Below, piece by piece: positions 1 through 64,000 of a stretch of DNA of 64,000 bases. The translations under genes and the position numbers were made by a program. This DNA is from Octopus sinensis (taxonomy: Eukaryota). Under the pieces are notes generated by a model. The model saw nothing but the letters and a program-made list of their open reading frames with translations, did not search any database and had not been told where the DNA came from. Numbering within the stretch: the first letter of the stretch is position 1; each line of letters opens with the position of its first letter. Where the stretch lies: NCBI RefSeq assembly GCF_006345805.1, contig NC_043007.1, positions 38,626,001 to 38,690,000 on the forward strand. The letters run 5' to 3'.

Positions 1-261
1 ATGCCCGTGGAGAGAGGGGTGAGAATCTCTTTCAGTTAGAGGTCACAGAGAGCGTGTGGAAGTCGAGGCAAAGGTGTCAAGAGCTGTTGAGGACTGTGGG
101 GTGGGGAGAAGCTGGCAGATATGAACCTGTCCCAGGTAATGGCTCATGACAAGGCTTGTGTGGAAATCTTTCGTTGGTCCATGCCCCACGGAGAGCAGGT
201 GGAACTAAAATTATTCATTCAGTATCTACATTTCACCTCTCAGACTTTCTGTACACTTGAA

Positions 262-687
262 GGATCTTTTCGGTTTGAACGGCAGTTTTTTTCTAGCGGT
301 GTCATATGAAATTGTCACCCATAATTATGGCCCTAGTATCGATTGTTACCCATAATTATGACCCTAGGATCGATCTATTGCATTTCAATATCTTTTAGGG
401 TTGGGGTGGGGGGAAGGGTATCTTTTTTTCTTCACAAATGTATCTTTTTTTCTTCACAAATTCATACGGCACAGAATGTTTTTTACCTCAATAGACGTCA
501 CTGATTGGTTGAAATTGCAGAAATTGAAGGAAAAAAAATAACAAATATCTTACAAGCTATAGAATTTTCTCCATAAAGCCAAGAGAAAAAGATGTTTTAT
601 AAACACATTCTACCAGTATACGAAATTTAAAATCTTTTAGTTACCTAGAAATTATGTTAAAAACTGCCGTTCAAACCGAAAAGATCC
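262..687. mobile_element. Non-autonomous TIR element (MITE), unclassified
   Basis: 29-bp TIR GGATCTTTTCGGTTTGAACGGCAGTTTTT ... AAAAACTGCCGTTCAAACCGAAAAGATCC; no TSD visible. Confidence 0.8.
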
Positions 688-1332
688 GGACCCTCAAACC
701 ATTTAAAATTTTTATTGAGGAAGGACACTGGAGGTGTGTAGTCGATTTAACCAATCCTAATATATTTGATTGGTAACTTATTTTATCTATACAGAAACAC
801 AGCAGGCGAAGTTGAAAGTAGATGTTAAAGGGAGGTAACTAAACATCACAAGGTATTTTTCGTTTGTTACTGAATCGGTTACGTCCATCGTGTTGACATC
901 CAAAGTCACAAAGGTTTTCTGAAAAACGATATCTCGATCACATTTGATTTTGTAGTTTTATCGAACCAAGAGGGAAATCAGAACTGAAGAAGAAAATAAA
1001 CTCAAATGTAAAATATTTAATTCGGTGCAGGCGGATTTTTTTTTTCCATATCTTCGAAGTGTACCTCACAGTGGTTGTTTCCCATCTTCCTCCGCACGGC
1101 TTTTTGCAATATGAATTGAAATTTGCAAGGTCTTTTGAACTTTACAGATTAAGTAGTACAGAGCATACAAAGGCAGTGGTGCTTCTTAGCTTGGTTTGAC
1201 TCTCCACATTATTTACAGTCAGCTGGACCGTCCTGCTGCACAATCTGGCATATGGCCAAAACAGCTCTTAACATAAAGTGGTCAGTGAGACTTGTTTTAT
1301 CGGTGTCCATACATTGGACCACATAAGCATGC

Positions 1333-1338
1333 ATAATA

Positions 1339-1379
<41 letters not shown>

Positions 1380-1675
1380 GCCCTGATGCAGCACCAGGCA
1401 GTGGCTCTCGTGGCTTCTGATCTTAACTGATTGGAAGTGTTATTGTACATTGTTTTGTTTTGGTATAAAAGATGGGCTACAGCAAATATTCTGCTCAATA
1501 CCACAGATTTGCTTGTCAGTTGTTTGACCTTAACCAGTTGAGCATGTCCCTTAGTGGCTGACGAAATGTGTACCTCTGATCACGAACAGAAGTAGTGGGA
1601 GAGCATCATAGCCATGTGTTGAGAGGGATTCTTTGGGGTGTGAATAATTCACCTCTGGGAAGAAGGGTGTTTCGT
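1333..1675 (-). mobile_element. (ATT)n-tailed retroposon-like repeat, same family as 52850-53245
   Basis: Reverse complement of 52900-53245 (ccactgcctggtactgcatca...att repeats); (ATA)n tract 1333-1379. Confidence 0.7.
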
Positions 1676-2000
1676 TCAATATCCTTTAGGGTTAGGGTTA
1701 GGGGTGGGGGAAGGGTATCTTTTTTTCTTCACAAATGTAAATAAACCCAATCTGTTTCTTAAAGGAGGGACATATTCATGCGGCACAGAATGTTGTTTAT
1801 GTCAATGGAGGTAATTGATTGGTTAAAATTGCCGAAATGCAAGAAATTAAAGACGAAATATGTTACAAACTATAGAATTTTCTCAATAAAGCCAAGAGAA
1901 AATGATGTTTTATAAACACATTCTACCAGTATACGAAGTTTAAATTTTTTTAATTAACTAGAAATTATGTTACAAACTGCCGTTCAAACCGAAAAGATCC
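1676..2000. mobile_element. Second, left-truncated copy of the 262-687 element with internal (TTAGGG)-like repeats
   Basis: Same internal sequence and right TIR ending AAAAGATCC at 2000. Confidence 0.8.
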
Positions 2001-2409
2001 AAAAACACTTTTGGATAAAAAAAAAGTTGAAGGCATACAATAATCTATAACTTTATGTGCTTCGACATCCACTATCCGCCTCAAAATAATTACTTTACGT
2101 CCTCCTGGGAGTTTATAGATCCTTATGACATCAACAGCACACACACGCACGCACGCACAACATTTCAACCAATTTCGTTTTCGATCGTCATTAGGTATCT
2201 TAACAATGGACTCCAACTTCGAACATTTATTTTTAAATTTAAGCTTAATAACGCTTTTATCCAATAAGCTACAGACATATATGTATGTTAGGTCTAGTGT
2301 GTTACAATGTCTACATCAGACGTAATGTGTTTAGGACTACACTATTCAGATAACCAACTTTTTTTTTAAGATCAAAGGGTACGATTTGAAGGAAAATTAG
2401 ATACTGTTA

Positions 2410-2680
2410 GAGTTTATGAGAGGGGATGAATTCAGTCTCGGACCCGCAAAGCCAAGTCTCCTTGGACTCACAGAGCCAATAACCTAGTTTCCATGGCATA
2501 TTAGCAATCGAGATCACAATTTCTTTAAGTATGTTTCAGGGTTACTTATTTACAGCTGAGCGGACTGGAGCTACGTGAAATGAAGTGGTTTAATTTAGAG
2601 CACAAGGCATCGCCCAGGACAGGAATCCAAACCTCGCTCTTTCGACCGTGAGTGTAACACTCTAACCACTAAGCTGCGCG
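2410..2680 (-). mobile_element. tRNA-derived SINE, head type B, degenerate
   Basis: ctaaccactaagc (reverse-complement A box) and CORE-like gaaatgaagtg..gagcacaa shared with the 37346 and 61150 copies. Confidence 0.6.
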
Positions 2681-2767
2681 ACTTTACGAATACTTATAAA
2701 AACAGACATTTAATGAAAATTCGTATGACTCTGTAGCGCTCATAAAGCACACCCATTATATCCTTGT

Positions 2768-3260
2768 CAGGGCCGGATTAAGACCTATAGAGGCCCTAAG
2801 CACTAAAAAGATTTAGGTGGCTTACATAAACCATAAAATAAATTTTTATTTTTCAAAATTTAACAAAACAAACAGTAAGATGGAAAATAATGTTTATTTT
2901 TCTATACTTCCACTTTATTTATATTTGAAAAGTTTTCTATTCTTTTAATTGCATAGTCTTTGATCAGATCTTCAAAATGAATCTTACGTAACTCATCTGC
3001 TTCTATACTTAGAGATAAAGCACTCCGAATATTATTTTAGCAAATAATAAGGTGATTTCTTCTGTAGCACAAACCATTTACATGGTGCCCCACTCCCCTT
3101 GATACTCTAAGCACGCGCTTATTTTGCTTAATTGTTAATCCAGTGCCGAAAATTTCTAGATCCCTCTCAAGAAAAAGAAGCTCCACGCCCCTGGTTATTT
3201 GGACAGTCTCATCCATTTTCCAGGATCCGGAAGTAATTTTGTCCGATCTTACCAAATTTC
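2768..3260 (-). mobile_element. Internally deleted hAT transposon remnant
   Basis: hAT-like terminus CAGGGCCGGATT at 2768; minus strand 3023-2940 reads LSLSIEADELRKIHFEDLIKDYAIK, typical of the hAT C-terminal dimerisation tail; KIGQNYFRILENG near 3200-3250 resembles N-terminal segments of the same family. Confidence 0.55.
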
Positions 3261-3444
3261 TCTCTTGGCTGCTGAATGTCCAACAATAGACTAATGTAGG
3301 CAAATAGTATACAAACCCAACTCTAACATTAAAAAAACAAAGTCCTACATATACTAAAACATGAGCCTGAACTTTGTTCAAAGAAGCCTGACCTGGAGTT
3401 AAACAATAATTCTCAGTTTTTGCTCTTTTAATGCCCTTTATCAT

Positions 3445-3656
3445 TTATCTGTTTCGGTCATTGGACTTCAGTCATGCTGGGGTTTAGCTTTGAAGGGTTT
3501 AGAGAAACAAATCGACCCCAGTACTTATTTTAAGTCTGGTACTGATCTCATCAGTGTTTTCGACGAACCGCTAAGTTACAGGGATGTAAAATAACTAACA
3601 CTAGTTGTCAAGCGGTGATTGGGGGCAAACAACATAAATACAAAGGCACACACACA

Positions 3657-3731
<75 letters not shown>

Positions 3732-3882
3732 AATAATGATGGGCTTCTTTCAGTTTCCATCTCACAAAGCTTTAGTTGGCTCGGGACTACAGCAGAAGAT
3801 ACTTGCGCAATGAATCACGCAGTGGGACTGAACTCAAAACCACATTGTTGAGAAGCAATCTTCTTAATCATACAGCCATACA
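3445..3882 (-). mobile_element. tRNA/CORE-like SINE, head type C, with internal (ATCT)n 3659-3730
   Basis: Reverse complement of the 56649-57108 family. Confidence 0.8.
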
Positions 3883-4046
3883 AAGGCGGTGAGTTGGCGG
3901 ATGCAGAATTCGAGACATTCATCTCTTACATTACTTAAAAATTTTACCACTAAGGTAAACTTATTCAGAGACGCAATCCGCATAAAAACACAATAATGTT
4001 TATTTGAGTGAATAAATTTATTCGTATCAGAAATAATTATGCGGTG

Positions 4047-4428
4047 GAGGCGCAATGGCCCAGTGGTTAGGGCAGCGGACTCGCGGTCGTAGGATCGCGG
4101 TTTCGATTCCCAGACCGGGCGTTGTGAATGTTTATTGAGCGAAAACACCTAAAGCTCCACGAGGTTCCGGCAGGGGATGGTGGTGATCCCTGCTGTACTC
4201 TTTCACCACAACTTTCTCTCACTCTTACTTCCTGTTTCTGTTGTACCCGTATTTTCAAAGGGCCGGCCTTGTCACTCTCTGTGTCACGCTGAATATCCCC
4301 GAGAACTACGTGAAGGGTACACGTGTCTGTGGAGTGCTCAGCCACTTACACGTTAATTTCACGAGCAGGCTGTTCCGTTGATCGGATCAACCGGAACCCT
4401 CGTCGTCGTAACCGACGATTGCTTCCAC
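4047..4428 (+). mobile_element. tRNA-Arg-like SINE (OR-like head A, tail 1)
   Basis: A box TGGCCCAGTGG, B box GGTTTCGATTCC; 12-bp TSD AATTATGCGGTG at 4035-4046 and 4429-4440. Confidence 0.9.
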
Positions 4429-4598
4429 AATTATGCGGTGAAGAAAAGTCACCATTATCTCAATAACTAATATTATTTTAATAAATGAGTGAGATCATAC
4501 TTGATGTTATAAACTAAATAACTTGAATTAAAATTATATCTTCAGTGGTGAGGACAGGCAATATCTAAACAACAAAAATTCATTAATTAAATAAACGG

Positions 4599-4747
4599 TC
4601 TTTCGTATTATGTACGTATAATAACGGACTACACAGTGAAAGGAAATAAATTATGTATCGTTTGGATATACATAATGTGTGAAAACTGTACGTGTTCTGT
4701 TCCTTTTCATTTTATTTTCCGCCATTATACGTACATAATTCGAAAGA
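4599..4747. repeat. Short inverted-repeat element, 30-bp arms
   Basis: tctttcgtattatgtacgtataataacgga (4599-4628) pairs with 4718-4747 at 27/30. Confidence 0.7.
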
Positions 4748-4906
4748 TCACAAATGAAATTGATCAAATATCAACTGCAGTGGGATGTATGTATAATGTT
4801 TAGTAGTACGGAGGCATGTCTCAGTCTGGAAAGATTTCAGCAATCAAATAGCGAAATTGTGACTTCTGCAATGGCTAATGAGTATGAACATATAAATTAA
4901 AAGAAC

Positions 4907-5102
4907 AAGGTGGCGAGCTGGCAAAATGCTTAGCGGCATTTCTTCCAACTCTACAATGCGAGTTCGAAATCCGCCTAGGTCGATTTTGTCTTTTATTCTT
5001 TCGGGGATTGATAAAATAAGTACCAGTTGAACACTGTGGTCAATGTAATCGACTAATCCATCAGCCAAAATTGCTAGTATTATGCCAAAGTTTGGAAAGA
5101 TC
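4907..5102 (+). mobile_element. Nin-domain-like SINE (head D)
   Basis: aaggtggcgagctggcag head, gtcgattttgtcttttattctttcgggg core; 15-bp TSD ATAAATTAAAAGAAC at 4892-4906 and 5103-5117. Confidence 0.85.
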
Positions 5103-5479
5103 ATAAATTAAAAGAACGACTGTTGTAGGGATACACAAACAGACCTGATATTTCGGCAAATACGGGAGACAACTCGTGACAGGTTTCGACCTAACTGTGT
5201 TGCTGGTGGATTAATAATGAGAGAACCACTAACATGTACGTTATTATATTCAAGTAAACGGGAAAAAGGAAACGTCAACTGCATAAAAAAAGACAAAAAT
5301 AAATAGATAACCAAGTTAGCGAGGATAGCTAGATAACAATTTACATTCGCCCCACTATATTCTGATTCCAAATTTCGCCAAGGACGATTTTAACTTTTGT
5401 CTGTTTTCGAGAAGAAAGAGTGTTTTCGCCGATGAGAGAATCTATTAATTCCCTTTATAACCATTAATTTCGTTAGTTG

Positions 5480-5690
5480 TTAGTGGTTAGCCCAAACAGA
5501 AGCTTGCCGAAAGGGCTTCCAAATGTGACCATCCTATCTTTTTAGGATCGTATATGACTTCTTTATTTAACGTCTTCTGTTTTGTATTTTCTTAGTTGAA
5601 AACGTTGGGTGTGACTTGAGGCTGATGCATCTGCTATTTCTTGCAACTTAAGCGACCACGTAGGTAACAACCTTCTCACTAGTTGACATG
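5480..5690. mobile_element. Interspersed repeat family E (also near 12700, 32880, 42000, 48515, 52640, 58640, 63500)
   Basis: Recurrent ttagccccaggtca...gatttggctgctatttctagcagg motifs in both orientations. Confidence 0.55.
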
Positions 5691-7068
5691 GTAAGGTGCC
5701 AAGCAAGCTAAATGGTATATTTAGATAAGCTATTGCTATCATAATTAAGAAATTCTGAACTATTAACTTCGTTTCTCATGTTCTTCTTTCACTCAATATC
5801 TCGGTCGGTGATTTATTCGATCGTCTTCAGGAGGTAAAATTATTACTCCTGTTCTAAAATCCTCTCACCTCCCAACTTCAAATCATACTTAAGGATATAC
5901 AAGCACACACACATATCGGAAAGGATAAATAGTTAATCTAATTTATAAATTAATAGACACACACAAACGAGAAAGCGAGAGAGGGTGAAAAAGTGCAAGA
6001 TAGAAAGAGAGGGGAAGTTAAAAGAGATAGCTAGCTAGCTAGATAAATAGATAGATAGATACGTATACAGATATGATACCTTGAAATGATCGCAAAATAG
6101 ATCGATCGAAATATACAAAAGAAAAGACTGCGAATTGAGATGTCTTTTCGTTAATTTCACGGTATCTAAATGCGACCTTATCTTTTTGTGACTTTAATCC
6201 AGACAGAAACGATCTTATCTTTCAATACCCTAGAAGTAGGTCGATAAAAATAATACCAGTAATATAAGAGGCCCTGCATATTCAGTTAGGCTCCTACTTC
6301 TCTATATTAATTGGCCTTATGTCTCAAGATTAAATACTAATTCAACTGTATACGAGGTTATATATTTACATCTGTATTTATAAATATGCTTGATCCAGAT
6401 GACATCGGATTAGGCTTCAAACTAAGGGAAGATAAGTCATGCGTAAAACGTGGAGAAACCCTCGCCAAGGAAAACCATTCTCAGAGCTATAACCTCTATA
6501 TAAACACATAGGTGCGTGTGTACGAAAGATGAATACACACACATATACATAATATATATATATATATATTATATATATATATATATATAGATAAATAGAT
6601 AGATAGATAGATAGATAGATAAATGTATGCATATTGCGACTATATATATGTGTGTGTGTGAGTGTGCATGTATCTATCAACACATACATAAATATATATA
6701 TTTGTGCGTGTGTATAGGTATACACATGCACACTCGCGCGCGGGCACACATATATATGTGAATGTGTGCGCGCGCACAAGTGTACACCTATATATGTGTG
6801 TATGCATGCATGTATGTATGAACTGAAATTAAAACGGCATTGAGAACTGGCGACAACGTAGAGAGAGAGAGAGAGAGAGTGAGGGAAAAGACAGAGAGGC
6901 AGAGAAACAGACAGGGAAAAGAAAATAGAAATACACGACATTAGAGATCAGAAATAATAGAATACCAAGTGAAAAATGGATAAGAAGGTCTTTATTGAAA
7001 AAAAATCAATTTAAATCGGGGGAGACACATACAAGTTTTTATTAGAGGGGGGAATTAAGGACATGGAA

Positions 7069-7100
7069 TTTCCCATGATGCTCTACTGCTACTGACGTCA
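7069..7100 (+). promoter_or_regulatory. Proximal promoter motifs: ZNF143/Staf-like TTTCCCATGATGC (7069-7081) and palindromic CRE TGACGTCA (7093-7100)
   Basis: Exact CRE octamer and SBS-like sequence about 330-360 nt upstream of the AUG in a CpG-retaining region; TSS not observed. Confidence 0.5.
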
Positions 7101-7315
7101 TCGAGCAAAACAAATTTGGTCACCAACTTGTGTTGTGTTCGCACTGGTCGGAGCTTGTCTTCACTCAAACAACACAAATAACAAGAGCAACAACAAACCC
7201 CAATATAACAATCACCACAACAACAACAACCAACACCATCATCACAATATACCAAACAACAACAAAGAAAAAAAAAAACATAGTGGAAAAGGGGTCCGAC
7301 TGATCAGCGATATTA

Positions 7316-7336
7316 ATGCTACAACAAATTACTTAA
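7316..7336 (+). promoter_or_regulatory. Out-of-frame uORF MLQQIT* in the WDR26 leader
   Basis: ATG CTA CAA CAA ATT ACT TAA; the only ATG between 7096 and 7428; stop ends 14 nt before CTG 7351. Confidence 0.7.
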
Positions 7337-7350
7337 GCAATCCGGCAATT

Positions 7351-7428
7351 CTGGCATCGTCTTCAGAATCAGAAGACGGTGGAGTTTCTCCCCCACCGCC
7401 CAAAAAGCAACGAGTCTCAGCCGCTAAC
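7351..7428 (+). CDS. WDR26: Putative CUG-initiated 26-aa N-terminal extension of WDR26 (LASSSESEDGGVSPPPPKKQRVSAAN) with NLS-like KKQR
   Basis: In frame with ATG 7429 with no stop; CTG 7351 has A at -3 and G at +4; resembles the recalled human non-AUG extension motif SSSSDSDTGGASPPPRKKPRQSAA. Confidence 0.65.
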
Positions 7429-7631
7429 ATGCAGTCGAATGGCTGCCCTCAGCACAATGGAGAGAGCGAGGAGATAGCGTCGACTTCCCGACAGAACGGT
7501 TCTTGTTCTGCCACGGCAAATGGTGAGGTGGCCACACTAGAAGATAGACAACATCTTTTGAAAACCATGTCCCAGGCGGATCAAGACGTAGTTCGATTAA
7601 TCGGCCAGCATCTCCGTGGGCTCGGCTTGAA
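7429..7631 (+). CDS. WDR26: WDR26 coding exon 1 (MQSNG...SQADQDVVRLIGQHLRGLGL), start of LisH
   Basis: ATG at 7429 (GCTAACATGC); donor AA|GTGAGT at 7632, phase 2; matches human MQANG...[21 protein letters not shown]. Confidence 0.95.
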
Positions 7632-7962
7632 GTGAGTCTCTCTCCACTGTCTGAATGAAGAAAACATTTTAGTTTTATATAGATTATGTATACACTCGTA
7701 TACACACACACAAATGCATATATATGTATTATATATAGATACACATATATTATGTATGTATACATATATTTATATCGTATATATATGTATGTATACATAT
7801 CTTTTATACGACTATATATATATATATATGTATGCATATATCTGAGCTATATATACATGTATGTCTACGTATATCTGAACTATAAATGTATGCATACATA
7901 TATATATATGTAGACATATAATCTCTATTATATATATGTGTATATACACATATGTATATATA

Positions 7963-8029
<67 letters not shown>

Positions 8030-8711
8030 TGAGTGTGTGTGTGTACTCATTACACGCATGTATGGGAGAAATATATACAATAGGTTGTTGATATGCCAGA
8101 AATCCCATTTCAGCAGCCCTCGTTCCTATATATATGTATATATATATTTATAAAGCCTACTTAATTTTTTTTAATATATATAATTACTATTTACATTTAA
8201 ATATTTTTATTACTTATTACTGTTTACGTTATTTTAAGACTATTATTATTATTTACGTTTGAATGCTACTTACAATTAATATTTTTAAATTAAATTTTAT
8301 TTTCATTACGACTATTTTTAAAAATATTTACATTATTAACACTACCATCAGGATCTGCTTAGATATTTTCAAATACTATTATTATTATTATTATTTTTAT
8401 TATAAGTATTTATATTTCTCAAATACTATTATCATTATTATACTTTTAAAAGGAAATGGCATTATCTCCATTATTATTTACATTACATATTAATCCTTAA
8501 ATATTTATTCTTATTATTATCATCGCCATCACCATAATTTTCTTTGATTGTTCTTGTTTTCACCCTTTTCGAGAAATTTCACAGTTTGTAGAAACAATCT
8601 AGATTTTTGTACCTTTATATATATATATATATTCGCCCTTCTTTCTATGTCTTTGAAAATTATAATAAATACACTTCGTTTACCCGAAATGGGGATTATA
8701 TATATGTATGC

Positions 8712-8746
<35 letters not shown>

Positions 8747-9210
8747 ATATATATATACTATCTACCACCATATATATATTTATATATTATATATATATGT
8801 ATATATATATAAGGATTCTATCTACCACCTATATATATACATAATTTTGTGGATTTTTTTGTTGTGTGTGTGTGTGCGTATTTTATATAATCCTCCCTTT
8901 TAAATTCGACTACAGCTGTTAATTTCTACGTAATGTCTGTTATGTGAAGCCAACTAGACCATATATAAATCATCACCTTTTATTTATATTCACAGATTTT
9001 GTGAGTGTATATATTTATATATACCAGTTTAATTTTAAAATTGGCTAGCAATAACGTACCGTGTTTTAAAAAAGAAAAACAGATCTTTCAACCTTTATTT
9101 CGAAATACCTACGTTCAGCTAATAAATTGTGAATTTATCTTTCTCCATATAATTTTTTTAAAAAAAACCACTCCAAAACAAAAACATTATTCTTCATTAA
9201 TATAATTCAA

Positions 9211-9252
<42 letters not shown>

Positions 9253-9507
9253 TCTTGAACAGGCAGGAAACCTACTGTGTATAATTGTATATACTTACAA
9301 CGTATATATATATATCTATATACACACACACACACACACAATCTATCCTGTCCTATCTTGTATATACATTCGTGCAGTTATTTCGCACCTTACCTTTTTA
9401 TAACCTAAAACGATTATTTAGACTGTCGTCATTAAAAAAATGAACTGAAGAGTCCTTTAAAGAATATTGTATCGCCCATTACATAGACATGATGTGTGCG
9501 TGTGTGT

Positions 9508-9553
<46 letters not shown>

Positions 9554-10067
9554 TCAAGAACCTTTCTGTCTAAAATATTTGAAAGTTACTGTTTTGGTTT
9601 TCGTTATTTTGTGTATAAGTAGGCACTTCAGTTGTTGGGATACACACACAATCTATGTATTTTACAGTGTATACGTATATTATATACCCTCATCTATTTG
9701 CTTATCTCTGTATCCCTCTCGTTATATATGTATATACATGTGTGGTATGTGTGTGTATATATATATATATAATCTGTGTGTATCAGCATATGTAGATGTA
9801 TATATGTGTATCTATCTCCCTATATATATATATACATATATATGTGTGTGTGTGTATCGATATATATAGATGTGTATATCATTATTTTCTCTCTCCCCCT
9901 CTCTCTCTCTTTCTTTATATATATATATATCTGTTGATATTCGTTTGTGTATGTTTATTATACAGGTCTATTATTACCGTTGCCATTTTTTTCATTAAAC
10001 GTTAATTAAATATCAACCAAGTTAAACTGTGGAGTTATTTAATGAGTTCTTTTTGTATGCATTTCAG

Positions 10068-10167
10068 TCGTACTGTGGAGTTGTTGATGTCGGAGTCTGG
10101 ATGTATGTTGGAACACCCCGCTGCTGCGAAATTTCGGGGGCATGTCATGGATGGTGAATGGGAAAAG
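10068..10167 (+). CDS. WDR26: WDR26 exon 2 ([34 protein letters not shown])
   Basis: Acceptor atttcag|T, donor AAG|GTCAGA; matches human [34 protein letters not shown]. Confidence 0.96.
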
Positions 10168-10623
10168 GTCAGATTATATACATACATGCATACACATATA
10201 CGCGCACACACATGTTTGTGTGTGTGTGTGTATGCGTATATATATATATATATATATATAAACTTCATATTTTAATTCTTTATATGTATCATTATTATCT
10301 GTTCTCTCTCTCTCTCGCTATATATATATATATATATATATACATATACATACACATATCTTTTTCTCCATTTGTCTAAATTGATAGTTGCTCCTGGTTT
10401 GATGTGTGTTTAGGGGAAGGGCGACAATGATGATGGTAATGAGAATATATTCAAATGTTGATCTTTATACCTTTATTTCTCTACCTTTCTCTCTCTCTCA
10501 GCTGGTGAGAGATGTCTCCACCATCTGATTCGAAACCCGAATCGCGTACATTAGCTCACCTAATCACTGGATCTTACTACTACTACTACTAACACCACCA
10601 CTACTACTACTACTACAACAACA

Positions 10624-10870
10624 ACAAAAGGTTGGCAGAAACTACAGAGCATCGGAGAAAATATCTGCATTATTTTCGTTGTACTACTTTACGTTGAGAG
10701 TTCGAATCTTGCGGAAGTCGACTTTACCGTTCTTGTCCTTCCACAGTCGATAAAATAAATTTCAAATAAAGTACTACGGGGGTTGATCGTATTAGCGAAC
10801 TCCTTACTCCCTCGAAATTTCTGGCTTTGTACATAAATTCAGAAACTATAATAATAAGAATTATTATTAT
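10624..10870 (+). mobile_element. Degenerate Nin-like SINE after an (ACT)n/(ACA)n tract
   Basis: ttggcagaa head, gtcgactttacc, gtcgataaaataaa, ATT tail. Confidence 0.65.
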
Positions 10871-11184
10871 CATTATTAATGATTTTAACGCTATCAGAAC
10901 AGTTGGGATCGAGATTAGCACTTGACTGACTGTCACTTTATTTTATCGATCCCAGTAGAAGGATGAAAGGCATACACAATCAACTGCAGTGGGGTTTGAA
11001 ATAATATCAGCAATACTCACAGACAGTAACAAAAAGACTGATTTTTGTGCTAATGCACTTACTAGGTTAGCTAATTGGCACAATTATCCCCTTATGTCGG
11101 TTGGTCAGTACGTAGCCTGTCTATAAAATTGTATATATAAATATATAGGCAATATATATATATATACACACACACATAGATACA

Positions 11185-11223
<39 letters not shown>

Positions 11224-13102
11224 GTACATGCATACACATACACATTAGATGCATTCATGCGTGTGTTTATAAAATTTTCGATATACGTATATGTAAGATG
11301 CATTCATTCATGCGCGCGTACACATACACGTATATACTTATATATTGTGTATGTGTGTGTGTATTTTAATTTGGTGTTACTTAATTTGTCTTCTGCTTTT
11401 GTTTTAATCTTTCTCAATTTATCTCGACTTATTTCCTTTTTGGATCTGGTTTCCTCTTTTATTTTGGGACTTGCTGTTTTTATTTTTTTTTTAACGTTTA
11501 TACTTTTATTATATTTACCTCCTGTCTAAATATACCTCGCCATCGCACTTGTGTGTGTGTCTGTGTGAGAGAGAATGAAACGTAGATTGAAGAGGCATTC
11601 TCTTTTTTTCTTCATCTTACTTTAAAAGGTTTTTTTTCTTTCTTTTGTTTTTAGCGCTACGAAAAATAATTACGTCGATAATTATTGCAATGTTTATAAT
11701 TTGATGATTGTGTGTATGATGTGTCCTCTTTACTGGTATTAATATTTATTTATATGATATCATCATTAACTGTCACTGCCTTGGTTTTTTTTTTTTTGTT
11801 TGTTTGTGTGTGTATGGGTTTTTATTTTTTTCTTCTTTCTTTTTTGTTCTCTGTTTAAAATTATATATGTCAGTAACTGGTTAGATAGGTCAGTTCATAC
11901 GATGTCTTTTACCGAAATAATGTAGGATTTTTCTGCTTTTAATCTGCTTTGTTTTGCCTTTTTTTTCTTCGTTTTTCTTTTTTTTTTGTTTTGTTTTACA
12001 CTTCATTTTCTGAAGTGGAATTTCTTTGTGTGTCTGTGTGTGTGTGTGTGTGTGATGTTGACACACACGCATACATACAACCTGGTAGAGGTTGGGATGA
12101 TAATGGTAGGGATGTGGGGGTGGGGGAATAGTGTGGAAGAAAGAAAATTCACGCAAAATGTGTTTACCTTCTCCCCCCCACACAATAGTAGCAGTAGTAG
12201 TCGTACCAATCTCTGACTCGGGCAAAAAGCCACACACTTCGAGAGATAGTGTTTATAGTAAACTCAGTCGACTCCCACCTAGTGCACGACTGTTATTTTA
12301 TCGACGAGACTAAGCACCAAACAAAACGGTGAAAGGTAAAGACGACCTTGAAGAATTCGAACTCAGAATGGAAAGGAACGCAACTAAACTGCATAAGGTG
12401 TTTCATTCGTTGCTCTACCTGTTCTCCTATGTGAGAACTTACTCCCATAAGACACGAATTCTGCAACTAGCTGACTCAGGTGATTCCCATTTAACTCTCA
12501 ACGTTACGAGTACTTTATTTCATCAACTCCCCACCTCTATGGAGGGTTGAAAGGCAAAGTCGAAGAGGATGAATTTAGGTTGTAATGGGGTTGCAGTGAA
12601 ATAACACAAAAGTATTTTTTCTAGCACTCTACTAGTTTGCCCATAAACGGAGCTCTGTCACGAGCAATAATCGTAATAACTCTACATGGTTTCTTAATCA
12701 GCTAGAAATAACAACTAAATCTTTAACTCACACCCCTAACCTCTTAAATAATATGACTTGTTGGAGAATGTTGTATGGGACGACACTATACCTAATCAAA
12801 ACAAGGATGATCATGGCTGGAATACATTTTGATTTTAGGTCTCTTCAATTAGGTATGATCTGGGACTAAACAGTAACAGTGGTAGTTATAATCATAATAA
12901 TAGTAGTAGTAATAATAACACTACCATTACTCTTAGTAGTAATAAGCCCAATGACAGTTTTTGTTAAGGTATAGTTTGTTAACCTTTGATTTTTGAAAGG
13001 CAAAGCTAGCCCCAGCTGTTACTTTATGATGCAAATCACTGGATTTGATCCAGGAAAGTTCAGCAAGCTATAATACTTGGTTCAATTACCAGTTTCTCTT
13101 AC

Positions 13103-13245
13103 AATCATCATCATCATTTAACGTCCGTTTTCCGCGCTAGCACAGGTTGGACGGTTTGACCGGGGTCTGGGAAGCCAGGGGCTGCACCAGGCTCCAGTCT
13201 GATCTGGCAGTGTTTCTACAGCTGGATGCCCTTCCTAACGCCAAC
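13103..13245 (-). mobile_element. Young RTE-type 3' tail fragment ending in (GAT)n
   Basis: Reverse complement of ccaacccatgctagcatggaaagcggacgttaaacgatgatg seen at 31610-31660. Confidence 0.75.
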
Positions 13246-14074
13246 AATGTTTACACGAATTGATATTGAAATCTCAGCAATTTATCCATTCATAATAATT
13301 ATTGATTTTTACTAATATTATTTTTCATCATCGTGTTTGTATGTGTATATCCATTTAGCATCTGTTTTCCCTTGCTAGCATTAGTTGAACGAGGAATTCG
13401 GGCAGGATTTTATGGTCAGATGCTCTTATAGTGTTGTGTGTTTGACAAGATGCATTTTATTCTCCTTTAGGTTGGCAAGAGGACCATATCTTATTACTTG
13501 TACGTTCCATTTTGGGTATGATTTCTGTGGCTGGATGCATTTTATCATAGCACTAGAGAAATTATATCCTTGACAAGACAAACGGGATCTCTCTAGTCTG
13601 TTGTCTCCATTCTTTCAAGGTAAACATGACCAATGGAGTGAATAGAAGAGAGAGTGGTGATGACCAGGCAGGTAAAAGAAGAGCGATGTGTATGAATAGA
13701 GATGGCCTATGGTAGATGAGGGTAGTAGCTACCAAAGAATAGTCGTGGGAGAGAGAAAATGATAGTGGATGGACTACATAGCATCACTCATTACACAAGT
13801 GTTATGATAGTTGATAGAGGGGTGGTGGAAGAGAGGTAGAGTGATAAAGGGTGATGACAGGAAGACTGATAGTGGAGGGAATGAATATGAACTGATCAAA
13901 TGTTACCATCTTGTATGGTAGATGGCAGTATGATACAGTGAATAGGAGGAGAGAGAGGGTGATTGATGAGGAAGTAACAAAGAGGACAGTGGATGAAGTC
14001 TTAAAGGGAATATAAGGGTGAGAGACCCAATTTAAACGTATCAGATAGACATTTCAACCATCCACCTTCATTCT

Positions 14075-14990
14075 AACAACTATTTTACCATGCTCACATC
14101 AGCAAGTGGGTCTTCTCCTTCACTGCATTTTGCCAAACATCTTGGTTCTGTCTCACTTTTTTGTGAAGTTCAGCTTTATCACATCAGTCTACAACACTTT
14201 GTCTCATGTCGTTCTTGGTTTACTTCTTCCCAAAGGTTCCATATGTTTCAAGTGTGTGGCATTTTATACAACTAACATCCTCTATATGCATTGTGTGCCC
14301 ATACCAGTGCAGTCTCGTCTATTGTGCACACAGTTGATTCCTCTCAGATCAAGCTTTTTTCTCATCTCATTTGTGATCTCTTCTTCATACATGCAAACAT
14401 TGCTACACATCCAGTTGAGTATGTTTGCTTCATTTCTCTCAAGCCATTGCATGTCTTCAGTCTCACTACCTATTTCTTTATTACCCACAAGGGGCTAAAC
14501 ATAGAGGGGACAAACAAGGACAGACATAGGTATTAAGTCGATTACGTCGACCCCAGTGCGTAACTGGTACTTAATTTATCGACCCCGAAAGGATGAAAGG
14601 CAAAGTCAACCTCGGCGGAATTTGAGCTCACAACGTAACGACAAGCGAAATACCGTTAAGCATTTCGCCCGGTGTGCTAACGTTTCTGCCAGCTCTCCTT
14701 CAGTCTCACTACCATTTAGCTTGTACCTCTTATACAAGCATCATACAATTTGTCTTTTACTCTGAGAGAGAAACCATTTTCAACAGCACAGATAATAAGT
14801 CCCTGAACTTTTTCCAGCCTATTCTTACTCTGATTACTTTACTTCCCGAACACCCACTTACCATTGCTATTTCGGTTACATTTATAGCAAAAGTTACCAA
14901 CTACATTCAGTTAGCCTTGCAAGCATTTGAAGGGACTTATTATTCTTTCTGCTTCCATATACAAACTCTGCTTTTGCCAGCCTGCCTATG
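14075..14990 (-). mobile_element. RTE-clade LINE ORF2 C-terminal remnant interrupted by a SINE
   Basis: Minus strand ETEDMQWLERNEANILNWMC...RLHWYGH, typical of the RTE ORF2 end; continues past the SINE at 14714. Confidence 0.75.
14471..14697 (-). mobile_element. Young Nin-like SINE inserted in the RTE remnant
   Basis: 16-bp direct repeat CTTCAGTCTCACTACC at 14455-14470 and 14698-14713; CpG-rich. Confidence 0.9.
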
Positions 14991-15030
14991 ATCCCACTAC
15001 ACTGTTTGTGCATTCTTAATATACACTAGA

Positions 15031-15342
15031 GTGGAGGCACATGGCCTAGTGGTTAGAGTAGCGGACTCGCGGTCGAGGGATCGCAGGTTTGAATCTCAGA
15101 CCAGGCGATGTGTGTGTTTATGAGCGAAACACCTAAGCTCCACGCGGCTCCGGCAGAAGGTAATGGCGAACTTCAGCCGACTCTTTCGCCACAACTTTCT
15201 CTCACTCTTTCCTCCTGCATCTTGCAGTTCACCTGCGACAGACTGGCGTCCTGTCTAGGTGGGGAACCTATATGCCAAGGAAACTGGGAAACCGGCCCTT
15301 AGGAAGCAGGCATGGCTTGATAAGGAACAAACAACAAAAAAA
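15031..15342 (+). mobile_element. tRNA-Arg-like SINE (head A, tail 2)
   Basis: 13-bp TSD AATATACACTAGA at 15018-15030 and 15343-15355; head nearly identical to the 4047 copy. Confidence 0.9.
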
Positions 15343-15859
15343 AATATACACTAGACATGTAATTCCATTTTTGGATATTGAGCTTGTCCATTTGCCTGAC
15401 ACTGGCAGGAACCTGTCTTCTTTGCTACTTACTAAAACATTAGTCTTTAAGTTTACCTTGTGGTCTCCAAGCCTAGGTTTTGCTTTGTTATCTGGAATTT
15501 CTTATCTAAATCTTCTATAGATTTAGCTATAAAACTAGGCCATCAACGTACGGGACTTCCTTCAGTTACTTGTATTGCTCCAAGCAAGTTCCTATTTTTA
15601 AATTTATTATGTCCAGTGGAAGGAGCAGTGCTCCTGGTCTAGGTTCATGTGTTGTTTCCCATCACTTTAGGGACACAGCCTTTTCTGTCTAACACATTGA
15701 TTCACATAGTACACACATCTACCTATATTTAGCTGAGTGTGCACACACACAAAAGTGTTTCTGCAATTTCTCACAACAAAATGTCATGAGACTTTATTTA
15801 AACCACAGATGTGGTGGTTGCAAACTTCATAGTTACACTGCCATGCATCTTCTCATAAT

Positions 15860-17170
15860 TATCATTATCACCATTTAATGTCCTTTTTCCCATACTGGTA
15901 TGGGTTGGATAGTTCAGCATAAACAGACAAGCCAGAAGGCTGTGCCAAGTTCTAATGTTTTTCTTTGGCGTGGTTTCTACAGTTGGATATCTTTTAATGC
16001 CAGCCACTTCACAGAGTGCGCTGGGTGCTTTTTACATGACACCAGCACTGGTGAGGTCACCAAGTGCCTGCAAGACAAGACTCCTTAACTGAGTCGGGTG
16101 TAGAATTGAGAGAGAAGAAATCAAGAGTATCAGGAACAGGTGTCTTGTTGAAGAGGTGAATACTTGGATTGCTCATCTGAAAAGATAGAGAGATGTGAGG
16201 CCAAGGTACAAGGTGAATATGTGAGAGAGGATAGGATAGAAGAGCTGAAAAGGTGGGTTTTTTGGTAAGTCCACCAGAGTGAGAATTGTGTGACATGAGT
16301 TGGATGAAGAGAATATCAGTTCAGCTGAGGGGAAGTGAAGGAAAGATGAGCTGTTGGGGAGGCTTGATAGAACCTTACTTCTGCTGAGATGGACAGGTCT
16401 TCTCAAGCACAACATATTGTCATTCATCATGATTCCCTTGTCAACTTTTTGAAGAGATTCAACATATTGAGGTCTGTCTTCACCACTTCATCCCATGTCT
16501 TTGTGGGTCTCCCTCTTCCACAAACGTCTTCTATGTTTACTGATCAGCACTTCATTATACAGCTGTCCACATCCATCTGCATCACATAACCATATCAGCA
16601 TGCACCATGTCTGGTGTCTGTTATGCCCATTTTTTTTTATCAGCACATTTGTACTTTGTTGTACATGCACGCTGATGTTGCACATCCATGGAGCATGCTT
16701 GTTTAATTTCTTTCTAGTTTCCACATCAACAGAGGTAATAGTTCTCTGAACTTTCTCCAACCAACTCTTATTCTAGCAACTATACTTTCAGAGCATCCAC
16801 CTTCACTGCTAATTAGCTCACCTAGGTTATAGAAACTATCTACTACTAGGGAGCCTCTTGGGTTTTCCAGAACATCTATTTCCTGAATGTTCTTATTGAT
16901 TATTGCTCATTTATATCTGCCATAAATAAATTCTACTTTCTCTGTTAGTCTTCCTGTGATTCCACAGTACCTCTTAAGTGTCCATAGTTTGCACTGAGCG
17001 CTCTATATGGAATTCATACCTACTCTTTTTCTTTATAAAGAACAAGGCCAAGGGATTGTCTGTTTCCCTATTAACTGAAACTTGGGTCAGATTTAAGTTC
17101 ATTTTAAGATCCTTTGATTCCAGGTTTTGCTTCCAAACCTGGAATTATATTTCTAATTCTACTACAGTAT
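15860..17170 (-). mobile_element. RTE LINE 3' end: ORF2 remnant (about 17170-16395), CT-rich 3'UTR and (GAT)n-type tail
   Basis: Degenerate RTE C-terminal coding similarity followed by the same tail as the 31550-31660 family. Confidence 0.7.
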
Positions 17171-17224
17171 ACATATAATGTACATGTCCATCCATATTTA
17201 CATATCTCTGTATATTAATACTGG

Positions 17225-17531
17225 CTGGTGCATATTTTTGGTGCCTTAAAAGTTAGACCTACTCTTGGGTATATTTTGGGTGCTGATTCCAAATATATCA
17301 TCAGTTATAGTTTTGGAAATACAGCATACATTTTTATATATGCCAGTGCATCTTCTTGTCTGAAATAAGCTATCCCAATTGCACCTTACATTGTTTTAAT
17401 AGCATCTGTTATATAATTAATATTTATGTTATTTCTGTATCAAAATACATGATTGATTAGAACTGATAGGGCAAAACTAAAGATATATTTTGAATCAGCA
17501 CTCTGAATATATCCAACATCTAATGCACCAG
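17225..17531. mobile_element. Degenerate inverted-repeat element
   Basis: 17265-17299 pairs imperfectly with 17482-17516; ctggtgcat/atgcaccag ends. Confidence 0.45.
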
Positions 17532-18499
17532 AGTGTTTGGTTCTGTTGGGGTTCCTAATTTCAATGCATGAATGGATATGTCAGCTTATAAAGAAGTAGG
17601 TGGTATCTCTAAACCTTAGAAATGGCAGAGACAGAAGACAGTGTATCTGTGACCCAGAGACTGGAACATGTCTGTGGGTGACTTTATGACTAGTATATAC
17701 TTGTGTAGAAATGGCATTTGAAGTGCACATTTCTAAAATGAAAAACGTGGTTTTCATTTCCAGACTTAATCAAATATGATCTGGTGTGTCAAAACTGATG
17801 GTATATTTGGAATCTTAATCCTGAATATACCGAAGAAAAGGTATGAGTTTCAAAGCACCAGAGAAATTTGGCCAGTGTAATAGATTTATATGTATGTGTG
17901 CCCATATTTGTATTATCTGATGATTGCCTCATCCTGTCAGATGATAACCATCTATCTTGCATTCAGCCTTATTGCTTTGATTTACTTTCATCCTTGTATG
18001 TGTGCAGATATCCATCACCATAGGAGTTTACAAAATGCAAAATGGATCAAGAAATGAAATGACAGTCATCTGTACATCATTGGATTTAAGTGACAAAAAC
18101 TCTTTTGCTACTCTCTCTATCACCATAGCAGGTTCCAGTGACAAGCTTTGGAAGATGACTGGTACTATTTTGATTCTGAGTTTTATGTCAGAGAATCTGT
18201 CTCTTAAAGGAGCTGCCTTCCCTGCAGCTTTGTCAAAAGTAGTGGGAGGCTCCTTTACCCTTGGGAAATTTATTTAATTCATAGATAGGACCCTGACAGG
18301 TACTTATATCTAAAGTTATCATTAATTTTGTTCATTCAGATGTCTTCAAATCTTCTTGTACATGTTAGATTTGGTATTATAACCTGGAGGACTACCATGT
18401 ACTTAATTTCTTAAACATTTTGTTTATACTACTAAAGCAATTGGTTTGTATTTTATTGTTGTATTTCACATGGTACCAGTCAGGGCTTCTTGAGTCACT

Positions 18500-19935
18500 T
18501 TATAGCATAGAAGTTGTAAATGACTGCATGAAAAGAGCAGTGGGAGAAACTATAATTGATATGAAAAAGTGTTAGAGGTAAGAATAATGGAAGAGAGACA
18601 ATGATGGCAGCTGCATGTTTGTTGGAGAGAGAATTGAGAGAGGAAGAGTGTTTGATAGTAATAAAAATGGGGGTGATGGTTGTCAATAGTGAGTAGTCCT
18701 GGGGAGAGGGTGTGATGACTGGCAGCGCAAAAAGTATGTGATGGGTGTATCAGAAAGAAGCTGATTCAATGCAATCCTTTATGTGTAAGGATAATGATGG
18801 ACAAAAACAGAACAACAATAAGGATGGTGGGCTAAATGAATATGGTTCAGTCCAATGTGATCCCTTCCTACATGAACAGTGGTAGACAAGGCTAAAGTGT
18901 TAGAGAGAGAGAGAGAGTGGAAAGCTGAAAGAGACTCAAGACACATTGTGTGAATGACTCAGTGTATGTTTATTTCACTGTACTTGTACAAGTGGGCAAG
19001 TCTTCTACAGCACTGCTTGTTGCTAATCATTTTGGTCCTTTATCTCCTCTGTGAGCTCAGCATCCTAAGATCAACCTTTACCACTTCATCCATATCTTCC
19101 TAGGTTCCATTCACTTTTATAACCTTGCACTGTATGCAGCTGCCATCCTCCATATGCATTGCATACTCATACCAGCACACTCTATTCTCTTTCGTACTAC
19201 ATCTCGTGCCTCTTACAGCCAAATTTTCTCTCAACTCATTTGTGCTCCATCATTCAAGTTAACTAACAATACATATCCAGTGGAGAATGCTTGCTTCATT
19301 TCTTTCTAGTGTTTGTAAATCCTCTACATTCCACTTTGTGTTCAAAACAATGCAATTTGCTATTTACTTTGTGAGAGAAAACCTTTGTTACCAGTAGAAG
19401 CTATAGCTCCCTAAACTTCTCTCAAACTATTCTTATTCAGGCTACTTTCCTTTTGGAATACCCACCTCCACTGCTAAATTAGGGCATAAGAGAAATAAAG
19501 TTATCAACTACTTTTAGGGAGCCATTAGGGTGTTTGCTATAAGTGCTTGTTGCTCTTGGGCCTCTGCTGCAAATGGTGTCTACTTTCTTCATGGTACTAT
19601 ATAATGCAAACTCTTGAAGGAAGTAGGCATTGTATGTGACTAATATGTTCCATTCATAGTTTACACTGTGTAAACCCTATAGAATTTCTACCTACTCCTT
19701 TTCTTCATATCAAGCATAGCCAGTTCCCAGAGTCGTAGTAACATTCTGTTTTTGCCCTAGTTATTAAAACTTTATTCTTTGCTAAGTTTGAGACCATTTG
19801 TTTCTAGGTTTTGTCTCAGTATCTGAAGTTCCTTTTCTAATTCTACTATAGATTCACTTACGAATATCTGGAATTTCTGCTCTAATTCTACTACAGATTC
19901 AACTATGAGAACTAGGTCATCAGCATATCTAAGTT
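18500..19935 (-). mobile_element. RTE LINE remnant including the RT YADD motif
   Basis: Minus strand 19927-19916 = TAT GCT GAT GAC within LRYADDLVLIVESVVELEQKFQ; ORF2 C-terminal remnant and purine-rich 3'UTR follow. Confidence 0.75.
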
Positions 19936-20298
19936 GGGATTACCTATTGCTGTCAAACTGAACCAATCCAGTTTGTTTTTGTCTAATTGTTTTTTATTAA
20001 GAATAAGAGAATAGCATTGATAAACATGTTAAAAAGTAGAACTTAATCTATAATCTGTGTGGAGACACATTTTTCTGTACAGCTTCTGTTTACCACATTT
20101 CAGTTACATGGTATTGATCAATCTGTATCTATGGTAAAAGACTTGCCCAAGGTACTGTGCACTGGGAGCAAACTTAGAAACACATGGTTGCTAAGGAAGC
20201 TTCTAAACCACATAGTCATAGCTACACCTAAATTAATACTTAAGTTTATGATGCACCTGTACTTTGAAAGGAAAGTATGTTGTTTTGACTGTGATAAT

Positions 20299-20407
20299 CC
20301 AGTTTCTGATCTGAAAATTTTGATTAAAATTCTTTCATCCAAAGTGGCCTTTTCCAGTTTCTGATCTGAAAATTTTGATTAAAATTCTTTAATCCAAAGT
20401 GGCCTTT
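20299..20407. repeat. 55-bp tandem duplication
   Basis: ccagtttctgatctgaaaattttgattaaaattcttt(c/a)atccaaagtggccttt twice, one mismatch. Confidence 0.9.
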
Positions 20408-21092
20408 ACTAGAAGACTTAACTATGTTAATATACACCTTATACATTATATAATACGGTATATGGGGAAATTTTTGTTGTCATATTATTTTACTATTTTC
20501 CTTTTAGTTGTATTGTTCTTTAAAAAGGCATGCATACTTTATAGGGATTATGTAGGAAAGTTTCAGTTGTTCTTGGTGAAGTAGGGGCCAGTAAAAGTTG
20601 AGCTGATTGGTTTAAATCATTGTAGGTTTTTGAAACTAATTAAGTAAATTCTTTGTTCTTGAATACTTAAAAGTTTTTAAAAAGTGAAAAACTTTATATA
20701 GATGCAGGCATGGCTGTGTGACTAGGAAGCTTGCTTCCCAACCAAGAATGTGGTTTTGGGTTCAGTTCCACTGCTCAGCATCTTAGGCAAGTGTCTACTG
20801 TAAGATTTGATAAATAGAAACTTTATATTACTCAGAACATATGAAACAGGGTTAACTAAAAGCCTGAAAACAAGCATGGATGTTTAGGACAAATTCATAA
20901 AAATTCTTTAGACAGATAATGGGTTAATTGGTGCAAACTTGACTCAGTAGAAATGGAAATAGATCTCAGAGAGCCGTTGTTGAATGTAGTCATTTTGTTA
21001 GTAAAGGTTTTGCATAAGATATACATACACCCTCTTAAGACAAAAAGTATTTACATTATTGTTCTATGATCATTTTTACTGTGGTAGCTTAA

Positions 21093-21309
21093 CCCTTTCA
21101 TGACCAACCCGGCTGAAACCAGCTCTGACTCTGAGTACAAATGTCTTGTTTTCACAAGCTTTTAATTAAAATCTTCCAGACTTTAATCACAATTTATGTT
21201 CCTAACACTAGCTTTACGATAACTAAGTTATTTTACTAAATTCTTTGTTCTATTTAAAGTAATTGAAAGAAACACAGAGCATCTCAAAATAAATACAGTA
21301 AGAAAAGGG
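21093..21309. mobile_element. piggyBac-type MITE, family B
   Basis: TTAA|CCCTTT ... AAAGGG|TTGA. Confidence 0.8.
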
Positions 21310-23459
21310 TTGATAAGATGGTGTTTCAAAATAGAACATTTTGCATATTGCTTAATTATTTTCCTACAGGATATTCTTCCAATTAACTTCAATTCTGAAT
21401 TAGGAATGGAATCTTTTTTTGTCAGTTATGCATACTGAGGCAAGCAGAGTTATGTACCAAAATCAAGCATAACACAATGTCTGGCTTAATCTCTTGACTT
21501 CACAAGTAAATTGTCAGTAGCTAACGTTTTAAACCTTGCAGCCATTGTGAATGTAATGATTAATGCATTGTGTAAAGATTTGTGTACTTTACATGCTCAG
21601 GGTGGCAGTAGTAAATAGGATTCTAGGTCTGGTAAAAGGTTTTGATATTTGTTACTGATCATTGCCACAATGAAACTGTACATTTAATTGTAGTTTTTAT
21701 TTAGCCTCAGTTCAGCACAGATTCAGCAAATTTATCATGAGATATAATGTCTTGGACAACAATATTCAATATCCATCTTTCAAAAAATCTTTTTGTTGTC
21801 TTGACATTGCATGATTGTTGTAAATGAATGCAATTTTAAAATTAATGTGTGTAGCATAGGTATGCAAAATTATAAACGTCTGTAAGTTCATTTAAGAGAA
21901 ACTAATTGACTAACATTAAAGAGTAAGGTACCACATGTTGAAGTACTTAAGCTTGAACACACTTCAGTGGATATTCAAGCAATTAAATATTAAAACTGAG
22001 AATAAATAAATTCAGGTTTTGCCTCAAATGTTGAAGTTGATAATTTAACCCATTATTTTACTGAATTCAGTTGAAACGATTCCAATTATAATATTTAAAA
22101 GTGACATAACGTTTGAATATGGCAGTTGCTTTGTGGTGTTTTATCAAAAAAAAGTTTATATTTGGTTACCTCCCTTTATGTTCTGAGGTTAAATATCATC
22201 GATTAATAGGTCTGCTTAGTCTTTCACTCTTCAAAGGACAGTAAAATAATTACTAATCAAAAGTTGACTATACCAAGCACATGATGTCCCAGCATAAGCA
22301 TTAATTCATCATCATCATTTTATGTCTGCTTTTCATGCTGGCATGGGTTGGATGGTTTGACAAGATCTGATGAATCAAATTGTGTTCTAACATCTAAGCT
22401 TTAGCATGGTCTCTACAAATGAATGCCTTTCCTAACACGATCACTTTACAGTGTATTGGAGGTTTTTTTTTTTTCCTTTATTTTCATGGCACCTTTGGTT
22501 CACCAAACTGAACTCCCTAACTATTTGATCATTCACTACCAATAAGTCCAAAATTTTAACCCTTGCTTGGCAACTTGCAATACTAAAGAGCTCCGACAAC
22601 TGAAAGGAAAATGGGAGAGAGAGAGTAAGAGTATACAATGATTTTTGGCAAGGTGATAAGAGATACAGGTTTATTTTCCAAGGAGAGTGGTAGTGAAGAG
22701 AGTAATAGAGTTGACACTGTCGGGGGCAGAGGGAAGAAGTATGGACGGGATTTGTGTGAAGGGTTAGAGAGAGAGAGAGTGAAATAGTAAAGGTGATTGG
22801 GTAGGTTGTGTAGGGGATCCAATGCTATTTTACATAAGGGCAAATATAGGTAGAAGGAACCTCCATTTGGTTACTTAATCTGTTAGAAATAGTAGCCCTA
22901 CTCTTCCTTTGAACCTAACCCTGCTTTTGGAAAATAAGTGAACAAAGCATTAGATAATGTAGTCTTAGACCTAAAAAGTAAGAACAGAACCCTATTAATT
23001 ACAGGTCTGTCTGATCATGGTTAAGTTTATCTCTACAGATTTTCTGTAGAAATTTTTCGCCAGCACTGATTTGTTATGACATTTCATATCCAAATATGTT
23101 TAATGCAAGCAAGAATGTGATTGAAGATGGAAAAATAGGTAATGTGTAAATATGCATATAGCAGGATTTCTTGCTCCTTCTTCAACACCACATCCAACCC
23201 ATTAACCATTCACAAACTCATTGCTTAAATAGCCACTAAACATAAGTCTAACATTATTGAATATACCAATTTTACATATTAAACACTTTCCTGGCAGATG
23301 GTATATACATGTAGGGACACTATTACATTAGGCAACCATAATATACTATACTACAAAGTATATTAAACACTTCATAAATCAATACTGTGTTCTATGGTGT
23401 TCGCAGTGCTATTAAATCATTTTAAGGTTATTTCTAGATAACCTTTTTCATAGAAATCG

Positions 23460-23598
23460 TAGCCAGCATGGATTTGTTATGATGTTTTGTATCCAAATAT
23501 GTCTAATCTAATTCTTGCTTCTTTTTCAGCACCTTCAATTGCATTGTTGTCTACATTAGATGTATCTGGATACAAAACGTAACAAATCAGTGCCGGCT
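23460..23598. repeat. Imperfect inverted repeat (about 45-bp arms), third partial copy at 23059-23105
   Basis: agccagcatggatttgttatgatgttttgtatccaaatatgtctaat vs reverse complement of 23555-23598. Confidence 0.55.
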
Positions 23599-24086
23599 AG
23601 CACTGCTAATACAGTAGGACACATTTTTGACTGTGTATAGTATATTATGATTGCGTAACAAAATATGGTGTTCCTACAAGTATTTGATTGTGGTTTCAAC
23701 CATTATACTGTGACTAAGTTCAGAGTGAAGTTCACCTTCAAATTATGCTACTTTTAGTTTAAAACCTTTAATTACTATTTGTATGTTTAATAGAAACTTT
23801 TGAAATTGTACTTGTTTTATAAACAGTGAAAGGTCAACAACTAAATAAATATCAAATATTTGTTTAATTATTGTATTAGATTAATTTGTTTTGTCAAACT
23901 AGTAACACTTTAATTGGTCTGATATTTTTCTTGTTGATATCTGCAGAAATAAATTTTGAAGTATTATGTTTGTAGATCTTGTTCCCAGAAATGGCTTTGG
24001 CTGTTGGTGCAATTAAGCATTTTTTTTTCTAGTTTATTGTTGCTGTGTTGAATAATTATAATCTCTGCCTCTATGTAATGGGTTAA

Positions 24087-24311
24087 CCTTTTCGATACCA
24101 ACTCGCCTGGGACCATCCCTTGGCTCTGTGTTAAAACCTCTGTTTTTAAGTGATCAAAACTAAGACTTTCCATAAAAATTTCATGTTCATCATTATCATC
24201 ATAGTTCTAAACGCCAGCTTAATCACAGTTATTTTACTAAATTATTAATTATTTTCAAAATTAATTGAAACAAACGTTGTGTATTTCAACAGAAATATAG
24301 TAACAAAAGGG
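24087..24311. mobile_element. piggyBac-type MITE, family B
   Basis: TTAA|CCTTTT ... AAAAGGG|TTAA, internal similarity to 43172-43379. Confidence 0.85.
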
Positions 24312-24555
24312 TTAAAATTTTGGACTTATTGGTAGTGAATGATCAAATAGTTAGGGAGTTCAGTTTGGTGAACCAATGGTAATTACCACTCTTACATAAT
24401 TCATAATTAAGTGGTCTGTAGTGGGAGAAAACATATAACCATAAATAATTGTTCCAACAATATATTTATAGCCATACTTTGGATATCTGTCCTATACACA
24501 ATTACTTTGAAAGGAAAAAAAAAGATGTAAAATAAATATACAATAAAAAGTATAT

Positions 24556-24800
24556 GGCGTGGCTGTGTGTGTGATTACAAAGTTTATTCTGAGACTGCAT
24601 GGTTTTGAGTTCCTTCTTAATATGTGGCACCTTGGGCAGTGGCTTCTAATGTAGCTTTGAGCTGACCAATGAGTGAAACTGATAGATGGAAACTGCACAG
24701 AAGACCGTTATGTGTGGGTGTATAAGTCTGTGTATATATTATGTGTGTATGTATATACATGATAAATATATATGTATATGTGTATATATATGTGTTAAAA
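24556..24800 (+). mobile_element. SINE head type C, 3' truncated
   Basis: ggcgtggctgtg head, gtggcaccttgggcagtg CORE-like motif, ggaaactgcacagaagaccg. Confidence 0.7.
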
Positions 24801-26163
24801 ATGTCCAATATGGCAGTTGAATTGTAGTGATTCAGCACAATATTTTGTATTTGGTTACCTCCCCTTCATGTTCTACGTCATATAAATGTGTTTATACATG
24901 CATACATATACATACGTGTGTGTGTGTGTATGATAATGTGTATGATTATTTATTTCATCATGTCTTGACATTGACACTATTTGGGCTACAGTGATGTTAT
25001 GTTTACATCTTCTTAGTTTTGACATATGAAGACTAGCAGAATAAAAATAATTGAAAAAAAAAAATAAGAGTTGATGGTGAGAAGGCTATGTGACCATATA
25101 CTGCTTCAATGAATCTCATCCAATCCATGCCAACACATTAAAAGTAAACATAAAAATGATGGTGACAATGTCTAAGTTAATTCTAAATCTACTTGGGGAC
25201 AAAAAAGAAAAAAGCAAGACGAAAAACTAATTTGTATTTTTTAGTTCAATTTCTTTCTTGAAATTGAAAGCAGATGTTAAAAATAATCTTGTTTTTACTG
25301 TCTGACAGCATTTGGGGGTATATGTTATGTATGTATAATGTGTTAGCCATATACACAAACATATGGATTCCTGCTTTGGGAAATATATTTTGCTATCAAT
25401 GTTAGTGAATAATAGATCTTAATCATGATTGTTTTAACATCCACTTTTCCATGCTTGTATGGGTCGGATGGAATTGATCAAGGCAGATTTTCTACAGCTG
25501 GATGCCATTTTTGCCAATCCTTACCTGTTTCCATATAAGGTAATATTTCTCCTTGGCTGGACGTGTTTTTCACAGAAGAATAGAAATGAACGACACTGTC
25601 TGGCAGTGATACTTACATACAACACACATGTGTGTGCAATGAATTTCTTTCAGTTTCTGTCTACCAAATCCATTCAAAAGGCTTTGGTCAGCCTGAGGCT
25701 ATAGTAGAAGACACTTGCTCAAGGTGCCATGCAGTATGATTGAACCTGAAGCCTGCATGTAAATTTCTTAAATAATAAATCTATTATGTTATTGCAGTTA
25801 AATGGTTAGTGATTAGATCCATTATCTTTGTCACATTATAACAGTTTTATTTCATTAAAATTTTATCTCAGTTCATAATTTGAAGCTAGAGAAAAGTAGA
25901 AACATTTGGCAGTTTCTGCCATTTTTGAGGAGGAACTTTTTAACCATACATAGGTGCATGATGATGAAGTTTCACAAGCCACACAGTTTCATGTTCAATT
26001 CCACTGTACAGAACTTTCAGTATCTGTCTTCTGTTATAACCCTGAGCTGACTAATGCCTTGTTGGTGAATTTGTTTGATGGAAACTGTAAAAAAAAAGTC
26101 TGTTGATATGTATGTGAGTGTGTATTTTTGCATATGAATGTGTGCTGATATTTCACTTGTCAC

Positions 26164-26379
26164 ATTAAGGTGGTGAGCTGGCAGAATTATTAGCATGCTG
26201 GGCAAAATGCTTAGTGGCATTTTTCCTGACTTTGTTCTGAGTTTGAATCTCACCAAGGTCGACTTCGCCTTTCGTTCTTTCAGATGTTGATAAAATAAAT
26301 ACCAGTTGATTACTGGGGGTTGATGTAATCAACTAGGCCTCTCCCCCATAATTTCAGGCCTTTCGCTTATAGTAGAAAG
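26164..26379 (+). mobile_element. Nin-like SINE
   Basis: 14-bp direct repeat GATATTTCACTTGT at 26147-26160 and 26380-26393. Confidence 0.8.
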
Positions 26380-27599
26380 GATATTTCACTTGTTACTGAG
26401 TGAAATTGATGGTGATGTTTCCATTCTTTGTTGACACTATAAATAGTTGTTTTATACTTTCGATGACCTGTGGAATAAAAAAAAAAAAAGATTTCTTAGC
26501 TTGAAAAACAAATGAAGTTTAATAAAAGAAAGAGCATCTTGGTGTAAAATCCTGTCTCAATCAATTCCTGTCTGAAGTATTCTAGCATGGAAAAACATAC
26601 TAAACAAATGAATTAAAATCTCTGATAGAATTTATATCTGATAATCATTTATCTTAGCTTTTTACTTATTTCAGTCATTGGACTACAGCCACGGTGGGAC
26701 ACCACCTTAGAAGGTTTAGTCAAACAAATCTTTCCCAGTATGCTTTTATTTTTAAAGTTTGGTATTTATTCTGTCATTGTCTCATTATCTTTTGCTGAGC
26801 TGCTAAGTAATTGGGATGTAAACAATTCAACACTTGTCAGGCTGTGAGTGGAGCAGTGTGGACAAAGTCTCACTCATATACATGTAATAAGGTTTCGCAT
26901 GACTGTAGTTAGAGCTTTGCTTCCCAATCACATGCTTCGGGGCTCAGTCCCACTGCATGACTAAGTGACAAGTCACACAGTGAGAATAGTTAACTTTATT
27001 TAAGAATGTGTTTTACAGACCTGAATTAGACATATTCATCATTCTTAGATTATGGTACAATTTTGTGTGCGAGTGTGTGTATCAAATAACATTTCCTTCT
27101 GCTGAAGACATTACTTTTCCATCAATAATTTATTTTGCTTAAAATTGCAAACGATGGGTTTTTTCTTCTTTTGCTGCCCTGTTAACTATCATTCCCTGCC
27201 ATCCAACATTGAACAAACAAGAAAGTAGATACCACTATTTTTGTCCAGTTGGTAAGCTTGATTGATTACTAAAAAGAAATCTACAATTCCGTCTACGAGT
27301 ACTTGTGAATTGGCGATCACATCTACAATTGGTGTGCGTGAGTCTAGTGAAAGTGATTCAGAAAACAATTATAATAATAATTTTTATTACAAATGATCTT
27401 GACATTCTTTATACTTTACATAAAATTTCTTTACATTCTACTGTTGTTTTGTTGCCATTTATTTATGAGTATTATAAATTTTATAGGTAAAATATTTTTC
27501 TGGGAACAAATCATGATTTATAACATTGCTCTGCTTTACGAGTGTCTCTGGGAACTCATATATCAAGGCATTGCTGTATATCATTCACATCATAATCAA

Positions 27600-28030
27600 A
27601 ATACAATAGGTTTCTTTACTCATAGACTAATTTAGAAACTAGCACTGGTTTGGTCATGTGATGTGGATGGATGTAGACAGCACCATAAAGAAATGCCAAT
27701 CACTCAAAGTGGATGGAACTCTTGGTAGAGGGTTATACAGGAAGACATTGAATGAAGTTCTGAAGGATGACCTCTGGACACTGAACCTTATGGAAGGGAT
27801 GGAGATATCTGGCACTTTGCTGTCCTCAAGAAGATCCATTCTCCACTGTTGAAGTATTAATGCTGCTCCCTCTGCTGAGGAGGATTGGCATGTAAAAAGC
27901 ACCCAGCACACTCTGTAAAGTAGCTGCCATTAGGAAGGGCATCCAGCTGTAGAAACCAAGCCAAATCAGACTGTAACTTGGTGCAGCCCTCCTGCTTGCC
28001 AGCATGAAAAACGGACGTTAATTGATGATG
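27600..28030 (+). mobile_element. RTE LINE ORF2 end plus (GAT)n tail
   Basis: WFGHVMWMDVDSTIKKCQSLKVDGTLGRG resembles the RTE C-terminus; tail gcatgaaaaacggacgttaattgatgatgatg. Confidence 0.7.
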
Positions 28031-28397
28031 ATGTGTCTACAATAGTTATACAAAATATCACGCATGTAGAGAATATTTTTCTTTTATTTCCATTCATTTG
28101 CAATTAAGTTGTAATTAGTTAAAGTATTCCAAATATGTCACAGTATGTGACTGGTGTATGCTGAATATAACTTCATTCATTTTAAAGTGTTGTGAAAGTT
28201 ATAGATTTGTTCTTAACAAAGATGAAGCACGCACGAAATTCTTTAAAAAATTAGTGACAGTATCATTTACATTTAGACAGAATAGTTCCTGTGTAGAGAA
28301 AAATCTCATTCATTCTAGAAACTGTAGTTCTGTGGTAACTTGGGGTTCCTTACAGATCTTTTCTCAATGACTTTATACATTTCCTATAATTTCAAGT

Positions 28398-28805
28398 CTG
28401 GCTGTGTGGTAAAAAGTTTGCTTTCCAACCACATTGTTTTGAGTTCAGTCCTACTGCATGACACCTTGGGCTAGTGTCTTCTGCTACAGCTCTAGGCTGA
28501 TGAAAACCTTGTGAATAGATTTGGTTGATGGGAATTGAAAGAAGCCCATTGTATGTATGTGTGTGTGTGTGTGTCTTTTTGTCTTGACATCGTGTGATAG
28601 GTGTAAATGACAGTCACTGTCATACAAGCAGTGTCACTCATTTCTGATATTTTGCGAGAACAGGTCTCGCTGTGGGTAAATATTACCTTGCTTGGAAACA
28701 GGTGAGGTTTGGCAACAGGAATGGCATCTGACAATCTCCATCATCGAAAACTTCATCCAACCCATGCAAGCATGGAAAAAAGAGGGATGTTAAAGTAATG
28801 ATGAT
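28398..28805 (+). mobile_element. SINE head C with RTE-type tail
   Basis: tRNA/CORE-like head, internal TG tract, tail tccaacccatgcaagcatggaaaa...gatgatg. Confidence 0.75.
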
Positions 28806-29240
28806 GTGTGTGTTTTGCTATGTGGACCTGTATGATGCTAAACTGTTACTGCATCGTCAGGGAAAGCTATTTGGCCCTTTCAAATCCTCTTCTCCCTCTC
28901 AAAAGAAAAAAAATAAAATCAATGTGTTTGGTCTCCATTATTTTAAATGCTGCCAACAGCACTTACCTAAGGCAGCAAGCTGGCAGAATCGTGAGCATGC
29001 TTTGCAGCATTTCTTCTGGCTTAACATTCTGAGATCAAAATTCCACTGAGGTCAACTTTGCCTTTCATCCTTTTGGAATTTTTAATTCTTGGTGTCGATG
29101 AATCATTTTCCAAAATTTCAGGCCTTATTTTGTACTCAAAACAAACTTTTATTTTATTTCTATTTTTCTCTCCTCTCTTTAAATAATTTTTTTTTTATTA
29201 CTTCTGAAATTGAAATGTGATTAATTTTTTTTCTTTCTAG

Positions 29241-29300
29241 GCTGACCATGATTTGAATGAATTGAAAATGTTGATTGAAGATAGCTGTCAGACAACTTTG
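29241..29300 (+). CDS. WDR26: WDR26 exon 3, 60 nt (ADHDLNELKMLIEDSCQTTL)
   Basis: Acceptor tttttctttctag|G, donor TTG|GTAATG, phase 0/0; matches human AENDLNELKPLV; not in the ORF track. Confidence 0.92.
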
Positions 29301-29724
29301 GTAATGTTTAAAGGAAAAATATTTTTGAATTTCTTTCTATTTTGTATCTTTTAATTTGCATTTTGATTAATAGTATAACTGGTAGTTTTTTCTTTTTTTT
29401 ATATTAAATGCAAATGACCAATATTCCTAAATACTGGTAATCCCTGAGGACCCGAACAAGTCCATTTCATCAACTTAGTTTCAGTTAGCTGCATGAGGCT
29501 GACATATTTTATGACCACCCCAGCTTAATGGATCACTCTCTGGCCAAATTCCAACTCCTTTCCTTTTTCTCTCTGATAGATGTTGCCTTATGAAAAATAG
29601 TTATGAAATATCATTTAAATTTTAATACTTATTATAGTTCCAGGTCAGTTCTGATCAAATAGAACTTAGTTAATCATTCTGTTTACTAATTGTAATCATT
29701 CTCTCTTTTCTTTGATTTATATGA

Positions 29725-29782
<58 letters not shown>

Positions 29783-30747
29783 ATATATAATCATCATTGC
29801 TTAGTGTTCGCTTTCCATGCTGGCATGGGTTGGACAGTTTGAGTGAAAACTGGTAAGCTGGGGGGGGCTGTGCCAGTTCCACTCTGATTTGGCAAGGTTT
29901 CTATGGCTGGATGCCCTTCCTAATGCCAACCACTCTGAGAGTGTAGTGGTGTTTTTTACATGCCACTGGCACGGGTGCCATTGACCTGACGCTGGTATTG
30001 GCCATGACTATGGCCTCACTTGGCTTGATGGATCTTCTGAAGCATTGCATATCACCAAAGATCTTGGTCACTTGTCATTGCTTCTGTGAGACCCAACATT
30101 CAAAGATCGTGCTTCACCACCTTATCCCTTGTCTTCCTGGGTCTACCTCTTCAACAGATTTGAAAGGCCCTTTGCTACCAACAGAGGTAGGAGCTCTCTG
30201 AACTTTGCCCAACCTATTGTTATTCTAGCAGCTATGCTCTCAGAGTGTGTGTGTATATATATATATATTATATATATATATAATATATATATATATATAT
30301 AGTATGTAAGAACAGGTATGGTTAAAAAGTTTGCTTCCCAACCATGTAATTTTGGGTTCAGTCAACCAATGCCTTGTGAGTGAATTTGGTGATCAGAGAC
30401 CAAAAGATGCCTCTCTGAGTGTTGCATGAATGTGCACATGTGAATGTATTTATGTGTATGTTTGTGAGATTTAGTTTGTATTTCATTATCTACAGGTGCT
30501 CATTTGCTGATTGTAAAGGAAAGGCTTGTTCATATGATGTTGTTTTGTTGTTTGTTTCCAGTTCTCCATGTAAATTCATGTGGCTTGTTGTTCAGTGGTT
30601 GGTGAAAGGAAAGGCATCTAGTCATAAAAAAAAAAACTCTGCTCCAACATACCCTTGTCAGACCCATGCAAGCATGGAAAAGTAGACAGTAAAATAATGA
30701 TGATAATATCGATGTATTTAAGACTACATTGTTCAATGTGTTTTTAA

Positions 30748-30962
30748 CCCCTTTAGCATTCAGTTTATTCTGTCAAATATAATGCTTATTTAGTGACATT
30801 GTTTTGAATGAATCATGCATTATCTCAGCTTCAAGATTTTGAGGATGTGACTATTTTTAGAATGACAGTATAAGGTAGGTGTGAGAGACTGGATCTGGCT
30901 GGTTTGAACAAAAATCAAGTAGAGTATTTGGGCTGGATATGGCCAGTTTAAATGCTAAAGGG
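30748..30962. mobile_element. piggyBac-type MITE, family A
   Basis: TTAA|CCCCTTTAGCATT ... AATGCTAAAGGG; right TSD degenerate. Confidence 0.8.
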
Positions 30963-31199
30963 ACTCAGATGTTAGAATGTGATTTCAGTAAGATTTGGTT
31001 GCTATTTCTAGGTGGTTGATCAACAGAATGGATGCTCTCTTGTTGGCTCAAATGGCTCCATCCTTGGGGTGTTTTTGTCCTTTCTTTCAAACTACTAACC
31101 CAAGTGTACCAATCTCACTCAAACAGCACCTTTTATGTACAACCAGTGCTGTCTTTATCCCGTTTTCACCCACTACTTTCCTTCAGAACAAGTGAGACC

Positions 31200-31660
31200 A
31201 TAACCCGTGGCCTCTACCTGAGATTTAGCCAGTCCGCTTATGCATACCTTTCCTTCATGGGACACAAAACTCTACTTGCAAAGACCTGTTGAGGCAAGTA
31301 AAATCGAAATCGATCAAAATCAATGGAAATTGTAGTTGTGATACCAGTCCCGGTGGCACGTAAGAGAACCATCCGAACGTGGCCGTTGCCAGCGCCGCCC
31401 CAACTGGCCTCCGTGCTGGTGGCACATAAAAAGCACCAACCGATCGTGGCTGTTGCCAGCCTTGTCTGGCACCTGTGCCGGTGGCACGTAAAAAGCACCC
31501 ACTACACTCACGGAGTGGTTGGCGTTAGGAAGGGCATCCAGCTGTAGAAACACTGCCAGATCAGACTGGGCCTGGTACAGCCTCCTGGCTTCCAGACCCC
31601 AGTTGAACCGTCCAACCCATGCTAGCATGGAAAGCGGACGTTAAACGATGATGATGATGA
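31200..31660 (+). mobile_element. Young RTE-type 3' end with three GTGCCGGTGGCAC-containing units and (GAT)n tail
   Basis: CpG-rich; tail matches 13103 and 29790 copies; ends about 70 nt before the exon 4 acceptor. Confidence 0.75.
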
Positions 31661-31728
31661 AATTTAAAAAAAAAAAAAAAAAGTTTTTATTGATAACACT
31701 TGTTAATGAAGCATCTATTTCATTTCAG

Positions 31729-31865
31729 AAGATGAAATTTCTTATTCTTGAACAGAAGTATCTTGAGTTCTTAGAAGAAGGCAAGAACTTGGATGCATTA
31801 CAGTGTTTACGACATGAATTAACGCCGTTAAAATTTAATACTGAACGTGTGCATGAACTTAGTAC
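31729..31865 (+). CDS. WDR26: WDR26 exon 4 ([45 protein letters not shown]), CTLH
   Basis: Acceptor catttcag|A, donor AC|GTAAGT; matches human [45 protein letters not shown]. Confidence 0.96.
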
Positions 31866-32160
31866 GTAAGTAAACAATTTTTTATGTTTTATTTTTTTTT
31901 TATGTTTGTTTGTTTCAGACAGGTAACTTTGAATGCAAGCTTTTGTTCCTGTATAAGTGTAAACCAAAAAGGTATACAGTATGTTTGTAAGTTGATTCCA
32001 TCTCTCTCTCTCTCTCTGGATTTAACGCTATTACCTACACTTTGGGTGCTTTTAGTGAAATTCTCTTTGTTGTAGTCTTCCATCTAAGAAGTTCCTCCTG
32101 CTACTAGTCTTTGAAGGCTATGCAAAAAGGTCATGACCTGGCCTATTCTCTTCTGATTTC

Positions 32161-32370
32161 CCCTTTAAATACTAACCTGCCCGAGACAGCCTCTAGTTCT
32201 CTAATACATCCAGTTTTGAAATAATCTAAAAATCTTGCATCAAAATTTCATGTTAATTCAAATTCCAAATACCAGCTAAATAATGATTGTTATTTGGCTA
32301 AATTCTTCATTATTCTAAATATAAATTGAAACAAAGGCAGTGAATTTCAGTGGAAATATGATAACAAGGG
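32161..32370. mobile_element. piggyBac-type MITE, family B, degenerate
   Basis: CCCTTT ... AAGGG|TTAA. Confidence 0.7.
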
Positions 32371-33849
32371 TTAAACTATAAAAAAAAATATTGTAAATAA
32401 CTATTGGCCATACAGTTATGGATAAGAGATTGAAGTATTTTCTAGCCTTGAAGAGAAAAGCCAGTCTTTAAGGTGCAATTCTAGCTATGCAATTGATGTA
32501 CAGTCACCAGGAAAGATCTTTATTGATAGTGAGACCCAGCATTTGAAGCAACTGTGAAGGCTGTTGGTGTTTAGGGGTGGTGGTCTAGTGGTGTTTTCTT
32601 GATATGAATATTGCTTGATTTTTTTTTTTACTCTTAAGAGACAAGATTTAGCATGGCTCTATGAAGCTTGCTCTCAAGGTCTCCATATATGAAATCAACG
32701 CAGAGTTAGCATTTGTGTCTAGCTTGTGTTGCATTGGATGATGTATGGTTAGAGAAAGACATTGAGGAATGAAAGATCATGTCATTTGCATGAGGGCGGA
32801 AGTTGTTGAACTTAGTAGCAAGTAACGTGCCATGATAGTGTGACCTGATAGGGAGCTACATACCGAACAGATTGAGCAGTCTTATGATTAACGGTATTCC
32901 AGCTGCAATAACCATGTTTTAGGGGCCTTCTAGAATTCTATTATCCAATGTCTCTTTTTTTCAAAGGAGAGCTTGGAATATGTGATCCAAGGGAGATTTG
33001 ATTACTAGTTCTAACAAGTCAAACAACCATGCAAACACTCTCTTGTTGGCTCATGTAATTCATCTGAATATTGATAGTTGACTCAGCTGAACTCTGCTGC
33101 TTAAACACCTCTTAGTCAGACTAATCTTGTTCTGTCTGTCTTTCTTGGCCTTCACATCCTGTATCGACAGTGGCTCTTTTTTATTCCTTGCCTTCTGCTA
33201 TCCCACATGGATCTTTCTCCTCTATCACAGTGACATATACTTCCTTAAACCATTTCTGTACCACTTCATTTTCTCTTTTCTTTCTCTGTTAGTTTCATTC
33301 TTTTATTATTCCACTTGTCTTTTTTTCCTTCCCCTTTAGAAAAAAATGGCTGTTGGTTATTAAGTCAAGGGGCTGGACAGATGACGATACTGTCAGTTGT
33401 AAGTCCGAACCTTACTGTTATTACAGGCCCAGTTTGTTAACGCTCCTGCTCAGGGAATATAACCTTTATTTTAGAATAAAAAAAAAAACTGAGATATTTA
33501 ATGTGCACACTTATGCATTGTATGCAATATTGAGGTCCATGGGATTCACGAGAAGCTGTCACATTTTGAAACTGTCCAACCTATGGAAAACTAATCACTA
33601 GGTTGTAATTTAAAAAAAACAGAAAAAGCTTCTCAACTTCGTACGAGTTATCTACCTTGAGTTGTGAGAATGTTTTATTATAAAGCCATAATGATTTTTG
33701 CATTTGACACTTTTCTATGGCCATTCAAGTGCCCTTCTATGCCATATGATGAGTACAGAGGGGCACTTGTTCCTTTGCTCCTATGAAGTGGGGGCTTGCA
33801 TTATCTCAAGGCTCATTGAATCTGATGTTTTTTTATTAGTTTAGTTAAG

Positions 33850-34170
33850 AGGTTGTATTTGACTGCTGCCATGCTGGGGCACCATCTTGAATGATTTTTT
33901 TAGTTGAACAAATCGACCTCAGATTTTTGTTTTCTAGTACTTATTCTATCAGTCTTTTATGCTGAACCACTAAATTATGTAAACACACCAATACTGGTTG
34001 TTAAATGGTGGTGGTGGTGGGACTAAGACACACACACGTACACCACAGGCTTCTATCAGTTTCCGTCTACCAAATCCACTCCCAAGGCTTTGGTTGGCCC
34101 AAGGTACCACGTAGTGGGACTGAACCTGGAATCATGTGGTTAAGAAGCAAACTTCTTATCACATAGCCAT
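33850..34170 (-). mobile_element. SINE head C
   Basis: Reverse complement of the 56649 family. Confidence 0.7.
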
Positions 34171-34386
34171 GCCCGCACCTGTATGGTTAAGGTGTTTGGA
34201 CATGACAGTGTGGTGAAGTTAATTCTTACTTCATATTTCATTGGTCTGTAGCAGGCATGGCCTCCATCTGTGAAAACAGTTGCTGCAACAAAAACCCACT
34301 TATAAAATATTGAATATGTAAGATGATGGAGTGGGCATACAGAAACCATTTCCCTAAAGCTTTCCTTCTATCATCTTTTATAATAT

Positions 34387-34697
34387 CACCATGATCACCG
34401 TGACCGACCAGGCTATCAAATGTTGCTACACATCGCTGGTCACAATGCGCTTCCCATTGTTTTAGCCTTCAAATGACGCCACCCCGCTGGTTAAGCGAGC
34501 AGGCCAACAGAAGAAAGAGTGAGAGAAAGTTGTGGCGAAAGAGTACAGCTGGGATCACCACCACCCCCTGCCAGAGCCTCGTGGAGCTTTAGGTGTTTTC
34601 GCTCAATAAACACTCATAACGCCCGGTCTGGGAATTGAAGCCGCGATCCTACGACCGCGAGTCCTCTGCCCTAACCATTGGGCCATTGCGCCTCCAC
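34387..34697 (-). mobile_element. tRNA-Arg-like SINE (head A, tail 3)
   Basis: 12-bp TSD CTTTTATAATAT at 34375-34386 and 34698-34709. Confidence 0.9.
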
Positions 34698-35807
34698 CTT
34701 TTATAATATGAGGTGTAGTAATTTAATAGATTCCAGTGTGATAGTTCAGCTGTTTTGTTAGTGATTAACCTCATGTCCGAGGTATGATTTTTTTTTTCAA
34801 ATTTGACTGTGACAATTCATCCAACCTATGTCAGTATGAAAAATGGACATAAAACGGTTAAGTATCCTCGCTAAATAGATGTGAATCCAATCTTGTTAGA
34901 ATTGCTCCAAGTTGCATTAGCTGAATCTTTATAAACTATTTTATTATCTGCTTGATAAGGAAGTAGGGTTAATTGAACAATGTGTGTAAGAGAGAGAAAC
35001 TGTTGAAGAGGGTTTGGGAGAAGGAGCAGGTCACTAAAGACAATTATTTTTATGAGATACAAAAAGAATAATAGTATAACTTAAAATGTTGTAAATTTTG
35101 GAAAGCTGGCTTGTTCTTCCATCATATTGTAGCCTTTCAACAACTGGCATGGGATCAGCAACCCTCCCCCTGTTAACAACTGCTCACCCCATTTAGTCAA
35201 AGAGGCTTTTCCTCTACTCTCCCCCACCTTTAGTTTTCTCTTTATTCTTTTTCTTGCCTTGCAAGTATGTATGTACATATATGTATGTGTGTAGATATAT
35301 ACATTATTATATGAGTGAACGCCACATATCCATTTCCAAGTAAGTTTATCGTGATAATTTTGATGCGGCTCTACCTTGTACTGTTCTCTCTCTCCCCCCT
35401 TTCGTTTTCTCTCTCTTCTTTTCTCTAATTCTTTTTTCTCCTCTTCTCCCCCTTTTGATTTTTCTTTCTCATCCTTTTTTTCTCCCCATCACTGTTTTCT
35501 ATCTCCCCCCTCTCGTTGCTCACATGTGACCATCATCCATCTTTCTTATCCTCACGTGATCATCTTACTTTTCCTTCAGTCTGTTGTACAGATCAGATGC
35601 ATTCATACCTGTCTCCTCTTTTATTTTTTCTCTCTTGAAATGCTTGAAATGAGTAGATAGGCAGCCAACAACTGATGAAGGGTCATTCTTTATGTTACTT
35701 GTCTTGTTTCACATTTGTTTCTCTCATTGCTTGCATACCCAAGTTTGTCTTCATATTTCATGTTTACATTTTGTTGACGCCCTGTACCCATATATGTATA
35801 CATGAAT

Positions 35808-35884
35808 ATGTGTGTATGTACATATATGTATGTATATATGCATATATATATATATATACATACATATATATTTTTTATTTATAT

Positions 35885-35930
<46 letters not shown>

Positions 35931-35992
35931 CATATATGTATGTATATATGCATATATATATATATACATACATATATATATTTTATTTATAT

Positions 35993-36029
<37 letters not shown>

Positions 36030-36045
36030 TATATATATATATATT
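35808..36045. repeat. Tandem duplication of a roughly 115-bp compound TA/TG microsatellite unit
   Basis: tatgtacatatatgtatgtatatatgcata...ttttatttatattgtgtg occurs twice in tandem. Confidence 0.75.
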
Positions 36046-36447
36046 ATATATATATGAGCACATGTGCTCATGTATGCACACACACTTGTACATGTCCAGA
36101 GGTATGAGATAAAGAGTACTCAATGCATGTTGAGTTTATTTATTTTAAAGAAGCTGATTATTAACTCGCTGATTAGTTTCTTGCTATGTGTCACTGGTCA
36201 GTCAACAGAAATGGTGTACCTGGAAGAGATTAGCATTTAAATTTAAGAAATTGTGTACAATGCTTATTGAAACCTGTTAATGCTTTGCTCTGCTCAATGT
36301 TTTACCTTTATAAGGTTTTATATAAGAGTGAAGGGTACTGAATATAAAGGCATGCATGTGTAATGGTTATATGTGTATATATATGAAATATGTGATATGC
36401 CAGAACCCCTCATCTATATGATATGTATTTATTACTTTGTTGTCTAG

Positions 36448-36545
36448 GTATATGATGTGTAATAATCCACAAGATTTAAGAGAAACATCCGATTGGGAAG
36501 GGAAAGGGATTGTTTCCAGACAAAAACTTATTGAAAAATTACAAT
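36448..36545 (+). CDS. WDR26: WDR26 exon 5 (YMMCNNPQDLRETSDWEGKGIVSRQKLIEKLQ)
   Basis: Acceptor tgtctag|G, donor T|GTGAGT; matches human [32 protein letters not shown]; not in the ORF track. Confidence 0.95.
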
Positions 36546-37345
36546 GTGAGTGGTCATTTTTTTCATACGTTTTTAAAATGTTCTTTTAAAAACCGTGTTT
36601 ACTTTCTTTTTAATCAGTGATACAATGTTTTGAGACTTCATGTAGCAGGTAAAAATACTGAAATGTGATTCCTTAATCAAACCATACCTTAGAACAAAAA
36701 AAAACCAAAAAAAAAACGTTTTATATTACATATTGCAAGCAAGCCAGGTCACCAACATTGACTGGTTCCTGGTTAACCAACAGCTTATAAATCTGTATTT
36801 TGTCGTTATTGTCACCTTCAGCTTTTAGAAAATATTTTTGCATAATAAAACTAATCCCACGTAGATGTACTACACCTATTTACATTCAAATTTCTGCCAT
36901 GATAAACGTCTAATTTGTACGATTTATTTCCCTTTGAAACTATAAAAAATGCTAAAATCCCAAATAAGCTATTTTGTGCTTGAAGTTGCTGAATTTAAAC
37001 ACCTTTGCAAATAAACACCTCTCATGGATAGTCATAGGGTGTTTATAGCATGGCATTGATCTTTACATTTGTTGCATTGAATATCATTTTCACTTCTACT
37101 GATATCAGAAATGTTAATCTATGTTTTCTGTAACAACTTTCAATATTTTGAGAGAGAAAAAATAGCCAAACAAAATCAAAAAGAAAACTTTAGGTGCAAC
37201 TCAGGAACTAATTAGTTCCAATCGTATTCTATGTCATTTTTGAAAAAAGAAATTGTGTGACAAAAAGAAACCATTCAAATTAGCCAATATATAGCAAAAT
37301 TGCATACCAAATGTTACTGATAATTGTAAATTGTACATCTATACT

Positions 37346-37608
37346 GTGGCAGCGCGTGGCTTAGTGGTTAGGGTGTCAGCATCATGATCATAAGATTGTA
37401 GTTTCAATTCCTGGACTGGGCGATGCGTTGTGTTCTTGAGCAAAACACTTCATTTCATGTTGCTCCCGTCCACTCAGATGGCAAAAATGAGTAACCATGC
37501 GATGGACTGGCGTCCCATCAAGCTGGGGAACACATAGGCCATTGAAACCGGGAAAGCGGGCCCATGAGCCTGGCTAGGCTTTAAAAGGGCACATTTATTT
37601 ATTTTTAT
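37346..37608 (+). mobile_element. tRNA/CORE-like SINE (head B, tail 2)
   Basis: Direct repeat TACATCTAT(A/T)CT at 37334-37345 and 37609-37620; gcgatggactggcgtccc domain. Confidence 0.85.
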
Positions 37609-37951
37609 TACATCTATTCTGCAAGAACTAACTAGGGTTGTAATATCAACATAAATTCATTATTTATTAATTGTATCTCTGACTGAAATTATCAGAATAT
37701 GTAGACACACACACACACTTACAGTCAGATAATTATATATACACAATTATTTCCAATACACACACACACACACACACATCTGCTTTTCTTGATGTCTTTG
37801 ACGTTGTGTGGATATATTACATAATAGTTTCAAAAGAATTGTATTAGTTAATTATTTCTTCAATATTCACTGTTTGTACATGCACATGTGTGTGTATGTA
37901 TGTTAGCATATATATTCCGACATTTATTCTGGCATTTGTTCATTTTACTAG

Positions 37952-38108
37952 CTTTTCTTCCACCCACTGTGATGCTACCCCCTCGTCGATTACAGACTTT
38001 ACTTAGCCAGGCTGTAGAACTTCAAACAGATCAATGTTTGTACCACAATACCAAACTTGACAACAATCTTGATGCAGTCTCTCTCCTCATAGACCACACT
38101 TGTAATAG
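37952..38108 (+). CDS. WDR26: WDR26 exon 6 ([53 protein letters not shown])
   Basis: Acceptor ttactag|C, donor AG|GTTGGT; near-identical to human [50 protein letters not shown]. Confidence 0.96.
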
Positions 38109-38438
38109 GTTGGTACATTTAACTGGATTTCATTTTGTTTCATTTCCTTAAACATTTCTTTGTTAATAATGCCTGTTGTTTGATATTTACATTGAATGCT
38201 TATACATAAAGGTGCACATGTATGAAGATGCATGCACACACACACGTACATAGGTACACAAGTGCTTGCAAACACACAAACACGCCCACTTTGTCACACA
38301 GTCAGTAATTTGAAGCTAAAATACTTTGCAGTTTGTAGTTACCATAATGTTTGGAATTTCAACCTGTCAGGAGAATGTTTGTAATCCTTTCATTCCAGAA
38401 GAAACTGGTTAATATACTGAGATTAGTATATATAAATA

Positions 38439-38615
38439 CAGTAAAACCTCGGTTTTCGAACAACTCTGATCATAAATAAATCGTACTTTATCTCCTGTCT
38501 TTCTCATATTCATTTAATACAGTAGTACCTCGGTTTATGAACGCCTCTGATGACGAATAAATCATGCTTTATATCTGTATATTTATATCTATCTATCTAT
38601 CTACATACACACACA

Positions 38616-38652
<37 letters not shown>

Positions 38653-38685
38653 GATCAGAGTTGTTTGAAAACCGAGGTACTACTG
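38439..38685. mobile_element. Tigger/pogo-type (Tc1-mariner) MITE with duplicated left end
   Basis: TA|CAGTAAAACCTCGG (38439), TA|CAGTAGTACCTCGG (38520), CCGAGGTACTACTG|TA (38685). Confidence 0.85.
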
Positions 38686-39189
38686 TATGTTAATATTTGT
38701 AAAATTAACGAGCAACTAGGTTCACTATGTCCATTTTTTTTCTTTTACAAATTTGTGGCATTGTGATAAATTATTGGCAGAAATGGTAGCATATCAGACA
38801 AAATGCTTAACATTTCTTTACCTTGTGAATTGAAATCATTTTGAGGTCAATTTTACCTTTCACCCTTCCAGGGTCAATAAAGTACCAGTCATGTACTCAA
38901 CTAATTCCTTGCTCCTAAAATTGCTATGATGATCAAAGTGAGTTGCCTCTCTGTTAAGAGGCACAAGCACTTACATGCACATAAGATAACTTCTGCTTAC
39001 CATATTCAATCACAAGGCGTTGGTCAGCCCAAGGCTATAGCAGAAGACACTTGCCCAAGGTGCCATGCAGTGGGACTGAACCCAAAGCCATATGGCTGGG
39101 AAGCAAAATTCCTAACCACACAGCCATGTCTGCACCTATATTGTTAGAGAAAGATAATTACTGAATTTCAGAGGTATCAAACTGTTGGA

Positions 39190-39960
39190 TCAAGTCTTGA
39201 AAGTTACAGAAATGGTTATTTATTACTCAACTAATTAGGAAAAGAGTTAACCTAGATGAAATGCAGTTTGGCTTTGTGCCAGAAAGCAGTGCTGCTGATG
39301 CATTCTTCTTGGTGTGGCTGCTGCAGGAGAAATAGTTTGCTAAAAATAGGATGCTGTACTAAGAATTTGTTGGGTTGAAAAAAACCTTTGACAGTGTACT
39401 TCATTTTGTGATCTTGTAGTCACTTGGGAAGTGAGGAGTAGATGGATGGCTTTTGAGAGCCATACAAGCCATGTACATTGATGCTGTCAGTAACTTGAGA
39501 ATTCATAGAATGTATGGGTGGTTCATCAGGGCTTCATTGTTAGTCCCCTTTTATTCATTATAATCCTTCAGGCTATAACAGAGGAGTTTAAGACTGGTTG
39601 CCTGTAGGAACTGCTGGGTATTAATGGCCTAATTATAGCTGAATGTGGAATAAAATTAGAAAAGAACCTCAAATTATAAGGCCTTTATTTCATCAGGGAA
39701 ATGGTTTTTGTTCATATGTAAAAAAAGCATTTGGTAGAAATTCCATATGGTGTACTCAATGCAAACTTTGAGTGCATAAGAGATGCAGTGCTATCACAGG
39801 CAATAAAAGGTAGATTTCGTGTATGGCAAATGCACAAAAGAATTAAACAGTAAGAGCACAAAAATAGATTTTCTTAGATGCCCAGGATGTGTAATGTTAA
39901 TGTGCATGATGAAGTAGAATTATGTTGAGAGAAAAACTGAGCTTAAGAGGAATCAGATGT
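39190..39960 (+). mobile_element. RTE LINE reverse-transcriptase pseudo-ORF
   Basis: RVNLDEMQFGFVP, FVGLKKTFD and VHQG..LSPLLFII RT motifs with stops and frameshifts. Confidence 0.85.
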
Positions 39961-41175
39961 AGTATAAGTGAAGACTGTTCTGGTACTGGCAATGACCTCA
40001 CTCGAATCTTTTTACACATGCCACCGGCACAGGTGCCAGTAAGGCGACGCTGGTAATGATCACGCTCGAATGATGCCCTTTTACGTGCCACCAGCACGGA
40101 AGCCAGTTAGCCGCTCTGGCAACGAGCACACTCGCCTTTCATCCTTCCAGGAATCAAAGTACCAGTTAAGTACCCTTGGTGCAGCTTAATCCTCTCTCCA
40201 TCCAGCAGTCACATTTCGGATGTTCTGCTGGAGGGTCAAGGGCTAGAGAGTCACGAGGAAGGTGTCTGTTATTTTTCTTGTGCTTACATGGTTATTAAAG
40301 AAGCATTAGTAAAAGGCATGGGGCATGCTGAATCTGTGCTGAATATAAGTGATGGCCATATTGGATCTATAGAATCTATAGAACTGGATCCCCACAAGCA
40401 TGCACATATACCACATATATACACACACTGATATATTGCATGTACAAGCACCACCAATATTGCTATACTGTAAGCACAATAGATATTTAAAACTTGCTGA
40501 TTCAGTAATACCTAACTTTGACTGTAACTCCCTGGTGTCATCAGTGAGACCACTGTAACTTTCCTTAGTTTAAGACTGCTTTGTTCAAAATATAACCACC
40601 AGAAACATAACCATACGTGGTGGTGGGAGTGTGTGACTCTATATGAATGGCCCTGTCATGAAATTCAATTCATTATTTTCATTGATTGCATTTTTTTTTA
40701 TTTAATTCAAATTTTCAAGTTCAATTTCCATTAATATTTATTTATTTAAAATAAAATACATTCCAATTTCATTTCATAAAAAACATTTGAATTTTCAAGT
40801 ATATGAAATATGAATCCAAAATACCAAAAATTACCCCCCACTGCCATGCACATGACAAGAAAAAGCAAAACAAACTCCCACAAAGAAAGCCTGGAAGTAA
40901 AATCTAAACTAAAAGAAAAGAAATCAACTCCCCTGCTCAGAAGTAATTCTCTCACTTCCCTCTTCTTTGTCCTCTACTCAAACCTTGAATTACACTTTTC
41001 ATCAATAACAGTAATAGGAGTATTGGTGTTATTGATTTTTTATTGTTTTTCTTAGTAGCATTAGTCATGGTGTCTATCCCAGTTTTATTTCAGTGACTAA
41101 TGGCTTTTCTGCATTCATGAATACCTGTAAGAGTGTGTGAGGTTTAGGCTTGAATCTGTATGTAATGTGTGTGTG

Positions 41176-41217
<42 letters not shown>

Positions 41218-41230
41218 GCATTGTGAATGT

Positions 41231-41530
41231 GTGTGGCTTAGTAGTTAGGGTATTTGGTTCATGATTGTAAGATTGTGAGTTCAATTCCTGGCGATGCATT
41301 GTGTTCTTGAGTGAGACACCTTATTTCACGTCGTTCTAGTCCACTCAGCTGGTAAAAATGAGTAGTACCTGTAATTCAGAGAGGGCCAACCTTGTTGCAC
41401 TCTGTGATGCCGAGAACTACTTTAAGGGTACACGTGTATGTGGAGTATTCAGCCACTTGCATGTTAATTTAACAAGCAGGCTGTTCCATTGATCAGATCA
41501 ACTGGAACCCTTGTAATCAATGCAGTGCCA
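41231..41530 (+). mobile_element. SINE (head B, tail 1)
   Basis: Head matches 37346; from 41365 it matches 4243-4420 of the 4047 element. Confidence 0.8.
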
Positions 41531-42284
41531 GTCATACATATACACACACACACGTATGTATGTGTATATATATATATATGTGTGTGTGTGTTTATTTTAA
41601 CTGGCAGGCATTTCCTATGGTATGGAAATGTTGCATTTATGAAAATCTTGTAATGCTGAGCCTATTTTTCCCATTGACATTCATGTTACATAGAAGTCAG
41701 TAAGGAAATTATTTTACTTTATGGAATCTAGCATTAGGACAAAATTTTTAAGAATCCAACTTTTCATAATGCAGGGATGTATTTCTCTCTCTCTCTCTCT
41801 CTCACTCTATATATTATATTCACTTGTTTATCTATGAATCCTAATGTTTTGTCTAGGATTGTTTGTTTAATTAATGATTAATTTTTTAACATTTTTAGAT
41901 GTTAATATGAGTATTTGTGTGTGTATCCATGTCTATACTTGGGTGTGTCTATTTTATGGTAGCTGTCAGCTATGTGAATTTGTGAATGCATCCTTGTCTC
42001 TGTTCTTATGAGTGGTTGCCCTACCTGCTAGAAATAGCAGCAAAATCTCCCTTGCACTGCACCCCTTTGTCTTGAAACGGAACAGTACACATTGAATAAT
42101 GTAGTCAGTTTGCACTATGTCTGACTAAAAGACAGGATGTTCATGGTTAGAAATCCTAGATCATAGATTTATCAATTCAGGGCCAAGTTGGGACTGAAAA
42201 TCCTCATCTGATCAGAGTATGAGGTTAACAGTTTACAGATCTCTTGTCTTGTTTCAGATTTCTAGAATGTATTTTGTTATAGGT

Positions 42285-42695
42285 ATTGGCTTGGCTGTGT
42301 GATTAAGCAACTTGTTTCTCAACTAGGTGGTCTTAGGTTCAGTTCCTCTGTGTAGCACCTTGAGCAAAGTCTCCTAGTATGACTCTGGGCTAACCAAAGA
42401 TTTGTGAGTGAATTTGGCATACAGAAACTGAAAGAAGCTCATTGTGTGTTTGTATAAACCCTTGTCTAAATATCGTGTGATGGCTGTAAATGAGCATCAG
42501 TGTTATAAAAGCAAGATTGTTTGTTTCCAGTCTTCTGGGGAAAATGTGCAGCTATGGAAAAATATTATCTTGCTTGGAAACAGATGACTATTGGCAACAG
42601 GCATCCAGCTGTAGAAAATCTGCTTCAAGTTATTCTGTCTGATCCATACAAGTATGGAAAAATGGGCATTAAATGGCGATGATGAGGATGATGTG
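42285..42695 (+). mobile_element. SINE head C with RTE-type tail
   Basis: Colinear with 28398-28805. Confidence 0.7.
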
Positions 42696-42813
42696 TATTT
42701 GGGCAGTACACTTAATTCTGCATGCAGAATAGAGAAAATTTCACCTATTCAAATAATTCTTTTTGTTTCTTTCATGATATATATATTTTATTTATCTTAT
42801 TTTTTATTTATAG

Positions 42814-42952
42814 GGATCAGTTTCCTTGTAATACTATTCAAATATTGAATGACCATTGTGATGAAGTATGGTTTTGTCGATTTTCTCCGGATGGCACAAA
42901 ATTAGCTACAGGTTCCAAGGATGGTACTCTCATTATCTGGGATGTTGATATG
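42814..42952 (+). CDS. WDR26: WDR26 exon 7 ([46 protein letters not shown]), WD40
   Basis: Acceptor tttatag|G, donor ATG|GTAAGT; WD40 H...W-D signature. Confidence 0.96.
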
Positions 42953-43171
42953 GTAAGTTGCAGCATTTTTGTATAATGATACAGGAGTCATGACATCCTG
43001 GTGGATAACTGTAACTGAAATGGCTGAGTGATTATATTATTGAAATATATTATTGATCAGAGGTTTAAATCCACTCTGGTAGAATACTTTATTTTGCAAT
43101 ACTTCTATTGTCTTCTGATCTGTTGGGAATAAGTACCACATTTTAATGAATATTACCAGTGGTCCTTTTAA

Positions 43172-43379
43172 CCCTTTTGATACCAACCTACCTGGTACCA
43201 CCCATGATACAAACTTCCTGTTTTAAACTGATATACATAAAAATCTTCCGTCAAAATTTCATGTTTATGTTCCAAACACCAGCTTAATAATGGCAGTTAT
43301 TTTACTAAATTCTTCATTATTTTCAAAATTAATTGAAATAGAGACAGTGTACTTTGACAGAAATATGGTAACTAAAGGG
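43172..43379. mobile_element. piggyBac-type MITE, family B (partial copy follows at 43384-43520)
   Basis: TTAA|CCCTTT ... AAAGGG|TTAA. Confidence 0.85.
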
Positions 43380-44155
43380 TTAAAGTGATCTTAGCTAAAA
43401 CCTTTCACCAAACAAAATATCATGAGAATTTGTTCCAAAAATTAGCTTAATAATGACTTATTTTATTAAATTCATTATTTTCAAAATTAATTGAAACAAA
43501 GGCCCATCAGAAATAAGGAAATATTTTTATTTCTAATGTATACACACATTCTCTGGGTTGTGTATATATACACATTCATTTTAGTTGTTTGTTGTAGATA
43601 TTTACATATCCTTTCATAACGCCTTGACAGTTGTGTATGTGTGTTTGTGCATGCTCACACTACATATGCATTAGCTACAGTAGTACCAGGCTCTTACGTA
43701 TAATGCTACAATAGTAACTTCATTTACAATCACCATAAATTAACATTATTGTTATAGAAATAGTCATTCACATTATGTACAATACAAGTGACTGCGTATT
43801 CTCTGTCCTTTAACTCTTAATGTCAAGGCTACAGTCTGGTTAGTCTGCACACTTTTATTATCTCCCCTTTCTTTGAAATAACTAATGTGACACTTTTTTT
43901 AAAAAATATATATACTAACTCAAGGAGAACTTAATGGCTTGATTCTAAATTGGTCTACTGAATTTTCTTGTTGTTTCCTCCAAAATACAATTGTTTAATG
44001 TTTATGTGACTTCTTCTTCAGTAGGAATCATACTTATATTTGTATGATGTAAATATTAATCACCTTTGTATATTTTGCATCATTGAGTGTATACATCTCT
44101 TAAAATTTTGTACTATGTTTTTGTACATGTATATATATATATGTGTGTGTGCATT

Positions 44156-44191
<36 letters not shown>

Positions 44192-44304
44192 ATGTTTTTG
44201 ATTTAGTTTGGATTCTTTGCCATCAAATTTGAATTCTTTGCCATCAAATTTGAATTCTTTGCAAACAAATTTGATGGCAAAGAATCCAAACTAGATCGAA
44301 AATA

Positions 44305-44305
<1 letters not shown>
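44192..44305. repeat. Fold-back hairpin, 40-bp arms enclosing 21-bp tandem units, embedded in (TA)n
   Basis: 44192-44231 pairs with 44266-44305 at 37/40. Confidence 0.9.
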
Positions 44306-44343
<38 letters not shown>

Positions 44344-44537
44344 ATAGATAAAGCTAAAAATAGTGTGTAGAAATGATTTATTTCTTATCTCGAATTTTCT
44401 AAATTCCTATAATGTAAACAGTACATGCATGCATATATACATATTTTATACACGTGCATACATACATGAACTCCCATTTTAAATTTCGTTTTTCTCTAAT
44501 TTGCCTATATTTTATTTTTTTCAATATTTTTAAACAG

Positions 44538-44678
44538 TATACGTTTGAAGTATTGATGCGTAGAGCATATGAAGGTCACTCCTATGGTGTATCATATATA
44601 GCATGGCATCCAGATAGTAAATACATCATTGCTTGTGGTCCAGACGACTGTGCTGAAGTTTGGTTATGGAATGTTGAG
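44538..44678 (+). CDS. WDR26: WDR26 exon 8 ([47 protein letters not shown]), WD40
   Basis: Acceptor taaacag|T, donor GAG|GTGAGG; matches human [35 protein letters not shown]. Confidence 0.96.
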
Positions 44679-45169
44679 GTGAGGTGGTTTTACTGGTGTG
44701 TTGAATGTATTGAAATGTAGATTAGTTATTGTTGTTGCTATTGTTGTTGATTAGTCTCTGGTTATTTTTGACTGGATCTAATTAACAAGAACACTTTTTT
44801 TTTGTGATCACTTTGTGTTCTCAAGCATGACGTGTGAGATAAAATCCTGTGTCTCTCTCTTTTTTTTTTAAGAAGGCAGGTGATTTGAGTGAAATTTGGC
44901 CAATATTTGTAGCAAATTGAGAAACACATAGACTTGCTTGACTTGTGGATAAATTAGCATTGAGCTTGTGTGTCACTTCTTGATTTGTAGGCATTTGGAA
45001 ATAGAAAATGAAGCTTATTAAGCGAAGAATCATGTAAACCACCACAATGTAAGATAAAGGGGAAACTTTATCCAGTATTTCTAGCTTATTAACTTCTAAT
45101 TGTGATGGTGGGGGTGGAAATTATGTTTTCCAATGTTCTTTTATCATTTGCTTGTTTCAATCATCAGTC

Positions 45170-45538
45170 TGCAGCCATGCTCAGGCATCATCTTGAAGAA
45201 TTCTTAGCCGAATTAATCAACCCTAGTATTTATTTTTTGTTAACCTTGGTAATTATTGCATCGATTTGTTTCGCTGAACTGCTAAGTTATGGGGATGTAA
45301 ACACTCCAGTTGTCAAGTGGTTGTGCAGGAGAAATACATACAACATACACGCATGGACACACACAAATATATATGATGGGCTTCTTTCAGTTTCCATCTA
45401 CCAAATCCACTCACAAGGCTTTGATTGGCCCAAAGCTATAGTAGAAGACATTTGCTCAATGTGCTGTGCAGTGAGACTGAACCCGGAATCATGTGGTTGA
45501 GAAGGAAGCTTCTTACCACTCAGCCATGCCTGCACCTT
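45170..45538 (-). mobile_element. SINE head C, near full length
   Basis: Reverse complement of the 56649 family; head ends ccactcagccatgcctgcacc. Confidence 0.75.
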
Positions 45539-45895
45539 GAAAATTCAAGTTTAAAATCCTTATTGTGTATTTGTGAGTACACATATATATATATATAACT
45601 GCTTCAACTTGTTCTATGTTGGAGGTGCTACAAAGCTAAAAGTAACGACCTTCATCAATAATTATCCTTTCATATTATTCCAAAAGAAAATGATACCACA
45701 GTCATTGGTGTGGTTTCAATTTTCCCCTCTATTCACTCTACTTAATCATTTATGCAAGTACTTGTGTTAATTGTCTTTCAGTCTTGTTATTATCCAAAAC
45801 CTTACAGATGTTTTATACAAGTTATTTCTCGATCCAGCTTTGTAACACTATCAAGATTAACATTTTCTCCCCTTTTCTATTTTTGGTTTTTGTAG

Positions 45896-46015
45896 ACTAG
45901 TGAATTGAAAGCTAAAATGAGTCAATCTCCTGAAGATAGTTTAACCAGTGCTGCGTGGCATGCAGATGGCAAAGAATTTTTCACAGGAGGCACTAGAGGA
46001 CAATTCTACCAATGT
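45896..46015 (+). CDS. WDR26: WDR26 exon 9 ([40 protein letters not shown])
   Basis: Acceptor ttttgtag|A, donor TGT|GTAAGC; matches human [40 protein letters not shown]. Confidence 0.96.
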
Positions 46016-46124
46016 GTAAGCAAAGTTTTCTTCTCTCATTTTTGAAACATGTTATTATTTTATATATATGTATTAAGATATGCTAAAGTCAGTATTTTTT
46101 GTCATTCAAACTCATTATAACACT

Positions 46125-46270
46125 GGTAATACCTCTTCTGTAGAGTGAAAGGCAAATTGTATGATGCTTGTTTATGAACAGCTATGCTACATGGTAGTGA
46201 AACCTGGTCTATGACTGCAGAGGACATGCAAAAGCTTGAAAGAAATGAAAGTATGTTCTGCCGGATGTTA
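46125..46270 (+). mobile_element. RTE ORF2 fragment
   Basis: KGKLYDAC...AMLHGSETWSMTAEDMQKLERNE. Confidence 0.75.
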
Positions 46271-47625
46271 CTTGGGGACCATGCTGTTACCACATAAAAG
46301 GCACCTAGTACACTCTGTAAAGTGGTTGAGTTAGGAAAGGCATCCAGCTATAGAAATCATGCCAATACAGACAGAGTTTGGTGCAGTCTTCTGACTTGTC
46401 AGATCCATGCCAGCATGGAAGGAGAACATTGATGACAGCGATTCTATACTGGTATGAGTTGGATGGTTTGACTGGATCTGATGAGCTAGAAGACTTCATT
46501 GAGCTCCATTGTTTGATTTGGCATAGTTTCTGTGGCTGGATGCCTTCCCTAATAGTAACCATGTTACTGAGTGTATAGGTTGTTTTTTGTGAAACCACCC
46601 TGTAACTCACGGGATAAAGACCCCTTGAGAAAGAAAGAATGCAGTATTGAGCGGGGTGATGCTTTGTGCTAAGTGTTGAGAAGCTAAGTTTTGATTGAGG
46701 AGCTGGAACAGGTGTTAATTTTTTTATTGACCCTGAAACTCTGAAAGGACAAAAGGCAAAGTTGACTTTGTCAGGATTTGAACTCAGAGCACATATGAGT
46801 CAGATCAAATACCATGAAGTATTCTATCCAACACTCTAGTAACCCTGCTCATTCACAGCCTTATGACTTAATCTACAATAACAAGAACTATGACAATGGC
46901 AACAACAATAACAACAAAAGCTGTTTTTTTATGGTGCATGGAGGATTCATTGGATGATTGTGTCACTTTGTGGAGTACTGTGTGCAAGGACAGGTTTCCT
47001 GGCTGTATTTTACAGCTATACATATGGAAACATCTACCTGTAATCAACTTAATTTACATGTGTAAGTGGGTGACAAATATATAAATGTTCATTTATTGCT
47101 TTTCTACTTTTCTACAACACCAGGACTTATCTTAGACTTGATATATGAATTTTAATTTGGCTTTAGATCTGATTTTTTTCATGCCAACATGGGTTAGGCA
47201 AGTATATTTATCAAGGTATTGTTTTACAGCTGAATGCTCTTCCTGTTGCCAACCCTTACCTGTTTATATGACTTAGAAGTGCTACAGTGAAGTATTACTA
47301 TGGGAAAGTGTCAATAAATTGTATTTTTTCTTACATCATTTCAACTTCTGTGGTACACAAACTGTTTATCATGTAGGCTCCTTCTTTCACATTACAGCAT
47401 ATTCAATCATAAAAAGTACATAACAGGTAAAACCACATTCACAATATGCATCAACATTCGTTACATCTTCTCATGAAGTTTATCCATATCTATGCAATAA
47501 TACTAATTTTCTTTCCATAAGTAGACTACCTTCATTTTTATGAAATCCAATTTTGAGCAGATTGCCATAAGGAAATTACTACAGGACTTGAAAGAGTTAA
47601 ATTCTCTTGTTGTTTGATCTTGCAG

Positions 47626-47771
47626 GATCAAGATGGCAATTTTTTTGATAATTGGGAAGGTGTTCGAGTCCAGTGCCTTGCATGTCAACACGATGGGAAA
47701 GCTGTTTTAGCTGCTGACACCCACAATAGAATAAGAGGCTACAATTTTGAAGATAAATCAGATTTTCATAT
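47626..47771 (+). CDS. WDR26: WDR26 exon 10 ([48 protein letters not shown])
   Basis: Acceptor cttgcag|G, donor AT|GTAAGT; matches human [43 protein letters not shown]. Confidence 0.96.
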
Positions 47772-49065
47772 GTAAGTATTTCTCGTGTGTTGTTACTTGT
47801 TATTTCTAGGAGCAAATATAGTTTAATGGGTAAAGGTGGTGAAGGAACACTGTGACAGCAAATTTACACTTTGATATCTAGTGAACCATAGTGGATACAT
47901 GCCACCCAGTTCCAAGCAGATGTTTGCAAATGTTCAGTAACACTTTGCTGGAGTAGTATTCAGTGGAATTTGATGCCTACCTAATTAGTCTTTGCTGACT
48001 CATGGCCAAGACATAGAATGCTACAGGAAACTGATTTTGACAGTTGTGTTGGACAACTCTGTAATAAGCTGTTCACTGAGAGGGATGCTATAACTCTGAA
48101 CTTGGTTGATATACCATATTTGTTTGTGGCTAACTTGGCAGCTATCTGTTACAAATAGCAGCAGACTGCAGGATGTTCCAAGTTGTGTGGCCTAAAGACA
48201 GAAGACAATGCTGAAGAAAGGACTCACACAAATGGGACACAATACACAAGTTCAGATTTCTTGGCTAAGGTGCTTGCCAAGAGGTTGGCACCTATTGTTG
48301 GCGGTTTAGTCAGAGGTGTGCAAAATTTTGTGAACCCTGGCCCATCTCCTCTAGCAGATATATCCATGACAACCTCTACCTCATATATCTCACTTCAAGG
48401 AGTCTTTGATCAAGTTAGCTCAGTGCAGTGTGAAGTGTATGGCAAGATCAACTACTATCATTACTTGGTAGTTGTCTGAGAAAAAACAGCAGGATTCTGC
48501 AGGGAAGGTATTACTGTTGTTTAGCCCCAAATCCTATTGATATGTGGTTGAACTAACAATCCAGATTCTGTTGACCTATGGATTAACTAACATTTATGTT
48601 ATTGCTATTTGTCCCCAAATTTATTTGAACTGTGGTCAAAAATGTTCCAGCAATGATCTTCTGATATTTTATTGTTCAGCTCTAATGTATCTAAGAGTTT
48701 AATATCCAATGTAATTTTTTTTTTAAGAAACAGATGTGAAAGAAATTTGGTTGCTATTTTTAGCAGATCAAGTTACTCATATGCATAAGTGTGTGAAATG
48801 ATAGTGATGGTTGTAAAATACTTGATAAAGTGAATAAAAAAAGCATCATTAAATTAATTTTTACTACTTGTATTCTTTACACTTTCAATACCAACTACCT
48901 AGACCTCCCTGAATCCTATGATATAAATTTCGTGTTTTAAAGCGATCTTTACTGTGTTCTTCATGATTTTCAAAATTTATTGAAACAAAGGCAGCATATT
49001 TCAACGGCAATACGGTAACAAAAGGATTTTAAATGTGTTTATTTTTTATTTTACCTTCTCCACAG

Positions 49066-49144
49066 ATTACAAGAAGATCATCCTGTTATGTCCTTCACTT
49101 TAGATGAAACTGGAAAATTAGCTTTATTAAATGTGGCCACTCAG
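49066..49144 (+). CDS. WDR26: WDR26 exon 11 ([27 protein letters not shown])
   Basis: Acceptor ctccacag|A, donor CAG|GTAAGC; matches human [27 protein letters not shown]. Confidence 0.96.
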
Positions 49145-49925
49145 GTAAGCATTCCAATTACTCTGGTATTTGAATTATTATTTAAAGGTATGCTTAAATG
49201 TGCTACATTTGGAATCAATATCCTTGATATTAGGTCACAACTAGGACTTTCAAACAATCCTTGCTGTTCCTAATAGAATAAGTTTCTGTATTATTGCCAT
49301 TACTCCAATCTCATTAAAGGACCTACTAAGTCTGTTGATAATGGTACCTAGGGTACCTATAACTACAGGAACTACATTTGAAGAAAACCTGCAGACTTTG
49401 CATTTTCCTTTGCTAAGTCTTGGTTTTTTTATTTATTTATTTTTTTTTTATTGCTATATTTATAACAGCCAACATGGCCATATCTAAGATGATGCACTCC
49501 TTTCACATCTTGTCTTGGATAATGATATCTAGTTGTCTTGCTTAAATCTCATGATCAGTTTGTACAGTAAAGTTGTATTGTTATTAACCCTTTAGCTTTC
49601 AGATTACTCTGTCAAATGTAATGTTTCAGGCCCTTTTCACCATCATCATCTAACATCTGTTCTCCATGCAGGCATGTGTTGGATGGTTTGACAGCAGCTA
49701 CCCAGTCAGAGCTGTCCAGGCTTCAACTGTCTGTTTTAGTGTGTTTTCTACAATTATTATTTTAAAGCTACTACATGCTATTTTAGTCATCGGGGATGTT
49801 GCTGCAGTTACTCTTTCTCTTAGTAAAGAGGTTTCTGGAATAAATTAAGAAAAATGAAAAGAAAGAATAAAATCAATTTTCTGTTTATCATTTAATGCTA
49901 TACATTTTTTTGTTTTATCTTTTAG

Positions 49926-50055
49926 GGAGTCCATTTATGGGATCTTAAGGATCGCTGCCTTCTTCGAAAATTTCAGGGTGTTACCCAGGGATTCTATACA
50001 ATACATTCTTGTTTTGGTGGATTAAATCAAGATTTCATTGCCAGTGGTAGTGAAG
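49926..50055 (+). CDS. WDR26: WDR26 exon 12 ([43 protein letters not shown])
   Basis: Acceptor ttttag|G, donor G|GTAACT; near-identical to the human segment; not in the ORF track. Confidence 0.96.
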
Positions 50056-50593
50056 GTAACTGAACTCTGTACATTATGTGCTGTTGTATAATCGATTTAA
50101 TTTTCTAATGTGGTTGACAAAACTGACTGTGCTTATAACAATTGCCTGGTAATGAATCAATACCCTAAAATTATTGGATGCAGGTGTTATGTATGTGTGG
50201 GTGTGTCTGATCCCCTTCCACTGCTTGCCAACCGGTGTTAGTATGTTTACATCCCTGTAACCTAGTGGTTTGACAAAAGAGACCAATAAAATAAATACCA
50301 GGCTTAACAAAACCATAAGTACTGGGATCGATTCATTTGGCTAAAAATCCTTCAAGGTGGTACCCCCAGCATGGCTGCAGTCTAATCACTGAAACAAATA
50401 AAAGATAATTTTAGTTGATCCTGAACCTGGCCAGTGCAAGATCTAAACCCAATCTTCTTTTCTCAATGTTATTTGAGTTGTGCTAATATATCTGTATGAG
50501 ATGTTACCTAGGAAAATATGTCCCTGCTTGCAGGAAGAAAGAAATGGGGGTACTTGGTGGAGGGCTAATGTTGACCTTTAGCAAGGTATTTAA

Positions 50594-50814
50594 CCCTTTA
50601 GTGTTCGCATTATTCTGCCACAATTAATGCTTTTTCATCCACATTGTTTTGAACTAATCATGCATTATCTTGTAGCGATGAGATTTTGATGAGGAAGCTG
50701 TTAATTTCTAAAACGATATTGTAGGGTTGGTGTAAGAGACCAGATCTGGCCAGTTTGCACATAAAACAGGCAGAATACTTTTGGCCGGATATGGCCGGTT
50801 TAAATACTAAAGGG
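50594..50814. mobile_element. piggyBac-type MITE, family A, 221 bp
   Basis: TTAA|CCCTTTAGT ... ACTAAAGGG|TTAA. Confidence 0.9.
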
Positions 50815-51089
50815 TTAATTTCATATTATTTTAATTTTCTCAGCTGAAATGCTATTACTAGTTGAGTGTTCTTGTAGCAGGTGACATCTTGTACTTTTAG
50901 GAACCAAGATAAGCTTTGATGTAATGAACCTGTACGTTTAAGACAGACTTTAACTTTTATGTTGTCTAGACCAAAACTGACTTTGATCAAGCTGAGATAA
51001 AGACATTCCACCCCTTGACCAATCAGTTTTTTTTTTTATAAGTGTAATTCATTTTATGGTTACCAGTGTGTCCTTTTTTTTTTAAAGAT

Positions 51090-51430
51090 GGTTGTGTAGT
51101 CAGTGGTTTGAGCATTGGGCTCACAATCAAGAGGTGGTGAGTTCGATTCCCGGACTCGGCTGTATGTTGTGTTCTTGAGCAAGACGCTTTATTTCACATT
51201 GCTCCAGTTCATTCAGCTGTAGAAATGAGTTGTGATATCATTGATGCCAAGCCATATCAGCCTTTGCCTTTCTCTTGGTTAACATTGGTGGCATGGAGAG
51301 GGGAGGCTGATATGCATGGGCTTATTGCTGGACTTCTATAAGCAATCTTGGCTGAACTTGTGCCTAGGAAGAGAATTTTTTAGGTGCAATCCCATAGTCA
51401 TTTATGACTGAAGGGGTCTTTACCCTTTTA
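51090..51430 (+). mobile_element. SINE (head B, tail 4)
   Basis: gttcgattccc B box and ttgtgttcttgagcaagac CORE-like motif followed by a tail not seen in the other copies. Confidence 0.7.
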
Positions 51431-51547
51431 AAGGAAGAATTAGCTCTGTTTCTAGGAAGTCATTAGTCATATAGAGGCTTTCCTGTTGACTTCAGTGAGG
51501 TGATATTATGTTAGTGATATATATATTTTTTAAATTGTATTTTCTAG

Positions 51548-51721
51548 ATCATAAAGTTTATATTTGGCACATTCGAAAAGAAGTTCCAATAACTGTGTTG
51601 GAAGGACACACTAGAACTGTCAACTGTGTACACTGGAATCCTAAAGTGCCTAGCATGTTAGCCAGTGTTTCAGATGATGGAACGATTAGAATATGGGGAC
51701 CTCTTGATAAAACCAAAAAAG
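51548..51721 (+). CDS. WDR26: WDR26 exon 13 ([58 protein letters not shown])
   Basis: Acceptor ttttctag|A, donor G|GTAAGT; last WD40 repeat GH...W. Confidence 0.96.
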
Positions 51722-51789
51722 GTAAGTTGGGTTTTTTTTTAAAAACCTTATTTTATTTTTATGTTTTTATTTGATTTATTTTGCTATTC

Positions 51790-52460
51790 TCACCTATATA
51801 CCTCTGATCGGGTTGCTGTGCATCTCTTTCACATCCCAGCCATTTTACATCATGTGCTTTCACCTATCACCTCTCCAACCTATTCTTATTTCCTCCACCT
51901 TCTCCCACCCAACTGATATTCACCATTGGCCATACCTCCATCCGTGTTCACTGCTGACAACTCTATCTCCATCTCTATTCCATCTGTCGCTCTCTTTTCA
52001 CACTCTTACAATCTTACCTACTCACTCACCCTGTCTGATCCTTTGTTACTCTTTTCTCTTACATTCACCTTGTACCTTGAGGATATGCTCTGGCACCTCA
52101 ACTTCACCATCGTCTCTTTTCCTTTGTGGTATTAATGTATCTCCATTATAGCAAGACACCTGTTACTGTCCCTCTGTCTTACTTTAGTCTCTCATCACCT
52201 GACATAAAGCCACCTCATCGCAATTCAGTTGGGATGTCTTGTCTTGAGAGTTACTTACTGACCTCACTAGTGTCAATTTTGTGAAAAACATGCCCAGTAT
52301 ACTCAGTAAAGTGGTTTGCATTAGGAAGAGCTTGCAGCCAAAGAAACTGTGCTAAAGCAGATATTAGAGCTTGATGCAGTCTTCTGGCTTACCATATCCT
52401 GTTGGACCATCCAACCCATGCCAGTATGGAACACAGATATTAAACAATAATGATAGTGAT
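51790..52460 (+). mobile_element. RTE 3'UTR (CT-rich) plus tail
   Basis: Reverse-complement similarity to 15860-16400. Confidence 0.6.
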
Positions 52461-52849
52461 GATTTATTTATTTATATTATAAATGCATTTTCCCATGCTT
52501 ACATGTTTAGAATGTTTTATGGCAGAGCAGTTGTTGAAATGTTTTTATAGCTGAGCGAAAGCCCTTCCTACTGTTAACCATTCAACATAAGTGGAACCTG
52601 TTTTCATGTCAAGTAGGTAAGCTGAAGGTTCATGGGAAGTTGCAGCTGTTGAGCCTCACCAACTTGGTCCTGATCCGGTAGAGCTATGATCAAAAGCACT
52701 CCAGCCATAACCATCCCATCTTTCTCAGTTATGTGTTCTGGATTATATTTTCTAATGTGTCTTTTTTTCTGGCATTATGGTAAGTTTGGTTATCATTTCT
52801 AGCAATTTGGTGATGTCATATCCAGATAAGCAGTGCATGAACTTGTAGA

Positions 52850-53245
52850 TGGGGTTCAGACTTTTCTCAGTTCCAGTAGCCCATGTCACTCAAAAGGTCC
52901 TTGAATAAGGGTTATTGAAGGATGATGAGTGAAACCCCCAGGTTTCCAGAGGTGGATTATTTCAACTCCAAAGAATCTCTCTCAACATATGGCTATCATG
53001 CTCCCTGACTACTGCTTGTGATCAGAGATGCACATATCATCAACCACTCAGGGACATGCTCGACTGGTTACAGTCAAGCAACTGACAAGCAGATTTGTGG
53101 TACTGTGCAGAATATTTGCTGTAGCCCGTGTTCTATACGAAGATAAAACATGTACATGATAACATTATCAGTCTGTTAGAATCAGAAGCCATGTGAGCCA
53201 CTGCCTGGTACTGCATCAATACGTTGTTGTTGTTATTATTATTAT
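52850..53245 (+). mobile_element. (ATT)n-tailed retroposon-like repeat
   Basis: Inverse of 1333-1675. Confidence 0.7.
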
Positions 53246-53276
53246 TTCATCTGTTTTTTAAAAATTTTCTTTTGTT

Positions 53277-53660
53277 AGATGGCGAGCTGGCAGAATTGTT
53301 AGCACACTGGGTGAAATACTTAGCAGTATTTTGTCTGCTGCTACGTTCTGGGTTCAAATTCTGCTGAGGTCGACTTTGTCTTTCATCCTTTCAGAGTCAA
53401 TAAATTAAGTATCAGTCAGGTACTGGAGTTGATGTGATCGACTATCCCCTTCTCCCCAAATTTCATGCCTTGTGTCTATAGAAGAAAGGATTATTTCCAC
53501 TGTTTTTACATTCTAAGTTCAAATGCTGCTGGGGTCAACTTTGCCTTTCATTCTTTCAGGAATAAGTACCGGTTTAGCGCTGGGGTTGAGTTGACTGACT
53601 CCCCCCTACCAAAAAAAAAAAAAATATCTGGCCTTGTGCCTATAAGTAGAAAGGATTATA
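53277..53660 (+). mobile_element. Two head-to-tail Nin-like SINEs ending about 37 nt before the last acceptor
   Basis: Two gtc(g/a)actttg..tttcat cores, two gccttgtg.ctatag.agaaaggatt tails. Confidence 0.8.
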
Positions 53661-53697
53661 ACTATGCTTAACAAGTTTTTTCCTTTGTATTTTTCAG

Positions 53698-53729
53698 ATA
53701 ACGAATCTGGTCGAAGTACACCTGTATAA
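53698..53729 (+). CDS. WDR26: WDR26 exon 14, terminal coding part (DNESGRSTPV*)
   Basis: Strong acceptor ttcctttgtatttttcag|A in the phase required by exon 13, then TAA and unique A-rich 3'UTR-like sequence; no homology support for these 10 residues. Confidence 0.8.
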
Positions 53730-54417
53730 TGAAGGATGAAGTGTAAATGGTTATTCAAAAGAAATTTTTTTTACCATTTTTTTTACTCCTCCCACCACCT
53801 CCTCCTTCATTATTTGATAAATAAGAAGCATTTATAACTAACGCTGCTCCTCCTCCTCCTCCAGCTCTCCCCCCTCCCATTTGATCATAACTTAAGAACA
53901 CGAGTGTGAATTAAGTAAAACTGCAATTAGTCCTCCTGTCTATCAACTGTTTGTTGGGCTTTTGCTGTAAAGGAGTATGATTTAAATTTTTTTTTTTATC
54001 AAATCTTAAATCTGGAAAGGTAACTTGTACGAGTTTTTTAAAAAGGACAAAAGATTTCACAGCATCTACAGCGACACATAACAAAAAAAAGTTTACAATT
54101 CACATATACACAAAGAAAAAAAAAAATGAAACCAATTTGTTTTTTTTTTTTAAAAAAGATACTCTTTAAACAATTTTTTTTTTTTTTTTTTTTACATCTC
54201 TCTCCTCTCTTACCATCATTTCAATTTGAGCTGCTCAGCTCTGTCGGAACCTGTACTGTGAGCAAAAAAAAAAAAAAAAAGCCAAGTTGTGATGTTGGCA
54301 TGAGGAATATGAAAATGACACAAACACCACCCCCAACCAACACTATCACCACCCACGACAAAAACAAAAAATAACACCAAAAAAAAAAAACCCAAACAAA
54401 TCGAAACTAGACTGACC

Positions 54418-54593
54418 AATAAAATTGACCAAACAAGACATGCAAAAAAAAAAAAATATAAAATATATAAAGAAATAAAAGGTAGAAATTGCCTCCTACC
54501 TCCATTCTACACACCACCAATTTTAATTAAACACAACAGCCCCTATTGCAATAACAGCAAACATTTAAATAAAGCATAAAGCAAAAAAATAAA
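54418..54593 (+). terminator. Candidate polyadenylation signals (AATAAA at 54418, 54474, 54588) in the A-rich 3'UTR
   Basis: Hexamers seen about 0.7-0.9 kb after the stop; A-rich context makes chance matches likely. Confidence 0.35.
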
Positions 54594-55133
54594 TATATAC
54601 AAAGAGAAAGAAAAAAAAAATGAACAAGAATTTGACTGAAAGTTTTCCCTCCTCTCCCAGTCTGCTGCCAGGAAGAACTTCTCATAAAATTATTTCAAAA
54701 GACAGACACCACCAAAAATAATTACAATAATATAAATACAAACATTAAAAAAAAAGGCAAAAAAAAAAAAACCTTAAAAATAACAGCAAAAACAGTAATT
54801 TGTTAATTATCTATTTGAAATTTGTCCAGGATTTTGAATGGAAGTGTATTCTTAAAATGGAGATGGGAGGTTGTGGGTGCAAAGGGATTTTACATCAATA
54901 TATATGTGTGTATATATAATATATGTATGTGTGTGTGTAATGTATATAGACGTTTTCTTACAATGAAGGCGGGATGGATATGGACACTCACATACAAACA
55001 CACTCACACACAGTTGCTTTTATATATATATATAATATATACACATACATGTGCGTGTATATATATGCACACACGTATGTATATATCTGAATGTGTGTGC
55101 ATATATACATATTTTTATGTGTATATTTGTCTT

Positions 55134-55214
<81 letters not shown>

Positions 55215-55327
55215 CATACATGCACACGTATATATTTACACACACCTACGTGTGTGTGTGTGGACATATGTATATACAGCATAGCTTTGTGTGTATATTT
55301 GTGTATGTGTGTGTATATAGATATATA

Positions 55328-55367
<40 letters not shown>

Positions 55368-55440
55368 ACACACACACACACACATGCATGCACATGTACC
55401 CACATACTTATACATGTGTATTTATACATACACACATGCA

Positions 55441-55472
<32 letters not shown>

Positions 55473-56036
55473 CAGGCATAAACATACGTGTGTGGATATA
55501 TGTATATATGCATATTTTGTGTGTTGGTGTGTGTGTGTGTATATACACACATATATATAATGTATATATAAGAGAAAAGTGACTTGCTATGTTTTTACTA
55601 GCATACATTAAAAAAAATGAGAATAACTGAAGAATGCAAACAGCAAAAAAAACAAAAAATGACAGTTTAACAAATAAGCCCCACCACCACTGTGGATGTG
55701 AGGTGGGGAGAGAAGTTGTGACTGGAGAAGAAAAAGGAAAATGAATTATTATGGAGTGAATGAAAGTTTTTTTTTTTTGTCTTTTCTTTCTCTTTTAGGT
55801 CTGCTCTGTCTTAACTTGTGATATTTACATGCAGAGAGATTCTATTATTACAACCATTACATACACACAAACACAGAAAGGACCTGGATTGTTAAACATA
55901 TTGTTTATCAACTTCTTTCTCTTTCCTCTTCCCCCCTTCTTTTCCCTCTCTTTCTCTTGCTCACTCTTGCTCCTCCTTGTGTGTATAAGTATATAGATGC
56001 TCTATGTAGGAGTGGGTGTGCATATATACACGTATG

Positions 56037-56069
<33 letters not shown>

Positions 56070-56076
<7 letters not shown>

Positions 56077-56230
56077 AACATTATATAATTAGGGTTCAGC
56101 AAAAAAATTTACTTTACCACACACCAAACTTTTAGAAATAGCTAAATTCTTTGGCTGCTATTTCTAAAAGTTCGGTGTGTGGTAAAGTAAATTTTTTTTG
56201 CTGAACCCTAATTATATAACGTAATGTTTT
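56070..56230. repeat. Near-perfect fold-back hairpin, 73/74-bp arms, 14-nt loop
   Basis: 56070-56142 pairs with 56157-56230: 3 substitutions and 1 A-run indel. Confidence 0.92.
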
Positions 56231-56648
56231 AAATATACCGTAAATGGTCTTTTTACATACTGAATGCTACTTGGTAAAATTATTAATTAATAATTAATTA
56301 ATTTTACCCTTATTATCATTGACTATATATATATATATATAATGTATGTATGTATAGTAAAGTCATGGTCAAATTAAGTGGTTTCCTTTTCAGTCCAGAG
56401 GTACTGAAAATCCCACTGTGTGGGTCTTTATGCAAACATCGTTGCCATTATCCTTTAATCTTAGCCTCATGCAGAAATTAGGTAGTCTGAAACTGTGGAA
56501 GCTTGCTGCATGGGTTGTACCTGAATAGCTGATTTCATGGAGCTAGTCATGTCACACTCATTCTGTCTTCTAATTATGTTAAGGGTATGTTTTAATTCAA
56601 TAATGTGTTTTAATTTTATGTTTTTTTTTAATAATATTTTAATTCATA

Positions 56649-56856
56649 GGTGCAGGAGTGGCTGTGTGGTAAGTAGCTTGTTTACCAACCACATGGTTCC
56701 GGGTTCAGTCCCACTGTGTGGCACCTTGGGCAAGTGTCTTCTACTATAGCCTCGGGCCGACCAAAGCCTTGTGAGTGGATTTGGTAGACGGAAACTGAAG
56801 AAGCCCGTCGTATATATATATATATATGTATATATATGTGTGTGTGTGTGTGTGTG

Positions 56857-56891
<35 letters not shown>

Positions 56892-57108
56892 TGTATGTTT
56901 GTGTGTCTGTGTTTGTCCCCCTAGCATTGCTTGACAACCGATGCTGGTGTGTTTATGTCCCTGTCACTTAGCGGTTCGGCAAAAGAGACCAATAGAATAA
57001 GTACTGGGCTTACAAAGAATAAGTCCCGGGGTCGAGTTGCTCGATTAAAGGCGGTGTTCCAGCATGGCCGCAGTCAAATGACTGAAACAAGTAAAAGAGA
57101 AAGAGAAT
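56649..57108 (+). mobile_element. Full-length young SINE head C with internal (TA)n(TG)n
   Basis: A/B-box head, gtggcaccttgggcaagtg CORE-like motif, microsatellite 56811-56887, tail gtcaaatgactgaaacaagtaaaaga. Confidence 0.85.
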
Positions 57109-57658
57109 ATGAAAGTCAAGATTGATAGCACTTGTGGAATGCTCATCTTTGAAACTGAAAGATCCATCATTTGTGTGTGTGTGTGTGTGTAATTATGGTT
57201 TCTAATTTAAGTGCAAGGCTAACAGTTTTGAGGCAAGGGAGTTAGTCTATATATATATATATATATATATAGGAATGAGAGAGAGATGTGTAATATATGT
57301 ATGTATTGATCTGTGTGTGATTGTGTGCCATTATCATCAACATTTTAATGTCCACTTTTCCAGCTTGCATGGATCAAACAAGATTTGTTGAAGTAGATTT
57401 CCTGTGGCCAGATGCCCTTGTCACGAACCCTCGCCTATTTCCAAGTAAGGTCATATTTCCTCCATAGCCAGACATATTTTTCACAGGAGACCAGAAACAA
57501 ACTATATCACCTGTATGATGGTGACATTCGCTTACAATTGTCATGTGACTCCAGGACAGGAGTGTGCATGTGCGCACACCTGCATGTTAAAATACAGGGT
57601 GAATGACCATCAATGTGGCCAAAGTCCCTTTCTTGAAACTAGTAAGACTAAAAGAACA

Positions 57659-57693
<35 letters not shown>

Positions 57694-57917
57694 TACTGTT
57701 TGTTCATTGTTAGGGTCAGTGAAAAAACACTCTAGCTATATAAATATCATGATATGTAGATAGATATAAATATAGGTAGACAGATAATACAAAATAAAGA
57801 ATGAATGTAGTACAGCTTATTATTAATTACAATTGCTTCAGTACCACTCCATTTCTTATGCCATTGCATGTAAATGATTTTACATAAATCATTTAGCTCG
57901 ATAGATATGAAATATAG

Positions 57918-58210
57918 CATGGCTGTGTGTTAAGAAATTTGCTTCCAACCCCTTGGGCAAGTGTCTCCTACTGTAACCTCAGGCCAACCAAAGCCTTGTG
58001 ATTTGATTTGATTTGGTTGATGGAAACTGAAAGAAGCCTATTGTGTGTGTATGTATTTATGTGTTTGTCTCTCACCACTGCTTGAGAATCGGTGAGAATA
58101 AGTACCAGGCTTAGAAATTAAGTGCTGGGGTCGTGTTGTATGACTAAAACCCTTCAAAGAGATGCCCCAGCATGGTTGTAGTCTGATGACAGAAACAAGT
58201 AGAAGATAAA
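57918..58210 (+). mobile_element. SINE head C, degenerate
   Basis: Colinear with the 56649 copy. Confidence 0.7.
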
Positions 58211-58542
58211 AGAGTATTAATAATTCTGTACATGTGTAATGTGAAAAGCTGGATACAAAGAAGAAAGCATTGCCCTTTTTCACTTTGATCTAAACTGGAA
58301 AAAAATTTTTTGTTTGTTTTATTGTTCTCCACCCTCCCTTCTTTCTCTCTCTTTCTCCCTCTTTCTTTTCTACCTTCCTCTCTCTCTCTCTCCTTATATG
58401 GATTAGGCTTACCTTGCCTGAGGAATAGCAACATCCAGGTTGCAGCAGAATTAATATCCTCAATTCTCTTGGTTTTATAATATGATTCAGTTCATCAGGT
58501 CATGACCATCCTCCTTATTCTGTTAGCTTATCACATGTGCGT

Positions 58543-58573
<31 letters not shown>

Positions 58574-59221
58574 ATTTTTACACACTTTATTGGGAACAAA
58601 AATTTGCAAATGCTTCAATTCACTCCTGTTTCTCTCTGTCTCCCTAATGTTATTGATGTTGTGGAGCCCTAGGTCAACTCTGATCAACCAGACTTAGGAT
58701 CAGTGGCATTCTTAACTGTAACCAGCCCCACTTTTGAAAGCATCGCTTATCACATGATGTAATGTTTCCTACCATTATTTAAAAGGTTTTTACAGTGTGG
58801 TTTGCAGGAGATTTGACTGCTATTTCTAACAGATCAGGTGACCATGTCAAGGTTTCCTTGTTGGCTCATTATTGGTAGTGGTGTGCCTGGAACATTGGAC
58901 TAAACCACTGCCAAGTATTTAATCCCATCTTTTTGTAGGGTTCAAATTTCACTAAAACTGGTTTTTAATTTTTTTTTACCTTTCTCCTCCAGGGATTTTT
59001 TTTTTTACATCTTTCATCTGCAAGTACCAGTCATTTAATGGGGAGAATGTCAGCCAACTTGACCAATGTATACAGTCACTGGTACCCAGTCGTTTTTGTA
59101 ACTTATGTAAGAAATGGTTGATTCAATTTGGTTAGCACCACTGGAATTATTTCATTCATTTTATGTTACTAATCTCTCTTTTTTCTTCAGAAAGGAACAA
59201 ACATCACACAATCTCATACTC

Positions 59222-59223
59222 TG

Positions 59224-59255
<32 letters not shown>

Positions 59256-59700
59256 TGTTTTAAATCCGGGTTTTGTCCCCTTTAATAGGGGTGGCTGGAT
59301 CTACCTCAATGCCATAGCAACCGGGGCAGGCAGGTGTAGCCCACTGCAACCTTTGGGCTGGCTGGTGCCCATTCTCCCTTGCTATCATGGGGCTTTTTTG
59401 GAGATGGATTTTCTATGGGGAGCATGCCCTTGCTTACCCCCAAACACAGTTTCTAGAAATGAGTGGTCCCGAGATCTAGGCCTCTACCATGATTTTTAAG
59501 AAATGTGGTGGAAAACTATCTCAGGAAGGCAGGGACACTACTCTCTGAGACCCCTTTCGGAGCCCTCCTACCTAATGTCAATTCCAATTTCTCCAACATA
59601 TTTCTCAAACTTGATTGTTAGTCTTCAAGTGCCCCTACAATTATTAGGATAACAGTTACTCTCTTCATTGCCCACATTCTTGTAATTTCATCTTTTAGTA
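59222..59700 (-). mobile_element. R4/Dong-like (RLE-type) LINE 3' end remnant
   Basis: Minus strand LKDEITRMWAMKRVTVILIIVGAL then, after a frameshift, TIKFEKYVGEIGIDIR, matching the restriction-like endonuclease C-terminus of R4-clade elements; (GAT)n tail at 59224-59251. Confidence 0.7.
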
Positions 59701-59708
59701 ACTATTAT

Positions 59709-61050
59709 TAAGACAGCGAGCTGGCAGAATCATTTGTATGCTGGACAAAATGCTTAGCGGTATTTTGCTTGTCACTATGTTCTGAGTTCAAATCCTGCTG
59801 GGGTTGACTTTGCCTTTCATCCTTTCAGGATCGATTAAATAAGTACCAGTTGACTACTGGGGCTGATGTAATCGACTTAACCCCTCCCCAAAAATTCCAG
59901 GCCTTGTGCCTATAGTAGAAAGGATTATTATTATTTATTATTAAGGCAGCAAGCTGGCAGAATCTGCTTAACAGCGTTTCTTCTGGCTTTATGTTCTGAG
60001 TTCAAAAGCTGCACTGGCTGAGTTTGTCTTTCTCCTTTCAGGATCAATAAAATATGTACAAATTGAACACTGGGGTCGATGTAATTGACTTCCCTGCTTT
60101 CCCCAAAATTTCAGGCCTTGTACCTATAGCTGAAAGAATTATTAAGGCAGCAAGATGTCTGAATCATTAATGCATCAGACAAAATGCTTACTAGCATTTC
60201 TGTCTCTTTAATTCTGAGTTCAAATCCTACCATCTGAGCACTAGAGTCAGCATACTCAACTCTTGCCCTAAAATTTCTGGCCTTGTGTCAAAATTTGAAA
60301 CCATTAGTATTATTATTATTATTATTAAGGCAGTGAGCTGCCAGAATCATTTTGTCTGTCTCTGTTCTGAATTAAAATTCTGCTAGGGTCAACTTTACCT
60401 TTCATCCTTTTGGATAAATAGGAATCAGTGAAACACTGGGGTCGATGTAATTGACTAACCCCCTCCCCCCAAAAATTTCAGTCCTTGTGCCTATAGTAGA
60501 AAGGAATATTTTTATTAAGAAAGGAATATTTTTATTAAGACAGTGAGCTGGCAGAATTCTTGGCACACAGGACAAAATGCTGCTAAACATTCTGTTTGTC
60601 TTGACGTGTTGAAGCCAACTTTGCTTTTTATCCTTTTGGAGCCAAATAATTACCAGTTCAGCACTGGGGTCAAAGTAATTGACTTGCACCCTCTCTGAAA
60701 ATTGCTTGCCTTGTGCCAAAATTTGAAAGAATTATTATTAGGAAGAGGGAAGTTCTGAATCGGCCTGAATCATTACAGCATTGGAAAAAATTCCATGTGG
60801 CATTTGTTCTAGCTCTATGTTCTGTGTTCAAATGCTCCTAAAGTCAACTTTGCTTTTCATCCAATAGTAGAGTACCAGTCATGTACTGAGTTCAGTTTGA
60901 CTATTTCCTTCTAATCAATGGCAATGGATTGGCAGAATTGTTAGCGTTGGAAAATATACCTTGCAGTGATTAGTTATGATTCTTTATATTCTGAGTTCAA
61001 ATCCTGCCACAGTCAACTTTGTCTTTCATTCTTCTGAATTAAATAGAATA
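59709..61050 (+). mobile_element. Array of about 7 head-to-tail Nin-like SINEs
   Basis: Heads at about 59709, 59943, 60144, 60327, 60537, 60740, 60917; most are separated by (ATT)n tails. Confidence 0.85.
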
Positions 61051-61149
61051 AAATGTCCTTTTTTAACATGGGAAGATGTGGTTTAAGGGGCAATTTGGCT
61101 ATTGTTTCTTGAGGAACCATGTAGTGTGGTCACGAATAAAGATCATTCT

Positions 61150-61375
61150 TGCGTTGTATTGACACTCAGGGCTAGTTTCCTGGTTTCCATGGAAACAATG
61201 GACAGGACGCTAGTCTGTCACAGGGTTACTCATTTTTGCCAGCAGCTGAGTGAAATGGAGCAACATGAAATGAAGTGTTTTGCTCAAGAAAACAATGTGT
61301 TGCCTGGTCCAGGAATTGAAATCACAAACTTACAATCATGAGTTTAACACCCTAACCACTAAGCCATATGCCTCT
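61150..61375 (-). mobile_element. SINE (head B, tail 2)
   Basis: Reverse complement similar to 37346-37560. Confidence 0.7.
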
Positions 61376-62264
61376 ATAGAATAGACATGGAGGAAACTGC
61401 AATTTGTGTGGCTTTCTGAATGGTACATCAATAAAAAATTACCTCAATTATTTTTTCTTAGTTTGGCTCTATGGTTCACCTGATGATTAGCCATGTCTCA
61501 TGTGACCTACGTCTCAGAAAAGGCCGCTCATGCCTGATGTAGAAGCTCTAATGGCCGTGGTTGGGGAGTTGATAAACTATGTTCTAGCATTAGTTCTGCA
61601 AAAATTAGCCTGGTACTTAGTAACAGAATTTTGCAATAATCAATGTGATGGAATCGGCAGTGCTAGATCAAATTCCTTACAGTATTTTATTTCATCCTCC
61701 TACATTATTTCGTCAAAGTCCATCCTGGTCAACTCAGTGTTTTATTTCTGTGAGGAGGTTGATAACTTTATAATCAACAGTATTGAATCCACTCTGTAAG
61801 AATGGTGTAATCATCGTCTTCCCTCTTTTAGAAAATGTTGGTTCTGTGCACAAACATGGATATTTGCTTCCTATTTACACCTGAAATACTTCTTATTTAT
61901 GTGCCATTCAAAATCTTTGCGTTATCTAACTCTGTTTTACTTGTATTTTTTATTATTTTTAGACTGACTTTTACATCGTTTTTGATAAAAGCAGGTCCAA
62001 TTGTTCGTTAACCTATTCATTAAATTAGTGTATGAAGTAGTCGAGTTTTCTACAGAATACTCAACATAATCTTCAGGTACCTTCAACATAATTCTCAGGT
62101 AGAATCAATTGTATAATGTGGCAAAGCCAGGCCTTTGAATTACAGGTATAGTGTCTCATAGGCTTCTATACAGTTTCCATATACTCAAATTCACTCACAA
62201 AGCTTAGGTCAACCTGAGGGTGTGATAATCACACTTGTCCCAGATACCCTGTAGTGGGATTTAA

Positions 62265-62485
62265 CCCTTTAGCTTTTAAACTGGCCATGTCTGGCCAAAA
62301 TATTCTACCCATTTTTATGTTCAAACTGGTTATATCCAGCCTTTTACACCTTCCCTACAATATCATTCTCAAAATAAACAATCACATCATCGAAATCTCA
62401 AAGCTACAAGGCAATGCATAATTAACCCAAAACAATGTGAATAAATAAGCATTAAATTTGACAGAGTAATATGAATACTAAAGGG
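62265..62485. mobile_element. piggyBac-type MITE, family A, 221 bp, nested in a head C SINE (about 62130-62525, minus)
   Basis: TTAA at 62261-62264 and 62486-62489; inverse orientation to the 50594 copy. Confidence 0.9.
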
Positions 62486-62789
62486 TTAACTTGTGAAATA
62501 ATCTTAATCACTCAACCATGCTTGTGTGTACTACAGACTTTATTGATTCTATTATAGATAGATAACATAAGTATTTTAGAGAAGTTTTACTGATACAGTT
62601 TTGATACTGCTTATGGTATTTCATAGAATATATACACACACTAGCAAGCACTTAGTGTGTGGCTGAGTGGTGTTTCAAATTCCTCTGCTGTGTATTGGGC
62701 AATTTCCTCCTACCATATCATTAGGTTGATCAATATTTGTGAGAGGAACTTGGTCCATGGGAACTTGGCAGAATCCAGTTGTGTGTGTG

Positions 62790-62832
<43 letters not shown>

Positions 62833-64000
62833 ACTACACATTGTATTTTAAACTAATACTGCTTCTTTCATGCGTGATGAAATATATACACGTTTGCTAA
62901 CTTGTCCTGTCTATGTTGTCCTTTTCTTGTGCTCATTGCCTTATTAATATATGTACATATATGTTAAAAGGCAGACGTTACAGCAATAGATTGCTTTGAG
63001 CTGTTTGTTTCAACTATGTTGTCTGAGGTACACTATCTAGTTTCCAGTCATAGTTTGATGGGCAACTGACTTGACTCTGCTTATACCATGAATGTCATTC
63101 ACTCTCTCATTCCTTTGTTAGTTTTATTTGAGGCCTTCTATTTAAATAATAAAGAAAAAAACTACTCTGTGCATACATTCATACACAAATTATCCATAGG
63201 AGAGCTCATATATGGAAGCATACCATACTAAAAATTTCAGTCAAATCTCTTATTACCATTTTGAAAGATAAAAAAAAAGGGGCGTGTTGGACAATATAAA
63301 AGGTACACAATGTCTATGAAAAAATGGTTAAAGCTGGAATGCTTTTGGTTACAGGTTTGCTTACACAGGACTGATTTGGGGATTAAACAACCGCTCTGTA
63401 CACTGTTTGTGTGTTTACTTTCACCAGATAATACTGGAGCATTAAGCAAGATTTTTCCAACAATTCAAATCGCATCTCTACAGATCACTGGTTTAGCTTG
63501 AGCTAACAAGGAAGCTACTACCTGCCAGAAATAACAGCCAAGTCTCCATCATACCACAATTTGCTGTCTTAAAGAAGGAAAGACATTGAATGATGATGTA
63601 GTTCTAGATGTATTAAGCCAAGGAAAAAAAAGATTGAATAGCCAGTCTGGAATACCTTTTGATCATAAGTCTTTGTGATCAGGTCTGACCTTGGGTTAAA
63701 CAACATTTTCTCTAGTTGGATTTTGTTGCTGAGTTTTTATCAGTTTTCCTCTTCTTTCACAGAATTCTTTCCTGTAAAACTGTTTACAGAGAGCTTCTAC
63801 TGTTGATGTTTAGAACTCAAGACAACTGTAGTGAAAGGCATTCTAGCCATGGCCATCATATCAAGAATACATTATCTGATTTGTCCTTCCTTTATTGAGA
63901 TGCTTATGTGAGATCTGAAGGAGATTGTACTAGCTGGTTGGGTTATTGCATAACCTCTCACTACATGGTGTATCAACTTTGTTTCTTCTCTACATGGTAA

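What the first reader, a model, noticed from the sequence alone, without database searches (positions are those of the whole stretch)
7351..7428. Hidden CUG-initiated, NLS-bearing N-terminal extension of WDR26, apparently conserved from cephalopod to human
Seen: the frame is open upstream of AUG 7429, and the last 26 codons break from the AAC-repeat leader to encode LASSSESEDGGVSPPPPKKQRVSAAN. They begin at CTG in GCAATT-CTG-G context (A-3, G+4), whereas the AUG has C at +4. Established: KKQR fits the K(K/R)x(K/R) monopartite NLS, and upstream acidic Ser (CK2-type) and SP (proline-directed kinase) sites mirror the SV40 T-antigen import-control layout. WDR26 scaffolds the CTLH/GID E3 ligase, which has nuclear and cytoplasmic pools. 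From memory (to be verified), the long human WDR26 isoform starts at a non-AUG codon and contains SSSSDSDTGGASPPPRKKPRQSAA, about 16 of 23 identical to this peptide. Inference: a bilaterian-age non-AUG extension gives a 597-aa nuclear form and a 571-aa form lacking this NLS, invisible to AUG-based gene models.
Basis: partly seen in the sequence, partly recalled or inferred. Interest (0 to 1): 0.9.

Follow-up and report, generated by a model that had tools for sequence, protein, structure and literature searches.

The report
Conserved CUG-started extension of octopus WDR26
Just upstream of the annotated start of the octopus WDR26 gene lie 26 codons that begin at a CUG and are conserved from octopus to mammals, so this ubiquitin-ligase scaffold very probably has a second, longer form that gene models miss; the same extension is already known in vertebrates.

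Summary
The frame of ATG 7429 is open upstream, and codons 7351-7428 read LASSSESEDGGVSPPPPKKQRVSAAN, starting at CTG in an A(-3)/G(+4) context. The gene is Octopus WDR26, and the public O. vulgaris model starts at this ATG.

The peptide is the best-conserved part of exon 1 apart from the start of the LisH motif at the exon's end. I found it in oyster, annelid, priapulid, chelicerate, amphipod, fish, salamander, bird and pangolin sequences.

- **Where conservation starts:** at the Leu codon, which is CTG in 10 of 10 independent lineages. Control Leu codons in the same exon are CTG in 4 of 33 cases.
- **Start context:** a purine at -3 and G at +4 throughout, no in-frame upstream ATG, and no ATG in any frame before the main ATG.
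- **Type of selection:** change is biased to synonymous sites.
- **Match to vertebrates:** the octopus peptide matches the vertebrate extension at 16 of 24 residues. The human CUG reported by proteogenomics sits at the same position.

The vertebrate extension was published in 2011, so this is a new member of a known kind. The new point is common bilaterian ancestry, where that paper inferred that the vertebrate and fly extensions arose independently. Nuclear import is plausible, because K[KR]x[KR] is kept in the 76 distinct peptides extracted by a pattern that requires it, but it is untested. Initiation in octopus also lacks direct evidence.

The parts
7351..7353 (+). Proposed CUG initiation codon of the long WDR26 form
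   Evidence: CTG in 10 of 10 independent lineages. Invariant Leu codons of the LisH motif in the same exon are CTG in only 4 of 33 cases, giving P about 7e-10. Amino-acid conservation starts here.
7345..7354 (+). Start-site context GCAATT-CTG-G (G at -6, C at -5, A at -3, G at +4)
   Evidence: Position -3 is A in 9 lineages and G in 1, and +4 is G in all 10. Among 76 distinct peptides the residue before the Leu is mostly S, T or I, which is compatible with A at -3.
7351..7428 (+). 26-codon N-terminal extension, LASSSESEDGGVSPPPPKKQRVSAAN
   Evidence: It holds 12 of the 16 invariant columns of the exon-1 alignment. In the 21-codon core, variable sites by codon position are 7/5/16 and pN/pS is 0.275. 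It matches gar at 16 of 24 residues, score 82 against 25.3 +/- 4.7 in shuffles.
7357..7377 (+). Acidic serine cluster SSSESED, with CK2-type S-x-x-E/D patterns
   Evidence: S5, S6, S7 and E10 are invariant, and S9 and D11 nearly so. Ser is kept through TCN/AGY codon switches. Phosphorylation is inferred, not tested.
7378..7401 (+). GG-V-S-PPPP linker with a Ser-Pro site
   Evidence: G12, G13, P17 and P18 are invariant. [ST]-P-P is kept in 53 of 76 distinct peptides.
7402..7413 (+). Basic motif KKQR, which fits the K-K/R-x-K/R monopartite NLS pattern
   Evidence: K20, K21 and R23 are invariant. All 76 distinct peptides extracted carry K[KR]x[KR], although the extraction pattern required it. Function was not tested.
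7429..7631 (+). Annotated AUG and the rest of coding exon 1, up to the start of the LisH motif; splice donor GTGAGT at 7632
   Evidence: 100% identical to residues 1-67 of the O. vulgaris model P0177. AUG context is A at -3 and C at +4.
7316..7336 (+). Short out-of-frame upstream ORF (MLQQIT*), ending 14 nt before the CTG; the only ATG in the 260 nt scanned upstream of the CTG
   Evidence: Also present in the second octopod (MIQQIT*), with a similar one in an unnamed lineage. Not universal. Its role is unknown.
7093..7123 (+). CRE-like element TGACGTCA...CAAAACAAATTTGGTCAC, probably promoter-proximal
   Evidence: GACGTCA lies 105-257 nt upstream of the CTG in six lineages and 517-588 nt upstream in two more. 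This is indirect support for a TSS upstream of 7351.
10057..53729 (+). Remaining WDR26 coding exons (CTLH and WD40 parts); last exon at 53698-53729
   Evidence: Terminal exon.

Best explanation
Positions 7351-7428 are the coding sequence of an N-terminal extension of Octopus WDR26 that starts at CUG 7351.

Proposed mechanism: a scanning ribosome meets the CUG in a strong context (A at -3, G at +4), and a fraction starts there. The rest scan on through 78 nt that hold no ATG in any frame and start at AUG 7429. One mRNA therefore gives a long form of about 596 aa and the annotated form of about 570 aa.

The extension is an ancient module: an acidic serine cluster, GG, S-PPP, then K-K/R-x-R. It descends from the same ancestor as the published ACG/CUG extension of vertebrate WDR26. 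Its most likely job is a phosphorylation-tuned nuclear import signal that sets how much WDR26, and with it the CTLH E3 ligase, enters the nucleus.

Shown: the coding constraint, the conserved CUG and its context, and the homology to vertebrates. Inferred: use of the CUG in octopus (about 0.8) and the NLS function (about 0.45).
For: - **Gene identity:** Octopus WDR26. Exon 1 is identical to the O. vulgaris model P0177, which starts at the AUG.
- **Spread of the peptide:** it occurs in ORFs or models from many lineages.
  - Protostomes: oyster, Ridgeia (annelid), a priapulid, a chelicerate and the amphipod Trinorchestia.
  - Vertebrates: fishes, Pleurodeles, birds and pangolin.
  - Sources.
- **Edge of conservation:** unrelated sequence lies just upstream, and the 63 nt before the CTG differ at the random level.
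- **Start codon:** CTG in 10 of 10 lineages against 12% CTG at control Leu codons.
- **Start context:** purine at -3 and G at +4 in all.
- **No competing AUG:** in-frame stops lie 5 to 88 codons upstream with no in-frame ATG between them and the CTG. There is also no ATG between the CTG and the main ATG.
- **Coding signal:** change is concentrated at third codon positions, pN/pS is 0.275, and Ser is kept through TCN/AGY switches.
- **Homology to vertebrates:** 16 of 24 identical, z = 12.
- **Human evidence:**
  - Ivanov 2011 reports a conserved ACG/CUG extension and a western doublet.
  - A human mass-spectrometry peptide lies exactly 24 codons after a strong-context CUG, which is the length of LAS...KKxR.
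- **Basic motif:** K[KR]x[KR] is present in the 76 distinct peptides extracted.
Against: - No direct evidence in octopus. There are no footprints, no N-terminal peptide and no mapped TSS.
- The ORF database can only return lineages where the frame is intact, so losses are invisible. Ivanov 2011 reports none in mosquitoes.
- In vertebrates an ACG 8 codons upstream is also conserved and may be the main start there.
- GG, PPP and the acidic serines are conserved far more strictly than a plain NLS needs, so the module may do something else or something more.
- Vertebrate WDR26 has a second basic cluster (KKKKR) before the LisH motif, so the short form need not lack nuclear access there.
Confidence: 0.75

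Rival explanations
1. The extension is translated from the CUG, but the basic motif is not an import signal. It could fold back on the WDR26 beta-propeller as a pseudo-substrate, as the YPEL5 N-terminus mimics the basic degron of NMNAT1. It could also be a phospho-dependent docking site or degron.
For: The WDR26 propeller binds an internal basic motif of NMNAT1 that overlaps that protein's NLS, and YPEL5 blocks it by mimicry (PMC7616709). The strict conservation of SSSESEDGG and PPP goes beyond what an NLS needs.
Against: The NMNAT1 motif that was mutated includes a Trp (K126/R127/K128/W129), and replacing the motif with the SV40 NLS abolished ubiquitylation. The extension has no aromatic residue next to KKQR.
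Confidence: 0.2
2. The peptide is translated but starts elsewhere: at an AUG in an unseen upstream exon spliced in just before 7351, or at another near-cognate codon such as AUU 7348 or CUG 7300.
For: ATT precedes the CTG in octopus and two other lineages. Ivanov 2011 names AUU for flies and ACG for human. Some gene models (Trinorchestia, birds, pangolin) reach the peptide from upstream ATGs.
Against: - Conservation begins at the CTG in invertebrates.
- The codon before the CTG is ATT, ATA, AGC, GCC or ACT in different lineages.
- One lineage has no AG in the 30 nt before the CTG, so there is no shared splice acceptor.
- In-frame stops lie as close as 5 codons upstream.
- CTG itself is fixed, although Leu has six codons.
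Confidence: 0.08
3. The segment is untranslated 5' leader conserved at the nucleotide level, as an RNA structure or a promoter or TSS element.
For: GGT and CCA CCG are nearly fixed at synonymous sites in invertebrates and could pair as CGGUGG/CCACCG. Bird and teleost are identical over the first 44 nt after the CTG.
Against: - Third positions vary at 16 of 21 codons, against 7 and 5 at positions 1 and 2.
- Ser is kept across TCN/AGY switches.
- The frame to the main AUG is kept despite spacers of 0 to about 50 codons.
- The hairpin shows no covariation and folds no better than shuffles, z = -1.4.
- There is no Rfam match.
- A human peptide from this region was detected.
Confidence: 0.03

Closest known systems
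ACG/CUG-initiated N-terminal extension of vertebrate WDR26 (Ivanov et al. 2011, PMC3105428; human peptide in PMC5834625)
   Same: Same gene and same place, upstream of the MQ.NG start in exon 1. The same CUG in the same context, and the same motif order (LAS, acidic Ser run, GG, S-PPP, [RK]KK-x-R, SAA). 16 of 24 residues are identical.
   Different: Vertebrates have about 50 extra codons between the motif and the main AUG. They also have a further conserved ACG 8 codons upstream, which the 2011 paper treats as the human start. That paper inferred that the vertebrate and fly extensions arose independently. The data here point to a single origin for the vertebrate and protostome extensions, before protostomes and deuterostomes split; the fly sequence was not examined.
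AUU-initiated extension of Drosophila WDR26 (CG7611), reported in the same 2011 paper
   Same: A non-AUG extension of the same gene in a protostome.
   Different: I could not obtain the fly sequence, so homology with the octopus peptide is untested. Arthropod sequences that I did read (a chelicerate, an amphipod, a marine arthropod) carry the CTG-started motif.
CUG-initiated nuclear isoforms of FGF2 and FGF3/int-2 (from my own knowledge)
   Same: Leaky scanning past an upstream in-frame CUG gives a longer form whose extra N-terminus carries a nuclear targeting signal, so choice of start codon sets localisation.
   Different: Unrelated proteins and sequences. Those cases are shown by experiment and are vertebrate-specific, while this one is inferred and far older.
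CcN motif of SV40 large T antigen: CK2 site, CDK site, NLS (from my own knowledge)
   Same: The layout: acidic CK2-type serines, then a Ser-Pro site a few residues before a K-K/R-x-K/R core.
   Different: Resemblance of pattern only. No kinase or importin data exist for WDR26. The invariant GG and PPP are not part of the CcN definition.
Basic degron of NMNAT1 and its mimic in YPEL5, both bound by the WDR26 propeller (PMC7616709)
   Same: A short basic motif that overlaps an NLS and concerns the same protein.
   Different: The extension lacks the Trp of the NMNAT1 motif, and an SV40-type NLS did not substitute for that motif.

Membership tests
Conserved non-AUG-initiated N-terminal extension | Open frame continuous with the annotated CDS, with no stop between the proposed start and the AUG | tested here: met
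   for the window. The same holds in 10 other loci.
Conserved non-AUG-initiated N-terminal extension | No in-frame AUG between the nearest upstream stop and the proposed start | tested here: met
   None in the window (stop at -86 codons) or in any other locus (stops at -5 to -88 codons).
Conserved non-AUG-initiated N-terminal extension | Protein-level purifying selection in the extension | tested here: met
   Variable sites by codon position are 7/5/16 of 21, pN/pS is 0.275, and Ser is kept through TCN/AGY switches.
Conserved non-AUG-initiated N-terminal extension | A conserved near-cognate codon in good context at the 5' edge of conservation | tested here: met
   CTG in 10 of 10 lineages against 4 of 33 at control Leu codons. 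Purine at -3 and G at +4 in all.
Conserved non-AUG-initiated N-terminal extension | Direct evidence of initiation (initiation-site footprints or an N-terminal peptide) in this organism | not testable with these tools
   No octopus Ribo-seq or proteomics was available. Human evidence: an internal peptide and a western doublet.
Conserved non-AUG-initiated N-terminal extension | Transcription starts upstream of the proposed codon | tested here: inconclusive
   Only indirect evidence. A conserved CRE-like element lies 257 nt upstream, there is only one ATG in the 260 nt scanned upstream of the CTG, and spliced transcript-derived ORFs of other taxa include the peptide.
Ortholog of the vertebrate WDR26 extension | Same gene, same position relative to exon 1, and significant sequence similarity | tested here: met
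   WDR26 identity. 16 of 24 residues identical to gar, 0 of 5000 shuffles as good. The human CUG lies 24 codons before the mass-spectrometry peptide, matching the motif length.
Classical monopartite NLS | K-K/R-x-K/R core | tested here: met
   KKQR at 7402-7413. The core is present in all 76 distinct peptides extracted (the extraction pattern required it), and K20, K21 and R23 are invariant in the independent alignment.
Classical monopartite NLS | Binds importin alpha and drives nuclear accumulation | not testable with these tools
   No experiment or predictor was available.
CcN-type regulated NLS | A CK2-type acidic Ser site and a Ser/Thr-Pro site upstream of the basic core | tested here: met
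   By pattern only. SSSESED and S-PPPP precede KKQR, and [ST]-P-P is kept in 53 of 76 peptides. Phosphorylation was not tested.
WDR26-propeller basic degron or mimic (NMNAT1, YPEL5) | Basic run with the adjacent aromatic residue required for binding (NMNAT1 K126-W129) | tested here: not met
   There is no aromatic residue next to KKQR in octopus or in the consensus. The requirement is taken from PMC7616709.

The most novel reading that the evidence does not exclude
A single CUG start codon, with the phospho-regulatable import module it opens, has been kept in WDR26 since before protostomes and deuterostomes split. The long form would be a distinct, regulated nuclear species of the CTLH E3 ligase. 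The ratio of long to short form would be set by start-codon stringency (eIF1/eIF5) and perhaps by the short upstream ORF. Structural and most functional work on WDR26, which uses AUG-started constructs, would then have missed this layer of control.
Probability: 0.35. Interest if true: 0.75.

Novelty: new member of a known kind. Interest (0 to 1): 0.58.

Why it matters
WDR26 is the scaffold that builds the large CTLH/GID ubiquitin-ligase assemblies, and it is a human developmental-disorder gene.

- **Missing from structures and constructs:** the solved structures hold a 645-aa AUG-started chain, and the constructs of the one functional study read here (PMC7616709) are isoform 2. The extension is absent from both.
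- **Age of the start codon:** showing that the extension and its exact CUG are shared by octopus, annelids, arthropods, priapulids and vertebrates makes it one of the oldest non-AUG starts on record. It also argues against the published inference of independent origins.
- **A testable idea:** the extension may control how the ligase is split between nucleus and cytoplasm.
- **Annotation:** for genome annotation this is a clear case where AUG-only models systematically drop conserved coding sequence.

Tried and rejected
- **Downstream hairpin as enhancer of CUG use (CGGUGG/CCACCG, +27 to +48).** The pairs never covary and break in vertebrates. The fold is no better than shuffles, z = -1.4. Left unsupported.
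- **Known RNA family in 6900-7700.** None at E <= 1.
- **Human genomic sequence of the leader.** The search seeded with a bird ORF returned fishes and a rat model but no human or other mammalian extension. A pangolin model, read, supplied the mammalian sequence. I relied on it, on the published human peptide and on published coordinates.
- **Supplement of Ivanov 2011.** Not held.
- **DNA for the Polypterus model (P0165) and for P0100, the ORF with M at the Leu position.** Not on record, or the file was too large. Whether any lineage has changed CUG to AUG is open.
- **Taxon names for most Logan/ENA ORFs.** One cluster look-up named only the amphipod. Five were placed by comparing their exon-1 sequence with named proteins: Ridgeia is an exact match, and oyster, priapulid, chelicerate and bird are placed by similarity.
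- **PMC5105943.** It mentions an 'N-terminal extension', but in a domain legend that has nothing to do with the non-AUG extension.
- **Open frame across the AAC repeat as evidence.** Rejected, because such repeats are open in all frames and the tract is missing in the second octopod.

Full report
**1. The observation**

The window sequence at 7080-7640 was read and translated.
- ATG 7429 lies in the context gctaacATGc.
- Its frame is open upstream to 7096 (TGA at 7093) with no in-frame ATG.
- Codons 7351-7428 give LASSSESEDGGVSPPPPKKQRVSAAN.
- Codon 7351 is CTG in gcaattCTGg, so A is at -3 and G at +4.
- The stretch 7168-7263 is an AAC/CAA-rich repeat. Such repeats are open in all frames, so only the last 26 codons carry information.

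**2. The gene**

A database search with the assembled octopus protein gives Octopus vulgaris 'repeat-containing 26-like' (P0177, 577 aa) and an O. bimaculoides entry as best hits, followed by WDR26 of molluscs, annelids, a brachiopod, nemerteans, horseshoe crabs, a priapulid and vertebrates.

P0177 starts MQSNGCPQHNGESEE... and is 100% identical to the window from ATG 7429 to the end of exon 1. The window is therefore an Octopus WDR26 locus, and the public model starts at the AUG.

The 3' end of P0177 reads into an intron. A conserved last exon (...DNESGRSTPV*) sits at 53698-53729.

**3. Conservation of the peptide**

A search with the extension plus exon 1 returned 17 ORF-style predictions from public assemblies. 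Most carry (I/S/T)-LASSSESEDGG-x-S-PPP-x-KKQR, with unrelated sequence immediately upstream.

In the alignment of 13 of them, the invariant columns of the extension are L3, S5, S6, S7, E10, G12, G13, P17, P18, K20, K21 and R23. The whole stretch between the AUG and the LisH motif has only four invariant columns.

A profile search of 1.84 billion representative proteins found 178 hits, many covering the profile from position 1. After extraction, 88 distinct cores aligned to an HMM of the extension, and 76 distinct peptides fit the full pattern.

Names came from sources or from comparison of the exon-1 sequence with named proteins (identity for Ridgeia, similarity for the others):

| Group | Evidence |
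|---|---|
| Ridgeia piscesae (annelid) | P0003 identical to P0205 |
| Oyster | P0002/P0018 against Saccostrea |
| Priapulid | P0023 against Priapulus |
| Chelicerate | P0020/P0021 against Limulus |
| Trinorchestia longiramus (amphipod) | KAF2369061.1 |
| Fishes | Aldrovandia, Polypterus, Bagarius, Phoxinus, Labeo, Lepisosteus, Denticeps, Nothobranchius, Cyprinus |
| Tetrapods | Pleurodeles, Columba, Zonotrichia, Apteryx, Manis (pangolin) |

**4. The start codon**

I obtained DNA for ten lineages besides the window.
- **Codon identity.** In all of them the Leu that opens the conserved peptide is CTG. Position -3 is A in nine independent lineages and G in the priapulid, and +4 is G in all.
- **Control.** The invariant leucines of the LisH motif in the same exon use all six Leu codons across the same lineages. 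CTG accounts for 4 of 33. Under that background, ten independent CTGs have a probability of about 7e-10. The codon itself is therefore under selection, not only the amino acid.
- **No competing AUG.** In-frame stops lie 5 to 88 codons upstream with no in-frame ATG between them and the CTG. No ATG occurs in any frame between the CTG and the main ATG, over 78-84 nt in most invertebrates and 216-228 nt in vertebrates.
- **No shared splice acceptor.** One lineage has no AG in the 30 nt before the CTG.

**5. Coding or non-coding constraint**

In the 21-codon core of seven independent invertebrate lineages, variable sites number 7, 5 and 16 at codon positions 1, 2 and 3. Mean pairwise differences are 0.15, 0.10 and 0.50, and pN/pS is 0.275. 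The 63 nt upstream differ at 0.72 per site, which is random. Serines are kept through TCN/AGY switches. This is protein-level selection that begins at the CTG.

A possible hairpin (CGGUGG with CCACCG) shows no covariation and no excess stability. Rfam has no match.

**6. Link to vertebrates and human**

Ivanov et al. [quoted passage not shown] They give 72.1 kDa for the AUG form and 81.3 kDa for the ACG form, note a matching western doublet, and describe an AUU extension in flies. They conclude that the vertebrate and fly extensions arose independently.

A proteogenomics study (PMC5834625) found the human peptide ASAAEGVGEPGASAGR in the WDR26 5' leader. It names a strong-context CUG at chr1:224622083 and an ACG at chr1:224622107. 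That CUG is 24 codons before the peptide. The pangolin model reads T-LASASSSSDSDAGGASPPPRKKPR-ASAAEGVGEPGASAGR, where LAS...PR is exactly 24 residues. The human CUG is therefore the positional counterpart of octopus CTG 7351.

Bird and teleost DNA both read ...ACC ACG GCC GCT CTC GG(C/T) GAG GAA ACT CTG GCC..., so both the CUG and the ACG 8 codons upstream are conserved in vertebrates.

The octopus peptide aligns without gaps to the gar extension at 16 of 24 residues. The score is 82, against 25.3 +/- 4.7 for 5000 shuffles, none of which reaches it.

The A that follows PRKKPR is confirmed for human by the peptide.

A 2022 preprint (10.1101/2022.05.02.490320) lists WDR26 among seven Ivanov genes left without an annotated near-cognate proteoform or an intact extension in GENCODE v35.

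**7. Mechanism**

Shown:
- the conserved coding extension;
- the conserved CUG in a strong context;
- an AUG-free path to the main AUG.

Inferred from established knowledge of scanning: part of the ribosomes start at the CUG and the rest leak to the AUG, giving two forms.

The extension keeps a K-K/R-x-K/R core in the 76 distinct peptides extracted (KKQR, KKSR, KKLR, KRAR and others). It follows S/T-P-P-P (53 of 76) and an acidic serine run. This fits the monopartite NLS pattern and the CK2-site, CDK-site, NLS layout of SV40 T antigen (my own knowledge). Nuclear import is therefore the most likely function, but it is untested.

The strict conservation of GG and PPP suggests additional or different partners. 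One rival is binding to the WDR26 propeller, which recognises the basic degron of NMNAT1 and its YPEL5 mimic (PMC7616709). Against it, that motif includes a Trp, an SV40 NLS could not replace it, and the extension has no aromatic residue.

**8. Comparison with what is known, and novelty**

This is the octopus ortholog of a published vertebrate feature, so it is a new member of a known kind. The new point is the evidence that the extension and its CUG predate the split of protostomes and deuterostomes, where the 2011 paper inferred that the vertebrate and fly extensions arose independently. I found no paper that discusses an NLS in the extension or its presence in invertebrates other than flies. 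PDB entries for WDR26 hold a 645-aa AUG-started chain.

**9. Limits**
- There is no octopus expression, footprint or peptide data.
- The ORF database cannot show lineages that lost the frame.
- Several carriers are unnamed, so presence outside Bilateria is unknown.
- The fly sequence was not examined.
- The DNA of one ORF that has M in place of the Leu could not be fetched.

Noticed in passing
window 7093-7123: A CRE-like element, TGACGTCA followed by CAAAACAAATTTGGTCAC, lies 257 nt upstream of the CTG. It is nearly identical in a second octopod. GACGTCA also lies 105-190 nt upstream of the CTG in the annelid, the chelicerate and two unnamed lineages. It shows up as 'DVTSQNK' or 'TSFSKTNLVT' in several ORF translations. 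It is probably a very old core promoter element of WDR26.
   Followed up: partly
window 7316-7336: A short out-of-frame upstream ORF (MLQQIT*) ends 14 nt before the CTG and is the only ATG in the 260 nt scanned upstream of the CTG. It is kept in the second octopod (MIQQIT*), and a similar one ends 5 nt before the CTG in an unnamed lineage. It could tune the ratio of CUG to AUG use.
   Followed up: partly
window 7168-7263: An AAC/CAA-rich repeat lies in the leader. It is absent from the second octopod, where the distance from the CRE-like element to the CTG is 134 nt instead of 257. It looks like a species-level expansion inside the 5' leader.
   Followed up: partly
window 51721-51774 and 53698-53729: The public O. 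vulgaris WDR26 model (P0177) ends by reading into the intron after 51721 ([17 protein letters not shown]). The conserved last exon, encoding DNESGRSTPV*, lies at 53698-53729 behind a good acceptor.
   Followed up: yes
L011 533-602 and L012 992-1061 (bird-like and teleost WDR26 leaders): Bird and teleost are 25/26 identical in the 26 nt before the CTG and 44/44 identical after it, including every synonymous site. This is more than protein coding explains. It hints at a nucleotide-level constraint around the ACG and CUG starts in vertebrates.
   Followed up: partly
window 7375-7398: Synonymous sites of GGT (Gly) and of CCA CCG (Pro-Pro) are almost fixed in eight invertebrate sequences, although 16 of the 21 third positions in the core vary. 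The bases could pair as CGGUGG/CCACCG, but there is no covariation, so the reason is unexplained.
   Followed up: yes
L001 565-725 and L014 1567-1745: In two lineages (one unnamed, one marine arthropod from a Tara metagenome) the usual MQ.NG start codon is missing. The next in-frame ATG is 53-59 codons after the CTG. There the CUG form may be the main full-length product.
   Followed up: partly
window 6600-6830 and 7680-8040: Dense TAGA, TA and GT/CA microsatellites flank exon 1 on both sides. This is ordinary for an octopus genome.
   Followed up: no
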